From Escherichia coli (lineage in GTDB: Bacteria > Pseudomonadota > Gammaproteobacteria > Enterobacterales > Enterobacteriaceae): a stretch of DNA of 64,000 bases. Where the stretch lies: the NCBI RefSeq assembly GCF_013122565.1, contig NZ_CP053258.1; one strand, given 5' to 3'. Below the pieces are notes generated by a model, which saw nothing but the letters and a program-made list of their open reading frames with translations, had not been told where the DNA came from and searched no databases. The translations under genes were made by a program, and so were the position numbers. Positions within the stretch are counted from its first letter, which is position 1; each line of letters begins with the position of its first letter. Positions 1-64,000 of the stretch are shown here, piece by piece.

Positions 1-506
1 TTCACCACGTTACGGCAAAGATGCAGCAAACTTAACACCAGCGGCTGAATGATATTTTGCTCCAGCGGCGAACGGCTAAGATGGGTGAGGGCGGTAAGCA
101 TCGCTTCACCTTCACCGCGTTGCAGGCTGGGCAGCTGGATCTGGCGAGCAGGATGCAACAACGACGTGGTGCGGCTATCGTAAAATGATAACCCAAGCCA
201 GGTCGGTGAGAACACCAGGCTTAACAGCATCACCGGTTTGTTGTTGACCGGTAAATTAGCCGCGCGCGCCGGAATAAACAGCATTTCTCCTTCCACCAAA
301 CGTTGCTGCTTTGCTTCCAGCAGATTGCCGTATTCGCCGCGCAGCACGATATCCAGACGGGGAAAATCAATACATAAACTGCCCACCGGCAACGAGGCAG
401 GCTGGCTGGCAAACCAGACGCGCCCCAGTAGTTGCGGGTTAAGCACCAGGCCGCTGAACAGATCGGCGAAAAATTGTTGATCGGCGGGCAAGCCTGGTGC
501 TTTCAT
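1..506 (-). CDS. ypdC: AraC-family transcriptional regulator YpdC, N-terminal part; gene continues past the window start
   Basis: Minus-strand frame open from ATG at 506 to the window edge, translating MKAPGLPADQQFFADLFSGLVLNPQLLG...; lies directly downstream of ypdA-ypdB as in E. coli. Not in the ORF track because it is truncated. Confidence 0.7.
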   Translation of the reverse strand, partial: MKAPGLPADQQFFADLFSGLVLNPQLLGRVWFASQPASLPVGSLCIDFPRLDIVLRGEYGNLLEAKQQRLVEGEMLFIPARAANLPVNNKPVMLLSLVFSPTWLGLSFYDSRTTSLLHPARQIQLPSLQRGEGEAMLTALTHLSRSPLEQNIIQPLVLSLLHLCRNVV

Positions 507-518
507 GAAAGTTCCCGA

Positions 519-1253
519 TTAAAGATGCATTAACTGGCGGAATTCTTTAACTTTGCTGCGGCTGACCGGCACTTCAAAATCCAGATCTTTCAGCCGCAGA
601 ATGTAGGTGTTATTAAACCACGGTTCGATCTCGCGGATTTTGTTCAGATTGACACAAAATGAGCGATGGCAGCGGAAAAAATGCGACGGCGGCAGTTTGC
701 TGCAAAATTCGGTAATGTTCATCGGCATTACGTAGGATTCACGCCGCGTATAAACAAAGGTCATTTTCTCGTGCGCTTCGGCGTAATAGATATCGTTAAT
801 GGGGGTGACGATTATTCGCTCATCTTTCACCAGATTTATGGTGTCATTCTCACGCGTTACCGTCGCGGCAGGCGTGCTGCTGGTCTGCTGTTGTTGCCAG
901 GCCGCTTCCAGTTTTTGCAGCATCCCGGTAATGCGTGACTCCTGATACGGTTTGAGAATGTAGTCAAACGCCTCCAGTTCAAACGCTTCTACCGCATGTT
1001 CTTTCCACGCGGTGATAAACACAATAAACGGTTTATGGGCGAACTGGCTGATGTTTTGCGCCAGCAACACACCATCCAGCGACGGAATATTGATATCCAG
1101 AAAAATGGCGTCGACGCGGTTATGCTGCAAAAACTTCAACACGTCCAGACCGTCGTCAAAGGTGCCGACAATCTCCATCTGGCTGTGCTCTTTAATTAGC
1201 CAGCTCAGTTCCTGTTGTGCCAGGAATTCGTCTTCAACAATGATGACTTTCAC
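519..1253 (-). CDS. ypdB: LytTR-family response regulator YpdB
   Basis: ORF 519..1271 has a receiver domain (VKVIIVEDE...D) and a C-terminal LytTR domain; the GTG at 1253 gives the 244-aa form I recall for K-12; start could be 1271. Confidence 0.9.
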   Translation of the reverse strand: MKVIIVEDEFLAQQELSWLIKEHSQMEIVGTFDDGLDVLKFLQHNRVDAIFLDINIPSLDGVLLAQNISQFAHKPFIVFITAWKEHAVEAFELEAFDYILKPYQESRITGMLQKLEAAWQQQQTSSTPAATVTRENDTINLVKDERIIVTPINDIYYAEAHEKMTFVYTRRESYVMPMNITEFCSKLPPSHFFRCHRSFCVNLNKIREIEPWFNNTYILRLKDLDFEVPVSRSKVKEFRQLMHL

Positions 1254-1267
1254 AATATCACTCCGGC

Positions 1268-2965
1268 TCAAAGCAATAACGTAGCCTGTGAGGCGACTGG
1301 GGTGCGTTGGTTAGGAATGTAAAACGCAATTTCCGTTCCTGGTTCCAGGCGGCGGATATGCAGCCCCTCGCCATACAATAACTTCACGCGATGATGGACA
1401 TTCAGCAGGCCAATTTTATTGCCCGGCATTTCATTCGCTTCGACCCGCTCAATCACCTTTGGATCGATGCCGTGCCCGGTATCCCGCACCGCAATGCGTA
1501 CCCGATTACCACACTCTGCAACGCTGATGGTGACAACGCCTTTACCTTTGCAAGGCTGAATACCGTGGACAATGGCGTTTTCCACCAACGGCTGGATCAG
1601 CAGGCTGGGAATGCAGCAATTCACCTCTTCATCAATATCATAGATAACCGTCAGCTTGTCGCCAAAGCGGGCCTGCTCAATGGCAATATAGTCTTTAATT
1701 TGATACAGCTCTTTTTTGATATCGATTTGCTCATCGTCTTTTAATTCAATGTTATAGCGCAGATAGCGCGACAAATTAAAGATCAGCTGGCGAGCAGTAT
1801 CCGGATTCAGACGGATCGACGATGAAATAGCGTTCAGAGCGTTAAACAGAAAATGGGGATTAATTTTGCTTTGCAGGGCGCGAAGCTCTGCCTTATTTGC
1901 CATTTCACGTAGCTGCTCGGCGCGTGAAACCTCCAGTTGGGTGGAGATGATTTGCGACAGACCGACCGCCATTTCCTGTAATGACGAGGTGATCTGATGC
2001 GCGTGGCAGTAGTAAATTTTCAGCGTTCCGGTCACAACGCCTTTCTCCCACAATGGGATCACCAGCATGGAATGAATCTCTGGTGTGCGGTGGGCTTCAT
2101 CATTGTTTTTAATGATTATTTTTCCGTAATTCATCGCCTGACGGGTAGTCGGGCTAATGAAGTCATCGCCATTCTGATAGTTATGTTCACCTACGCCAAC
2201 ATAGGCCAGCACATGATCGGTATTAGTAATCGCCACCGCATCGGCGTGAATATCATCGCGGATAATTTCGCAGACCTTGCGTAATGACTCGCTATTGACA
2301 TGGCGAAACAGCGGCAGCGTTTTGTTGGCGATATCCAGCGCCAGCTTGGCCTGCCGCGCGGCGCTGGCCTCTTTTTCGCCCTCAACGCTTTGCACCAGAA
2401 GCACAATAAAGCCGATACAGACGCTGCCGAGGATCATTGGAATGCCGATTTTAGAGACGATATCGATCCCCAACGCGGTAGTTGGTGCCCAGACAATCAC
2501 CAGAATCATGGTCAACGTTTCGCACAACATGCCGCCGAGAATACCGACGCGCCAGCGCTGCGCTTTGGGGATTTTCAGGTTGATCCAGCCCGATATACAA
2601 CCCGCCAGAATGCTGGTGATAAAGCAGGGGATCGCCGTCACGCCGCCGATATCAATTAAATAACGGTGAATACCCGCAATCACGCCGGTAATGATGCCGA
2701 CCCACGGGCCAAACAGAATCCCGCCTGACATCACCGCGATAATACGTACGTTCACCAGCGAGCCTTCTACGGGGACGCCGGACCAGGTGCTGAACAGGGC
2801 GAACAGCGAGAAAATGGCGGTAACAGCAAGCAACTCTTTTGGGGAGTGTGCCGACTTGTGCAACAGCTCGCGAAACAGGCGGATACGGATGAGAAAGAAC
2901 AGGCAGATAAGCATTAACGCTGCCCGATCGAAGACCGCCAGCAGCATGTTGAATATTTCGTGCAC
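1268..2965 (-). CDS. ypdA: Sensor histidine kinase YpdA (LytS family, 5TM-GAF-HK)
   Basis: 565-aa ORF with N-terminal membrane domain and histidine kinase motifs ([15 protein letters not shown]); directly upstream of ypdB. Confidence 0.92.
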
Positions 2966-3341
2966 GGGTGACTCTGAATAAGGATTAAACCTCTATGATA
3001 GGTAACCTGAAGGCTGATGACCAGCAGGCCGTTTTTGAGGAAAAACCACAATTTTAAAAGGGGATTGAAAGATAAATGGTGTATTAGCAATGCATCTCTT
3101 GATAATGCACATCTGGGTGGTAAATTTATTGAAATTATAATGTTAATAAAATGAGTGGTATTTTTCTTGTTAGCGTAGATAAATTTCCTGTTTTTAAAGC
3201 GGAGTTCCTCATTTAAAGCCATTAACAAAAATGTTCTAAAACGCTGGACAGACAGAAATTAATCAGGCTATTTTCAAAACAGCCACCATCGTGGCAGCGT
3301 CGCTCGGACGGTCCGGGCGCTAACGTTAATCTGAGGAAATT

Positions 3342-4580
3342 ATGGCTGACACTCGCCCTGAACGTCGCTTTACGCGCATTGATCGTCTCCCGCCCTACGT
3401 TTTTAACATTACCGCTGAACTGAAAATGGCTGCGCGTCGGCGCGGCGAAGATATTATCGATTTCAGTATGGGTAACCCGGACGGTGCCACTCCACCGCAT
3501 ATCGTCGAAAAATTATGTACGGTGGCCCAGCGCCCGGACACGCATGGTTACTCCACGTCACGCGGCATTCCGCGGTTACGTCGCGCCATTTCTCGCTGGT
3601 ATCAGGATCGATACGACGTTGAGATCGACCCGGAATCAGAAGCCATCGTCACCATTGGTTCGAAAGAGGGGCTGGCACACCTGATGCTGGCGACGCTGGA
3701 TCATGGTGACACGGTGCTGGTGCCGAATCCAAGCTACCCCATTCATATTTACGGCGCGGTGATTGCCGGGGCTCAGGTACGCTCAGTGCCGCTGGTGGAA
3801 GGTGTCGATTTCTTCAACGAACTGGAACGCGCCATTCGTGAAAGTTATCCGAAACCGAAGATGATGATCCTCGGCTTCCCGTCGAACCCCACCGCGCAAT
3901 GCGTGGAGCTGGAGTTCTTCGAAAAGGTTGTGGCGCTGGCGAAACGCTACGATGTGCTGGTGGTCCATGACCTGGCCTATGCAGACATCGTCTACGATGG
4001 CTGGAAAGCGCCGTCAATCATGCAGGTGCCAGGTGCACGCGATGTGGCGGTCGAGTTCTTTACGCTGTCAAAAAGCTACAACATGGCGGGCTGGCGTATC
4101 GGCTTTATGGTTGGCAACAAAACGCTGGTCAGTGCGCTGGCACGTATTAAAAGCTATCACGATTACGGCACCTTTACGCCGTTGCAGGTGGCAGCGATTG
4201 CGGCGCTGGAGGGCGATCAACAGTGCGTGCGCGATATTGCCGAACAGTACAAACGCCGCCGTGATGTACTGGTAAAAGGGCTGCATGAAGCGGGCTGGAT
4301 GGTCGAAATGCCGAAGGCTTCGATGTATGTCTGGGCGAAAATCCCTGAACCTTATGCTGCCATGGGCTCGCTGGAATTTGCCAAAAAGCTGCTTAACGAA
4401 GCGAAGGTCTGTGTCTCTCCGGGGATTGGCTTTGGCGACTACGGCGACACGCATGTTCGCTTTGCACTGATTGAAAACCGCGACCGTATTCGTCAGGCGA
4501 TTCGTGGGATTAAAGCGATGTTCCGTGCCGATGGTTTACTACCCGCCAGCACCAAACATATTCACGAAAACGCGGAATAA
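3342..4580 (+). CDS. alaC: Glutamate-pyruvate aminotransferase AlaC (class I PLP aminotransferase)
   Basis: 412-aa ORF with aminotransferase class I motifs ([12 protein letters not shown]); length and position match E. coli AlaC/YfdZ. Confidence 0.92.
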
Positions 4581-4600
4581 ACACCGACCTCAAAAATGCA

Positions 4601-4629
4601 AACAGGAGCCTGATGGCTCCTGTTTTTCA
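4601..4629. terminator. Rho-independent terminator-like hairpin between convergent alaC and ypdK
   Basis: Inverted repeat aacaggagcc/ggctcctgtt followed by a T-run, immediately after the alaC stop. Confidence 0.5.
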
Positions 4630-4644
4630 TTGCACAGTTTGCTT

Positions 4645-4716
4645 TTAGATCATCAGGGCAAAAGTACCGGCCCAAACGATGACCATAAAAGAAATGCCCA
4701 TAAAGAAATATTTCAC
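4645..4716 (-). CDS. ypdK: Small membrane protein YpdK (23 aa)
   Basis: Minus-strand translation from GTG at 4716 gives (M)KYFFMGISFMVIVWAGTFALMI-stop, matching my recollection of the 23-aa YpdK; too short for the ORF track. Confidence 0.6.
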   Translation of the reverse strand: MKYFFMGISFMVIVWAGTFALMI

Positions 4717-5071
4717 TTTACATCTCTCCGCGTAATTACTGTTACGCCTGAATGACTTCATTACACCTGATACAGTGAGTTGACACCGGGCAAAACGACC
4801 TTAAAAGTCCTGTATTTTACCGTGGGCATCACCCCAGAATTCTGAGCTAAACTGCTCCAGACGGCGCTAATGTACGCCTAAAATTGAAACGAGACAATAG
4901 GCATTTTCTTATTTACTTTTAGTAACTTACAGGTGTCTCATATCGGCGACAGTTTAATTTCTGACGGTAATAATTAGAGATTCAGCGAAGGAAAAAACCT
5001 TAAGAAAAAAGCCATAAAAACCATGGGGTTATTATGGCTGATTTGAGGAGGGAAAGAGTCAGAGCAGTTTG

Positions 5072-5992
5072 TTAAATGTATAGCGACGATTCTCCCACCG
5101 GGCGCGTTTTAAAGCGACGGTGGATCCAGAGGTACTGCTCCGGTGCGCGCATGATCTCTTTTTCGATAATCTTGTTCATATAGGCAGCGGCTTGATTTTC
5201 ATCTGCCGGGTAGCCTTCCATCTCTGGGGTGATGAACAAACGATATCCGCTGTAATCCGCTTTTCTTACCATCGTTACGGTCAACATGGCTGCGCCAGAG
5301 AGACGGGAAAGGACATACGTACCATTGGTTGTGGCGACATTTTCCACCGCAAAGAACGGTGCGAAGGAGCTGCCTTTACGACCATAATCCTGATCGGGAG
5401 CAAACCATACCGCTTCACCTTTCTTCAGTGCACTGACAATGCCGCGCAGATTATTTCTGCCGATCATCGCTTTGTTAGAACGCATGCGACCACGGGTCTG
5501 CACCCATTCCATCAGCTGATTATTATGTGGACGATAGGTAGCCATCATTGGTTGGCACAGTCCCATCACGCGACCGCCCAGTTCCAGCGACATAAAATGG
5601 ACGCCGACAACCATTACGCCGCGATTTTGCATTTGTGCGCGTTTAAGGTTATCCAACCCTTCAACATCAAACCATTTACGTACGCGACTGTCGGGCCAGA
5701 ACCACGCCATGCCGGTTTCTACCAGCGCCATGCCGAGTGAACGAAAGTTTTCGGCAATCATCTTCTCGCGTTCTTCCGCAGAATGCTGCGGGAAACAAAG
5801 TTCCAGGTTTTTACGGGCGATAGATTCACGACGTTTCAGGAATGGTCGCGCCATTGCGCCAATACGCGTGCCGAGAAAGCAGAGAACAGGGTATGGAAGT
5901 TGTACCCAAAGCCAGAGTACACCAAGCCCAAACCATGTGAGCCAGTAGCGAGGATGTAGAAACTCGCGGGAAAATTTGCAATGTGGAAACAT
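5072..5992 (-). CDS. lpxP: Lipid A palmitoleoyltransferase LpxP (cold-induced acyltransferase)
   Basis: ORF 5072..6058; internal ATG at 5992 gives MFPHCKFSREFLHPRYWLTWFGLG..., the 306-aa LpxP-like acyltransferase. Confidence 0.9.
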   Translation of the reverse strand: MFPHCKFSREFLHPRYWLTWFGLGVLWLWVQLPYPVLCFLGTRIGAMARPFLKRRESIARKNLELCFPQHSAEEREKMIAENFRSLGMALVETGMAWFWPDSRVRKWFDVEGLDNLKRAQMQNRGVMVVGVHFMSLELGGRVMGLCQPMMATYRPHNNQLMEWVQTRGRMRSNKAMIGRNNLRGIVSALKKGEAVWFAPDQDYGRKGSSFAPFFAVENVATTNGTYVLSRLSGAAMLTVTMVRKADYSGYRLFITPEMEGYPADENQAAAYMNKIIEKEIMRAPEQYLWIHRRFKTRPVGESSLYI

Positions 5993-6344
5993 AGTTACCT
6001 TCTGTAGATACGAATTGTTGTATCGCAGAAGATTCCATGTCGACAGCGGTACACTCAATTGGTTGGGCCATCATGTACGACAATGGTTCCTGTAAAGAGT
6101 GTAAAGACTAGTCAGGACATAACCACGAGGAGCATGAATGCGGTGGCTCTACTTTATCACTGGCTGACTGCTTTCAGCTACTGATTATTAATCGTGCAAA
6201 GTAAAAAATTTTCCCCACGCAATAGTGTTGCATTTAACATGCTGTTTTAATTGATGCTTAGCAAAAATTGCCAGAGGTTAAGGATTGTCTTACTATTAAA
6301 GTGACTGAAGTTACAGGTTTTTTAGCGCGGCAGGAGGTTGAGCT

Positions 6345-6587
6345 ATGATTTATTTATGGATGTTTCTCGCCCTGTGTATTGTCTGCGTAAGCGGCTACAT
6401 TGGTCAGGTCCTGAACGTGGTATCGGCGGTCTCTTCTTTCTTCGGCATGGTGATCCTCGCTGCACTCATTTATTACTTCACCATGTGGTTAACTGGCGGT
6501 AATGAACTGGTGACGGGGATATTTATGTTTCTTGCCCCGGCTTGTGGCTTGATGATTCGCTTTATGGTGGGGTATGGCAGGCGCTAG
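6345..6587 (+). CDS. yfdY: Small inner-membrane protein YfdY
   Basis: 80-aa hydrophobic ORF MIYLWMFLALCIVCVSGY...; conserved position between lpxP and ypdI. Confidence 0.8.
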   Translation: MIYLWMFLALCIVCVSGYIGQVLNVVSAVSSFFGMVILAALIYYFTMWLTGGNELVTGIFMFLAPACGLMIRFMVGYGRR

Positions 6588-6663
6588 TGGGTCAGGATGG
6601 TTCATTTGGGCAGGTGTTCACATCAGCATCAGGCATGATTGTTCACCTGCCATGTGACAGACG

Positions 6664-6939
6664 CTATCGCACAGGATGAATAAGATAATTCGCCTTTGTC
6701 GGAAAAGGGGGCGGAATTTCTTCTGTGAGGTTTAATGGTGGCGCATCTTCTCTCATTTTTAACAAAATCGCCTGTGATGGCTGAAATTTTGTAGAGTGAG
6801 TTGTCGTCATCGCTGACGTTTTTTCCGTCTCTTTATAGCTCGCCTCACTACCACCACCAGAAATAGAAAATGCAAAAACATTGCATGCCATAATAGAGAC
6901 CAATAAAAATAAGCTAAAAAGCATTAAGTTTACTTTCAT
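6664..6939 (-). CDS. ypdI: Putative lipoprotein YpdI
   Basis: 91-aa ORF with signal peptide and lipobox-like ...IMAC; position matches E. coli ypdI. Confidence 0.75.
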   Translation of the reverse strand: MKVNLMLFSLFLLVSIMACNVFAFSISGGGSEASYKETEKTSAMTTTHSTKFQPSQAILLKMREDAPPLNLTEEIPPPFPTKANYLIHPVR

Positions 6940-7081
6940 AGAAAGTTATCCTGAAAATGGTTCACTGAAAACCTACGATGTTATGGCTGTATTTACATAT
7001 AATTAATCAGTATTTACATCGATATAATAAATGATATCTCTTTGTGGTATATAAGAATAGTTCTCTGTGACAGGAAGCAGA

Positions 7082-7099
7082 TTCCTACAATTGTAAGAC
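7082..7099. promoter_or_regulatory. Putative EvgA box upstream of yfdX
   Basis: ttcctaca-at-tgtaagac matches the 18-bp EvgA inverted-repeat consensus TTCYTACA-NN-TGTARGAA at 17 of 18 positions, about 135 bp upstream of yfdX. Confidence 0.45.
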
Positions 7100-7234
7100 T
7101 AAAATACTTCTTGCGATAATAACTACAACTGTAAGACAATCCTTTCAAAATGACCGTTGCTCTCTGATTTCTCATTTCATGCTCACCCAATATGATGGCG
7201 GCGTTTTCTAAAACTGTTAAAGAATGAGGTAAGT

Positions 7235-7870
7235 ATGAAACGTTTAATTATGGCCACGATGGTCACAGCAATTCTGGCATCTTCAACTGTATGGGCTGCT
7301 GATAATGCTCCGGTAGCGGCACAACAGCAAACTCAGCAAGTTCAGCAAACCCAGAAAACGGCAGCGGCAGCAGAGCGTATCTCTGAACAAGGTTTATATG
7401 CGATGCGTGACGTGCAGGTAGCGCGCCTGGCTCTGTTTCATGGCGATCCGGAAAAGGCAAAAGAACTGACCAATGAAGCTTCAGCTTTGTTGTCAGATGA
7501 CAGTACCGAATGGGCAAAGTTCGCTAAGCCAGGTAAAAAGACCAATCTCAATGATGACCAATATATTGTCATTAATGCATCTGTCGGAATTTCTGAGAGT
7601 TATGTAGCGACACCCGAAAAAGAAGCCGCGATAAAAATTGCCAATGAAAAAATGGCGAAAGGGGATAAAAAGGGCGCAATGGAAGAGCTTCGCCTGGCCG
7701 GTGTTGGTGTAATGGAAAACCAATATCTGATGCCGCTTAAACAGACTCGTAATGCACTTGCTGATGCGCAGAAACTGCTTGATAAAAAGCAATACTACGA
7801 GGCAAACCTGGCGCTTAAAGGTGCGGAAGATGGAATCATCGTCGATAGCGAAGCACTGTTTGTGAACTAA
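7235..7870 (+). CDS. yfdX: Periplasmic protein YfdX (EvgA-regulated)
   Basis: 211-aa ORF with N-terminal signal peptide ([21 protein letters not shown]); matches E. coli YfdX. Confidence 0.9.
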
Positions 7871-8380
7871 TGCTGACAGGCAGTATATTGATGTAAAGGA
7901 TTTAACTCCCTCCAGCCGACAATTTTTTATGACCACAATACGACAGGTTGTGGTCATAAAATTATTTGGCGCTCGCGGTTCTATAAACTCGCATTTTATC
8001 TTCCTCAAAGTAAACCGCAATAACCCGTGTCATCACAAATCATTTATTATGTTATGTTTTATGGTACGCTTTAAAAAGCGTAATCATACCCTTACTTGTA
8101 AATCACCGGCGCTTCTTACAGTTGTAAGAATAACATCACAAATGTCGCGGCTCTCTCTGATTACCGCGAACCAATATTTATCATATTCTTCTTTTCGTCC
8201 TCACTACTTACCATGCAGAAAGGAATTGGAAGTAGCGATGAAATGATTTTCAGTACTTGATACAGGAATTTAAAAATATCGAGTGCAGCTACGACGATAT
8301 TTTGCGGATTATTTATAGAGGCGTTATGTCTTAAATAAACGCTAAATTAACACATATTTAATTAACTAATAGGTATTGCT

Positions 8381-9631
8381 ATGTCAACTCCACTTCAAGG
8401 AATTAAAGTTCTCGATTTCACCGGTGTGCAATCTGGCCCATCTTGTACTCAAATGCTGGCCTGGTTTGGCGCTGACGTCATTAAAATTGAACGTCCCGGC
8501 GTTGGTGACGTAACGCGTCACCAGCTGCGAGATATTCCTGATATCGATGCGCTTTACTTCACCATGCTTAACAGTAACAAACGTTCTATTGAATTAAATA
8601 CCAAAACAGCGGAAGGCAAAGAGGTAATGGAAAAGCTGATCCGCGAAGCTGATATCTTAGTCGAGAACTTTCATCCTGGGGCCATTGATCACATGGGCTT
8701 CACCTGGGAGCATATTCAAGAAATCAATCCACGTCTGATTTTTGGTTCGATCAAAGGGTTTGATGAGTGTTCGCCTTATGTGAATGTAAAAGCCTATGAA
8801 AACGTTGCTCAGGCAGCGGGTGGCGCGGCATCCACTACGGGTTTTTGGGACGGTCCGCCGCTGGTAAGCGCTGCAGCGTTGGGTGACAGCAACACCGGAA
8901 TGCATTTACTGATCGGTTTACTTGCTGCTTTGCTGCATCGCGAAAAAACGGGGCGTGGGCAACGAGTCACCATGTCAATGCAGGATGCCGTATTGAACCT
9001 TTGCCGCGTGAAATTACGCGACCAGCAGCGTCTCGATAAATTGGGTTATCTGGAAGAATACCCGCAGTATCCGAATGGCACATTTGGTGATGCAGTTCCC
9101 CGCGGCGGTAATGCGGGTGGTGGCGGTCAGCCTGGCTGGATCCTGAAATGTAAAGGTTGGGAAACCGATCCTAACGCCTATATTTATTTCACTATTCAGG
9201 AGCAAAACTGGGAAAACACCTGTAAAGCCATTGGCAAACCAGAATGGATTACCGATCCGGCATACAGTACAGCCCATGCCCGACAGCCACATATTTTCGA
9301 TATTTTTGCTGAAATCGAAAAATACACTGTCACTATTGATAAACATGAAGCGGTGGCCTATTTGACTCAATTTGATATTCCTTGTGCACCGGTTTTAAGT
9401 ATGAAAGAAATTTCACTTGATCCCTCTTTGCGCCAAAGTGGCAGTGTTGTCGAAGTGGAACAACCATTGCGTGGAAAATATCTGACAGTTGGTTGTCCAA
9501 TGAAATTCTCTGCCTTTACGCCGGATATTAAAGCTGCACCGCTATTAGGTGAACATACCGCTGCGGTATTGCGGGAGCTGGGTTATAGCGACGATGAAAT
9601 TGCTGCAATGAAGCAAAACCACGCCATCTGA
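8381..9631 (+). CDS. frc: Formyl-CoA:oxalate CoA-transferase Frc
   Basis: 416-aa ORF, family III CoA-transferase; N-terminus [20 protein letters not shown] matches Frc/YfdW. Confidence 0.93.
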
Positions 9632-9684
9632 TATTAACGGGAGCTTCTGGCTCCCAATTTATAAAAATTTCGAGGTTATTAATC

Positions 9685-11379
9685 ATGTCAGATCAACTTC
9701 AAATGACAGATGGTATGCATATCATCGTTGAAGCATTAAAACAGAATAATATTGACACTATTTATGGTGTTGTAGGTATTCCTGTGACGGATATGGCACG
9801 CCATGCCCAGGCGGAAGGCATTCGTTATATTGGTTTTCGTCATGAGCAGTCGGCAGGCTATGCCGCTGCGGCAAGCGGTTTTCTTACCCAAAAACCGGGG
9901 ATCTGCCTGACAGTGTCTGCGCCAGGATTCCTCAATGGTTTGACCGCATTGGCCAACGCAACGGTAAATGGTTTTCCGATGATCATGATTAGCGGCTCCA
10001 GCGACCGCGCGATCGTCGACCTACAGCAAGGTGATTATGAAGAGCTGGACCAAATGAATGCGGCAAAACCGTATGCCAAAGCAGCATTTCGCGTTAATCA
10101 GCCGCAGGATCTTGGCATTGCATTGGCACGCGCTATCCGGGTCTCAGTATCGGGTCGCCCTGGCGGAGTTTATCTTGATTTGCCTGCAAATGTCCTGGCC
10201 GCGACGATGGAAAAAGACGAAGCGTTAACCACGATTGTAAAAGTTGAAAATCCGTCGCCAGCATTATTGCCATGCCCGAAGTCAGTCACTAGCGCAATTT
10301 CGCTTTTAGCAAAAGCTGAACGACCATTAGTTATCCTTGGCAAAGGCGCGGCGTATTCACAAGCTGATGAACAGCTTCGTGAATTTATTGAAAGTGCCCA
10401 GATTCCATTCCTGCCAATGTCTATGGCGAAAGGGATCCTCGAAGATACGCATCCACTTTCTGCGGCAGCTGCGCGTTCGTTTGCCCTGGCAAATGCTGAC
10501 GTTGTCATGCTTGTTGGTGCACGATTGAATTGGTTACTGGCACACGGTAAAAAAGGATGGGCGGCAGATACACAGTTTATTCAACTGGATATTGAACCGC
10601 AGGAAATTGACAGCAACCGCCCCATTGCTGTGCCAGTCGTTGGCGATATTGCATCCAGTATGCAAGGTATGCTGGCAGAACTGAAACAAAACACATTTAC
10701 GACTCCACTGGTATGGCGCGATATTTTAAATATCCACAAGCAGCAAAATGCACAAAAAATGCATGAAAAATTAAGTACAGATACCCAACCATTAAATTAC
10801 TTTAATGCATTAAGTGCTGTGCGCGATGTATTGCGCGAGAACCAGGATATTTATTTAGTTAATGAAGGTGCAAATACCCTGGATAATGCACGAAATATTA
10901 TTGATATGTATAAACCACGTCGTCGTCTGGATTGTGGTACCTGGGGTGTCATGGGTATCGGTATGGGCTATGCCATCGGTGCTAGCGTGACCTCTGGTTC
11001 TCCGGTTGTCGCTATTGAAGGTGATAGTGCTTTTGGTTTCAGTGGGATGGAGATTGAAACGATTTGTCGATATAACCTGCCGGTGACGATCGTTATTTTT
11101 AATAATGGCGGCATCTACAGAGGAGACGGTGTTGACCTCAGCGGCGCTGGTGCACCATCGCCAACGGATCTGTTGCACCATGCAAGGTATGACAAATTAA
11201 TGGATGCGTTTCGTGGCGTTGGCTATAACGTCACCACGACAGATGAACTTCGTCATGCTTTAACCACCGGAATTCAGTCGCGCAAACCGACCATTATTAA
11301 TGTGGTCATCGACCCAGCAGCAGGAACTGAAAGTGGCCATATTACCAAACTTAACCCAAAACAAGTCGCTGGTAATTAA
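9685..11379 (+). CDS. oxc: Oxalyl-CoA decarboxylase Oxc (TPP-dependent)
   Basis: 564-aa ORF with thiamine-pyrophosphate enzyme motifs (GDSAFGFSGMEIETICRYNLPV...NNGG). Confidence 0.93.
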   Translation: MSDQLQMTDGMHIIVEALKQNNIDTIYGVVGIPVTDMARHAQAEGIRYIGFRHEQSAGYAAAASGFLTQKPGICLTVSAPGFLNGLTALANATVNGFPMIMISGSSDRAIVDLQQGDYEELDQMNAAKPYAKAAFRVNQPQDLGIALARAIRVSVSGRPGGVYLDLPANVLAATMEKDEALTTIVKVENPSPALLPCPKSVTSAISLLAKAERPLVILGKGAAYSQADEQLREFIESAQIPFLPMSMAKGILEDTHPLSAAAARSFALANADVVMLVGARLNWLLAHGKKGWAADTQFIQLDIEPQEIDSNRPIAVPVVGDIASSMQGMLAELKQNTFTTPLVWRDILNIHKQQNAQKMHEKLSTDTQPLNYFNALSAVRDVLRENQDIYLVNEGANTLDNARNIIDMYKPRRRLDCGTWGVMGIGMGYAIGASVTSGSPVVAIEGDSAFGFSGMEIETICRYNLPVTIVIFNNGGIYRGDGVDLSGAGAPSPTDLLHHARYDKLMDAFRGVGYNVTTTDELRHALTTGIQSRKPTIINVVIDPAAGTESGHITKLNPKQVAGN

Positions 11380-11448
11380 ATACTGACATCGTCTCCTCTT
11401 GCCAACTTATTATGCGATGGTGAGGGGACCCTTATCGGAAATACTATT

Positions 11449-12393
11449 ATGCTAACATTTTTTATTGGCGATTTATTGCCTATTATCGTAATCATGCTGT
11501 TGGGTTATTTTAGCGGCAGACGAGAAACTTTTTCAGAAGATCAAGCCCGGGCATTTAATAAACTGGTATTAAACTACGCTCTTCCTGCGGCTCTATTTGT
11601 TTCTATTACCAGGGCAAACAGGGAAATGATTTTTGCGGACACTCGTCTGACCCTTGTATCACTTGTGGTTATTGTCGGATGTTTCTTTTTCTCCTGGTTC
11701 GGTTGCTACAAATTTTTTAAACGTACTCATGCAGAAGCAGCTGTATGTGCATTAATTGCGGGTTCACCTACCATTGGATTCCTGGGGTTTGCAGTTCTCG
11801 ATCCTATTTATGGTGATTCCGTATCAACAGGTTTAGTGGTAGCAATTATTTCTATTATTGTTAACGCAATTACTATTCCTATTGGTCTGTATTTGCTGAA
11901 TCCTTCCTCAGGAGCGGATGGTAAGAAGAATAGTAATCTGAGCGCATTAATTTCTGCGGCAAAGGAGCCAGTAGTATGGGCACCTGTTCTGGCAACGATC
12001 CTGGTGTTGGTTGGGGTAAAAATTCCGGCAGCATGGGACCCAACCTTTAATCTGATTGCGAAGGCTAACTCAGGGGTAGCGGTATTCGCTGCGGGGTTGA
12101 CTCTGGCTGCACATAAATTCGAGTTCAGTGCCGAAATTGCTTATAACACCTTCCTGAAGCTGATTCTGATGCCACTGGCGCTGCTTCTCGTTGGTATGGC
12201 ATGTCATTTGAACAGCGAACATTTGCAGATGATGGTACTGGCAGGCGCATTACCGCCGGCATTCTCCGGAATCATTATTGCCAGCCGGTTTAATGTCTAC
12301 ACCCGCACTGGTACAGCGTCATTGGCTGTGAGCGTACTGGGCTTTGTCGTCACGGCTCCCTTGTGGATTTATGTCAGTCGACTGGTTTCATAA
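11449..12393 (+). CDS. yfdV: AEC-family transporter YfdV
   Basis: 314-aa polytopic membrane ORF; conserved position between oxc and yfdE. Confidence 0.88.
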
Positions 12394-12421
12394 TTAATCA
12401 TGTTATTGATTTTACATAAAT

Positions 12422-12452
12422 GCCGAAGTGTCTTTTCACCTTCGGCTTTTTT
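12422..12452 (+). terminator. Rho-independent terminator-like hairpin after yfdV
   Basis: gccgaagtg...caccttcggc stem followed by TTTTTT. Confidence 0.5.
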
Positions 12453-12466
12453 CAAGGCATAAGAAA

Positions 12467-13612
12467 ATGACAAATAATGAATGTAAAGGGCCGTTTGAAG
12501 GCTTATTAGTTATCGATATGACACATGTCCTTAATGGACCTTTCGGAACTCAACTTCTTTGTAATATGGGCGCAAGGGTAATTAAAGTTGAGCCGCCGGG
12601 TCATGGTGATGATACCCGCACATTTGGTCCCTATGTGGATGGACAGTCACTCTATTACAGTTTTATTAATCATGGCAAAGAGAGTGTGGTTCTTGATTTA
12701 AAGAATGATCACGATAAAAGTATATTTATAAATATGCTTAAACAAGCTGATGTATTAGCTGAGAATTTTCGCCCAGGTACAATGGAAAAACTGGGGTTTT
12801 CATGGGAAAGGTTACAAGAAATCAACCCGCGCCTCATATATGCTTCATCGTCGGGTTTCGGGCATACCGGTCCGTTAAAAGATGCTCCTGCCTACGATAC
12901 CATTATTCAGGCAATGAGCGGGATAATGATGGAAACAGGGTACCCTGATGCTCCTCCAGTGCGTGTTGGTACCTCTCTTGCGGATCTATGCGGCGGTGTC
13001 TACTTATTCAGCGGAATCGTGAGTGCACTTTATGGCCGCGAAAAGAGCCAGAGAGGGGCGCATGTCGATATAGCGATGTTTGATGCCACGCTGAGTTTTC
13101 TGGAGCATGGTCTGATGGCATATATTGCGACAGGGAAGTCACCACAACGTCTGGGAAATCGCCATCCCTACATGGCACCTTTTGATGTTTTCGATACTCA
13201 GGATAAGCCGATTACGATTTGTTGTGGTAATGACAAGCTTTTTTCTGCGTTATGCCAGGCACTGGAGCTTACGGAACTGGTTAATGATCCCCGATTTAGC
13301 AGCAATATTTTACGTGTACAAAACCAGGCTATTCTTAAACAATATATTGAGCGGACGTTAAAAACGCAGGCAGCTGAAGTTTGGTTAGCCAAAATACATG
13401 AAGTTGGTGTGCCTGTCGCGCCGTTATTAAGTGTGGCTGAGGCCATTAATTTGCCACAAACTCAGGCGAGAAATATGTTGATTGAAGCCGGAGGAATAAT
13501 GATGCCGGGTAATCCGATAAAAATCAGCGGCTGCGCGGACCCGCATGTTATGCCGGGAGCGGCAACGCTCGACCAGCATGGGGAACAAATTCGCCAGGAG
13601 TTCTCATCATAA
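12467..13612 (+). CDS. yfdE: Acetyl-CoA:oxalate CoA-transferase YfdE (family III CoA-transferase)
   Basis: ORF 12428..13612; ATG at 12467 gives MTNNECKGPFEGLLVIDMTHVLNGPFG..., a paralogue of Frc. Confidence 0.9.
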   Translation: MTNNECKGPFEGLLVIDMTHVLNGPFGTQLLCNMGARVIKVEPPGHGDDTRTFGPYVDGQSLYYSFINHGKESVVLDLKNDHDKSIFINMLKQADVLAENFRPGTMEKLGFSWERLQEINPRLIYASSSGFGHTGPLKDAPAYDTIIQAMSGIMMETGYPDAPPVRVGTSLADLCGGVYLFSGIVSALYGREKSQRGAHVDIAMFDATLSFLEHGLMAYIATGKSPQRLGNRHPYMAPFDVFDTQDKPITICCGNDKLFSALCQALELTELVNDPRFSSNILRVQNQAILKQYIERTLKTQAAEVWLAKIHEVGVPVAPLLSVAEAINLPQTQARNMLIEAGGIMMPGNPIKISGCADPHVMPGAATLDQHGEQIRQEFSS

Positions 13613-13667
13613 ATGTAAGATGTGCTGGTAAATAGCTCCCACATTTGAACATTGTGGGAGCCGCTAT

Positions 13668-16600
13668 TTAGTCTTTTTGTTGACAGAAAACAGAAATCTC
13701 CTGGTCCAGCTCTGCAATGTGTTCTTTTACAGAGTTCAGCAACTGAAGAATTTCAGGCTTACTGTCATCTGAAACAGGTGTTATTTCTAACTGATGGCTA
13801 ATATTAATCAACTTTTGCAAATTCAGGATGTTAGCCGCACCGTGGATGCGATGAATACACTGATGGAAAGTTCTGTTATCGCCAGCTTCTAGTGCATGAA
13901 ACGCAGCGGGTAGATCTTTATGCGTTTCATGCTGGAAAGTCATGAGAATCTCCTGCATCAGTTGTAGATCGTTCGCCGTATTATTTTTCAGGGCTTCGAT
14001 ATCAAGGTGGCGATACTGAGGTGCAATATGCGCAACCTGGTGTAACTGACTTAAATGTGTTTTCAGTACATCCAGGGTCAACGGTTTGAACAAACATAAG
14101 TTCATGCCGCAATTTAACCCTTTTTCACGTTCGTTAGCCTGTGCGTTGGCAGTAAGCCCCCAGATGGGTAAGGAAGAATTTTGCTCACGGAGTTTGCGAG
14201 TCAACTCAAAACCATCCATATTCGGCATATTAACGTCAGTAATAAGCAGATCATAATGTTGCATACTGACTTTGTGTAGCGCTTGCACACCATCAGTGGC
14301 TTCATCAACATCATATCCTAATAGATTTAGCTGGCGTTTGAGTAATAGCCTGTTGGTTGGATGATCATCCGCGATTAATATGCTCAACTTTTCAGGCAGT
14401 GTGATGGGTTGTTCTGCCTTTGCCTCGACAGTCGCCACTTGTTGGATAATTTCTACCGGGATTGTGATCGTAAATGTTGTTCCTATGCCTGGATGACTTT
14501 CTAATGACAAATCGCCCTGCATGTTTTTAATTAATTCTTTGCAGATCATTAAGCCTAAACCAGAACCTGTTTGCTGACGACCTGCACTTGTTTGGCTATA
14601 ACGTTTAAACAGTTGTTGTTGTTCTTCCTGTGATAATCCACTTCCAGAATCCATAATCGTCATTTTGATTACAGCGTGGTTGTCATCAATGTGAACCAGG
14701 GAGGTCGTAATTTTTACTGCCCCCTCGGTGGTAAATTTGAGAGCATTGCTCAGTAAATTAGATAAGACCTGCTTAAACGCCTGAGGGTCGATCTTAACCA
14801 GGTAATGTTCAGGAAACGTACTGCTGCAACTTAATGCGATCGATTTGCTTGCAGCAATCGCACCGAAAGAGTGACAAGTGTTCTGGACTAAAGTAGGGAT
14901 ATCGACCCATTGTGGTTGAAGTTGATAGTTACCCGATTCAATTTTGTCGACATCAAGGATTTCACCAATTAAGCCGAGGAGTGATTGTCCGGTGGCGTAG
15001 GCAAGTGAAATCGCCTCCACCCGTTGCTCCTTGCTAAGACCAGAACCCGACAGAAGTTCCAGGAAGCCCATAATGGAGCTTATTGGTGTTCTTATTTCGT
15101 GACTCATTGTTGCCAGAAACTGGCTTTTTGCGACAGTTGCATTGATCGCTTTATTTCTCTCTACTTCGAGTGCATGAATTAAATCACGCGTCTCGGTAAT
15201 ATCTTGCCAACCACAAATATAAACAGCATGATCGCTGGCTGGCAGATTGCATAATGTATGCCAGTGATTAATGCATCTTTTCTCGATGCCATTATCAATT
15301 TCAAATACCTGTGTGTATATTGTTCGATTTTCTTTCGTTTCTGCTGTGACTTCATGCGCATTAGAAAAAACATCTTTAAAGGGGGAGTCACTGTTTTCTA
15401 ATGGTAACATTGCATTTTTGTAGTAATCCGCAGTGAAATAATGTTCAAAAGCACTATTATGACTAATGACATTACCTTGCCAGTTTACAACATAAGTTGG
15501 ATTCGGTAAGGAATCCGAGAGTGCTTTCCGGAATGATATTTGGTTTTCTAAATCACCCTGAATGACTTTACGACGACGAACTGAGCGTAACAGGTAGAAT
15601 CCCCATAAAAGGCTACTGCCAACTAATAAAACGGATAATGTCGTAACAATATAAAATTGCTCGCTATAGAGGTCCCATGTGTCAATGGTCACATTGGGCA
15701 TTTTAATCCATTTTTCCGTCAGGCGCAGAACTTCGCTTGGGGGAATTGCATTCAGTGCTTTATTAATAATATCCTTAAGTTCTGGTTCTCCACGAGGAAA
15801 AGCGAACGAAAGCGATGCATTCGGAACGCCAGGAATAAGAAAATGATAAAGCTCATTAGGATAGTAATGGTCGATCATATAACGCGAATTTAGCTGTGTC
15901 GCGACCAGAGCATCAAGTTCACCTTCCTTAACCTTGTGAAATGCAGCGCTGGCATTATCGACTTGTATCCACTCAACCTCCGGATACATCTCTTTTAATT
16001 GCGAATGCAGCTCATAATAATATGGAATGGCAACTTTCATTCCTTTTTTTAATGTTTGTTCACTGTCAGGCGCTTTTTGCATGACAAAAACGTATGGTGT
16101 TGTTATGAAAGCTTCTGCAAATGAAACATTATTTTCTCGATCTTCACTATAAATAGCGCCAGGTATTATATCCCATCCACCGGGGCTAAGCTGTGTTCCG
16201 GCATGGATATTGTGTGAAACGGTGATCGGAGAAAAATTTAAACCTGTTTGCAAGGTAATAATATTAAGAATATCCCCCATAACGCCCCGAACCGAGCCAT
16301 TTTCATCCGTCATAGAATAGGGAGGAGAGTAAGGATTTTCCAGCACCTTTAAATCGGGATGTTGTTTAATCCACTGTTTTTCATGTTCAGTGAGTTCTAA
16401 TGGTTTGTTCAGAAAGGCCAGGTTTCCTGTATCAAGCCAATTTTGTGATACTTCATAGCGAACTTCATTTGTTAAAGCATCAACAAATCTATTGAGTACT
16501 TCATTAAGAATGACAGATTCTTTTCTGGTCAAGAAAAAATTATATTGACGCGGCGAGTTATAATATTTCACTACATTTAAGGAGTGAGTGAAATAGCGGG

Positions 16601-17261
16601 AAATCATACTGCTGGTAATGATGTTACTACCAATAAAGTAATCATTCTGTCCGGCTGATACGGATGCTAATGCCTGATATAAATTTGTAAAAGAGATAAT
16701 TGTTGCTTTTGGAAATGATTGATGAATTACCTCGTCTGGGGGGTAATTTGCTACCCGAGCAATATTTACTGGTTTTGGTGAGGTAAGCGGTCGCATTGAG
16801 TCGTGAAGGGTGGTTACCAGCGCCGGAAAGGTAATTATCAATGGTTTGGTTGCAGCAATGTCATTATTAAGAGGCGGCGAAGTAACTAAATGTGATAACA
16901 CTATATCGACTTCACCTTCTGTAAGCGCGTCCATTGCTTTTTGATGATCTGCGTATTCCCGGAGTGTTAATTTGATATTTAACGCTCTTTTTAAAAGATT
17001 TAAATAATCAGCATTAATACCACGAACCTGTTGCTGCGAATCGGTATGCAACAACGTAGCCGTTTGGGACTTGTGTACTGCAATCACAAGATTTTTTTTG
17101 CTCGCTAACCAACGTAATTCCTTGTTGCTCAGACGTACTGGATCAAGTGTGACACGGTTGTTACTACTGATGCCACGATATTCGATGTAATCTTCGTCTG
17201 CGAAACTTATGGTCGACCAAAGACTACAACAGAGAAGAAAAAAATAGGGTAAAAACTTCAT
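13668..17261 (-). CDS. evgS: Hybrid sensor histidine kinase EvgS
   Basis: 1197-aa ORF with signal peptide, two periplasmic binding-protein-like domains, HisKA/HATPase, receiver and HPt domains. Confidence 0.95.
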   Translation of the reverse strand: MKFLPYFFLLCCSLWSTISFADEDYIEYRGISSNNRVTLDPVRLSNKELRWLASKKNLVIAVHKSQTATLLHTDSQQQVRGINADYLNLLKRALNIKLTLREYADHQKAMDALTEGEVDIVLSHLVTSPPLNNDIAATKPLIITFPALVTTLHDSMRPLTSPKPVNIARVANYPPDEVIHQSFPKATIISFTNLYQALASVSAGQNDYFIGSNIITSSMISRYFTHSLNVVKYYNSPRQYNFFLTRKESVILNEVLNRFVDALTNEVRYEVSQNWLDTGNLAFLNKPLELTEHEKQWIKQHPDLKVLENPYSPPYSMTDENGSVRGVMGDILNIITLQTGLNFSPITVSHNIHAGTQLSPGGWDIIPGAIYSEDRENNVSFAEAFITTPYVFVMQKAPDSEQTLKKGMKVAIPYYYELHSQLKEMYPEVEWIQVDNASAAFHKVKEGELDALVATQLNSRYMIDHYYPNELYHFLIPGVPNASLSFAFPRGEPELKDIINKALNAIPPSEVLRLTEKWIKMPNVTIDTWDLYSEQFYIVTTLSVLLVGSSLLWGFYLLRSVRRRKVIQGDLENQISFRKALSDSLPNPTYVVNWQGNVISHNSAFEHYFTADYYKNAMLPLENSDSPFKDVFSNAHEVTAETKENRTIYTQVFEIDNGIEKRCINHWHTLCNLPASDHAVYICGWQDITETRDLIHALEVERNKAINATVAKSQFLATMSHEIRTPISSIMGFLELLSGSGLSKEQRVEAISLAYATGQSLLGLIGEILDVDKIESGNYQLQPQWVDIPTLVQNTCHSFGAIAASKSIALSCSSTFPEHYLVKIDPQAFKQVLSNLLSNALKFTTEGAVKITTSLVHIDDNHAVIKMTIMDSGSGLSQEEQQQLFKRYSQTSAGRQQTGSGLGLMICKELIKNMQGDLSLESHPGIGTTFTITIPVEIIQQVATVEAKAEQPITLPEKLSILIADDHPTNRLLLKRQLNLLGYDVDEATDGVQALHKVSMQHYDLLITDVNMPNMDGFELTRKLREQNSSLPIWGLTANAQANEREKGLNCGMNLCLFKPLTLDVLKTHLSQLHQVAHIAPQYRHLDIEALKNNTANDLQLMQEILMTFQHETHKDLPAAFHALEAGDNRTFHQCIHRIHGAANILNLQKLINISHQLEITPVSDDSKPEILQLLNSVKEHIAELDQEISVFCQQKD

Positions 17262-17265
17262 GTGA

Positions 17266-17880
17266 TTAGCCGATTTTGTTACGTTGCGCGAATGTGTAAA
17301 GATCCATCAGTGATTTACATTCTAATTTTTCCATCAGGCGACTTTTATACGTGCTGACAGTTTTGTTGCTGATGAACATTTTTTCCGCAATGTCATTATT
17401 ATCCTTGCCATCAAGAATATACCTCATGACACTAATTTCTTGTTTCGATAAGGAGTCGAGTTTTTGCTGGTCGGACGTTAAACTTCCAACAAACCGGTTG
17501 AGAGAGAAGGGGAAATAGCAGTAGCCATTTTTTGCAGCTTCAATAGCCGCAATGATATTGTTCATGCCTTCTTTTTTACTCACGAATCCATTAGCGCCAG
17601 CATCAGCACAATGTTTCCCGTAAAAATGGTCATTTTTAGCGGAGACAATAATAATAATTCCGCTATATTGGCGCTTCCTCAGCGTTTCTAACACCTGGAT
17701 ACCGTTAACTCCGGGGATATCGACATCAATGATGACGATATCAGGCTTAAGTGTTTCCACCCGCTGAACGGCGCTTCCCCCTTCAGTCAACTCCGCTAAG
17801 ATTTCAATATCGTTTTTGATCAATAGATTACGAATTGCTGCGATAGCAAGAGGATGGTCATCAATAATTATTGCGTTCAT
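17266..17880 (-). CDS. evgA: Response regulator EvgA (NarL/FixJ family)
   Basis: 204-aa ORF with receiver domain (MNAIIIDDHPLAIAAIRNLL...) and C-terminal LuxR-type HTH. Confidence 0.95.
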   Translation of the reverse strand: MNAIIIDDHPLAIAAIRNLLIKNDIEILAELTEGGSAVQRVETLKPDIVIIDVDIPGVNGIQVLETLRKRQYSGIIIIVSAKNDHFYGKHCADAGANGFVSKKEGMNNIIAAIEAAKNGYCYFPFSLNRFVGSLTSDQQKLDSLSKQEISVMRYILDGKDNNDIAEKMFISNKTVSTYKSRLMEKLECKSLMDLYTFAQRNKIG

Positions 17881-18104
17881 AGATTATTCCCTTTGCAATG
17901 AAGCATCTCCCTTCTCCCTGTAGTAATACAGACATAAGGCGTCATCTCATTTTCTCAATAAAAATAAGAAAATCCGAGCTTCCTTTAAGATAATTCGAAA
18001 AGTATACCATATAAATAGTCGGCATAAATGAAATGTCAACAATAAAATTAGGGATTATACCGATGATTTATAGTTTCAAGTTAGCACTATAAGTCTTCTC
18101 ACTA

Positions 18105-18122
18105 ATCCTACAGGCGTAAGAA
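18105..18122. promoter_or_regulatory. Putative EvgA box in the evgA-emrK divergent intergenic region
   Basis: atcctaca-gg-cgtaagaa matches the EvgA 18-bp inverted-repeat consensus at 16 of 18 positions. Confidence 0.45.
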
Positions 18123-18295
18123 TTGTATTGCAAAGGCCACGGTTTAGTCCTCTGTTGTTTTTTTTGCACCTCATTTAAATTAGGCCTCCAACGTTCCTGG
18201 GATAATGTGCAACACATGCACTGTGTTTGATATGAAGAATGAATATTCTTTTCATTCAATTCATAAATTTCATCTACGCGAAATGAGAGATAATA

Positions 18296-19459
18296 GTGGA
18301 ACAGATTAATTCAAATAAAAAACATTCTAACAGAAGAAAATACTTTTCTTTATTGGCGATAGTTTTATTTATTGCGTTTTCAGGTGCTTATGCCTATTGG
18401 TCAATGGAATTAGAAGACATGATTAGTACAGATGACGCCTATGTCACGGGGAATGCAGATCCAATTTCTGCGCAAGTCTCAGGTAGTGTCACTGTCGTTA
18501 ATCATAAAGATACGAACTACGTTCGACAGGGTGACATTTTAGTTTCACTGGATAAAACTGATGCCACTATCGCACTCAATAAAGCTAAAAATAATCTGGC
18601 AAATATTGTTCGGCAAACGAATAAACTGTACTTACAGGATAAACAATACAGTGCCGAAGTCGCTTCAGCACGTATTCAGTATCAACAATCTTTAGAAGAT
18701 TATAACCGTCGTGTGCCTTTAGCGAAGCAGGGGGTTATTTCAAAAGAAACGCTGGAGCATACCAAAGATACGTTAATAAGTAGCAAAGCGGCATTGAATG
18801 CCGCTATCCAGGCTTATAAAGCGAATAAAGCTTTAGTAATGAACACACCATTAAACCGTCAGCCACAAGTCGTTGAAGCGGCGGATGCAACCAAAGAAGC
18901 CTGGTTGGCGCTTAAACGTACGGATATTAAGAGTCCGGTTACCGGCTATATTGCCCAGAGAAGTGTTCAGGTCGGCGAAACAGTGAGTCCCGGACAATCG
19001 TTAATGGCTGTCGTACCGGCACGTCAAATGTGGGTTAATGCCAACTTTAAAGAAACACAACTCACGGATGTACGGATTGGTCAATCGGTCAATATTATCA
19101 GCGATCTTTATGGTGAGAATGTTGTGTTTCATGGTCGGGTGACAGGGATCAATATGGGAACCGGTAATGCGTTCTCCTTATTACCTGCACAAAATGCGAC
19201 AGGGAACTGGATCAAAATCGTTCAGCGTGTACCGGTTGAAGTTTCTCTTGATCCAAAAGAACTCATGGAACACCCCTTGCGCATTGGTTTATCGATGACT
19301 GCAACTATTGATACGAAGAACGAAGACATTGCTGAGATGCCTGAGCTGGCTTCAACCGTGACGTCCATGCCGGCTTATACCAGTAAGGCTTTAGTTATCG
19401 ATACCAGTCCGATAGAAAAAGAAATTAGCAACATTATTTCGCATAATGGACAACTTTAA
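18296..19459 (+). CDS. emrK: Multidrug efflux membrane fusion protein EmrK
   Basis: 387-aa ORF with N-terminal TM helix and HlyD-like coiled-coil region; EmrA paralogue. Confidence 0.93.
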   Translation: MEQINSNKKHSNRRKYFSLLAIVLFIAFSGAYAYWSMELEDMISTDDAYVTGNADPISAQVSGSVTVVNHKDTNYVRQGDILVSLDKTDATIALNKAKNNLANIVRQTNKLYLQDKQYSAEVASARIQYQQSLEDYNRRVPLAKQGVISKETLEHTKDTLISSKAALNAAIQAYKANKALVMNTPLNRQPQVVEAADATKEAWLALKRTDIKSPVTGYIAQRSVQVGETVSPGQSLMAVVPARQMWVNANFKETQLTDVRIGQSVNIISDLYGENVVFHGRVTGINMGTGNAFSLLPAQNATGNWIKIVQRVPVEVSLDPKELMEHPLRIGLSMTATIDTKNEDIAEMPELASTVTSMPAYTSKALVIDTSPIEKEISNIISHNGQL

Positions 19460-20997
19460 TGGCAATTACTAAATCAACTCCGGCACCATTAACCGGTGGG
19501 ACGTTATGGTGCGTCACTATTGCATTATCATTAGCGACGTTTATGCAAATGTTGGATTCCACTATTTCTAACGTCGCAATACCGACAATATCTGGCTTTC
19601 TGGGAGCATCAACAGACGAAGGCACCTGGGTTATCACCTCGTTTGGCGTAGCAAATGCTATTGCGATCCCTGTTACCGGCAGGCTGGCACAAAGAATAGG
19701 CGAATTAAGGTTATTTTTACTTTCAGTCACTTTTTTTTCGCTGTCTTCATTAATGTGTAGTTTATCGACCAATCTTGATGTGCTGATATTTTTTAGAGTC
19801 GTTCAGGGATTAATGGCGGGGCCGTTAATTCCACTGTCACAGAGTTTATTATTAAGGAATTATCCACCAGAAAAAAGAACATTTGCTCTGGCATTATGGT
19901 CTATGACCGTGATTATCGCTCCGATATGTGGGCCGATATTGGGCGGTTATATTTGTGATAACTTTAGCTGGGGTTGGATATTTTTAATCAATGTCCCTAT
20001 GGGGATTATCGTCCTGACATTATGCTTAACCTTACTTAAAGGAAGAGAAACTGAGACTTCACCGGTCAAAATGAATCTACCAGGACTGACCCTGTTAGTG
20101 CTCGGTGTTGGTGGCTTGCAAATTATGCTTGATAAAGGGCGGGATCTGGATTGGTTCAACTCGAGTACAATAATAATATTAACAGTAGTATCAGTTATTT
20201 CTCTGATCTCTTTAGTCATTTGGGAGTCGACCTCAGAGAACCCGATTCTTGACCTCAGTTTGTTTAAGTCCCGTAACTTCACCATTGGTATTGTGAGTAT
20301 CACCTGCGCGTATTTATTTTACTCTGGAGCGATAGTCCTTATGCCGCAGTTACTCCAGGAAACGATGGGGTATAATGCGATATGGGCCGGGCTTGCTTAT
20401 GCGCCCATCGGCATCATGCCACTATTAATTTCACCTTTGATAGGACGTTATGGCAACAAAATTGACATGCGGGTGTTGGTGACATTTAGTTTTTTGATGT
20501 ATGCGGTTTGCTATTACTGGCGTTCTGTGACATTTATGCCAACGATTGATTTTACAGGTATCATTTTGCCGCAGTTTTTTCAGGGATTCGCCGTTGCCTG
20601 TTTCTTTTTACCCTTAACAACAATTTCGTTTTCAGGCTTGCCAGATAATAAATTTGCCAATGCCTCGAGTATGAGTAATTTTTTTCGTACCTTGTCAGGA
20701 TCAGTTGGTACGTCGTTGACAATGACGCTGTGGGGACGACGCGAATCGTTACACCATAGTCAGTTAACAGCAACCATCGATCAATTTAACCCGGTGTTTA
20801 ATTCATCGTCACAAATTATGGATAAATACTATGGTTCGCTTTCAGGAGTTCTTAATGAAATTAATAATGAAATAACCCAGCAGTCACTTTCTATTTCTGC
20901 AAATGAGATTTTCCGTATGGCGGCTATTGCTTTTATCTTACTTACGGTTTTGGTTTGGTTTGCGAAACCGCCGTTTACAGCGAAAGGCGTTGGGTGA
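19459..20997 (+). CDS. emrY: Multidrug efflux MFS transporter EmrY
   Basis: 512-aa 14-TM MFS ORF; start overlaps the emrK stop. Confidence 0.93.
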   Translation: MAITKSTPAPLTGGTLWCVTIALSLATFMQMLDSTISNVAIPTISGFLGASTDEGTWVITSFGVANAIAIPVTGRLAQRIGELRLFLLSVTFFSLSSLMCSLSTNLDVLIFFRVVQGLMAGPLIPLSQSLLLRNYPPEKRTFALALWSMTVIIAPICGPILGGYICDNFSWGWIFLINVPMGIIVLTLCLTLLKGRETETSPVKMNLPGLTLLVLGVGGLQIMLDKGRDLDWFNSSTIIILTVVSVISLISLVIWESTSENPILDLSLFKSRNFTIGIVSITCAYLFYSGAIVLMPQLLQETMGYNAIWAGLAYAPIGIMPLLISPLIGRYGNKIDMRVLVTFSFLMYAVCYYWRSVTFMPTIDFTGIILPQFFQGFAVACFFLPLTTISFSGLPDNKFANASSMSNFFRTLSGSVGTSLTMTLWGRRESLHHSQLTATIDQFNPVFNSSSQIMDKYYGSLSGVLNEINNEITQQSLSISANEIFRMAAIAFILLTVLVWFAKPPFTAKGVG

Positions 20998-21104
20998 TGG
21001 TAAAAGGAGGGGGTTATAGCAGGTAAGACCGGGGATCTTAAGTCTGCGCCATTGGCAGCATCGCTCACCCAAGGAAAGGATGGCGATGCTGAATTGAAAA
21101 TTAA

Positions 21105-22433
21105 TTAGTGGCCTTTTGCCAGATATTGCTCCATCTCTTCTTCCGGCACCATTCCACCTCCCGTCGCCCACACCAGATGAGTGGCATTATGCAGTTGTTC
21201 TGCGCTGAAACCGTGCATCTGTTGGTAACTTACTGATGCGCACACGCGCTGAGGCCCGGCCATACCCGCCAGTGCCGAAGGTTCAAGACGAATACCTTCT
21301 TCCTGCGCCAGCCAGCCAAGCATGTCATACATGGTTTGATCGCTAAGGGTGTAGAAGCCATCCAGTAGACGCTCCATTGCCCGCCCGACAAAGCCTGATG
21401 CGCGACCAACTGCAAGGCCATCCGCTGCGGTAAGGTTGTCGATACCAATATCCTGAACAGAAATCTGATCGTGTAATCCTGTATGGACGCCTAACAGCAT
21501 ACAAGGGGAGTGCGTTGGTTCGGCAAAAAAGCAGTGAACATGATCGCCAAATGCCAGTTTAAGCCCGAATGCGACGCCACCAGGACCACCGCCAACACCA
21601 CACGGCAGATAGACAAACAGAGGGTTATCAGCATCGACAATACGACCTTGCTCGGCAAATTGCGCTTTAAGACGCTGGCCTGCGACGGAATACCCAAGGA
21701 ACAACGTGCGGGAATTCTCGTCATCAATAAAGAAACAGTTCGGGTCAGACTGCGCTGCTTTACGTCCTTCCTCGACTGCAACACCATAATCTTGCTCATA
21801 TTCCACGACCGTAACGCCATGGCTGCGCAGTTTCGCTTTTTTCCATGCCCGGGCATCAGCAGACATATGTACTGTCACCTTAAAGCCAATGCGGGCGCTC
21901 ATAATGCCGATTGATAACCCCAGATTTCCGGTTGAGCCCACAGCAATGCTGTATTGGCTAAAGAACTGTTTAAACTCCGGAGAAAGCAGTTTGCTGTAGT
22001 CATCTTCAAGCGTCAGCAACCCCGCTTCCAGAGCCAGTTTTTCTGCATGTGCCAGGACTTCATAAATCCCGCCGCGTGCTTTTATGGAGCCGGAAATGGG
22101 CAAATGGCTATCTTTTTTCAGTAGCAGTTGCCCGCTGATCGGTTGTTGATATTCCTTTTCCAGCCGTTTTTGCATAGCCGGAATGGCAACCAGTTCTGAT
22201 TCAATAATCCCCCCAGTAGCAGCAGTTTCAGGAAATGCTTTTGCCAGATAGGGTGCAAAACGAGATAAGCGCGCATGGGCGTCCTGAACATCCTGTTCGG
22301 TCAGGCCAACATAAGGTAAACCTTCAGCCAATGAGGTCGTGTCAGGATTAAACCAGGTGGTTTCTTTAAGAGCAACCAGATCCTTTACCAACGGATACTG
22401 GGCGATGAGCGAGTTCATTTTAGCGTTTTCCAT
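21105..22433 (-). CDS. dsdA: D-serine dehydratase DsdA (PLP-dependent)
   Basis: 442-aa ORF with the PLP-lysine motif region SGSIKARGG. Confidence 0.95.
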
Positions 22434-22450
22434 AGTACGTCTCTTTGCGC

Positions 22451-32494: not shown

Positions 32495-34638
32495 TGGAAA
32501 TGGCATCAGCGTTTACTCTTAATGTTCGTCTGGACAACATTGCCGTTATCACCATTGATGTTCCTGGTGAGAAAATGAATACCCTGAAGGCGGAATTTGC
32601 CTCGCAGGTGCGCGCCATTATTAAGCAACTCCGTGAAAACAAAGAGTTGCGCGGCGTGGTGTTTGTCTCCGCTAAACCGGACAACTTTATCGCCGGAGCA
32701 GACATCAACATGATCGGCAACTGCAAAACGGCGCAAGAAGCGGAAGCTCTGGCGCGGCAGGGCCAACAGTTGATGGCGGAGATTCATGCTTTGCCCATTC
32801 CGGTTATTGCCGCTATTCATGGCGCTTGCCTGGGCGGTGGGCTGGAGCTGGCGCTGGCGTGCCACGGTCGCGTTTGTACTGACGATCCTAAAACGGTGCT
32901 CGGTTTGCCTGAAGTACAACTTGGATTGTTACCCGGTTCAGGCGGCACCCAGCGTTTACCGCGTCTGATAGGCGTCAGTACAGCATTAGAGATGATTCTC
33001 ACCGGAAAACAATTTCGGGCGAAACAGGCATTAAAGCTGGGGCTGGTGGATGACGTCGTTCCGCACTCCATTTTGCTGGAAGCCGCTGTTGAGCTGGTAA
33101 AGCAGGATCGTCCATCTTCCCGCCCTCTACCTGTACGCGAGCGTATTCTGGCGGGGCCGTTAGGTCGTGCGTTGCTGTTCAAAATGGTCGGCAAGAAAAC
33201 AGAACACAAAACTCAAGGTAACTATCCGGCGACAGAACGCATCCTGGAGGTTGTCGAAACGGGATTAGCGCAGGGCACCAGCAGTGGCTATGACGCTGAA
33301 GCACGAGCGTTTGGCGAACTGGCGATGACGCCGCAATCGCAGGCTCTGCGTAGTATCTTTTTTGCCAGTACGGACGTGAAGAAAGATCCCGGCAGTGATG
33401 CGCCGCCTGCGCCATTAAACAGCGTGGGGATTTTAGGTGGTGGCTTGATGGGCGGCGGTATTGCTTATGTCACTGCCTGTAAAGCGGGGCTTCCGGTCAG
33501 AATTAAAGATATCAACCCGCAGGGCATAAATCATGCGCTGAAGTACAGTTGGGATCAGCTGGAGGGCAAAGTTCGCCGTCGTCATCTCAAAGCCAGCGAA
33601 CGTGACAAACAGCTGGCATTAATCTCCGGAACGACGGACTATCGCGGCTTTGCCCATCGAGATCTGATTATTGAAGCGGTGTTTGAAAATCTCGCATTAA
33701 AACAACAAATGGTGGCGGAAGTTGAGCAAAATTGCGCCGCTCATACCATCTTTGCTTCGAATACGTCATCTCTACCGATTGGTGATATCGCCGCTCACGC
33801 CGCGCGACCTGAGCAAGTTATTGGCCTGCATTTCTTCAGTCCGGTGGAAAAAATGCCGCTGGTGGAGATTATTCCTCATGCGGGTACATCGGCGAAAACA
33901 ATTGCCACTACGGTAAAACTGGCGAAAAAACAGGGCAAAACGCCAATTGTCGTGCGTGACAAAGCCGGGTTTTACGTCAATCGCATCTTAGCGCCTTACA
34001 TTAATGAAGCTATCCGCATGCTGACCGAAGGTGAACGGGTAGAGCATATTGATGCCGCTCTAGTGAAATTTGGTTTTCCGGTAGGTCCAATCCAACTTTT
34101 GGATGAGGTAGGAATCGACACCGGGACTAAAATTATTCCTGTACTGGAAGCCGCTTATGGAGAACGTTTTAGCGCGCCTGCAAATGTTGTTTCTTCAATT
34201 TTGAACGACGATCGCAAAGGCAGAAAAAATGGTCGGGGTTTCTATCTTTATGGTCAGAAAGGGCGTAAAAGCAAAAAACAGGTCGATCCCGCCATTTACC
34301 CGCTCATTGGCGCACAAGGGCAGGGGCGACTCTCCGCACCGCAGGTTGTTGAACGGTGTGTGATGTTGATGCTGAATGAAGCAGTACGTTGTGTTGACGA
34401 GCAGGTTATCCGTAGCGTGCGTGACGGGGATATTGGTGCGGTATTTGGCATTGGTTTTCCGCCATTTCTCGGTGGACCGTTCCGCTATATCGATTCTCTC
34501 GGCGCGGGCGAAGTGGTTGCAATAATGCAACGACTGGCCACGCAGTATGGTTCCCGTTTTACCCCTTGTGAGCGTTTAGTCGAGATGGGCGCACGTGGGG
34601 AAAGTTTTTGGAAAACAACTGCAACTGACCTGCAATAA
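32494..34638 (+). CDS. fadJ: Multifunctional fatty-acid oxidation complex alpha subunit FadJ
   Basis: 714-aa ORF with enoyl-CoA hydratase and 3-hydroxyacyl-CoA dehydrogenase domains; start overlaps the fadI stop. Confidence 0.95.
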
Positions 34639-34840
34639 GAAGGTCAAAGCTATATGAATCCGCGCTGAATGGCGGAGTGATGGTCAAAATGTAAACGCAT
34701 ATTGACTATACTTACGCCATTGAGGTAAAAAACAGCGTTTCATTCGGTGAATGGATAAGGCACAATGCCGGCCACCGTTTTCTTTCTCTGGTTTCAGATG
34801 AAAGAAAACGGGCGAATCTGGTTAACAAAAGCGGTGCAAT

Positions 34841-35326
34841 ATGCAAGTTTTTATCATGCGTCACGGCGACGCAGCCCTCGATGCCGCCAGTGATTCGGTT
34901 CGTCCTCTGACTACTAACGGTTGTGACGAATCTCGCCTGATGGCGAACTGGCTGAAAGGTCAAAAAGTGGAAATCGAACGCGTTCTGGTGAGCCCGTTCC
35001 TGCGAGCCGAGCAAACACTGGAAGAAGTAGGGGATTGTCTGAACCTGCCTTCCAGTGCAGAAGTTCTGCCGGAGTTAACGCCCTGCGGCGATGTTGGTCT
35101 GGTCAGTGCCTATTTACAGGCGTTGACCAATGAAGGTGTTGCTTCGGTACTGGTGATCTCCCACTTACCGTTAGTCGGGTATCTGGTTGCCGAGTTATGT
35201 CCGGGCGAAACGCCGCCTATGTTTACCACCTCAGCCATTGCCAGCGTAACGCTTGATGAAAGCGGAAACGGCACATTCAACTGGCAGATGAGCCCGTGTA
35301 ATCTGAAGATGGCAAAAGCTATCTGA
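34841..35326 (+). CDS. sixA: Phosphohistidine phosphatase SixA
   Basis: 161-aa ORF MQVFIMRHGDA... carrying the RHG phosphatase motif. Confidence 0.93.
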   Translation: MQVFIMRHGDAALDAASDSVRPLTTNGCDESRLMANWLKGQKVEIERVLVSPFLRAEQTLEEVGDCLNLPSSAEVLPELTPCGDVGLVSAYLQALTNEGVASVLVISHLPLVGYLVAELCPGETPPMFTTSAIASVTLDESGNGTFNWQMSPCNLKMAKAI

Positions 35327-35977
35327 AGCTATAGAAATATGCCCGGTGAGATCACGTCATCGGGCATCTCCTTTCGTTCCTCTTGGCTGTATTCACACAT
35401 TTTCCCATTGATTAGGCGATTATTTTTGTGGAGCTATATTTCATATTTATATGAATGGCAGGTTTTTCCGGGAATGACATATCGTGTGGCGGAGGGTTAT
35501 TTAAGGAATGCAATGACATTTATTAGAGGAGCCTGTAACAATAGGCACACGTAAATAAAATTAAAAAGGAGTTGTGTCTTGATTTATATTATATATTGTT
35601 TTTCATTAATTATCCGCAGAAAAAAACAGAAATCGCATTTTTTTGTTGTTGCTTTCTTATTACCCACTTTGTAATGTGGCCCATATGAATTTAACCGTTA
35701 TGCAATAATTACGTTCTGTATTCATAGGGAATTCCTCAAAAAACATTATCCATAGTGATATTTTAAGTTTTACTTAAAATCATTGTTAGTAAAACTAATT
35801 TGAATTCACCGTTCAAAACTCCCACTATCGCCGCACACCAAAGAATATCATCTTATGCAATCTTTTGCGGGAAGCAATGACGCATATTCGATGGTCATCT
35901 CTAAGCCGCTCACTTCAATATTAATCTGAGGTTTTCCGGCGCTTATAATTTAATTATTTATGGTTTAAGGACAAATA

Positions 35978-36544
35978 ATGAGTAAGTTTGTTAAAACTGC
36001 TATTGCAGCGGTGATGGTAATGGGTGCGTTCGCGTCAACTTCTTCCATCGCTGCCGGTAACAACGGTACCGCGCGTTTCTACGGCACCATCGAAGATTCC
36101 CCGTGCTCCATCGTGCCTGACGACCACAAACTGGAAGTTGATATGGGCGATATCGGTTCTGAAACACTGAAAGGCAGTAAATCAACCACCCCGAAAGAGT
36201 TCCAGATCCGCCTGCAGGACTGCGTGTTTGATACTCAGGCCAAGGCTTCGACTGTCTTCACCGGCACCATCTATACTGCGGTCGCCAACAGCAACAACTA
36301 CACCATTTTCAGCACCGAAACCGGTATGCCATTTGAGCATGTCAGCCTGGCGATTGGTGATGAACATGGCGCGGCATACAAAAGCGGTATGCCTATCGAA
36401 CAGGCGCTTACTATAGATTCCAGCACCACGAAAGGTAAACCTAACCAGACGCTGAACTTTAAAGCATGGCTGGTGGGTGAAAGTGAAATGCCGACCCTGG
36501 GGGCATTTGAAGCTAACACCACGTTCCAGATCACTTATCTCTGA
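35978..36544 (+). CDS. yfcV: Fimbrial major subunit YfcV
   Basis: 188-aa ORF with signal peptide and C-terminal fimbrial beta-strand (...TFQITYL). Confidence 0.88.
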   Translation: MSKFVKTAIAAVMVMGAFASTSSIAAGNNGTARFYGTIEDSPCSIVPDDHKLEVDMGDIGSETLKGSKSTTPKEFQIRLQDCVFDTQAKASTVFTGTIYTAVANSNNYTIFSTETGMPFEHVSLAIGDEHGAAYKSGMPIEQALTIDSSTTKGKPNQTLNFKAWLVGESEMPTLGAFEANTTFQITYL

Positions 36545-36550
36545 TGTTTC

Positions 36551-36582
36551 ACCCCATGGCGGCAACGTCATGGGGTTTTTTA
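36551..36582 (+). terminator. Intra-operon hairpin between the major subunit and usher genes
   Basis: accccatg...catggggt stem followed by a T-run; typical attenuator position in chaperone-usher operons. Confidence 0.5.
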
Positions 36583-36613
36583 ATTGATTCTGACGAAATT
36601 ATAATAATCACGG

Positions 36614-39277
36614 ATGGATACGTGTATGCCAGACCATTCTCTTTTCCGTTTACGGGTGCTTCCCTGGTATATTGCGCTGGCAATATCCGGAAGCTATGCC
36701 AGTGCCTGGGCTGATGATGATATTCAGTTTGATTCCCGTTTTCTGGAATTAAAAGGCGACGCAAAAGTCGATCTGAAACGTTTTTCCAGTCAGGGCTATG
36801 TCGAGCCGGGTAAATATAATTTACAGGTTCAGGTAAATAAGCAGCCGCTCCCGGATGAGTACGATATTTTCTGGTATGCCTCTGAAAAAGATGCCGGTAA
36901 AAGTTATGCCTGCCTGACGCCCACGCTGCTCGCCCAGTTTGGTCTGAAAGAGGAGATTGTAAAAAATCTGCAATGGTCCCGCAACGGCGAATGCCTCGCG
37001 CCAGGTCAGCTGGAAGGGACAGAGATTAAGGCTGATTTAAGCCAGTCCGCGTTATTAATCTCCCTGCCACAGGCCTATCTGGAATACAGCGATATGGACT
37101 GGGACCCGCCTTCCCGCTGGGACGATGGTATTCCCGGCCTGATTGCTGACTACAGCATTAACGCCCAGACCCGCCACGATGAGCAGAGCGGCGATGACAG
37201 TAACGACATCAGCGGTAACGGCACGGTAGGGGTAAACCTCGGCCCGTGGCGTCTGCGCGCCGACTGGCAGACGGACTACCAGCATACCCGCAGCGACGAT
37301 GACGATGAATACAGCGACAGTGACGGCAACAGCACACAAAGAAACTGGGAGTGGAGCCGCTACTACGCCTGGCGCGCCCTGCCGTCATTAAAAGCCAAAC
37401 TTGCGCTCGGCGAAGATTACCTCAACTCCGATATTTTCGACGGCTTTAACTATGTCGGCGGCAGCGTCAGCACTGAAGACCAGATGTTACCGCCAAATAT
37501 GCGCGGCTACGCCCCCGATATTTCCGGGGTGGCGCACACCACGGCGAAAGTGACCGTCAGCCAGATGGGCCGCGTCATTTACGAAACCCAGGTTCCGGCG
37601 GGGCCGTTCCGCATTCAGGATTTGGGCGATTCCATCTCCGGTACGCTGCATGTGCGTATTGAAGAGCAGAACGGTCAGGTGCAGGAATATGATATCAGCA
37701 CCGCGTCGATGCCGTTCCTGACCCGTCAGGGCCAGGTGCGCTATAAAGTGATGATGGGCCGCCCGCAGGAGTGGGGGCACGATATTGCCGGCGGATTTTT
37801 CTCCGGCGGTGAAGCCTCCTGGGGGATTGCCAACGGCTGGTCGCTCTACGGCGGCGCGCTGGCGGATGAAAACTATCAGTCGGCGGCCATTGGCGTCGGG
37901 CGTGACCTGTCAATTCTTGGTGCGATGGCCTTTGACGTCACGCACTCACATGTCCGCCTGGATGACAACACTGCCTACGACAATCGTACCCTGGACGGTA
38001 ACTCGTTCCGCGTGAGCTATGCCAAAGACTTTGACGAACTCGACAGCCGCGTTACCTTCGCCGGATACCGCTTCTCTGAAAAAAACTTCATGACCATGAG
38101 CGAATATCTGGATGCGAAAGATGCGGACATGGTGCGCTCCGGCAACGATAAAGAGATGTACACGGTTACCTACAACCAGAACTTCCGGGATGCCGCGGTT
38201 TCTGTCTATCTCAACTACACCCACCGCACCTACTGGGACCGGCCGGAACAGACCAACTACAACGTGATGATGTCCCACTATTTCAATATGGGCAGCATCC
38301 GCAACATGAGCGTGTCCCTGACCGGTTACCGCTACGAATACGACAAAAGCACCGACAAAGGGATGTATATCTCGCTGAGTATGCCGTGGGGCGACAGCAG
38401 TACCGTCAGCTATAACGGCAACTACGGCAGCGGCTCAGACTCCAGCCAGGTCGGTTATTTCAGCCGTATCGACGATGCCTCGCATTACCAGATTAACGTC
38501 GGCACCAGCGAAAACCACGGCAGCGTGGATGGCTACTACAGCCATGACGGCTCGCTGGCGCAGGTGGATTTAAGTGCCAACTACCATGAAGGCGAGTATC
38601 AGTCTGCCGGGATTTCACTGCAGGGCGGCGCGACGCTGACCGCGCACGGCGGGGCGCTGCACCGCACGCAATCGCCCGGCGGGACACGTCTGCTGATTGA
38701 CGCTGACGGCGTGTCCGGCGTGCCGGTGGAAGGTAACGGTTCGCCGGTTTACACCAACATGTTTGGTAAAGCGGTCGTGGCGGATGTCAACAACTACTAC
38801 CGTAACCAGGCCTATATCGACCTGACTAAACTGCCGGAAAACGCCGAAGCCACCCAGTCGGTGGTGCAGGCCACGCTGACCGAGGGCGCGATTGGCTACC
38901 GCCAGTTTGCAGTGATCAGCGGGCAGAAAGCGATGGCGGTACTGCGCCTGAGCGACGGCAGCCATCCGCCGTTTGGTGCGGAAGTGAAAAACAGCGACGA
39001 GCAGCAGGTGGGGCTGGTTGACGATGACGGCAACGTCTATCTGGCCGGGGTGAAACCGGGCGAGCGGATGACGGTGTCGTGGAACGGTGAGACACACTGT
39101 GACATCGCGCTGCCGGACCCGTTACCGGCCGATCTGTTCAACGGCCTGTTGCTGCCCTGCCAGAACCGGGGTGCCGTCGCGCCTGCCACCTCGCCGGACG
39201 TCAAACCGGTGATTCAGGAGCAGACGCAGCAGGTGACACCAACGGAACCCCCGACTTCAATTTCAGTAAACCAGTAA
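36614..39277 (+). CDS. yfcU: Fimbrial usher protein, apparently intact
   Basis: 887-aa uninterrupted ORF with usher-family features. Confidence 0.88.
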   Translation: MDTCMPDHSLFRLRVLPWYIALAISGSYASAWADDDIQFDSRFLELKGDAKVDLKRFSSQGYVEPGKYNLQVQVNKQPLPDEYDIFWYASEKDAGKSYACLTPTLLAQFGLKEEIVKNLQWSRNGECLAPGQLEGTEIKADLSQSALLISLPQAYLEYSDMDWDPPSRWDDGIPGLIADYSINAQTRHDEQSGDDSNDISGNGTVGVNLGPWRLRADWQTDYQHTRSDDDDEYSDSDGNSTQRNWEWSRYYAWRALPSLKAKLALGEDYLNSDIFDGFNYVGGSVSTEDQMLPPNMRGYAPDISGVAHTTAKVTVSQMGRVIYETQVPAGPFRIQDLGDSISGTLHVRIEEQNGQVQEYDISTASMPFLTRQGQVRYKVMMGRPQEWGHDIAGGFFSGGEASWGIANGWSLYGGALADENYQSAAIGVGRDLSILGAMAFDVTHSHVRLDDNTAYDNRTLDGNSFRVSYAKDFDELDSRVTFAGYRFSEKNFMTMSEYLDAKDADMVRSGNDKEMYTVTYNQNFRDAAVSVYLNYTHRTYWDRPEQTNYNVMMSHYFNMGSIRNMSVSLTGYRYEYDKSTDKGMYISLSMPWGDSSTVSYNGNYGSGSDSSQVGYFSRIDDASHYQINVGTSENHGSVDGYYSHDGSLAQVDLSANYHEGEYQSAGISLQGGATLTAHGGALHRTQSPGGTRLLIDADGVSGVPVEGNGSPVYTNMFGKAVVADVNNYYRNQAYIDLTKLPENAEATQSVVQATLTEGAIGYRQFAVISGQKAMAVLRLSDGSHPPFGAEVKNSDEQQVGLVDDDGNVYLAGVKPGERMTVSWNGETHCDIALPDPLPADLFNGLLLPCQNRGAVAPATSPDVKPVIQEQTQQVTPTEPPTSISVNQ

Positions 39278-39296
39278 CGTGATTAAGGAATGATCC

Positions 39297-40040
39297 ATGT
39301 TTAATCTGACTAACACTGCAAAAACCGTTATCCCTGCGCTGGCGCTGCTGGCCAGTTTCTCCAGCCACGCCTCGGTGACACCCGACAGGACGCGGCTGGT
39401 GTTTAACGAAAGCGACAAATCCATCAGCGTCACGCTGCGCAATAATGACCCCAAACTGCCCTATCTGGCGCAGAGCTGGATAGAGGATGCAAAGGGCAAC
39501 AAAATCAGCTCGCCGCTGGCGGTGCTGCCGCCGGTACAGCGCATCGATGCGATGATGAACGGCCAGGTGAAGGTGCAGGGGCTGCCGGATATCAACAAAC
39601 TGCCAGCCGACCGCGAGAGCGTGTTCTACTTTAACGTGCGCGAGATCCCGCCGAAATCAAACAAACCGAACACGCTGCAGATTGCGCTGCAGACGCGCAT
39701 CAAGCTGTTCTGGCGACCGAAGGCGCTGGAAAACGTCAGCATGAAAAACCCGTGGCAGCACAAGGTGACGCTCACCCGCAACGGCCAGGATTTTACCGTC
39801 AATAACCCGACGCCGTACTACGTGATCATCAGCAACGCCAGCGCGAAAAAAGGCGGCAACCCGCCGGCGGGATTCACACCGCTGATGCTGGAGCCGAAAA
39901 CCTCCGCCCCGCTGAATGCGAAGATGGACAGCGTGCCGGTGCTGACCTATATCAACGACTACGGCGCGCGGATGCCGCTGTACTTCAAATGCACCGCCAA
40001 CAACTGCCAGGTGGATGAAGAGCAGAGCCGCAAAGGCTGA
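39297..40040 (+). CDS. yfcS: Periplasmic fimbrial chaperone YfcS
   Basis: 247-aa ORF with signal peptide and PapD-like chaperone features. Confidence 0.88.
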   Translation: MFNLTNTAKTVIPALALLASFSSHASVTPDRTRLVFNESDKSISVTLRNNDPKLPYLAQSWIEDAKGNKISSPLAVLPPVQRIDAMMNGQVKVQGLPDINKLPADRESVFYFNVREIPPKSNKPNTLQIALQTRIKLFWRPKALENVSMKNPWQHKVTLTRNGQDFTVNNPTPYYVIISNASAKKGGNPPAGFTPLMLEPKTSAPLNAKMDSVPVLTYINDYGARMPLYFKCTANNCQVDEEQSRKG

Positions 40041-40055
40041 TGCCGGGAGGGACTT

Positions 40056-40553
40056 ATGAGTCACAAGTTTTTAGCGGGGGCGGGGTTGCTGGTATTCAGT
40101 CTCTGTAGTTTCCCGGTTATGGCTGGCAGTAAAACCGTAGAGTTAACTCTGCGCGTGTTAGTGGATGCGCCACCACCGTGCTCCGTGAAGGGCAGTGCGG
40201 TGGAATTTGGCAATGTGACGATCAACAAGATCGATGGCACGAATTACCGACAGGATGCGAAATACACCCTGAGCTGCGGCAATAAAGCCAGCGACGATTT
40301 ACAGATGCAGCTCAAAGGGAATACCGCCGTTATCAACGGAGAAACGGTCCTCAGTACGGATATTGCCGGCCTGGGTGTGCGGATAGAAAACGCTGCCGAT
40401 AATTCCCTGTTTGCGGTAGGTGAAAATACCTGGACGCCTTTTAACTATAACACTCAGCCACAGCTGAAAGCGGTGCTGGTAAAACAGAGCGGAGTGCAGT
40501 TAACGCCGTCGGAATTTAACGCCACTCTGACCATGGTGGTGGATTACCAATGA
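40056..40553 (+). CDS. yfcR: Fimbrial-like protein YfcR
   Basis: 165-aa ORF with signal peptide and C-terminal ...VVDYQ motif. Confidence 0.82.
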   Translation: MSHKFLAGAGLLVFSLCSFPVMAGSKTVELTLRVLVDAPPPCSVKGSAVEFGNVTINKIDGTNYRQDAKYTLSCGNKASDDLQMQLKGNTAVINGETVLSTDIAGLGVRIENAADNSLFAVGENTWTPFNYNTQPQLKAVLVKQSGVQLTPSEFNATLTMVVDYQ

Positions 40554-41038
40554 AAAGACTCACGCTGATTTTACTGTGCACCTGCTGGGGCACAGCCCAG
40601 GCCGCCGACGAGGACATCACATTTCATGGCACCCTGGCATCGCCGCCCGCCTGTAGCATCAGCGGCGGGAAAACCATTGAAGTGGAGTTTCGCGATCTCA
40701 TTATCGACAGCATTAACGGGAATTATGGCCGGCAGGAAGTTGTATATGAGCTTAGCTGCGAATCCGATGCCCGCGATCCTGGCTGGCAAATGTCCCTGAC
40801 GTGGACCGGCACGCCCACCAGCTACAACGATGCCGCCATCGAGACGGATGTGCCGGGCTTCGGGATTGAGCTTCAGCATGACGGACAGCGTTTTCTGCTC
40901 AACACGCCGCTAAACATTGACGCCACGGATTTCAGCAAGAAGCCGAAGCTGGAGGCCGTACCGGTAAAAGCGGCTGATGCGGTGCTGAGTGACACGACTT
41001 TTTCTGCTTACGCAACTTTACGGGTGGATTACCAATGA
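40550..41038 (+). CDS. yfcQ: Fimbrial-like protein YfcQ
   Basis: 162-aa ORF with signal peptide and C-terminal ...RVDYQ; overlaps neighbours by 4 nt. Confidence 0.82.
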   Translation: MKRLTLILLCTCWGTAQAADEDITFHGTLASPPACSISGGKTIEVEFRDLIIDSINGNYGRQEVVYELSCESDARDPGWQMSLTWTGTPTSYNDAAIETDVPGFGIELQHDGQRFLLNTPLNIDATDFSKKPKLEAVPVKAADAVLSDTTFSAYATLRVDYQ

Positions 41039-41574
41039 AAATAGCACGCACTTATACGCCGGCTTACGCGCTGTTCGCGGGCCTGCTGCTGACCGCCAGC
41101 ACAGACACTTTCGCCATGGACAACAACCTGCATTTTTACGGCAACCTGCTGAGTAAATCCTGCACGCTGGTGGTGGACGGTACCAACCTGGCAGAAATTC
41201 ATTTCCCCACCGTCAGCAACCGGGATTTGATGGTCGCCGGGCAGTCCGCGCATCTGCCGGTTGTGTTTAAGCTGAAAGACTGCAAAGGGCCTGCGGGATA
41301 CAACGTCAAAGTCACGCTGAGCGGCACTGAAGACAGCGGTCAGCCGGGATTTCTGGCAATCGATGACACCTCCACCGCGCAGGGGGTGGGGATAGGGATG
41401 GAAACGCTTGACGGCAAGCGGGTGGATATTAACAACACCACCGGTGCGACCTTCGCGCTTATCAACGGTAACAATGACATTAATTTCAGGGCCTGGATCC
41501 AGGCGAAAAGCAGTCGGGATGTGACGATCGGTGAATTTACCGCCTCTTTAACTGCGACATTTGAGTACATTTAA
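41035..41574 (+). CDS. yfcP: Fimbrial-like protein YfcP
   Basis: 179-aa ORF with signal peptide and C-terminal ...TFEYI. Confidence 0.82.
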   Translation: MKIARTYTPAYALFAGLLLTASTDTFAMDNNLHFYGNLLSKSCTLVVDGTNLAEIHFPTVSNRDLMVAGQSAHLPVVFKLKDCKGPAGYNVKVTLSGTEDSGQPGFLAIDDTSTAQGVGIGMETLDGKRVDINNTTGATFALINGNNDINFRAWIQAKSSRDVTIGEFTASLTATFEYI

Positions 41575-42394
41575 AATGAAAATACTACGATGGTTGTTCG
41601 CTCTGGTCATGCTTATGTCTGCGACAGAAGCTCTGGCTGCCGGGCATAGCATCAAGCTTTACTACGGAATTAGCCATGATCTGCAGGCTATCACGGCTTT
41701 TAGCCTGAAAATCATGATGCCATCAGGGGTCTACGATGGAGAATATAAGAGTAGTAACTTTGCACACATAGGGGATTATCTGCAAAATATAAGCTGGAAT
41801 GGTCCGCCTCCTGCACCTTCAGTAAAGATGATAGACTACAAGCAAAAGCTCGATGAATCATTATGCCCGGGGCTACCTTCTGGGTGGCTCTGTGGGTCTC
41901 TTGAATTTGAAATTATTGTTTCTGCTGATATTGAATCTTTCTTTTCTTGCCCTTGGTTGGTTGTTATGAGTGATACCGTGACCTCTAGAGGTGTGGCTTA
42001 TAAGGGGCCGGACGGTTATGCCACACTTTGTCAAACTGTTTCTGTTCAACCTTATGATGTTTCATGGAATGAGAATTATGTCAGTAAGTCTAAACTGCTC
42101 ACTCTGCAATCGACGGGCGGTGTGGTTGAGAAAACGCTTTCAACGTATTTAATGAAAGATGGCAAATTGTGCGACAGTTCGCAGATGAATGAAGCCGGTG
42201 GTTACTGCCGCTGGGTTGCGCAGATGATAACTTTTACTGCAACGGGATGTGATAAGGCGGAAGTCACTGTCACGCCAAATCGACATCCTATAACGGACAA
42301 ACAATTACACGATATGGTCGTGCATGTTGATACCAGTAGTATGCAGCCAATCGATTCTACTTGCCGGTTCCAGTACATACTGAATGAGTTGTAG
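41561..42394 (+). CDS. yfcO: Fimbrial tip adhesin-like protein YfcO
   Basis: 277-aa ORF with signal peptide; last gene of the yfc operon. Confidence 0.8.
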   Translation: MSTFKMKILRWLFALVMLMSATEALAAGHSIKLYYGISHDLQAITAFSLKIMMPSGVYDGEYKSSNFAHIGDYLQNISWNGPPPAPSVKMIDYKQKLDESLCPGLPSGWLCGSLEFEIIVSADIESFFSCPWLVVMSDTVTSRGVAYKGPDGYATLCQTVSVQPYDVSWNENYVSKSKLLTLQSTGGVVEKTLSTYLMKDGKLCDSSQMNEAGGYCRWVAQMITFTATGCDKAEVTVTPNRHPITDKQLHDMVVHVDTSSMQPIDSTCRFQYILNEL

Positions 42395-42410
42395 CCGTTA
42401 GAAACACTCA

Positions 42411-42432
42411 GGCAGGGGCATTCGCCCCTGCC
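42411..42432. terminator. Bidirectional terminator-like hairpin between convergent yfcO and smrB
   Basis: ggcaggggc-attc-gcccctgcc perfect 9-bp stem. Confidence 0.45.
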
Positions 42433-42464
42433 ATTACCCGCTCATGGCGCAACACTCTCCCCCC

Positions 42465-43016
42465 TCAGGGCAACTCCGGTGGCAGCCACTCTTCCACTTC
42501 AATCAACACCAACAACGCCGCATCACCGCCATACTCTTTTGGTGCCTGGTGAAACGCCATCACATGCGGATGTTGTGCCAGCCACAGCGGTGTTTGTTGC
42601 TTCAAAATATGCTTCCCGTGACCATGCATCACGCAGGCGCAAAACACATGTTCGCGGCGACAGGCGGCAATCAACGCGCCCAGTTCCTGCTTGGCCTGCA
42701 GCTGCGTCAGACCGTGTAAATCCAAAAACAATTCCGGCGAATAATCGCCACGGCGCAACTTCTTCGCCTCAAAATGACTCACATCCGGGCGAACATATTT
42801 CACCGGACCTTCGGTATTTAATAACGGCTGAAACTCATCGGAGAAATAATGGCTGGCATCAGCCTGCTCCTGAATCAAGCGTTTCACCGGTACTTCGCTG
42901 ATTTTCTTACGCTGTGGTCGGTGGACAATCGTGTCCTGCTTAATCTTGCGAGTCCCCGCCATCAACTGGCGAAACAGCGCCTGGTCCTCCTCGCTTAGTG
43001 TTGTTTTCTTTTTCAT
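42465..43016 (-). CDS. smrB: Ribosome rescue endonuclease SmrB (Smr domain protein)
   Basis: 183-aa ORF with an Smr domain (LDLHGLT...HGHG). Confidence 0.9.
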
Positions 43017-43181
43017 TTATGTATCTCTATTTCTAATTTTCCTACAGTTTACCCGACTCGTAGCACAATCGATCGTTTTAAACGTATTTTTCCTCACTCA
43101 CCGCGCGTGAATGCTGATTTATCGTCATCTTCATGGCAAACTAGCCGCCGAAATTATTGCGATCATGCCCTGGAGGAATAC

Positions 43182-44114
43182 GTGGATAAAATTTTCGTTG
43201 ATGAAGCAGTAAATGAGCTGCAAACCATTCAGGACATGTTGCGCTGGTCGGTGAGCCGCTTCAGCGCGGCAAATATCTGGTACGGTCACGGCACCGATAA
43301 CCCGTGGGATGAAGCCGTACAGCTGGTGTTGCCTTCGCTCTACCTGCCGCTGGATATCCCGGAAGATATGCGCACCGCGCGTCTGACCTCCAGCGAAAAA
43401 CACCGTATTGTTGAACGCGTGATCCGCCGCGTCAACGAACGCATTCCGGTGGCTTACCTGACCAACAAAGCGTGGTTCTGCGGCCATGAATTTTACGTCG
43501 ATGAACGTGTGCTGGTGCCGCGCTCGCCGATTGGTGAACTGATCAACAATAAATTTGCCGGACTTATCAGCAAGCAACCGCAGCATATTTTAGATATGTG
43601 TACTGGTAGCGGTTGCATCGCCATTGCCTGTGCTTATGCCTTCCCGGATGCGGAAGTCGACGCGGTGGATATCTCTCCCGACGCGCTGGCGGTTGCTGAA
43701 CAGAACATCGAAGAACACGGTCTGATCCACAACGTCATTCCGATTCGTTCCGATCTGTTCCGCGACTTGCCGAAAGTGCAGTACGACCTGATTGTCACTA
43801 ACCCGCCGTATGTCGATGCGGAAGATATGTCCGACCTGCCAAACGAATACCGCCACGAGCCGGAACTGGGCCTGGCATCTGGCACTGACGGCCTGAAACT
43901 GACGCGTCGCATTCTCGGTAACGCGGCAGATTACCTTGCTGATGATGGCGTGTTGATTTGTGAAGTCGGCAACAGCATGGTACATCTTATGGAACAATAT
44001 CCGGATGTTCCGTTCACCTGGCTGGAGTTTGATAACGGCGGCGATGGTGTGTTTATGCTCACCAAAGAGCAGCTTATTGCCGCACGAGAACATTTCGCGA
44101 TTTATAAAGATTAA
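43182..44114 (+). CDS. prmB: Ribosomal protein L3 glutamine methyltransferase PrmB
   Basis: ORF 43107..44114; GTG at 43182 after a GGAGG RBS gives the 310-aa (M)[13 protein letters not shown]...; NPPY methyltransferase motif present. Confidence 0.9.
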
Positions 44115-44148
44115 GTAAACACGCAAACACAACAATAACGGAGCCGTG

Positions 44149-45234
44149 ATGGCTGGAAACACAATTGGACAACTCTTTCGCGTAACCACCTTCGGCGAAT
44201 CGCACGGGCTGGCGCTCGGCTGCATCGTCGATGGTGTTCCGCCAGGCATTCCGCTGACGGAAGCGGACCTGCAACATGACCTCGACCGTCGTCGCCCTGG
44301 GACATCGCGCTATACCACCCAGCGTCGTGAGCCGGATCAGGTCAAAATACTCTCCGGTGTTTTTGAAGGTGTTACTACCGGTACCAGCATCGGTTTGTTG
44401 ATCGAAAATACCGACCAGCGTTCTCAGGATTATAGTGCGATTAAGGACGTTTTCCGTCCGGGTCATGCCGATTACACTTACGAACAAAAATACGGTCTGC
44501 GCGATTATCGCGGCGGCGGACGTTCTTCCGCACGCGAAACCGCCATGCGCGTGGCGGCGGGGGCGATTGCCAAAAAATATCTCGCTGAGAAATTTGGCAT
44601 CGAAATTCGCGGCTGCCTGACCCAGATGGGTGACATTCCGCTGGAAATCAAAGACTGGTCGCTGGTTGAACAAAATCCGTTCTTCTGCCCGGACCCGGAC
44701 AAAATCGACGCGTTAGATGAACTGATGCGCGCGCTGAAAAAAGAGGGCGACTCTATTGGCGCGAAAGTCACCGTTGTTGCCAGTGGCGTCCCCGCCGGAC
44801 TTGGCGAGCCGGTCTTTGACCGTCTGGATGCCGACATCGCCCATGCGCTGATGAGCATCAACGCGGTGAAAGGCGTGGAAATTGGCGACGGTTTTGACGT
44901 GGTGGCGCTGCGCGGCAGCCAGAATCGCGACGAAATCACTAAAGACGGTTTCCAGAGCAACCATGCGGGCGGCATTCTTGGCGGTATCAGCAGCGGGCAG
45001 CAAATCATTGCTCATATGGCGCTGAAACCGACCTCCAGTATTACCGTGCCGGGGCGTACCATTAACCGCTTTGGCGAAGAAGTTGAGATGATCACCAAAG
45101 GCCGTCACGATCCTTGTGTCGGGATCCGCGCGGTGCCGATCGCTGAAGCGATGCTGGCGATCGTTTTAATGGATCACCTGCTACGGCAGCGGGCGCAAAA
45201 TGCCGATGTGAAGACTGATATTCCACGCTGGTAA
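44149..45234 (+). CDS. aroC: Chorismate synthase AroC
   Basis: 361-aa [23 protein letters not shown]... Confidence 0.95.
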
Positions 45235-45237
45235 AAA

Positions 45238-46062
45238 ATGAACAAAACCGCGATTGCGCTGCTGGCTCTGCTTGCCAGTAGCGCCAGCCTGGCAGCGACG
45301 CCGTGGCAAAAAATAACCCAACCTGTGCCGGGTAGCGCACAATCGATAGGCAGTTTTTCTAATGGTTGTATCGTCGGCGCTGACACGTTGCCGATACAGT
45401 CCGAACATTATCAGGTCATGCGTACCGATCAGCGTCGCTATTTCGGTCACCCGGACCTGGTGATGTTTATCCAGCGTCTGAGTAGCCAGGTGAGCAATCT
45501 GGGCATGGGTACGGTGCTGATTGGCGATATGGGGATGCCCGCTGGTGGGCGTTTCAACGGCGGTCACGCCAGCCACCAGACCGGACTGGATGTCGATATC
45601 TTTCTGCAACTGCCGAAAACACGCTGGACCTCCGCACAACTCTTGCGCCCGCAAGCACTGGACTTAGTATCCCGCGACGGTAAACACGTTGTCTCCACGC
45701 TGTGGAAGCCAGAAATTTTCAGCTTGATCAAACTCGCCGCCCAGGACAAAGACGTCACACGGATTTTTGTTAATCCGGCGATTAAACAACAACTTTGCCT
45801 TGATGCGGGTACCGATCGCGACTGGTTGCGCAAAGTGCGACCCTGGTTCCAGCATCGTGCGCATATGCATGTACGATTACGTTGTCCTGCCGATAGTCTG
45901 GAGTGTGAAGATCAACCTTTACCGCCACCAGGCGATGGTTGCGGGGCAGAACTGCAAAGCTGGTTTGAACCTCCAAAACCGGGAACAACAAAGCCTGAGA
46001 AGAAGACACCGCCTCCGTTGCCGCCTTCCTGCCAGGCGCTACTGGATGAGCACGTGATCTAA
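45238..46062 (+). CDS. mepA: Penicillin-insensitive murein DD-endopeptidase MepA
   Basis: 274-aa ORF with signal peptide and LAS metallopeptidase features. Confidence 0.93.
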
Positions 46063-46871
46063 TGGAAACGTTTAATAGCCTGTTTATGGTTTCCCCGCTG
46101 TTGCTGGGAGTTCTCTTTTTTGTCGCCATGCTGGCGGGATTTATTGACTCGATTGCCGGTGGCGGTGGGTTACTCACCATTCCGGCATTGATGGCAGCGG
46201 GGATGTCTCCCGCTAATGCGCTGGCAACCAATAAACTGCAAGCCTGCGGCGGCTCTATTTCCGCCACTATCTACTTTATTCGCCGCAAAGTGGTTAGTTT
46301 AAGCGATCAGAAACTCAATATCGCCATGACCTTTGTCGGCTCAATGAGCGGCGCACTGTTGGTACAGTACGTTCAGGCTGATGTCTTACGGCAGATTTTG
46401 CCCATTCTGGTAATTTGTATCGGCCTCTATTTCTTGCTGATGCCAAAGCTGGGTGAAGAAGATCGCCAGCGCCGGATGTACGGTTTACCCTTCGCGTTAA
46501 TTGCCGGTGGCTGCGTCGGTTTTTATGACGGATTCTTTGGTCCGGCAGCCGGATCGTTTTACGCGCTGGCCTTTGTTACGCTGTGCGGATTCAACCTCGC
46601 CAAAGCCACGGCTCACGCCAAATTACTCAACGCAACGTCAAATATCGGCGGTTTACTGCTGTTTATTCTCGGTGGCAAAGTGATTTGGGCGACGGGCTTT
46701 GTCATGCTGGTGGGGCAGTTCCTCGGCGCGCGCATGGGTTCACGACTGGTGTTGAGCAAAGGACAAAAGCTGATCCGCCCGATGATTGTTATCGTCTCGG
46801 CGGTGATGAGTGCCAAATTACTTTACGATAGCCACGGACAGGAGATCCTCCACTGGTTGGGGATGAACTAA
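46062..46871 (+). CDS. yfcA: TSUP-family membrane protein YfcA
   Basis: 269-aa polytopic membrane ORF. Confidence 0.9.
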   Translation: METFNSLFMVSPLLLGVLFFVAMLAGFIDSIAGGGGLLTIPALMAAGMSPANALATNKLQACGGSISATIYFIRRKVVSLSDQKLNIAMTFVGSMSGALLVQYVQADVLRQILPILVICIGLYFLLMPKLGEEDRQRRMYGLPFALIAGGCVGFYDGFFGPAAGSFYALAFVTLCGFNLAKATAHAKLLNATSNIGGLLLFILGGKVIWATGFVMLVGQFLGARMGSRLVLSKGQKLIRPMIVIVSAVMSAKLLYDSHGQEILHWLGMN

Positions 46872-47419
46872 TGAACAGTACACACCACTACGAGCAGTTG
46901 ATTGAAATTTTTAATAGCTGCTTTGCCGATGATTTTAATACCCGTCTGATTAAAGGCGACGACGAACCGATCTATCTTCCTGCTGATGCGGAAGTACCGT
47001 ATAACCGAATCGTCTTTGCTCATGGCTTTTATGCCAGCGCAATTCATGAGATTTCGCACTGGTGTATTGCCGGGAAAGCGCGCCGTGAGCTGGTTGATTT
47101 CGGCTACTGGTATTGCCCGGACGGACGCGATGCCCAGACGCAAAGCCAGTTTGAAGATGTTGAAGTGAAGCCGCAGGCGTTCGACTGGTTGTTCTGCGTG
47201 GCGGCGGGATATCCGTTTAACGTCAGTTGCGACAATCTGGAAGGCGACTTCGAACCGGACCGCGTGGTGTTTCAACGGCGAGTACATGCGCAGGTGATGG
47301 ATTATCTGACAAATGGCATTCCGGAACGCCCGGCACGTTTCATTAAAGCACTACAAAATTATTATCACACGCCGGAACTTACGGCGGAACAGTTCCCGTG
47401 GCCGGAAGCGCTCAACTGA
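46871..47419 (+). CDS. epmC: Elongation factor P hydroxylase EpmC
   Basis: 182-aa ORF MNSTHHYEQLIEIFNSCFADDFNTRLIKGDDEP... Confidence 0.9.
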   Translation: MNSTHHYEQLIEIFNSCFADDFNTRLIKGDDEPIYLPADAEVPYNRIVFAHGFYASAIHEISHWCIAGKARRELVDFGYWYCPDGRDAQTQSQFEDVEVKPQAFDWLFCVAAGYPFNVSCDNLEGDFEPDRVVFQRRVHAQVMDYLTNGIPERPARFIKALQNYYHTPELTAEQFPWPEALN

Positions 47420-47452
47420 AGCCAGCGCCACGTTTTACAATGAGGAAAGAAG

Positions 47453-47731
47453 ATGATCGCGGAGTTTGAATCACGCATTCTGGCATTAATCGACGGTATG
47501 GTTGACCATGCCAGTGATGATGAGTTGTTTGCCAGTGGGTATTTGCGTGGCCACCTGACATTAGCCATCGCAGAACTGGAAAGTGGTGATGACCACTCCG
47601 CTCAGGCGGTGCATACGACCGTTAGCCAGAGTCTGGAAAAAGCCATTGGTGCTGGTGAATTGTCGCCGCGTGACCAGGCGCTGGTGACCGATATGTGGGA
47701 AAACCTGTTTCAGCAGGCGTCACAGCAGTAA
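47453..47731 (+). CDS. yfcL: Uncharacterised protein YfcL
   Basis: 92-aa [37 protein letters not shown]... Confidence 0.88.
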
Positions 47732-47739
47732 GTTGCGGT

Positions 47740-47790
<51 letters not shown>

Positions 47791-47887
47791 ACGTCACACG
47801 TAGATACTGTTATGGCCTGCAAGTTTTTTTCTACCCCGGTTTCCCGGATTGCAGGCATGCCAGATACAGCGCCGTCAGGCGCTGTTG

Positions 47888-49112
<1,225 letters not shown>

Positions 49113-49129
49113 AACACTGCGAGAGCAGA

Positions 49130-51202
<2,073 letters not shown>

Positions 51203-51294
51203 CTATTAATTGGCTGATCGGACTTGTTCGGCGTACAAGTGTACGCTATTGTGCATTCGAAACTTACTCTATGTGCGACTTACAGAGGTATTGA

Positions 51295-52515
51295 ATGAAA
51301 CGTGCAGTGATTACTGGCCTGGGCATTGTTTCCAGCATCGGTAATAACCAGCAGGAAGTCCTGGCATCTCTGCGTGAAGGACGTTCAGGGATCACTTTCT
51401 CTCAGGAGCTGAAGGATTCCGGCATGCGTAGCCACGTCTGGGGCAACGTAAAACTGGATACCACTGGCCTCATTGACCGCAAAGTTGTGCGCTTTATGAG
51501 CGACGCATCCATTTATGCATTCCTTTCTATGGAGCAGGCAATCGCTGATGCGGGCCTCTCTCCGGAAGCTTACCAGAATAACCCGCGCGTTGGCCTGATT
51601 GCAGGTTCCGGCGGCGGCTCCCCGCGTTTCCAGGTGTTCGGCGCTGACGCAATGCGCGGTCCGCGCGGCCTGAAAGCGGTTGGCCCATATGTGGTCACCA
51701 AAGCGATGGCATCCGGCGTTTCTGCATGTCTCGCCACGCCGTTTAAAATTCATGGCGTTAACTACTCCATCAGCTCCGCGTGTGCGACTTCCGCACACTG
51801 TATCGGTAACGCAGTAGAGCAGATCCAACTGGGCAAACAGGACATCGTGTTTGCTGGCGGCGGCGAAGAGCTGTGCTGGGAAATGGCTTGCGAATTCGAC
51901 GCAATGGGTGCGCTGTCTACTAAATACAACGACACCCCGGAAAAAGCCTCCCGTACTTACGATGCTCACCGTGACGGTTTCGTTATCGCTGGCGGCGGCG
52001 GTATGGTGGTGGTTGAAGAGCTGGAACACGCGCTGGCGCGTGGTGCTCACATCTATGCTGAAATCGTTGGCTACGGCGCAACCTCTGATGGCGCAGACAT
52101 GGTTGCTCCGTCTGGCGAAGGCGCAGTACGTTGTATGCAGATGGCGATGCATGGCGTTGATACCCCAATCGATTACCTGAACTCTCACGGTACTTCGACT
52201 CCGGTTGGCGACGTGAAAGAGCTGGCAGCTATCCGTGAAGTGTTCGGCGATAAGAGCCCGGCGATTTCTGCAACCAAAGCCATGACCGGTCACTCTCTGG
52301 GCGCTGCGGGTGTGCAGGAAGCTATCTACTCTCTGCTGATGCTGGAACACGGCTTTATCGCCCCGAGCATCAACATTGAAGAGCTGGACGAGCAGGCTGC
52401 GGGTCTGAACATCGTGACCGAAACGACCGATCGCGAACTGACCACTGTTATGTCTAACAGCTTCGGCTTCGGCGGCACCAACGCCACGCTGGTAATGCGC
52501 AAGCTGAAAGATTAA
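51295..52515 (+). CDS. fabB: 3-oxoacyl-ACP synthase I FabB
   Basis: 406-aa [25 protein letters not shown]... with the active-site Cys region (SSACATSAH). Confidence 0.96.
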
Positions 52516-52518
52516 TTC

Positions 52519-52630
52519 GTAGTAGGTCGGAGTAGTCGGAGTAGGTCGGATAAGACGCGCCAGCGTCGCATCCGACGTTACGCGTCAGCGTCGCATCCGA
52601 CGTTACGCGCCAATGCGGCCTCCGGCACTA
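52519..52630. repeat. BIME/REP cluster downstream of fabB
   Basis: Tandem and inverted copies of ggtcggataagacgcg... / gcgtcgcatccgacgttacgcg REP-like palindromes. Confidence 0.75.
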
Positions 52631-52820
52631 ACGCAAAAGGGAACCTGATGGTTCCCTTTTTCACATCATTGACAATCGCCGCCTGTTCCAGGCAAACTTC
52701 CCGCTTTGTCGATTTCCTTCTGAAAAGACGTACGCGTTAAATCCTGCCAACGCACCGTAACCCTGAAACCAGAGAGATGAGACGGGGAAATTCCTCGCCT
52801 TGCGCTGCATTCTGGAGTAA

Positions 52821-54994
<2,174 letters not shown>

Positions 54995-55092
54995 TACGTA
55001 TCCTTATACCTGAAATCTTCGCAAGTATGCCTGGCCGCGAGATTATGGCACACTTGTCCGGTTAACTCTCGTCTCATACAGGTAACACAAAC

Positions 55093-56229
55093 GTGAAAAT
55101 CCTTGTTGATGAAAATATGCCTTATGCCCGCGACTTATTTAGCCGTTTGGGTGAGGTGATCGCGGTTCCCGGGCGTCCAATCCCCGTCGCTCAACTGGCA
55201 GACGCGGATGCGCTGATGGTGCGTTCGGTCACGAAAGTGAATGAATCTTTGCTGGCAGGAAAACCCATTAAATTTGTTGGCACTGCCACTGCGGGGACCG
55301 ACCATGTCGATGAAGCATGGTTGAAGCAGGCGGGAATTGGTTTTTCCGCTGCACCTGGCTGTAATGCGATTGCGGTGGTGGAATATGTTTTCTCCTCCCT
55401 GCTGATGCTTGCCGAACGCGATGGATTTTCACTGCACGAGCGTACCGTGGGGATCGTGGGCGTTGGTAACGTTGGTCGGCGTTTACAGGCACGACTGGAA
55501 GCGTTAGGGATTAAAACCTTACTTTGCGATCCGCCTCGCGCCGACCGTGGGGATGAGGGTGATTTCCGCTCGCTGGATGAATTAGTTCAGCATGCGGATA
55601 TTCTGACTTTCCATACGCCACTCTTCAAAGACGGGCAGTACAAAACGCTGCATCTGGCGGATGAAAAACTGATCCGCAGCCTGAAACCGGGAGCGATTCT
55701 GATTAACGCCTGCCGTGGCGCAGTCGTCGATAATACCGCGCTGCTGACCTGCCTGAACGAAGGCCAGAAGTTAAGCGTAGTGCTGGATGTCTGGGAAGGC
55801 GAACCGGAACTCAACGTCGAGCTGCTGAAAAAAGTGGATATCGGCACGCCGCATATCGCAGGCTATACCCTGGAAGGTAAAGCACGCGGTACTACGCAAG
55901 TGTTTGAAGCCTATAGCAAGTTTATTGGGCATGAACAGCACGTTGCGCTGGATACATTACTGCCCGCGCCAGAGTTTGGTCGCATTACGCTGCATGGCCC
56001 GCTCGATCAACCGACGCTGAAAAGGCTGGTGCATTTGGTGTATGATGTGCGCCGCGATGACGCACCGCTGCGTAAAGTCGCCGGGATACCGGGTGAGTTC
56101 GATAAACTGCGCAAAAACTATCTTGAGCGCCGTGAATGGTCATCTCTGTATGTAATTTGTGATGACGCCAGTGCGGCATCATTGCTGTGTAAACTGGGTT
56201 TTAACGCCGTTCATCATCCGGCACGTTAA
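55093..56229 (+). CDS. pdxB: Erythronate-4-phosphate dehydrogenase PdxB
   Basis: 378-aa ORF starting at [19 protein letters not shown]...; D-2-hydroxyacid dehydrogenase fold. Confidence 0.93.
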
Positions 56230-56295
56230 TCTCTTCTTCATGCTCTCTGCTGTAACATTGGCAGGGAGCTTTGCTATTTCTGGAGTAAAACCACC

Positions 56296-57309
56296 ATGTC
56301 TGAAGGCTGGAACATTGCCGTCCTGGGCGCAACTGGCGCTGTGGGCGAAGCCCTGCTTGAAACGCTGGCTGAACGTCAGTTCCCGGTTGGGGAAATTTAT
56401 GCACTGGCACGTAACGAAAGCGCAGGCGAACAACTGCGCTTTGGTGGTAAGACAGTCACCGTGCAGGATGCTGCTGAATTCGACTGGACGCAGGCGCAGC
56501 TGGCATTTTTTGTCGCAGGCAAAGAAGCTACCGCAGCCTGGGTTGAAGAAGCGACCAACTCAGGTTGCCTGGTGATCGACAGCAGCGGATTGTTTGCTCT
56601 CGAACCCGACGTACCGCTGGTGGTGCCGGAAGTAAACCCGTTTGTACTGACAGATTACCGGAACCGGAATGTCATCGCCGTACCAGACAGTCTGACCAGC
56701 CAGCTGCTGGCGGCACTGAAACCGTTAATCGATCAGGGCGGTTTGTCGCGTATCAGTGTTACCAGCCTGATTTCAGCCTCCGCCCAGGGCAAAAAAGCGG
56801 TCGATGCGTTAGCGGGGCAGAGTGCGAAATTGCTCAACGGCATTCCGATTGACGAAGAAGATTTCTTCGGGCGTCAGCTGGCGTTCAACATGCTGCCGTT
56901 ACTGCCGGATAGCGAAGGTAGCGTGCGTGAAGAACGTCGTATCGTTGACGAAGTCCGCAAAATCCTGCAGGACGAAGGGCTGATGATTTCGGCAAGCGTC
57001 GTCCAGGCACCGGTATTCTACGGTCATGCCCAGATGGTCAACTTTGAAGCACTGCGTCCGCTGGCGGCAGAAGAAGCGCGTGATGCGTTTTCTCAGGGCG
57101 AAGATATTGTGCTCTCTGAAGAGAACGAATTCCCGACTCAGGTGGGGGATGCTTCTGGTACGCCGCATCTTTCTGTTGGCTGCGTGCGTAATGACTACGG
57201 TATGCCGGAGCAAGTCCAGTTCTGGTCGGTGGCTGATAACGTTCGCTTTGGCGGCGCGCTGATGGCAGTAAAAATCGCCGAGAAGCTGGTGCAGGAGTAT
57301 CTGTACTAA
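56296..57309 (+). CDS. usg: Aspartate-semialdehyde dehydrogenase paralogue Usg
   Basis: 337-aa [25 protein letters not shown]... with Rossmann motif. Confidence 0.92.
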
Positions 57310-58121
57310 TGTCCGACCAGCAACAACCGCCAGTTTATAAAATTGCGCTGGGTATTGAGTACGACGGCAGTAGGTATTATGGCTGGCAACGGCAGAATGA
57401 AGTCCGCAGTGTGCAGGAGAAGCTGGAGAAGGCGCTCTCCCAGGTGGCGAACGAACCCATCACCGTCTTCTGCGCCGGGCGCACTGACGCAGGGGTACAC
57501 GGTACCGGGCAGGTTGTGCATTTCGAAACAACCGCGCAGCGCAAAGACGCTGCGTGGACGTTGGGCGTAAATGCGAATTTACCTGGTGACATCGCCGTGC
57601 GTTGGGTTAAAGCTGTACCTGATGATTTTCATGCCCGATTTAGCGCCACGGCTCGCCGTTATCGCTACATCATCTACAATCATCGGCTGCGCCCGGCGGT
57701 ACTGAGTAAAGGGGTAACCCATTTTTACGAACCGCTGGACGCTGAACGGATGCATCGGGCTGCGCAATGCTTGCTGGGCGAGAATGATTTCACCTCGTTC
57801 CGTGCGGTGCAGTGCCAGTCCCGAACCCCGTGGCGCAACGTTATGCATATTAATGTCACGCGTCACGGTCCTTATGTGGTGGTTGATATCAAAGCGAATG
57901 CCTTTGTACATCATATGGTCAGGAATATTGTCGGCAGCCTGATGGAAGTCGGTGCCCACAACCAGCCGGAGAGCTGGATAGCAGAGTTGCTGGCGGCAAA
58001 GGACAGAACGCTGGCGGCAGCAACGGCAAAAGCGGAAGGGCTGTATCTGGTCGCGGTGGATTACCCTGACCGGTATGATCTTCCAAAACCGCCAATGGGC
58101 CCGCTATTTCTGGCGGACTAA
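57309..58121 (+). CDS. truA: tRNA pseudouridine(38-40) synthase TruA
   Basis: 270-aa ORF with the catalytic RTDAGVH motif. Confidence 0.95.
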
Positions 58122-58203
58122 CGAGAATAATGCTCGGAACATTTCAGGCTGTAGCCAACGTAGTTACAGCCTGAAAGATGACGAGTACAAGGCATAGGCA
58201 AAT

Positions 58204-58863
58204 ATGGACCTGATTTATTTCCTCATCGATTTTATCCTGCACATTGACGTGCATCTGGCAGAGCTGGTCGCGGAGTACGGCGTCTGGGTTTATGCCATTT
58301 TGTTCTTAATTTTGTTCTGTGAAACCGGTCTGGTGGTAACGCCGTTTTTACCGGGTGATTCATTGCTGTTTGTTGCCGGAGCGTTGGCATCACTGGAAAC
58401 CAACGATCTCAACGTCCATATGATGGTGGTGCTGATGCTGATCGCCGCGATTGTGGGTGACGCGGTCAATTACACTATCGGGCGGTTGTTCGGTGAAAAG
58501 TTATTCAGTAATCCCAATTCGAAAATTTTCCGTCGCAGTTATCTCGACAAAACCCATCAGTTTTATGAGAAACATGGCGGCAAAACGATTATTCTCGCCC
58601 GTTTTGTGCCGATCGTCAGAACGTTCGCCCCGTTTGTTGCGGGAATGGGCCACATGTCGTACCGTCATTTCGCCGCTTATAACGTGATCGGCGCACTGTT
58701 GTGGGTACTGCTTTTTACCTACGCAGGCTATTTCTTCGGTACAATCCCGATGGTTCAGGATAACCTTAAGCTGCTGATCGTCGGGATTATTGTGGTGTCT
58801 ATTTTGCCGGGCGTCATCGAAATAATCCGTCACAAACGCGCTGCGGCACGCGCCGCAAAATAA
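58204..58863 (+). CDS. dedA: DedA-family inner-membrane protein
   Basis: 219-aa polytopic ORF. Confidence 0.92.
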
Positions 58864-59018
58864 AAAGTAACTCCGCGGTTCGACCACTTTTTTATCCAAA
58901 GTTTCGGGCTGTTATGTTTTAATGTGCAACATTCATGGTCTGTTGGGGGCAAAAATGGCATTATGCGTCCCCAAAGATAAAACTGGCATCGAACCAGGTT
59001 CAGACAGAAAGGTCCCTA

Positions 59019-59933
59019 ATGAGCTGGATTGAACGAATTAAAAGCAACATTACTCCCACCCGCAAGGCGAGCATTCCTGAAGGGGTGTGGACTAAGTGTG
59101 ATAGCTGCGGTCAGGTTTTATACCGCGCTGAGCTGGAACGTAATCTTGAGGTCTGTCCGAAGTGTGACCATCACATGCGTATGACAGCGCGTAATCGCCT
59201 GCATAGCCTGTTAGATGAAGGAAGCCTTGTGGAGCTGGGTAGCGAGCTTGAGCCGAAAGATGTGCTGAAGTTTCGTGACTCCAAGAAGTATAAAGACCGT
59301 CTGGCATCTGCGCAGAAAGAAACCGGCGAAAAAGATGCGCTTGTGGTGATGAAAGGCACTCTGTATGGAATGCCGGTTGTCGCTGCGGCATTCGAGTTCG
59401 CCTTTATGGGCGGTTCAATGGGGTCTGTTGTGGGTGCACGTTTCGTGCGTGCCGTTGAGCAGGCGCTGGAAGATAACTGCCCGCTGATCTGCTTCTCCGC
59501 CTCTGGTGGCGCACGTATGCAGGAAGCACTGATGTCGCTGATGCAGATGGCGAAAACCTCTGCGGCACTGGCAAAAATGCAGGAGCGCGGCTTGCCGTAC
59601 ATCTCCGTGCTGACCGACCCGACGATGGGCGGTGTTTCTGCAAGTTTCGCCATGCTGGGCGATCTCAACATCGCTGAACCGAAAGCGTTAATCGGCTTTG
59701 CCGGTCCGCGTGTTATCGAACAGACCGTTCGCGAAAAACTGCCGCCAGGATTCCAGCGCAGTGAATTCCTGATCGAGAAAGGCGCGATCGACATGATCGT
59801 CCGTCGTCCGGAAATGCGCCTGAAACTGGCGAGCATTCTGGCGAAGTTGATGAATCTGCCAGCGCCGAATCCTGAAGCGCCGCGTGAAGGCGTAGTGGTA
59901 CCCCCGGTACCGGATCAGGAACCTGAGGCCTGA
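59019..59933 (+). CDS. accD: Acetyl-CoA carboxylase carboxyltransferase beta subunit AccD
   Basis: ORF 58935..59933; ATG at 59019 gives the 304-aa [32 protein letters not shown]... with Cys4 zinc finger. Confidence 0.95.
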
Positions 59934-59941
59934 TAACTGAT

Positions 59942-59969
59942 AAGGGCAGGGCCACTGGCTCTGCCCTTT
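59942..59969 (+). terminator. Rho-independent terminator after accD
   Basis: agggcag...ctgccct stem followed by TTTT. Confidence 0.55.
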
Positions 59970-60002
59970 TGCTATTCTCACCGTAACGAATCAGCGGATA
60001 CC

Positions 60003-61271
60003 ATGATTATCAAACGCACTCCTCAAGCCGCGTCGCCTCTGGCTTCGTGGCTTTCTTATCTGGAAAACCTGCACAGTAAAACTATCGATCTCGGCCTTGA
60101 GCGCGTGAGCCAGGTCGCGGCGCGTCTTGGCGTTCTGAAACCAGCGCCCTTTGTGTTTACCGTTGCGGGTACGAATGGCAAAGGCACCACCTGCCGTACG
60201 CTGGAGTCGATTCTGATGGCGGCAGGGTACAAAGTGGGCGTCTACAGTTCGCCTCATCTGGTGCGTTATACCGAGCGCGTACGTGTGCAGGGTCAGGAAT
60301 TGCCGGAATCGGCCCACACCGCCTCTTTTGCGGAGATTGAATCGGCACGCGGTGATATTTCCCTGACCTATTTCGAGTACGGTACGCTGTCGGCGTTGTG
60401 GCTGTTCAAACAGGCACAACTTGACGTGGTGATTCTGGAAGTAGGGCTGGGTGGTCGTCTGGACGCAACCAATATTGTCGATGCCGATGTCGCGGTAGTA
60501 ACCAGTATTGCGCTTGATCATACCGACTGGCTGGGGCCAGATCGTGAAAGTATTGGTCGCGAGAAAGCAGGCATCTTTCGTAGCGAAAAACCGGCAATTG
60601 TCGGTGAGCCGGAAATGCCTTCTACTATTGCTGATGTGGCGCAGGAAAAAGGTGCACTGTTACAACGTCGGGGCGTTGAGTGGAACTATTCCGTCACCGA
60701 TCATGACTGGACGTTTAGCGATGCTCACGGCACGCTGGAAAACCTGCCGTTGCCGCTTGTCCCGCAACCGAATGCCGCAACGGCGCTGGCGGCACTGCGT
60801 GCCAGCGGGCTGGAGGTCAGTGAAAATGCCATTCGCGACGGGATTGCCAGCGCAATTTTGCCGGGACGTTTCCAGATTGTGAGCGAGTCGCCACGCGTTA
60901 TTTTTGATGTCGCGCATAATCCACATGCGGCGGAATATCTTACCGGGCGTATGAAAGCGCTACCGAAAAACGGGCGCGTGCTGGCGGTTATCGGTATGCT
61001 ACATGATAAAGATATTGCCGGAACTCTGGCCTGGTTGAAAAGCGTGGTTGATGACTGGTATTGTGCGCCACTGGAAGGGCCGCGCGGTGCCACGGCAGAA
61101 CAACTGCTTGAGCATTTGGGTAACGGCAAATCATTTGATAGCGTGGCGCAGGCATGGGATGCCGCAATGGCGGACGCTAAAGCGGAAGATACCGTGCTGG
61201 TGTGTGGTTCGTTCCACACGGTCGCACATGTCATGGAAGTGATTGACGCGAGGAGAAGCGGTGGCAAGTAA
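60003..61271 (+). CDS. folC: Dihydrofolate synthase/folylpolyglutamate synthase FolC
   Basis: 422-aa ORF with P-loop (VAGTNGKGT). Confidence 0.95.
   Translation: MIIKRTPQAASPLASWLSYLENLHSKTIDLGLERVSQVAARLGVLKPAPFVFTVAGTNGKGTTCRTLESILMAAGYKVGVYSSPHLVRYTERVRVQGQELPESAHTASFAEIESARGDISLTYFEYGTLSALWLFKQAQLDVVILEVGLGGRLDATNIVDADVAVVTSIALDHTDWLGPDRESIGREKAGIFRSEKPAIVGEPEMPSTIADVAQEKGALLQRRGVEWNYSVTDHDWTFSDAHGTLENLPLPLVPQPNAATALAALRASGLEVSENAIRDGIASAILPGRFQIVSESPRVIFDVAHNPHAAEYLTGRMKALPKNGRVLAVIGMLHDKDIAGTLAWLKSVVDDWYCAPLEGPRGATAEQLLEHLGNGKSFDSVAQAWDAAMADAKAEDTVLVCGSFHTVAHVMEVIDARRSGGK

Positions 61272-64000: not shown

Follow-up and report, generated by a model that had tools for sequence, protein, structure and literature searches.

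The small-protein gene ypdK in the alaC-lpxP interval of Escherichia coli, with a GTG start kept across Enterobacterales and a predicted structured leader

The window analyzed here, a stretch of 64,000 nucleotides of Escherichia coli DNA, carries a 72-nt open reading frame on the minus strand, flanked by alaC (3342-4580, plus strand) and lpxP (5072-5992, minus strand). The frame and its nearest signals are arranged as follows.

4645-4716, minus strand: ypdK coding sequence, 23 codons, with a GTG start at 4716-4714 and a TAA stop at 4647-4645.
4726-4729, minus strand: Shine-Dalgarno (SD) sequence GGAG, 9 nt 5' of the GTG.
4600-4625, acting in both directions: intrinsic terminator common to the convergent ypdK and alaC, an 11-bp hairpin followed by a T-run.

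Read on the minus strand, the frame extends from GTG-AAA-TAT-TTC to CTG-ATG-ATC-TAA and is translated as VKYFFMGISFMVIVWAGTFALMI up to the stop or, with the initiator fM written, as (fM)KYFFMGISFMVIVWAGTFALMI. We identify it, with a probability of about 0.93, as ypdK, which the annotation of K-12 already includes as a small-protein gene. A 72-nt ypdK encoding WP_010723117.1 is annotated by RefSeq at the corresponding positions in JW5503 (a K-12 derivative), PT62 and GF66.2, and the translation scores 57.5 bits on the NCBIfam YpdK equivalog model NF033437 (cutoff 30), residues 1-23 of 23 being covered. The exact 23-aa protein appears under the name YpdK on at least 1000 contigs of a public protein collection; Pfam has no family for the peptide. 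A 1-kb query around the gene finds its counterpart in 5422 of 5426 complete E. coli genomes and, in every record among the matches listed, alaC, ypdK and lpxP are annotated under it. PMC3009722, too, gives the gene coordinates spanning 72 nt and counts it as one of 18 small ORFs from Hemm et al.

The K-12 protein (b4680; WP_010723117.1; NF033437) shares with the window the 23-aa sequence, the 72-nt gene, the SD, the GTG, the terminator and the position between alaC and lpxP; in MG1655 the gene occupies 2494943-2495014 of U00096.2, on the plus strand. A three-way alignment of the window, K-12 and PT62 has no mismatch from 46 nt 5' of the GTG up to and including the terminator stem, the entire ORF being covered; between K-12 and the window the gene itself shows no difference, while the surrounding 1 kb is 96.5% identical. 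The original prediction, which had placed a minus-strand 23-codon ORF at 4645-4716 between alaC and lpxP and named it ypdK, is borne out by the sequence and its translation, by the coordinates, accession and neighbors in the K-12 derivative and by the score on NF033437, and the comparison with the K-12 entry that it had called for gave neither another location nor a differing sequence. The observation is correct and already known, and the window holds an ordinary E. coli alaC-ypdK-lpxP region. As a separate matter, the segment 4300-5300 is at least 99% identical to only two of 5423 E. coli records, the best being PT62, from a pigeon, at 99.4% (K-12, 96.5%; ypdK alone, 100%), which points to an origin of the window in, or a recombination with, an uncommon E. 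coli lineage.

A bare ORF of 23 codons is not beyond chance: the ORF listing has 70 that reach 20 aa or more and overlap positions 2500-7000. The lister opens the ypdK frame at an upstream ATG and reports it as 38 aa (4645-4761), and the frame is absent at the default cutoff of 60 aa, as had been foreseen in the remark that ORF finders with length cut-offs would overlook it. What raises the ORF above chance is its conservation in 75 of 79 testable alaC loci with coding-type substitutions. The alaC loci of 80 Enterobacterales species were fetched; 75 carry a convergent ypdK ORF, one locus is truncated and four have no ORF. The gene mostly lies directly downstream of alaC and is displaced by 0.2-1.6 kb in three loci (L042, L044, L074). 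Its length is 23 codons in 55 loci and 24 in 20. Across 69 distinct ypdK nucleotide sequences the entropy by codon position is 0.57/0.18/1.13, a pattern from which we judge the peptide to be under purifying selection across Enterobacterales. Residues Y3, M6, G7, S9, G17, T18 and F19 are invariant, and the Gly, Ser and Thr among them are each encoded by all four codons. On a contig labeled Pseudomonas resinovorans DSM 21078 (L078), no ypdK lies near the alaC gene, whose product reaches 91% best-segment identity with E. coli AlaC; this identity is unexpectedly high for a Pseudomonas and could reflect contamination, mislabeling or horizontal transfer.

The upstream neighbor of ypdK changes from one group to another. 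The lpxP gene is found there only in Escherichia, Salmonella, Enterobacter, Lelliottia and some Citrobacter, and elsewhere the position is taken by genes for an amidohydrolase, an EAL protein, a DUF4434 protein, a LamB/YcsF protein, a histidine ammonia-lyase, a class A beta-lactamase or an emrAB-like pair. Since lpxP is a neighbor in some genera only, we reject the idea that it and ypdK are functionally linked. The constant surroundings of the gene are the convergent alaC, encoding the cytoplasmic AlaC, and the common terminator, whose stem (ACAGGAGCC/GGCUCCUGU) is conserved across Enterobacteriaceae around a variable loop and which begins about 20 nt after the end of ypdK. This constancy gives no clue to function, because it is what a spacing of about 60 nt between the genes would lead one to expect; nor does the wider gene context, because the upstream neighbor is not conserved.

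Two of the alternative neighborhoods deserve a description of their own. In Kluyvera (loci L017, 5636-6601, and L023, 5651-6616), ypdK lies between alaC and a chromosomal gene of the KLUC/CTX-M family, a class A beta-lactamase gene that adjoins it on the opposite strand; in K. cryocrescens this neighbor scores 678.6 bits on blaKLUC. In Erwiniaceae (locus L059, 5554-8187, and other Pantoea, Erwinia and Mixta), an emrAB-like pair on the same strand, consisting of a 342-aa HlyD-family adaptor and an MFS transporter of about 533-599 aa, lies about 200 nt 5' of ypdK and is the sole recurrent membrane-protein neighbor seen beside it.

Upstream of the gene, a promoter is predicted.

4863-4897, minus strand: predicted sigma-70 promoter, with a -35 element TTGTCT (4897-4892), a 17-nt spacer, a -10 element TACATT (4874-4869) and a GC-rich discriminator AGCGCC (4868-4863).

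Across 26 aligned taxa, the -35 element keeps its TTG and the -10 element its TACATT without exception, the spacer measures 17-18 nt and the discriminator is GC-rich; an A/T-rich stretch precedes the -35 element in the group of Escherichia, Salmonella and Enterobacter. The exact 12-mer TACATTAGCGCC occurs 72-192 nt 5' of the GTG in 41 distinct loci. A consensus promoter scanner made no call at 4863-4897, because only 8 of the 12 consensus positions match. The predicted transcription start near 4862 fits a K-12 tiling array, in which a transcript starts 148 nt 5' of ypdK. From the sequence and this one array data set we infer that ypdK has a conserved promoter of its own about 146 nt upstream, the transcription start being a predicted one. 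A second candidate, a TATAAT/TATACT motif about 60 nt 5' of the GTG, was rejected as a promoter, since its E. coli version is degenerate (TGTATC) and has no -35 element; it is now read, provisionally, as part of the leader.

The predicted leader between this promoter and the gene appears to be structured, with the following elements.

4841-4861, minus strand: 5'-proximal hairpin P1, from single-sequence folds, its register varying.
4777-4835, minus strand: long-range helix P2, in which 4835-4826 pairs with 4786-4777 around a variable insert, from RNAalifold.
4730-4747, minus strand: hairpin P4 (GCGUAA-CAGUAA-UUACGC), abutting the SD, from folds and alignment.

Folded one at a time, 34 of 36 genera or species form a P1-type hairpin at a distance of 1-3 nt from the predicted 5' end, and the stem sequences differ among them. 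Hairpin P4 also forms from differing stem sequences, in about 50 Enterobacteriaceae folded one by one, and its core is recovered by RNAalifold. In the P4 alignment, 78% of cells are paired (67% in shuffles) and double-change cells number 50 against 22 (0/500); for P2 together with the P4 core, the paired fraction is 94.4% (84.3% in shuffles; 26-58% in slid controls) and double-change cells number 47 against 17, a count attained in none of 500 shuffles. A candidate outer helix UUCAU/AUGAA around P4 and part of the SD is paired in only 62% of cells, with almost no double changes, and is not proposed here. The leader is present across Enterobacteriaceae and absent in Erwiniaceae; its middle is variable and in some taxa deleted. 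The insert inside P2 is missing in three loci, among them that of the GTDB E. coli representative (L003, 5372-5544; the others are L009 and L011), where the promoter-to-GTG distance is 125-131 nt instead of 158 nt, and these deletions support a dispensable insert within a helix that is itself kept. An Rfam search with the E. coli and Salmonella loci returned only sub-threshold chance hits, to the plastid psbJ 3'UTR and a snoRNA.

Where does translation begin? Besides the SD and the GTG, two further ATG codons on the minus strand have to be considered upstream of the coding sequence.

4759-4761, minus strand: upstream in-frame ATG, the start of a 38-aa ORF in some older records; absent outside Escherichia and not the conserved start.
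4718-4723, minus strand: out-of-frame ATG-TAA "start-stop" between the SD and the GTG, its ATG 2 nt from GGAG.

The first codon is GTG in 69 of the 69 distinct ypdK sequences from 75 Enterobacterales species, whereas the internal Val codons are GTG in only 30% of cases. In 74 of 75 loci the distance between a GGAG and the GTG is 6-10 nt, and in 46 it is exactly 9 nt. Of the 75 loci, 48 keep the ATG 2 nt past GGAG; in most genera it opens a longer ORF in the +1 frame instead of meeting a stop.

The strongest rival, though very improbable, is that the real product is the 38-aa protein MKSFRRNSNYAERCKVKYFF... initiated at ATG 4761, the version that certain older E. coli records carry. The frame is open from that ATG in E. 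coli, annotations of the longer form comprise about 18 sequence variants and hundreds of contigs, and the codon falls inside the predicted transcript, such that a minor 38-aa isoform may exist in E. coli. The extension is nevertheless non-existent outside Escherichia: 33 of 75 loci have an in-frame stop 1-3 codons before the GTG, no start farther 5' is conserved, and the 38-aa extension is therefore not the conserved product. The sole SD-like sequence available to the ATG at 4761 (AGGTG) is only 2 nt away from it, the NCBIfam model spans only the last 22 residues of the longer form, and RefSeq now calls the 23-aa form. More remote still is a start at the internal ATG (Met6), which would yield an 18-aa peptide and reduce the GTG to a conserved valine-like triplet of the leader. 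The ATG at codon 6 is indeed invariant, but GGAG is 24 nt from it and 9 nt from the GTG, and the GTG does not vary in the way the internal Val codons freely do. Codons 2-5 moreover keep Lys-Tyr-(Phe/Ala)-(Phe/Leu) with synonymous third-position changes (Tyr3 is TAT or TAC; at codon 4, two codons for Phe and four for Ala occur), and translation therefore starts upstream of Met6. Judged by these comparisons, the start is settled as GUG and not as the upstream AUG still annotated in some records.

An equally remote reading holds that the conserved block is chiefly a non-coding RNA or a terminator element and the ORF incidental to it. The E. coli transcript does fold strongly (z = -5.05) and the leader helices covary. 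Against this, RNAalifold on 73 sequences spanning the SD and the coding sequence yields no conserved pairs, the substitutions within the ORF show three-base periodicity, and the ORF keeps an invariant length of 23-24 codons. Translation is further argued for by retapamulin Ribo-seq, in which ypdK is among the genes detected and is listed as "Ribo-ret only" (PMC12350097 Table S1). The same lack of RNAalifold pairs removed from consideration, as conserved features, both the helix between the SD and codons 3-5 in the E. coli minimum-free-energy fold and a strong hairpin within the coding sequence.

The weakest alternative, a strain-specific change of an ancestral ATG by which this genome would differ from K-12, has nothing for it beyond one possible reading of the original prediction's wording and can be dismissed, since K-12, PT62 and the window are identical through SD, GTG and ORF and GTG is found in all 75 species. 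The statement that the gene begins with GTG rather than ATG thus holds as to the codon present and, if it was meant as a departure from K-12, fails, K-12 also having GTG. Within E. coli, an exact 63-mer with GTG, from the leader hairpin to codon 11, is found in 4472 of 5423 records, and the same 63-mer with ATG in a single one, GF66.2 (NZ_CP172145.1; L083, 180-251), where the sequence was confirmed directly. GTG is the wild type in E. coli and the normal state throughout the order, and the ATG is a singleton variant.

The peptide read from the GTG continues after fMet-Lys-Tyr with 20 uncharged residues, of which 16 are hydrophobic and four small or polar (G7, S9, G17, T18), and the translation gives a single hydrophobic helix long enough to span a membrane. 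By this composition, YpdK is probably a single transmembrane helix with its N-terminus (fMet-Lys) in the cytoplasm. Helical-wheel arithmetic spreads the conserved residues around the helix and not along one face, a distribution that neither supports nor excludes a single packing interface. An SPA-tagged YpdK was reportedly detected by Hemm and coworkers in 2008. A full-text literature search for ypdK returned mostly noise, and the other bacterial mentions in it are silent on function.

Single-helix small proteins serve as accessory subunits of larger membrane proteins in several E. coli systems, as in the pairs AcrZ-AcrB, MgtS-MgtA, CydX-CydAB, KdpF-KdpABC and PmrR-LpxT. YpdK resembles AcrZ, MgtS, CydX, KdpF and PmrR in its size class, in its single hydrophobic helix with a few conserved small or polar residues and in having been missed by annotation. 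In contrast to them, it has no candidate partner in an operon, shares no sequence similarity with them and has no structural match, a PDB sequence search at E <= 10 having returned no chain that resembles the peptide. On this analogy, we consider the chances about even that YpdK is an accessory or regulatory subunit packing against a larger inner-membrane protein.

The pathway proposed from these features would begin with a monocistronic transcript of about 270 nt, made from the gene's own sigma-70 promoter and ending at the terminator common with alaC. 5'-terminal stem-loops shield transcripts from 5'-end-dependent decay, and the 5' hairpin of the ypdK transcript would protect it in this manner. 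The GUG start and the hairpin adjacent to the SD would then limit or condition translation, and the resulting single-helix peptide, with its positively charged N-terminus, would serve a larger membrane protein as an accessory subunit. That the fixed GUG and the SD-adjacent hairpin keep the synthesis of so hydrophobic a peptide low or conditional is a tentative proposal, to which we give somewhat less than even odds on the grounds of composition and analogy.

A further possibility concerns the transcript as a whole. SgrS/SgrT and AzuCR/AzuC have a similar build: each is a small transcription unit of its own, bounded by a promoter and a terminator, in which a tiny ORF stands beside a non-coding part that is structured and conserved. 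Unlike them, the ypdK RNA is not known to have a base-pairing target, Hfq association or regulatory phenotype, and it matches no Rfam family. The ypdK transcript could be a cis-regulatory RNA or a dual-function small RNA that times the synthesis of a hydrophobic peptide, with the invariant GUG as part of the device, although we regard this as rather unlikely. Other elements of such a candidate device may be the promoter with its GC-rich discriminator and the leader of about 146 nt with its 5'-terminal hairpin, P2 and the hairpin abutting the SD.

The fixation of GUG across the order, the conserved promoter and the structured leader are only mildly new material, and experiments are needed for them to matter. 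Why has the GTG been kept? GF66.2 offers a natural start-codon variant with which this can be asked. A GUG held fixed across a whole bacterial order suggests that the level of YpdK expression matters, and the promoter and the structured leader provide a handle for finding the conditions under which it is expressed.

Follow-up and report, generated by a model that had tools for sequence, protein, structure and literature searches.

Which promoters would the response regulator EvgA act on at the evgSA locus of Escherichia coli, and through which sites? In the 64,000-nt stretch of DNA that we analyzed (the window), positions 6664-20997 had been described as an island in which evgSA are flanked on one side by emrKY and on the other by yfdX-frc-oxc-yfdV-yfdE, with one 18-bp match to the EvgA inverted repeat assigned to yfdX (7082-7099) and another lying between evgA and emrK (18105-18122). 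The window is E. coli chromosome, collinear with K-12 MG1655 2,478,000-2,497,500 (97.9% identity over 19.5 kb). This region is found in 5421 of the 5426 complete E. coli genomes, the closest of which reaches just 99.1-99.3% identity here. Genes, order, and orientation are all the same as in the K-12 evgAS-emrKY / yfdX-frc-oxc-yfdV-yfdE locus (b2367-b2376), with ∼2% nucleotide divergence; outside the island, the strain differs from K-12 in lacking prophage CPS-53 and carrying an IS621 copy. The gene identities agree with the RefSeq annotation of homologous loci, and EvgS, EvgA, Frc, Oxc, YfdV, YfdE, and YfdX each match their NCBIfam equivalog over the cut-off. These comparisons support identification as the canonical evgAS locus of E. 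coli, flanked by emrKY and, on its opposite side, by yfdX/frc-oxc-yfdV-yfdE. The gene order was as described, and position 6664 turned out to be the end of ypdI, a gene absent from that description.

All open reading frames of the island have K-12 length and zero internal stops. YfdX, YfdV, EvgA, and EvgL are 100% identical to their K-12 counterparts, Frc and Oxc differ by one residue each, and YfdE by five. The oxalate genes (frc, oxc, yfdV, and yfdE) can therefore be considered intact, as the original prediction had it. EvgA is the same as K-12 EvgA at 204/204 residues (PDB entries 5F64, 8ZWN, and 3F6C are EvgA), and translational coupling of evgL and evgA has been described (PMC11210196). 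EvgS has 19 substitutions relative to K-12 (98.4% identity), but Phe577 is wild type, and evgS here is therefore not the constitutive evgS1 allele. Between yfdX and frc, there is a strong hairpin as well as a dedicated EvgA box, so that yfdX is probably transcribed separately from frc-oxc-yfdV-yfdE rather than as part of the single cluster originally listed. The coordinates of all features are compiled in Table 1.

Table 1. Genes, EvgA boxes, and predicted promoter elements, in coordinates of the 64,000-nt window
Feature	Position	Strand	Description
ypdI	6664-6939	-	91-aa lipoprotein gene, divergent from yfdX; ORF and RefSeq annotation of homologous locus; intact, 5 aa differences vs K-12
Predicted ypdI -10 TATTAT	7024-7029	-	53-58 nt past box 1 on minus strand; identical in 9/9 Escherichia sequences
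TCTTA element	7052-7056	-	26-30 nt past box 1 on minus strand; same register as TCCTA/TCTTA in safA, ydeP, yegR, emrK; conserved in 9/9
EvgA box 1 (predicted, yfdX side)	7082-7099	.	TTCCTACAATTGTAAGAC; 1 mismatch; 15.2 bits, rank 3 in 64 kb
Class II candidate promoter	7091-7096, 7115-7120		TTGTAA, 18-bp spacer, TG-extended GATAAT; promoter scan
EvgA box 2 (predicted, weaker)	7120-7137	.	TAACTACAACTGTAAGAC; 3 mismatches; 10.2 bits
Predicted yfdX -35 TTCTCA	7169-7174	+	Promoter scan
Predicted yfdX -10 TATGAT	7191-7196	+	Promoter scan; 54-59 nt past box 2; invariant in 9 sequences
yfdX	7235-7870	+	211 aa; NCBIfam equivalog NF007645, 379 bits
Hairpin, likely terminator between yfdX and frc	7925-7961	+	15-bp stem; RNA fold -25.7 kcal/mol, z = -7.7
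frc EvgA box (predicted, upstream of frc)	8113-8130	.	TTCTTACAGTTGTAAGAA; 0 mismatches; 22.3 bits, rank 1
Predicted frc -10-like TATTCT	8184-8189	+	Invariant in 9 sequences; alternatives TATCAT 8179-8184, CATATT 8182-8187
frc	8381-9631	+	Formyl-CoA transferase; NCBIfam equivalog/subfamily over cut-off; intact
oxc	9685-11379	+	Oxalyl-CoA decarboxylase; NCBIfam equivalog/subfamily over cut-off; intact
yfdV	11449-12393	+	Transporter YfdV; NCBIfam equivalog/subfamily over cut-off; intact
yfdE	12467-13612	+	CoA:oxalate CoA-transferase; NCBIfam equivalog/subfamily over cut-off; intact
evgS	13668-17261	-	Hybrid sensor kinase, 1197 aa; NF007420 equivalog, 2881 bits
evgA	17266-17880	-	NarL/FixJ-family response regulator, 204 aa; NF007419 equivalog
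evgL	17877-17906	-	9-codon leader ORF overlapping evgA start codon; annotated in K-12; MLHCKGNNL identical here
Inferred evgA transcription start	17994	-	114 nt before ATG; leader from PMC11210196 mapped onto window
Inferred evgA -10 TATACT	18006..18001	-	Goes with inferred start 17994
emrK EvgA box (predicted, between evgA and emrK)	18105-18122	.	ATCCTACAGGCGTAAGAA; 2 mismatches; 19.2 bits, rank 2
Predicted emrK -10-like TAAATT	18176-18181	+	54-59 nt past box; invariant in 9 sequences
emrK	18296-19459	+	MFS tripartite efflux pump, adaptor; TIGR00998 EmrA/EmrK over cut-off; 1 aa vs K-12
emrY	19459-20997	+	MFS tripartite efflux pump, permease; TIGR00711 DHA2/EmrB over cut-off; 1 aa vs K-12

When the whole window was scanned with the 18-bp consensus TTCYTACANNTGTARGAA, an 8-2-8 inverted repeat, allowing ≤3 mismatches, four matches were found versus 0.50 expected, a number that 0/100 shuffles reached. 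Both sites originally called are among them and truly match the EvgA inverted repeat, but that list had missed the perfect box upstream of frc and the weaker box 2. The 2-bp spacer of the original prediction held up as well. Spacers of 0, 1, and 3-7 bp yield zero matches, and the same 8-2-8 box is found in K-12 upstream of other known direct targets (safA, ydeP, and yegR). A weight matrix trained exclusively on these three K-12 sites, with none from the window, places the frc box, the emrK box, and box 1, in this order, at the top of the 64 kb, compared with a shuffle maximum of 12.2 ± 2.2 bits (1/200 shuffles reached 21 bits). The score of box 2 is at noise level window-wide, and corresponds to ∼p = 0.007 inside the 295-bp ypdI-yfdX spacer. 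A consensus-free motif search in six EvgA-regulated spacers recovered the same sites, picking box 1, not box 2, in the yfdX spacer. These results agree with published work. Inverted repeats bound by EvgA precede both yfdX and yfdWUVE, the latter repeat also being placed there by a figure legend (PMC3720670, Fig. 2), the emrK promoter is bound by EvgA and under its direct control, and the yfdX promoter is likewise a direct target (PMC5706723; PMC9496106).

Box 1 and the boxes of frc and emrK match K-12 at every base, whereas box 2 ends in C in the window and in T in K-12. In a set of nine Escherichia sequences, which has limited power because eight of them are E. coli at 96-99% identity, half-site positions of the four boxes are variable in 5/64 cases versus a 21% background (p = 0.0098), and spacer positions in 4/8 (p = 0.0067 versus half-sites). 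Variation in the frc box is confined to the spacer, and the box 2 core CTACA-NN-TGTAAGA is kept in 9/9 sequences while its spacer shifts from AC to GT. All four boxes are kept in L006, an Escherichia lineage at 89.8% nucleotide identity, in which box 1 is unchanged. The changes in this lineage fall in the spacer, at outermost positions, at an already non-consensus position of box 2, or toward the consensus; its emrK box has consensus bases at both mismatch positions, giving TTCCTACAGGTGTAAGAA. The EvgA boxes of the K-12 locus are reportedly covered by the footprint and motif papers of Masuda & Church (2003), Kato et al. (2000), and Itou et al. (2009).

Alignment of six promoters on their boxes (yfdX via box 2, frc, emrK, safA, ydeP, and yegR) revealed that a TAnnnT hexamer begins 53-54 nt past the box in 6/6, which 0/5000 shuffles match. 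TC[CT]T[AC] occurs at a fixed offset of 26 nt past the box in 5/7 modules (background density 0.8%). Both statistics overstate independence because several promoters seem to be paralogs of one another (yfdX and frc, safA and ydeP). All -10 and -35 elements here are to be read as predicted, and a simple promoter scan showed no enrichment over shuffles. The sole anchor is a start taken from a construct description, in which the ydeP leader is 178 nt (PMC11210196); it falls exactly where the geometry predicts, with the box centered at -74.5. Because the distance between box and hexamer is constant, the boxes would have their centers near -74, a position also seen for NarL-type 7-2-7 sites, one of which is centered at -74.5 at the nrf promoter.

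In the ypdI-yfdX spacer, boxes 1 and 2 form a back-to-back pair. Toward ypdI, box 1 is followed by TCTTA at +26 and by TATTAT at +53, as in safA, ydeP, yegR, and emrK. By promoter geometry, the predicted yfdX -10 is in register with box 2 rather than box 1, and box 1, correctly called as a site but assigned to yfdX, is in register with the predicted ypdI promoter. Being at about -73.5 from that promoter and about -112 from that of yfdX, box 1 probably activates ypdI and may aid box 2 cooperatively. Consistent with this, ypdI mRNA in K-12 follows the profile of emrK, with 1.1 rpkm at pH 7.6, 11.1 at pH 5.8, and 2.9 at pH 4.4 (PMC10746267, Table S3), and in an array study ypdI is up 5.5-fold under glutathione, alongside yfdX, yegR, and ydeO (PMC5811628). 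Both inductions are correlative and could be due to read-through or an indirect effect. The classical alternative, in which EvgA activates yfdX from box 1 alone, with box 2 a half-match arising by chance and ypdI outside the direct targets, is less likely but a serious contender. Box 1 is by far the better match (1 vs 3 mismatches, 15.2 vs 10.2 bits) and the one that the consensus-free search chose, and the cited account of the yfdX and yfdWUVE repeats does not mention two yfdX sites (PMC3720670). However, toward yfdX, a -10-like hexamer is missing at the shared distance from box 1 (GACCGTTG at +53..60), the very distance at which box 2 has TATGAT. The half-site cores of box 2 are conserved in 9/9 sequences despite the change in its spacer, and box 1 carries a full module toward ypdI, which is acid-induced like emrK. 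A class II arrangement, in which an upstream promoter has its -35 overlapped by box 1, starts near 7127, and gives a leader of ∼108 nt, appears improbable. Its candidate promoter matches at 9/12 positions and has a TG extension, but it comes from the scan that is not enriched versus shuffles, and the other five promoters all lack a -10 at that distance from the box. Moreover, box 2 would then cover +1, a placement better suited to repression than to the strong activation of yfdX by EvgA that has been reported (PMC5706723).

The emrK box invites another reading, since it is palindromic and lies in a spacer common to the divergent evgA and emrK, namely that its main role is in evgAS autoregulation and not at emrKY. 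Positive autoregulation was reportedly described by Tanabe et al. in 1998. We nevertheless consider this unlikely. Toward evgA, the module is absent from its fixed distance, with AACTTGAA at +23 and CCTAATTT at +53, and the box is centered 119.5 bp upstream of the start implied by a leader that extends to -114 (PMC11210196). Toward emrK, there is TCCTC at +26 and TAAATT at +54, and direct regulation of the emrK promoter is documented, as cited above. Activation of emrKY and autoregulation of evgAS by one box could coexist. That the matches are mere chance and play no part in regulation in this strain, we regard as effectively refuted by the sequence comparisons. Short motifs do arise randomly, as the one high-scoring shuffle illustrates, but here there are three independent top-ranked matches, each in the spacer of a known EvgA target, identical to K-12 and conserved in the 90%-identity lineage, and EvgA itself is that of K-12.

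How does this layout compare with those of related regulators? EvgA matches the NarL, FimZ, and UhpA NCBIfam models below cut-off, as well as the NarL structure 1A04. Its box shares with NarL/NarP sites the inverted-repeat layout, the 2-bp spacer, and a comparable inferred distance to the start, but the half-sites differ in sequence and length (8 bp instead of 7), and the signal is acid instead of nitrate. EvgA has its own equivalog family and is not claimed as a NarL/NarP member. Bordetella BvgS/BvgA and Klebsiella KvgS/KvgA are homologous pairs of a hybrid kinase and a NarL-family regulator, whose regulons differ (virulence versus the acid and efflux functions of EvgA). In BvgA promoters, a high-affinity inverted repeat is paired with lower-affinity sites downstream, a layout that the TCYTA element 26 nt downstream of EvgA boxes resembles; that a second EvgA unit binds there is only a hypothesis. 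The very name EvgS/EvgA comes from similarity to BvgS/BvgA (PMC9496106).

Taken together, these findings suggest that the region very probably is the canonical EvgS/EvgA acid-response locus together with the adjoining part of its direct regulon. This is already known biology, which the original prediction recognized correctly and catalogued incompletely. According to the literature, mild acidity switches on EvgS, a hybrid kinase, and EvgS in turn phosphorylates EvgA, a NarL-family regulator. By analogy with K-12, whose EvgA is identical, a dimer on the 18-bp repeat TTCYTACA-NN-TGTARGAA would turn on adjacent promoters, with the box at 8113-8130 acting on frc-oxc-yfdV-yfdE and that at 18105-18122 on emrKY. 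Box 2 would be the promoter-proximal site of yfdX, and box 1 would act on the divergent ypdI, perhaps with cooperative help to box 2. The products described for these genes are a periplasmic protein (YfdX), an MFS efflux pump (EmrKY), and Frc, Oxc, YfdE, and YfdV, which contribute to oxalate/formyl-CoA-dependent acid tolerance.

The window is oriented opposite to K-12 MG1655, and its stretch 4137-23635 is colinear with NC_000913.3 2,497,500-2,478,000 (97.9% identity by alignment, two small gaps). The island stretch is found in 5421 of 5426 complete E. coli genomes. Alignment to K-12, annotation and NCBIfam models all agree with the gene arrangement proposed in the original prediction, in which evgSA lies between emrKY and yfdX-frc-oxc-yfdV-yfdE (see table). 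Full-length NCBIfam equivalog or subfamily matches were obtained for EvgS, EvgA, formyl-CoA transferase, oxalyl-CoA decarboxylase, YfdV, CoA:oxalate CoA-transferase, YfdX, the EmrA/EmrK adaptor and the DHA2 permease. No island ORF has an internal stop, all have K-12 lengths, and EvgA, the 9-codon leader EvgL, YfdX and YfdV are 100% identical to their K-12 counterparts. The oxalate genes are intact, as had been claimed: the frc-oxc-yfdV-yfdE cluster, encoding formyl-CoA transferase, oxalyl-CoA decarboxylase, the YfdV transporter and acetyl-CoA:oxalate CoA-transferase, is complete, and its models (TIGR03253, TIGR03254, NF007384 and NF008511) all match at full length above cut-off. EmrKY (TIGR00998, 486.9 bits; TIGR00711, 571.2 bits) consist of an EmrA/EmrK-type periplasmic adaptor followed by a DHA2 (EmrB-type) permease and qualify as an MFS tripartite efflux pump; the emrK stop and the emrY start overlap at 19459. 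In an Rfam search the island gave no match; the only RNA family recognised in the window was a tRNA-Arg. Island-adjacent genes have decayed in comparator genomes, with yfdE frameshifted in O157:H7 strain ECP17-46 (L085 17030-18171) and ypdI interrupted by IS1 in pigeon strain PT62 (L088 10562-11500), the complete genome closest to the window.

Genes, EvgA boxes and predicted -10 elements of the EvgAS island
Feature	Coordinates	Strand	Remark
ypdI	6664-6939	minus	lipoprotein gene
Box 1	7082-7099		TTCCTACAATTGTAAGAC; 1 mismatch to TTCYTACANNTGTARGAA
Box 2	7120-7137		TAACTACAACTGTAAGAC; 38 bp from box 1
Predicted yfdX -10	7191-7196		TATGAT; invariant in nine sequences
yfdX	7235-7870		
frc box	8113-8130		TTCTTACAGTTGTAAGAA; perfect consensus match, 260 bp before frc
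Predicted frc -10	8184-8189		invariant in nine sequences
frc	8381-9631		
oxc	9685-11379		
yfdV	11449-12393		
yfdE	12467-13612		
evgS	13668-17261	minus	
evgA	17266-17880	minus	
emrK box	18105-18122		ATCCTACAGGCGTAAGAA; 2 mismatches to TTCYTACANNTGTARGAA
Predicted emrK -10	18176-18181		invariant in nine sequences
emrK	18296-19459		
emrY	19459-20997		

The evgA-evgS operon, with its evgL leader ORF, is divergent from emrKY and adjoins yfdE. EvgS is a 1197-aa equivalog with periplasmic, histidine kinase, receiver and Hpt domains (NF007420, 2881 bits vs a cut-off of 1995, covering residues 1-1197 of 1197). It differs from K-12 EvgS at 19 of 1197 residues (98.4% identity) and keeps F577, and is therefore not the constitutive evgS1 allele (F577S). 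Acid responsiveness of EvgS differs among strains and is unreadable from sequence (PMC5706723); the present allele lies between strains reported to be responsive (groups A and E, PMC5706723) and is not divergent at the level of B2. EvgA, a 204-aa protein of the NarL/FixJ family (NF007419, 437.9 bits vs a cut-off of 251), matches PDB entries 5F64 and 8ZWN (E = 5e-132). Because it is identical to K-12 EvgA at 204/204 residues, the specificity known from K-12 applies to this strain. A perfect TATAAT on the minus strand (18059..18054) faces evgA, ∼174-179 nt upstream of its ATG; this position disagrees with the reported evgA leaders (114 and 124 nt), and the hexamer may be an extra evgA promoter or a chance match.

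The EvgA consensus, which reportedly goes back to Masuda and Church in 2003, consists of two inverted 8-bp half-sites, TTCYTACA and TGTARGAA, with 2 bp between them. When the 64-kb window was scanned allowing ≤3 mismatches, four matches were found vs 0.5 expected, a number reached in none of 100 shuffles. These four boxes carry 0 to 3 mismatches, and all sit in the yfdX, frc and emrK spacers, 107-260 bp before start codons. Both sites that had been called, box 1 upstream of yfdX and the emrK box between evgA and emrK, are among them, and these two and the frc box are base-for-base identical to K-12. The frc box and box 2 were absent from the original prediction, whose catalogue was incomplete because it missed the best site, the frc box. 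Counting the frc box and box 2, the list of EvgA boxes in the island is now complete, with statistical support.

The same 8-2-8 box is present in K-12 upstream of other known direct EvgA targets (safA, ydeP and yegR), all of which lie outside the window. A weight matrix trained on these three out-of-window sites only returned, as its top three in the whole window, the frc box (22.3 bits), the emrK box (19.2 bits) and box 1 (15.2 bits), so that the previously called sites rank second and third. The best score in shuffled sequences averages 12.2 ± 2.2 bits. Box 2 alone is at noise level in this window-wide scan, as is a match at 34789-34806 in the fadJ-sixA spacer (10.6 bits), which we discarded. 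An OOPS search (one site per sequence, six intergenic regions) performed without any consensus returned exactly these sites, and the 8-2-8 architecture thus has support that does not depend on the assumed consensus. No matches were obtained with spacers of 0, 1 or 3-7 bp, either in the window or at the safA, ydeP and yegR loci of K-12.

In a search of species-representative genomes with EvgS, the matches listed were mostly unrelated hybrid kinases, such as BarA, and only one (L006, from an Escherichia lineage) was a true orthologous locus outside typical E. coli. It displays 89.8% nucleotide identity over 18.9 kb, with EvgS at 91% aa identity, and carries all four boxes. Its box 1 is identical, its frc box differs in the spacer only, and its emrK box has consensus bases at both mismatch positions. 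In box 2, CTACA-NN-TGTAAGA is kept, the spacer changes from AC to GT, and the second base, already a consensus mismatch, changes from A to C. A further match covering EvgS residues 25-207 (98% identity), on a 551-bp contig (NZ_JAHZMO010000116.1) of a Terrisporobacter petrolearius assembly, is almost certainly E. coli contamination. Across nine sequences (the window, L006, K-12, OW1E2, ST131, O157:H7, CUVET19-1993, N44 and PT62), 21% of the intergenic columns are variable vs 5/64 half-site positions (Fisher p = 0.0098) and 4/8 box spacer positions (p = 0.0067 vs half-sites). Such constraint on the half-sites and not on the spacer is expected where a dimer binds without contacting the 2-bp spacer. 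The original prediction would have failed had its 2-bp spacer been wrong; this length is the only one tested that yields matches, and the concentration of variation in the spacer also answers that concern.

A generic scan for sigma-70 promoters and terminators showed no enrichment over shuffles, leaving the promoters unsettled by scan alone, and SELEX promoter papers and a Reg-Seq preprint provided no usable transcription starts for yfdX, frc and emrK. We anchored six promoters on their boxes, reading towards the regulated gene (yfdX via box 2, frc, emrK, safA, ydeP and yegR). In 6/6, the box is followed at 53 or 54 nt by the start of a TAnnnT hexamer. At other offsets it occurs in at most four of the six, and none of 5000 shuffles reached 6/6. 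With this spacing the box would be centred at about -73.5 or -74.5, and the 178-nt ydeP leader (PMC11210196) places the ydeP start exactly at the predicted position. Starts are predicted at about 7203 for yfdX, 8196 for frc, 18188 for emrK and, on the minus strand, 7017 for ypdI. The hexamer is absent at 53-54 nt from the emrK box read towards evgA, and a 114-nt leader would place the evgA start 119.5 bp from this box.

Box 1 is a true consensus match, and its assignment to yfdX, as originally made, is probably only part of the story. Read towards yfdX, it has no hexamer at 53-54 nt and would sit near -112.5. On the minus strand, towards the divergent gene ypdI, it is followed by TCTTA at 26-30 nt (7056..7052) and by TATTAT at 53-58 nt (7029..7024), both kept in 9/9 sequences; box 1 in this direction displays the full module of safA, ydeP, yegR and emrK. 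A TC[CT]T[AC] motif is found at the fixed offset in 5/7 modules vs a density of 0.8%. Because several promoters are partly paralogous, the geometry and module statistics overstate independence. In K-12, ypdI is induced ∼10-fold at pH 5.8, like emrK (PMC10746267): its mRNA amounts to 1.1 rpkm at pH 7.6, 11.1 at pH 5.8 and 2.9 at pH 4.4, and that of emrK in the same profile to 2.5, 24.2 and 3.6 rpkm (PMC10746267 Table S3). In an array study of glutathione (GSH)-treated cells, ypdI was up 5.5-fold together with yfdX, yegR and ydeO (PMC5811628). These expression data are correlative, and ypdI may be an unlisted direct EvgA target.

The minus-strand module and the induction of ypdI by acid and GSH led us to propose that the ypdI-yfdX spacer holds two back-to-back EvgA modules, of a rigid design common to all direct EvgA promoters, a reading of the sequence that we consider possible but rather doubtful. 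Box 1 would drive ypdI through TCTTA at +26 and TATTAT at +53, whereas the weak box 2 would drive yfdX, possibly with help from box 1. The common module would comprise the 18-bp box, 25 nt, a TCYTA-like third half-site beside the -35 region and a -10 element starting 53-54 nt after the box. With the box centre near -74, a second EvgA unit would contact RNA polymerase, in the manner of BvgA promoters.

Downstream of yfdX, 55 nt past its stop, a hairpin at 7925-7961 with a perfect 15-bp stem (-25.7 kcal/mol, z = -7.7) is followed by TTATTTGG. As a likely terminator it would insulate yfdX from the promoter of frc, consistent with the literature, in which EvgA activates yfdX and frc-oxc-yfdV-yfdE as separate units (PMC3720670). 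The stem partners 7932 and 7954 both vary among strains. We treated a 105-aa ORF at 7929-8246 in the yfdX-frc spacer as spurious: it lacks a Pfam match, and both the hairpin and the frc box fall within its span. Compared with K-12, this spacer varies most in the predicted frc leader of ∼185 nt (8150-8330), where changes cluster at 8318-8329. Long leaders also occur at ydeP and emrK; ydeP is reported to be a CsrA target, and emrK translation efficiency falls at pH 5.8.

Elsewhere in the window, several regions depart from K-12. At 24000-25186, dsdC adjoins the tRNA-Arg(CCU) gene argW (25036-25110), followed by yfdC; the window lacks the 10-kb cryptic prophage CPS-53/KpLE1 that K-12 carries, and the argW attachment site is therefore empty. 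The yfdF region (27349-29705) is divergent, with 85.7% identity to K-12 over 28273-29705, and its ORF at 27349-28641 encodes 430 aa vs 352 aa for K-12 YfdF, with no Pfam match. The yfc chaperone-usher fimbrial operon (35943-47803) is only 87% identical to K-12 and, in contrast to the yfcU pseudogene of K-12, has an intact usher ORF (36614-39277, 887 aa). An IS621 copy (47803-49080) lies between yfcL and mnmC, with a minus-strand ORF (47908-48888) of the IS110 family containing DEDD_Tnp_IS110 and Transposase_20 domains. IS621 is the type known for bridge-RNA-guided recombination. The copy is absent from this site in K-12, and its junctions are matched in only ∼26 of 5426 genomes.

The locus, its regulator, the target operons and the inverted-repeat box are established K-12 biology, so that the original prediction correctly recognised a known and ordinary system. 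Inverted repeats upstream of both yfdX and yfdWUVE are bound by EvgA (PMC3720670), and the emrK and yfdX promoters are under its direct regulation (PMC5706723; PMC9496106). The boxes agree in outline with this literature, in which yfdX, frc and emrK are described as EvgA-activated. In the papers searched, nothing relevant came up on the consensus or exact box sequences, and nothing on EvgA structures. Only three points could be new: the fixed spacing between box and promoter, the putative third half-site, and ypdI as a direct EvgA target. In open-access papers we found none of them stated, and they may already be described in the primary papers or RegulonDB/EcoCyc.

For genome annotation the consequences are small, this being textbook E. 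coli regulation recognised from raw sequence, and the gains are three modest ones only: a complete box catalogue, independent support for 8-2-8 and a testable distance rule. The last of these reassigns the yfdX-side boxes and predicts ypdI as a direct EvgA target. If true, it would sharpen prediction of the EvgA regulon in other strains, which is useful because EvgS signalling differs between E. coli lineages (PMC5706723).

Follow-up and report, generated by a model that had tools for sequence, protein, structure and literature searches.

The long AT-rich spacer upstream of the Yfc fimbrial operon of Escherichia coli is probably a non-invertible control region silenced by H-NS

The window, which is the whole 64-kb stretch of DNA analyzed here, contains the genes fadL-yfcZ-fadI-fadJ-sixA, followed by yfcV, the genes for an usher, a chaperone, and three subunits, yfcO, and then smrB-prmB. 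The identity of sixA is confirmed by a match to the Pfam family His_Phos_1. The seven genes yfcV-U-S-R-Q-P-O, all of which have intact open reading frames, constitute a chaperone-usher fimbrial operon of the Yfc/Stf type. Their products match the Pfam families of a fimbrial subunit (PF00419), an usher (PF00577 with PapC_N/C), a chaperone (PapD_N/C), three additional fimbrial subunits, and a DUF2544 adhesin. The open reading frame of sixA ends at position 35326 and the ATG of yfcV is located at 35978, which leaves a gene-free spacer of 651 bp. The locus has the following parts:

35327–35977, plus strand: intergenic spacer between sixA and yfcV, 651 bp, 34.4% GC, the probable regulatory region of the yfc fimbrial operon.
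35339–35367, plus strand: hairpin just 3′ of the sixA stop codon, an inverted repeat (ATGCCCGGTGA...TCATCGGGCAT) that holds the only GATC of the spacer (35350).
35419–35977, plus strand: operon-associated part of the spacer, 559 bp; homology to a yoaB-linked paralogous yfc-like operon begins exactly at 35419.
35507–35806, no strand assigned: core with the lowest GC content (27.3%), where H-NS would most likely bind, as judged from binding data for K-12.
35978–36544, plus strand: yfcV, encoding the fimbrial major subunit, 188 residues, PF00419.
36614–42394, plus strand: remaining genes of the operon, encoding the usher, chaperone, three minor subunits, and YfcO-type adhesin (DUF2544), with intact open reading frames.

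Between yfcV and the usher gene, at 36553–36583, there is a GC-rich hairpin with a T-run on its 3′ side (CCCCATGGCGGCAACGTCATGGGGTTTTTT), which overlaps a chance-level Rfam match to NsiR1. A hairpin between the genes for the major subunit and the usher occupies the classic position of an attenuator, which provides an excess of the major subunit in fimbrial operons. The usher gene is intact in the window; however, it is a pseudogene in many carriers, with internal stop codons in OW1E2 and UTME-7 and a frameshift in VE-T9, as well as in K-12 (yfcU), and it is disrupted by an ISVsa5 insertion in the yoaB-linked copy of MB53. The comparison of positions 28769–44105 with sequenced E. coli genomes indicates that the window is a mosaic: fadIJ reaches 98.3% identity to some strains, the segment from fadL to sixA is only about 93% identical to BL21, and the yfc operon shows an identity of 78% to BL21 and of about 95% to the rare MB53-type allele.

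A previous reading of the DNA, based on its sequence only, described an AT-rich non-coding region of about 650 bp in front of the gene for the fimbrial major subunit; its coordinates proved to be exact. The GC content of the spacer is 34.4%, compared to 49.3% for the whole window, and the 300 bp with the lowest GC content in the window (27.3%) are positioned inside it, at 35507–35806. The AT-rich run pointed out in that reading, ttgatttatattatatattg, is located at 35579–35598. The spacer contains 16 A/T tracts of at least four nucleotides, a number reached by only four of the 195 equal-sized tiles of the window, and the frequency of TpA is approximately twice that of the window. Additional AT-rich stretches of 300 bp, with GC contents of 29–32%, are located in the window at 6859–7158, 27319–27618, 28438–28737, 17798–18097, and 16430–16729.

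The spacer sequence of the window is present, with 92–96% identity, in 13 of 5426 complete E. coli genomes. Ten of these 13 genomes contain a second place that matches the spacer, which belongs to a yfc-like paralogous operon located between yoaB and yoaC. This seven-gene operon is found in 11 of the 5426 genomes, including MB53 (positions 9076–17930 of the retrieved locus) and ET201, and it takes the place of 244 bp of the spacer that usually separates yoaB from yoaC. No mention of it was found in the survey of E. coli chaperone-usher systems that was searched. The homology of the yoaB-linked copy to the window starts sharply at 35419 and continues with 93% identity through 41589. The copy shares the 559-bp upstream region and yfcV-yfcP; however, its gene for the YfcO-family adhesin differs (68%), and the two sequences become similar again from the terminator hairpin 3′ of yfcO onward. 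In MB53, the spacer, yfcV, and the 5′ end of the usher gene are 99.7% identical between the two copies, which suggests gene conversion. Because the homology to the yoaB-linked copy begins at 35419, positions 35327–35418 belong to sixA and positions 35419–35977 to the operon. The natural copy of the 559 bp together with the operon between yoaB and yoaC thus indicates the extent of the upstream DNA that accompanies the operon. The hairpin at 35339–35367, in the part belonging to sixA, is probably the sixA terminator: its position is retained in the sixA-linked alleles, with arms that differ in sequence. The T-run of the hairpin is weak in the window, and therefore the terminator scan did not call it.

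The spacer of K-12 and BL21 is about 680 bp long and approximately 54% identical to that of the window. Eleven allele families were compared, of which seven originate from genomes of E. coli and of species representatives of Escherichia, E. whittamii among them, two were obtained through YfcV homologues named E. albertii, one belongs to an unclassified Escherichia, and one to Pseudocitrobacter. An exact-pattern scan of the species-representative genomes identified three loci, none of which has the allele of the window. The spacers are 558–735 bp long with 26–36% GC in Escherichia, and 573 bp long with 29.5% GC in Pseudocitrobacter. The corresponding stf spacers of Salmonella (636 bp) and Citrobacter (465 bp) both have 23% GC. 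The length and AT-richness have been kept while the sequence has turned over, which suggests selection on composition and length. The Pseudocitrobacter operon adjoins sspB, and the blocks of the promoter, the hairpin arms, and the ribosome-binding site are preserved in its spacer. The spacer between sixA and yfcV occurs in no fewer than ten sequence families, with about 50% identity to each other, a degree of divergence that is unusual in a "core" locus of E. coli. Distant operons of the stfA type from Salmonella salamae, Citrobacter freundii, and Pseudocitrobacter are located elsewhere, after sspB or near a gene of the TraI_2 family. Insertions of IS1 occur in K-12-type sixA-linked or yoaB-linked yfc spacers of several strains (PK8276, HL15, LHM10-1, and CP52E).

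The alignment of the alleles, which are about 50% identical overall, leaves islands of conservation, designated blocks A–E. The blocks and the elements associated with them are:

35572–35615, plus strand: block A (GTCTTGAT..ATATTA..TTAAT-ATTAT), which overlies the promoter identified by SELEX in K-12.
35572–35599, plus strand: distal promoter-like sequence TTGTGT-16-TATTGT, which aligns with the SELEX-predicted TTGAAA-17-TATAGT of K-12 (PMC3946193, Table 2).
35766–35796, no strand assigned: imperfect palindrome with 15-nt arms (87%) that ends 4 bp before the −35 element; its right arm is formed by block B (TTAGTAAAA).
35785–35805, plus strand: block B (TTAGTAAAA-TAA-TTGAAT), which ends in the −35-like TTGAAT.
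35800–35828, plus strand: proximal sigma-70-like promoter, with −35 TTGAAT at 35800–35805, a 17-nt spacer, and a weak −10 CACTAT at 35823–35828; predicted transcription start near A35835.
35838–35894, plus strand: candidate leader hairpin with arms CCAAAGAATA (35838–35847) and TATTCGATGG (35885–35894).
35940–35977, plus strand: block E, with TATAAT at 35944–35949 and the Shine-Dalgarno sequence AAGGA at 35967–35971, 6 nt before the ATG.

The TTG of the −35 element, the 17-nt spacing, and the A2 and T6 of the −10 element of the proximal promoter are invariant in the 11 allele families. Ten of the alleles were evaluated by a script, whereas the aligned TTGAAC-17-CAACAT of E69 was read by eye, because the script had selected another site. 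A conserved CAC(A/G)CC follows the −10 hexamer at a distance of 5–7 nt. Within the group of window-type alleles, there is no variable site in positions 35819–35858, and variable sites occupy 10 of the 155 positions in the conserved blocks, compared to 49 of the 404 positions elsewhere, which is half the density (p = 0.06). The proposed −10 element CACTAT matches the consensus in three of six positions. A scan for promoter and terminator consensus sequences found no enrichment and did not call the weak conserved promoter. From its conservation, we read TTGAAT-17-CACTAT as a putative weak sigma-70 promoter, which would probably depend on activation or derepression. The allele of TR026 contains, at the position of the imperfect palindrome, a perfect 9-bp palindrome TTTTCTAAC-N7-GTTAGAAAA, as identified by eye. 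The matching changes in both arms suggest a site for a dimeric regulator, and it is possible that the palindrome at 35766–35796 is an operator. Matches of the conserved blocks to the consensus sequences of RcsB, Lrp, CpxR, FNR, and IHF were sought by eye, and none were convincing.

The candidate hairpin in the leader has a fold shared by nine of ten alleles, which comprises an outer CCA/UGG stem, a 2 × 2 internal loop, a GAAUA/UAUUC stem, and an allele-specific inner stem. The interior of the hairpin is 23–42 nt long and unrelated between alleles. All 80 pair cells of the hairpin in the ten alleles contain standard pairs; five pairs are invariant and three vary on one side only, always to G-U, and a shuffle control was uninformative. 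No compensatory double changes occur in the ten alleles, and the covariation term calculated by RNAalifold for six alleles is only −0.63 kcal/mol. The z-scores of the fold range from +0.1 to −2.4, with a Stouffer combination, calculated by us under the assumption of independence, of about −3.3. The variable spacing of the arms fits an RNA stem better than phased protein-binding sites; alternatively, it is possible that the arms constitute a pair of conserved sites for protein binding. We put forward, as a speculation that we consider more doubtful than probable by a wide measure, that Yfc/Stf operons carry a conserved and portable control cassette composed of a deliberately weak sigma-70 promoter TTGnnn-17-nAnnnT and a hairpin at about +4, which would exert a post-transcriptional role on top of the silencing by H-NS. 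Such a hairpin would act by stabilizing the mRNA or as a regulatory RNA switch. Its closing stems, CCA/UGG and GAAUA/UAUUC, would be common to all alleles and to a second genus, with an interior that can vary freely, and the cassette would move with the operon between the sixA, yoaB-yoaC, and sspB loci.

The idea from the sequence-only reading that the spacer is a region silenced in the manner of H-NS, belonging to a cryptic fimbrial operon, is supported by data on its K-12 counterpart and by its composition. The spacer between yfcV and sixA of K-12 is one of 78 promoter islands (2453647_489) and is marked as bound by H-NS in the ChIP data of Kahramanoglou and Oshima (PMC3661553, Table 1). The conversion of the published coordinates to the annotation of U00096.3, performed by us, shows that the island spans about 467 bp 5′ of the ATG. 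The K-12 spacer also contains a SELEX peak of the RpoD holoenzyme, with the predicted promoter TTGAAA-17-TATAGT, and a SELEX site of H-NS (PMC3946193, Table 2). According to a passage in PMC3559732, which cites Korea et al. 2010, Yfc is among the core chaperone-usher fimbriae that are functional but cryptic and repressed by H-NS. Overproduction of TosR in strain CFT073 increases the expression of yfcV by log2 5.2 (PMC5956150). The spacers of the window and of K-12 are about 54% identical, so that only blocks A–E align convincingly and the middle is effectively unalignable; for this reason, the binding of H-NS is transferred to the window allele by inference. No site within two mismatches of the H-NS nucleation motif TCGATAAATT is present in the spacer, and there is no 10–11-bp periodicity of AA/TT or of A-tracts in phase with the helix. 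The motif and phased A-tracts are supporting but non-obligatory features of H-NS targets. The spacer contains three promoter-like sites, compared to 3.3 in shuffled sequences; an excess density of such sites defines promoter islands, which were originally scored with PlatProm, and this property is therefore not reproduced by our crude consensus scan. Orthology and composition together provide strong reasons to expect that the window allele is silenced by H-NS.

The precedent of type 1 fimbriae and the long AT-rich spacer in front of a major-subunit gene might indicate a fimS-like invertible promoter, in which a 200–400-bp segment with short inverted repeats and a tyrosine recombinase would make Yfc phase-variable, and the region does contain a few imperfect inverted pairs of 10–12 nt. 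However, positions 35227–36077 include no perfect inverted repeats of at least 9 bp spaced by 100–600 bp, in agreement with the initial impression that no repeats bracket a switch. The longest inverted repeat is 8 bp, whereas dinucleotide shuffles of the same region have a mean longest repeat of 9.2 bp and about two 9-mers by chance, so that the actual repeats are fewer and shorter. The same scan applied to fimE-fimA of K-12, as a positive control, recovers the TTGGGGCCA pair of fimS, 296 bp apart. The best tblastn match of FimE in the 64-kb window has an E-value of 0.25, and no FimE-like recombinase is annotated in the syntenic region of MB53. The spacer has a single orientation. In the complete E. 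coli genomes, each of the 12 copies of the window allele that are linked to sixA is collinear with both flanks. The K-12-type allele is likewise collinear in 3069 genomes, and the 5425 genomes yielded only 18 extra match places. The broken K-12-type cases that were sampled are insertions of IS1. By contrast, the fimS control produced 268 extra places in 4723 records, and the sampled case from GmF046 was verified as an inversion of query positions 145–466. Because inversions were detected in the control, the survey of orientations would have revealed a switch. A fimS-type switch is excluded, since the repeats, recombinase, and orientation polymorphism are all missing while the fimS control is positive, and we regard this explanation as extremely improbable. 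Many chaperone-usher operons use a Pap-type scheme. In such an epigenetic switch, competition between Lrp and Dam takes place at a pair of GATC sites that are separated by about 100 bp, with the participation of PapI/PapB-like helpers. Block B loosely resembles the Lrp consensus (10/15, compared by eye); however, the only GATC of the spacer, at 35350, is inside the putative terminator hairpin of sixA, and the lack of a second one refutes the canonical mechanism. Furthermore, there are no adjacent papI/papB-like open reading frames, and those in the spacer encode at most 71 residues, the longest being without a Pfam match. A Pap-type switch is therefore just as improbable as an invertible one. 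The Yfc promoter is controlled neither by DNA inversion nor by a Dam-methylation switch.

Two other explanations concern the distal part of the spacer. Most of the spacer could be non-functional filler, of drifting or horizontally acquired AT-rich DNA, in which binding of H-NS is incidental and only the last 180 bp or so, with the promoter, leader, and ribosome-binding site, are important. The distal sequences of the alleles cannot be aligned (about 50% identity), there are no conserved blocks 5′ of 35572, the divergence within the allele is as high as 4–7%, and IS1 insertions in the spacer are tolerated in several strains. However, the length and low GC content are maintained in Escherichia, Pseudocitrobacter, Salmonella, and Citrobacter despite the sequence turnover, the copy of the operon at yoaB-yoaC still includes the entire 559 bp, and the K-12 promoter island extends over about 467 bp 5′ of the ATG, which makes the filler explanation unlikely. 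It is far less likely still that a decayed or unannotated gene lies within the spacer, such as the remnant of a regulator, a small protein, or an sRNA. The candidates for such a gene would be the longest open reading frame of the spacer, which encodes 71 residues (35339–35554), and, by analogy, an unannotated 117-residue open reading frame 5′ of stfA in C. freundii. However, no open reading frame of the spacer, including that of 71 residues, matched Pfam, and the start of the latter is outside the module copied to yoaB, in a part that is not conserved between alleles. The search of positions 34500–36800 against Rfam, with E-values up to 1, produced just two chance-level matches, and nothing is annotated by RefSeq within the spacer between sixA and yfcV in K-12 and six other strains.

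The most probable explanation, in which we have considerable though not complete confidence, is that the spacer is an ordinary, non-invertible, AT-rich transcriptional control region of the yfcV-U-S-R-Q-P-O operon that is likely silenced by H-NS. As suggested by orthology and composition, filaments of H-NS would coat the long AT-rich tract and extend across the promoters, thereby silencing the operon during ordinary growth. Phylogenetic footprinting points to transcription from the weak sigma-70 promoter TTGAAT-17-CACTAT, with a start near 35835, and possibly from a second, distal promoter near 35572–35599. Expression would require anti-silencing or activation by regulators that bind AT-rich DNA, in line with the increase of yfcV expression caused by TosR in CFT073. 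The leader of about 143 nt would begin with the hairpin, which, speculatively, may stabilize the mRNA. Nothing specific on a mapped yfc promoter or a link to LeuO was found in the literature that was searched. As a rare divergent allele of a spacer that had already been catalogued as H-NS-bound in K-12, the region adds little new biology; nevertheless, yfcV serves as a marker of uropathogenic E. coli, and the footprint provides concrete coordinates of the promoter (35800–35828), leader hairpin (35838–35894), and palindrome (35766–35796).

Stabilizing stem-loops at the 5′ end are known from enterobacterial mRNAs, including the ompA leader and the processed papA mRNA. The hairpin of yfcV resembles them in its position, about 4 nt from the predicted 5′ end, its conserved closing stems, and its free interior; it differs in that its leader has no compensatory double change and its 5′ end is only inferred, so that the likeness is hypothetical. 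The spacer shares with fimS of type 1 fimbriae its AT-richness and position 5′ of a major-subunit gene; however, it has no flanking inverted repeats, recombinase, or orientation polymorphism. The closest counterpart is the yfcV-sixA spacer of K-12, which has the same chromosomal position and flanking genes, and a similar length (about 680 compared to 651 bp) and GC content (32% compared to 34%); the conserved blocks and the ribosome-binding region are shared as well. By contrast, the SELEX-predicted TTGAAA-17-TATAGT of K-12 is degraded to TTGTGT-16-TATTGT in the window, and the usher gene yfcU of the K-12 operon is a pseudogene, whereas that of the window is intact. The spacers of sfmA, yadN, yehD, ybgD, elfA, ecpR, and fimA are H-NS-bound promoter islands (PMC3661553, Table 1). 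They precede operons of other usher clades, some of which possess dedicated regulators (EcpR, FimB/E) that the Yfc operon lacks; however, like the spacer of the window, they consist of long AT-rich DNA directly 5′ of the gene for the major subunit, a likeness of layout.

Follow-up and report, generated by a model that had tools for sequence, protein, structure and literature searches.

The yfc fimbrial operon of this Escherichia coli strain occupies positions 35978–42394, on the plus strand, of the window, the 64,000-nucleotide stretch of DNA that was analysed. It is composed of seven uninterrupted genes, yfcV-U-S-R-Q-P-O, and belongs to a rare and deeply diverged allele class. The best explanation of the region, to which we assign a probability of about 80%, is an intact Yfc operon of the pi clade, orthologous to stfACDEFGH of Salmonella, whose usher gene carries a nonsense mutation in K-12.

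Organization and identity of the yfc operon

The seven genes are consecutive stop-free open reading frames that fill the region, as the sequence-only reading had described, and each of the seven products is complete in its domains, whether fimbrial, usher, chaperone, or adhesin (Pfam). Their products match E. coli proteins deposited at NCBI letter for letter (QJU27573–QJU27579 / WP_171460553–WP_171460559). The genes had also been described as joined by 4-nt overlaps; such ATGA overlaps connect yfcR to yfcQ and yfcQ to yfcP, and the other four of the six junctions are gaps of 81, 19, 15, and 1 nt, from 5′ to 3′.

The cluster is bracketed by sixA (34841–35326) and smrB (42465–43016), at the same site as in K-12, which bears out its earlier assignment to yfc. 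The Yfc type is defined by locus (Wurpel et al.), and the region has the sixA-smrB (yfcN) site, a YfcU-type usher, and a 3′ adhesin of the StfH/YfcO (DUF2544) family. The cluster is the known Pap-like Yfc fimbrial locus of E. coli, in its customary place on the chromosome. The K-12 operon (yfcOPQRSUV, b2332–b2339) agrees with it in gene content, with seven genes, in gene order, and in domains. It differs from the operon studied here in the amber codon TAG579 of yfcU, in a nucleotide identity of approximately 79%, and in an upstream region that cannot be aligned.

Members of the pi clade of Nuccio and Baumler have ushers that are PapC-like rather than FimD/gamma-like, encoded by a gene that precedes that of the chaperone. 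Both features were found in the yfc operon, since its usher is closer to PapC than to FimD, and yfcU lies upstream of yfcS. The position of the usher gene before the chaperone gene, which had been considered uncommon, is normal in this clade and is shared by PapC/PapD and by StfC/StfD, SteB/SteC, and StdB/StdC, the named families nearest to YfcU and YfcS. The yfc cluster has also been listed as pi-type (PMC3032704).

The Stf cluster of Salmonella enterica (stfACDEFGH) has the same order of a major subunit, usher, chaperone, three minor subunits, and DUF2544 adhesin, and the top NCBIfam family of each yfc product is the corresponding Stf protein. The Stf usher is only approximately 58% identical to that of the window, and the equivalog cut-offs were all missed (score/cut-off: StfA 118/267, StfD 324/447, StfE 166/264, StfF 135/253, and StfG 149/253). 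The relationship is at the level of orthologs only. In the literature, yfc is described as the ortholog of stf and StfH as the adhesin; variation among StfH alleles is likewise located chiefly in the N-terminal half and alters binding to host cells (PMC5343171).

Chaperone, fimbrial subunits, and tip adhesin

The major fimbrial subunit YfcV (35978–36544, 188 residues) contains a PF00419 domain (8e-15) and has StfA, below the equivalog cut-off, as its top NCBIfam match. It has a signal peptide, a single cysteine pair (residues 43 and 82), and the C terminus ITYL, and it is 73% identical to YfcV of K-12. The minor subunits YfcR (40056–40553, 165 residues; PF00419 at 7e-18), YfcQ (40550–41038, 162 residues), and YfcP (41035–41574, 179 residues) also belong to PF00419, with StfE, StfF, and StfG as their respective top NCBIfam matches. 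YfcQ is a rare variant, the 90%-identity cluster of which has two members. Each of the four PF00419 proteins begins with a signal-peptide-like segment and contains a cysteine pair, and their C termini read TYL, DYQ, DYQ, and EYI.

The periplasmic chaperone YfcS (39297–40040, 247 residues) is formed by the two PapD-like domains PapD_N and PapD_C (PF00345, PF02753). It aligns to PapD with an E-value of 5e-58, at 200 bits as opposed to approximately 90 bits for FimC. The arginine of the motif DRTRLVF and the lysine of QTRIKLF, the subunit-anchoring Arg8 and Lys112 in the numbering of PapD, are aligned with the PapD residues, as is the C-terminal cysteine pair.

The predicted tip adhesin YfcO (41576–42394, 272 residues), also a rare variant, matches the StfH/YfcO adhesin family PF11245 (DUF2544) with 374.8 bits (cut-off 25), and an identical protein is named "fimbrial adhesin YfcO" at NCBI. 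The annotated start of yfcO is ATG 41576, and the maximal reading frame opens with TTG 41561 (277 residues).

PapC and PapD of P pili are the nearest solved structures. The two systems share the usher gene 5′ of the chaperone gene, as well as Arg8, Lys112, and the C-terminal disulfide of the chaperone. In contrast to pap, the yfc operon lacks PapI/PapB regulators and a GATC pair, its adhesin is of the DUF2544 and not of the PapG-like type, and no equivalent of PapJ or of the terminator subunit PapH was found in the cluster.

Divergence and modularity of the yfc allele

The yfc cassette is approximately 79% identical to that of K-12 (78.8% of nucleotides over 91% of the query), whereas its flanks are 97–100% identical. 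The amino acid identities of the yfc proteins to those of K-12 are 72–84%. Synonymous divergence (dS) from K-12 ranges from 0.85 to saturation in the yfc genes, as opposed to 0.05 in sixA. A K-12-type allele would be at least 90% identical, including the promoter region; this cluster lies below that identity, and its upstream region cannot be aligned to K-12. Only 13 of 5,426 complete genomes carry a cluster at least 90% identical to the one described here, the closest at 93%, and no match to the tip module exceeds 89.3%. The strain thus has a rare, deeply diverged allele class across the whole cassette, promoter region included. This most distinctive trait of the cluster was overlooked in the sequence-only reading. 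High polymorphism of yfc has been published previously.

The ratio dN/dS is 0.04–0.18 in six yfc genes, and it is 0.08 in yfcU relative to K-12. Such low values reflect constraint over the long term, and they would also be seen if a missense or regulatory change had inactivated the operon recently. The cassette is under purifying selection.

The yfc operon can be divided into an assembly module, composed of yfcV-U-S and the promoter, and a tip module, yfcR-O. The tip module is especially unusual, in yfcQ and in the N-terminal half of yfcO; for both YfcQ and the YfcO N-terminal domain, almost nothing known reaches an identity of 90%. O157 strain EDL933 has the yfcV-U-S module in common with this strain, at approximately 80% identity, and megablast matches to EDL933 and many other strains cover the assembly module alone (query 644–4738), leaving the tip module unmatched. 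The tip module of the window keeps the architecture of K-12 with a diverged sequence. In E. coli W and O157:H7, an alternative pi-type cluster named epo/eso is located at sixA-yfcN (PMC3032704), and therefore the locus holds interchangeable fimbrial cassettes.

Instead of being an old E. coli allele, the cassette may have been imported rather recently, from a different Escherichia species or a different enterobacterial genus, by homologous recombination in sixA and in the flank formed by smrB and the 3′ part of yfcO, a possibility that we place slightly below even odds. The divergence from K-12 has sharp edges, with an abrupt onset after the sixA terminator and an end inside the 3′ part of yfcO, and the step in dS between sixA and the yfc genes points in the same direction. 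The usher is 94% identical to that of Pseudocitrobacter, 89% to that of the E. albertii group, and 84% to that of K-12. The assembly module of Pseudocitrobacter is 90–95% identical in nucleotides and is located elsewhere, with sspB on one side and, on the other, a regulator gene of the GntR/FCD family that is probably nanR. However, 13 E. coli isolates that look unrelated and come from many hosts carry the allele class together with its promoter region at the sixA-smrB locus, with the upstream region 89–99% conserved. No integrase, IS element, or repeat was found flanking the cassette, the transfer between E. coli and Pseudocitrobacter could have taken either direction, and balancing selection on an ancient polymorphism predicts the same pattern. 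Import concerns the origin of the cassette and is compatible with the reading of the region as an intact, diverged Yfc operon.

It is also possible, although we regard it as doubtful, that the yfc site behaves as an antigen- or serotype-like locus, with ancient classes (dS of about 0.85 or more) and two modules that recombine separately and cross between Escherichia species and into other genera such as Pseudocitrobacter. The rare tip would then confer a receptor specificity unlike that of the Yfc fimbriae of K-12 and uropathogenic E. coli.

Upstream region and regulation

The sixA-yfcV intergenic region (35327–35977, 651 bp) has a GC content of 34%, with 100-nt blocks of 27–32%, compared to 49% for the window. 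The terminator hairpin of sixA spans positions 35339–35367, and similarity to K-12 ends directly after it. The remaining AT-rich, allele-specific part (35368–35977, plus strand) is the presumed promoter and H-NS target, and it is 89–99% identical to that of strain MB53. Promoter-like hexamers are located at 35513–35542 and 35561–35590, at a frequency that shows no excess over chance, as a promoter scan gave 7 sites against 7.0 expected. The AT-rich region is probably silenced by H-NS under laboratory conditions.

A fimS-like invertible promoter was rejected because there is no suitable pair of inverted repeats around the upstream region. A Dam/Lrp phase switch like that of pap was also rejected, as the lone GATC of the 651-bp intergenic region lies within the sixA terminator. 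No dedicated regulator of yfc was found. The region upstream of yfc contains only short low-complexity reading frames of at most 71 residues, which give no grounds for gene status, and the sole Rfam match at gathering thresholds in the whole window is a tRNA-Arg (25039–25110).

The gap between yfcV and yfcU contains a GC-rich hairpin (36551–36586, plus strand) with an 11-pair stem, of which seven pairs are G-C, and a loop of four nucleotides, followed by TTTTTTAATTG. It is the strongest terminator-like site of the region and is likely a partial terminator, or attenuator. By analogy to other fimbrial operons, the hairpin may set the stoichiometry of subunit to usher.

The reading frames could be intact in an operon that is functionally dead or permanently silent owing to a recent missense or regulatory defect, so that gene integrity has no phenotype. 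Yfc has been called cryptic in laboratory strains (PMC3559732), the promoter scan gave no site above chance, and the upstream region is unrelated to its K-12 counterpart. Nevertheless, we consider such a loss improbable, as all the residues checked are kept, namely Arg8 and Lys112 of the chaperone, the cysteine pairs of the usher, and the cysteine pairs and C-terminal tyrosine motifs of the subunits. The low dN/dS of the yfc genes and the conservation of the upstream region across the 13 genomes of the allele class also argue against it.

Usher and the K-12 nonsense mutation

The usher YfcU (36626–39277, 883 residues) contains an N-terminal domain, a barrel with a plug, and C-terminal domains (PapC_N, PF13954; Usher, PF00577; PapC_C, PF13953). 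It had been described as one frame of 887 residues. The frame is uninterrupted and full length, and the longer figure corresponds to the maximal reading frame, which opens at ATG 36614; both the family model and the annotation as deposited begin at ATG 36626. Residues 1–883 align to positions 1–881 of the 881 of NCBIfam model NF011812, with 1805.7 bits (cut-off 972). PapC (7lhg_C) matches with an E-value of 2e-218 over residues 34–846 of YfcU, which cover residues 2–806 of the 809 of mature PapC without a large gap, and both cysteine pairs are kept. The score is 731 bits for PapC compared to approximately 265 bits for FimD. Relative to PapC, YfcU has an additional C-terminal tail of approximately 37 residues rich in proline, threonine, and glutamine. 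In a global alignment, YfcU is 84% identical to its K-12 homolog. The ushers of K-12 and MB53 are 881 residues long, and a two-residue insertion in an acidic loop is the only length difference. One might suspect, from the two in-frame ATG codons and the 881-residue ushers of K-12 and MB53, that an alternative start hides a frameshift or an assembly error. This reading is refuted by the end-to-end alignments to the family model and to the PapC, K-12, and Pseudocitrobacter ushers, and an identical usher protein was deposited independently at NCBI.

The statement in the sequence-only reading that the K-12 usher gene is a pseudogene was correct, as RefSeq annotates it with an "internal stop". Comparison with K-12, proposed there as the way to locate the lesion, revealed one amber codon, TAG at codon 579 of 881, in the context DKGM*ISLSMPWGD. 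The corresponding codon of the window is TAT (Tyr581, 38366–38368, plus strand); MB53 also has TAT, and E. coli C has TAC in a full-length coding sequence that carries no pseudogene flag. The K-12 63-mer with TAT in place of TAG has no exact genome match; together with the TAC of E. coli C, this identifies TAC as the intact codon of the K-12-like sequence. The K-12 mutation is a lineage-specific TAC-to-TAG nonsense change at codon 579. Judging from the alignment to PapC, the truncated protein would be missing the last part of the barrel together with the two C-terminal domains.

Of 5,426 complete genomes of E. coli, only 363 contain the exact 63-mer context of the K-12 amber codon, and yfc has been described as core-associated and intact in every genome examined by Wurpel et al. 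(PMC3559732). An intact usher is therefore the normal state of E. coli and not a peculiarity of this strain. Because the usher is intact, competence of the strain to assemble Yfc fimbriae is plausible, as far as can be judged from its genes. Plausible assembly here fits a report, as summarised in a later paper, that Yfc fimbriae of K-12 were undetectable despite forced expression (PMC5343171).

Proposed mechanism of fimbria assembly

We propose that, once the operon is transcribed, the Sec system would export YfcV, YfcR, YfcQ, YfcP, and YfcO. The PapD-like YfcS would take up the subunits through donor-strand complementation, and the PapC-like YfcU would polymerise them at the outer membrane into a YfcV fiber. 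At its end, the fiber would have a short tip in which minor subunits bear YfcO, an adhesin of two domains. Read-through past the hairpin and T run behind yfcV is probably attenuated, which would leave the major subunit in excess. Under laboratory conditions, the operon is probably kept silent by its AT-rich upstream region.

Implications

The intactness of the operon carries little weight in itself, as intact yfc operons are the rule in E. coli and the K-12 pseudogene was already annotated. The K-12 lesion, a single TAC-to-TAG change, offers a clean test of why forced expression in K-12 gave no visible fibers. The variability and modularity of the yfc locus, which this strain demonstrates, bear on studies of adhesin specificity. 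In addition, yfcV used as a PCR or in-silico marker of uropathogenic strains detects one allele class rather than the presence or absence of the operon.

Organization of the yfc cluster

The yfc cluster comprises seven uninterrupted genes on the + strand, yfcV (35978–36544), yfcU (36626–39277), yfcS (39297–40040), yfcR (40056–40553), yfcQ (40550–41038), yfcP (41035–41574), and yfcO (41576–42394), positioned between sixA (34841–35326) and the convergent smrB (42465–43016). K-12 has the same gene order at the same position. The window is part of an E. coli chromosome, whose fadJ–sixA flank matches many E. coli genomes at 98.7% identity, and all seven cluster proteins occur verbatim in NCBI (E. 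coli QJU27573–QJU27579, 4.82 Mb contig). YfcV, YfcR, YfcQ, and YfcP each contain a Pfam Fimbrial domain. The usher YfcU is composed of PapC_N, Usher, and PapC_C domains, the chaperone YfcS of PapD_N and PapD_C domains, and YfcO contains DUF2544. In NCBIfam, each gene has its Salmonella Stf counterpart as the top family. The cluster represents a known system of pi-type chaperone-usher fimbriae (Yfc/Stf), and its intact state is the normal one. YfcO is a predicted adhesin by analogy to Salmonella StfH, for which the role comes from allele-swap experiments (PMC5343171).

Four-nucleotide ATGA overlaps, which the sequence-only reading had ascribed to the operon as a whole, are present at the R/Q and Q/P junctions; the other four of the six junctions are gaps of 81 nt (V/U), 19 nt (U/S), 15 nt (S/R), and 1 nt (P/O). 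The closest solved relatives are by far PapC for the usher (731 bits, against ~265 for FimD) and PapD for the chaperone (200 bits, against ~90 for FimC), and the closest named families are StfC/StfD, SteB/SteC, and StdB/StdC. The usher-before-chaperone order, previously regarded as uncommon, is normal in this clade. YfcS retains Arg8, Lys112, and the C-terminal cysteine pair of PapD.

Elsewhere in the window, dsdC (24000–24941) and the tRNA-Arg(CCT) gene argW (25036–25110, – strand) are only 94 nt apart. K-12 carries the CPS-53/KpLE1 prophage at argW, so the attachment site appears to be empty in this strain.

Integrity of the usher and the K-12 lesion

YfcU passes the NF011812 subfamily model of NCBIfam across its full length. 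Residues 2 to 806 of the 809 residues of mature PapC align to it without large gaps, and both PapC cysteine pairs are kept. YfcU also aligns end to end with the ushers of K-12 (84% identity) and Pseudocitrobacter sp. (94%), the sole length difference being a two-residue insertion in an acidic loop; a masked frameshift, sought by alignment, is therefore absent. Judged from these alignments, the usher is really intact, as had been proposed. The previously stated length of 887 residues corresponds to the maximal open reading frame; the start at 36626, four codons later, is the one used by the family model and in the deposited annotation, and it gives 883 residues. Past the end of the PapC alignment, YfcU has a C-terminal tail of ~37 residues rich in Pro, Thr, and Gln (residues 847–883, window 39167–39277), which is shared by K-12 YfcU.

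In RefSeq, K-12 yfcU is marked as a pseudogene because of an 'internal stop'. Its translation contains one stop (...DKGM*ISLSMPWGD), a TAG at codon 579 of 881 (3915–3917 of the K-12 locus, L001). The corresponding codon is TAT in the window (38366–38368) and in strain MB53, the closest complete genome, and TAC in E. coli C, which has a full-length, unflagged coding sequence. According to the PapC alignment, the K-12 product would be truncated inside the barrel and lose both C-terminal domains, an assignment that we take from established knowledge of the PapC structure.

The exact 63-mer containing the K-12 TAG is present in 363 of 5,426 complete E. coli genomes, many of them K-12 derivatives, with a few isolates also flagged 'internal stop'; a further 1,410 carry a K-12-like context with one to three mismatches. 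Wurpel et al. placed Yfc among the core-associated clusters and, in their genome set, found it alone among these to be 'intact in all genomes' (PMC3559732); the K-12 nonsense codon evidently went uncounted under their criteria. Therefore, the earlier statement that the K-12 usher is a pseudogene was right, but the conclusion that an intact usher sets this strain apart was wrong. Earlier work, as summarized by De Masi et al., found Yfc fibres undetectable upon forced expression in K-12, and adhesion to T24 cells increased about tenfold (PMC5343171). The undetected fibres are consistent with a defective usher. Because the lesion is an amber codon, common laboratory suppressor backgrounds (supE44, supF) could partly restore the full-length K-12 usher, and we speculate that amber suppression might cause strain-dependent Yfc phenotypes.

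Boundaries and putative regulatory elements of the cassette

The flanks of the cluster are 97–100% identical to K-12, but the cassette only ~79% in nucleotide sequence. Similarity stops directly 3' of the sixA terminator hairpin (35339–35367) and returns within the 3' part of yfcO. The hairpin has the same structure in both strains, with compensatory changes (GG..CC in this strain against AA..TT in K-12), and the loss of similarity behind it marks where the variable cassette begins on the left. The AT-rich region upstream of yfcV, with 100-nt blocks at 27–32% GC, is part of the cassette, and we infer that H-NS silences this leader. Searches of the yfc upstream region found no invertible-element repeats or paired GATC sites, an Rfam scan no element at the yfc locus, a promoter scan of the yfc region no signal above chance, and a search for a nearby regulator gene no credible candidate. 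The strongest terminator-like site of the region is a hairpin in the V/U spacer (36551–36576; 36551–36586 with its T run). Given the usual position of such elements after the major-subunit gene, it probably acts as an attenuator and controls how much major subunit is made relative to usher.

Divergence and modularity of the yfc locus

Cluster proteins are 72–84% identical to those of K-12, and dS starts at 0.85 and extends to saturation, compared with 0.05 in sixA. The dN/dS values of six genes are low (0.04–0.18); therefore, these genes are kept under purifying selection. The allele class is present in only 13 of 5,426 complete genomes, from diverse hosts, in which the yfcV-U-S assembly module is 94–95% identical to the window. 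The yfcR–O tip module has a best match of 89.3%, and YfcQ and YfcO fall into 90%-identity clusters of only two sequences among ~15 billion. Usher homologues form several allele groups, whose identity to the usher of the window is 95% for the representative of its own group (381 sequences), 89% in E. albertii (37), 84% in the K-12 group (12,700), 83% in E. fergusonii (420), and 58% in Salmonella StfC (5,640). At the sequence level, the cluster is a rare, deeply diverged allele, which the sequence-only reading overlooked. The allele sequences were already deposited and annotated; the earlier observation is confirmed and its interpretation partly supported.

Pseudocitrobacter sp. (GCA_965231605.1) has the same seven-gene architecture at another site (locus L005, 5198–11777, against window 35823–42401), between sspB and a gene for a GntR/FCD-family regulator, followed by DHDPS-family and MFS-transporter genes; the last three are probably nanR, nanA, and nanT. 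Its assembly module is 90–95% identical to the window in nucleotide sequence (usher 94% in amino acids), and its tip module only 61–72%, which points to intergeneric transfer and to recombination by module. In many E. coli, O157 among them, only the assembly module is shared with the window. Within yfcU (36881–39130), 150-nt windows switch back and forth between ~99% and 86–89% identity to MB53, suggesting intragenic recombination among allele classes. This mosaic and modular pattern agrees with the unusually high nucleotide diversity of yfc genes and the incongruence of their trees with MLST (PMC4850163), and with the different pi-type cluster at the sixA–yfcN site of E. coli W and O157 (PMC3032704). 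The main value that remains lies in the precise location of the K-12 lesion and in an example of modular, trans-species variation at the yfc locus.
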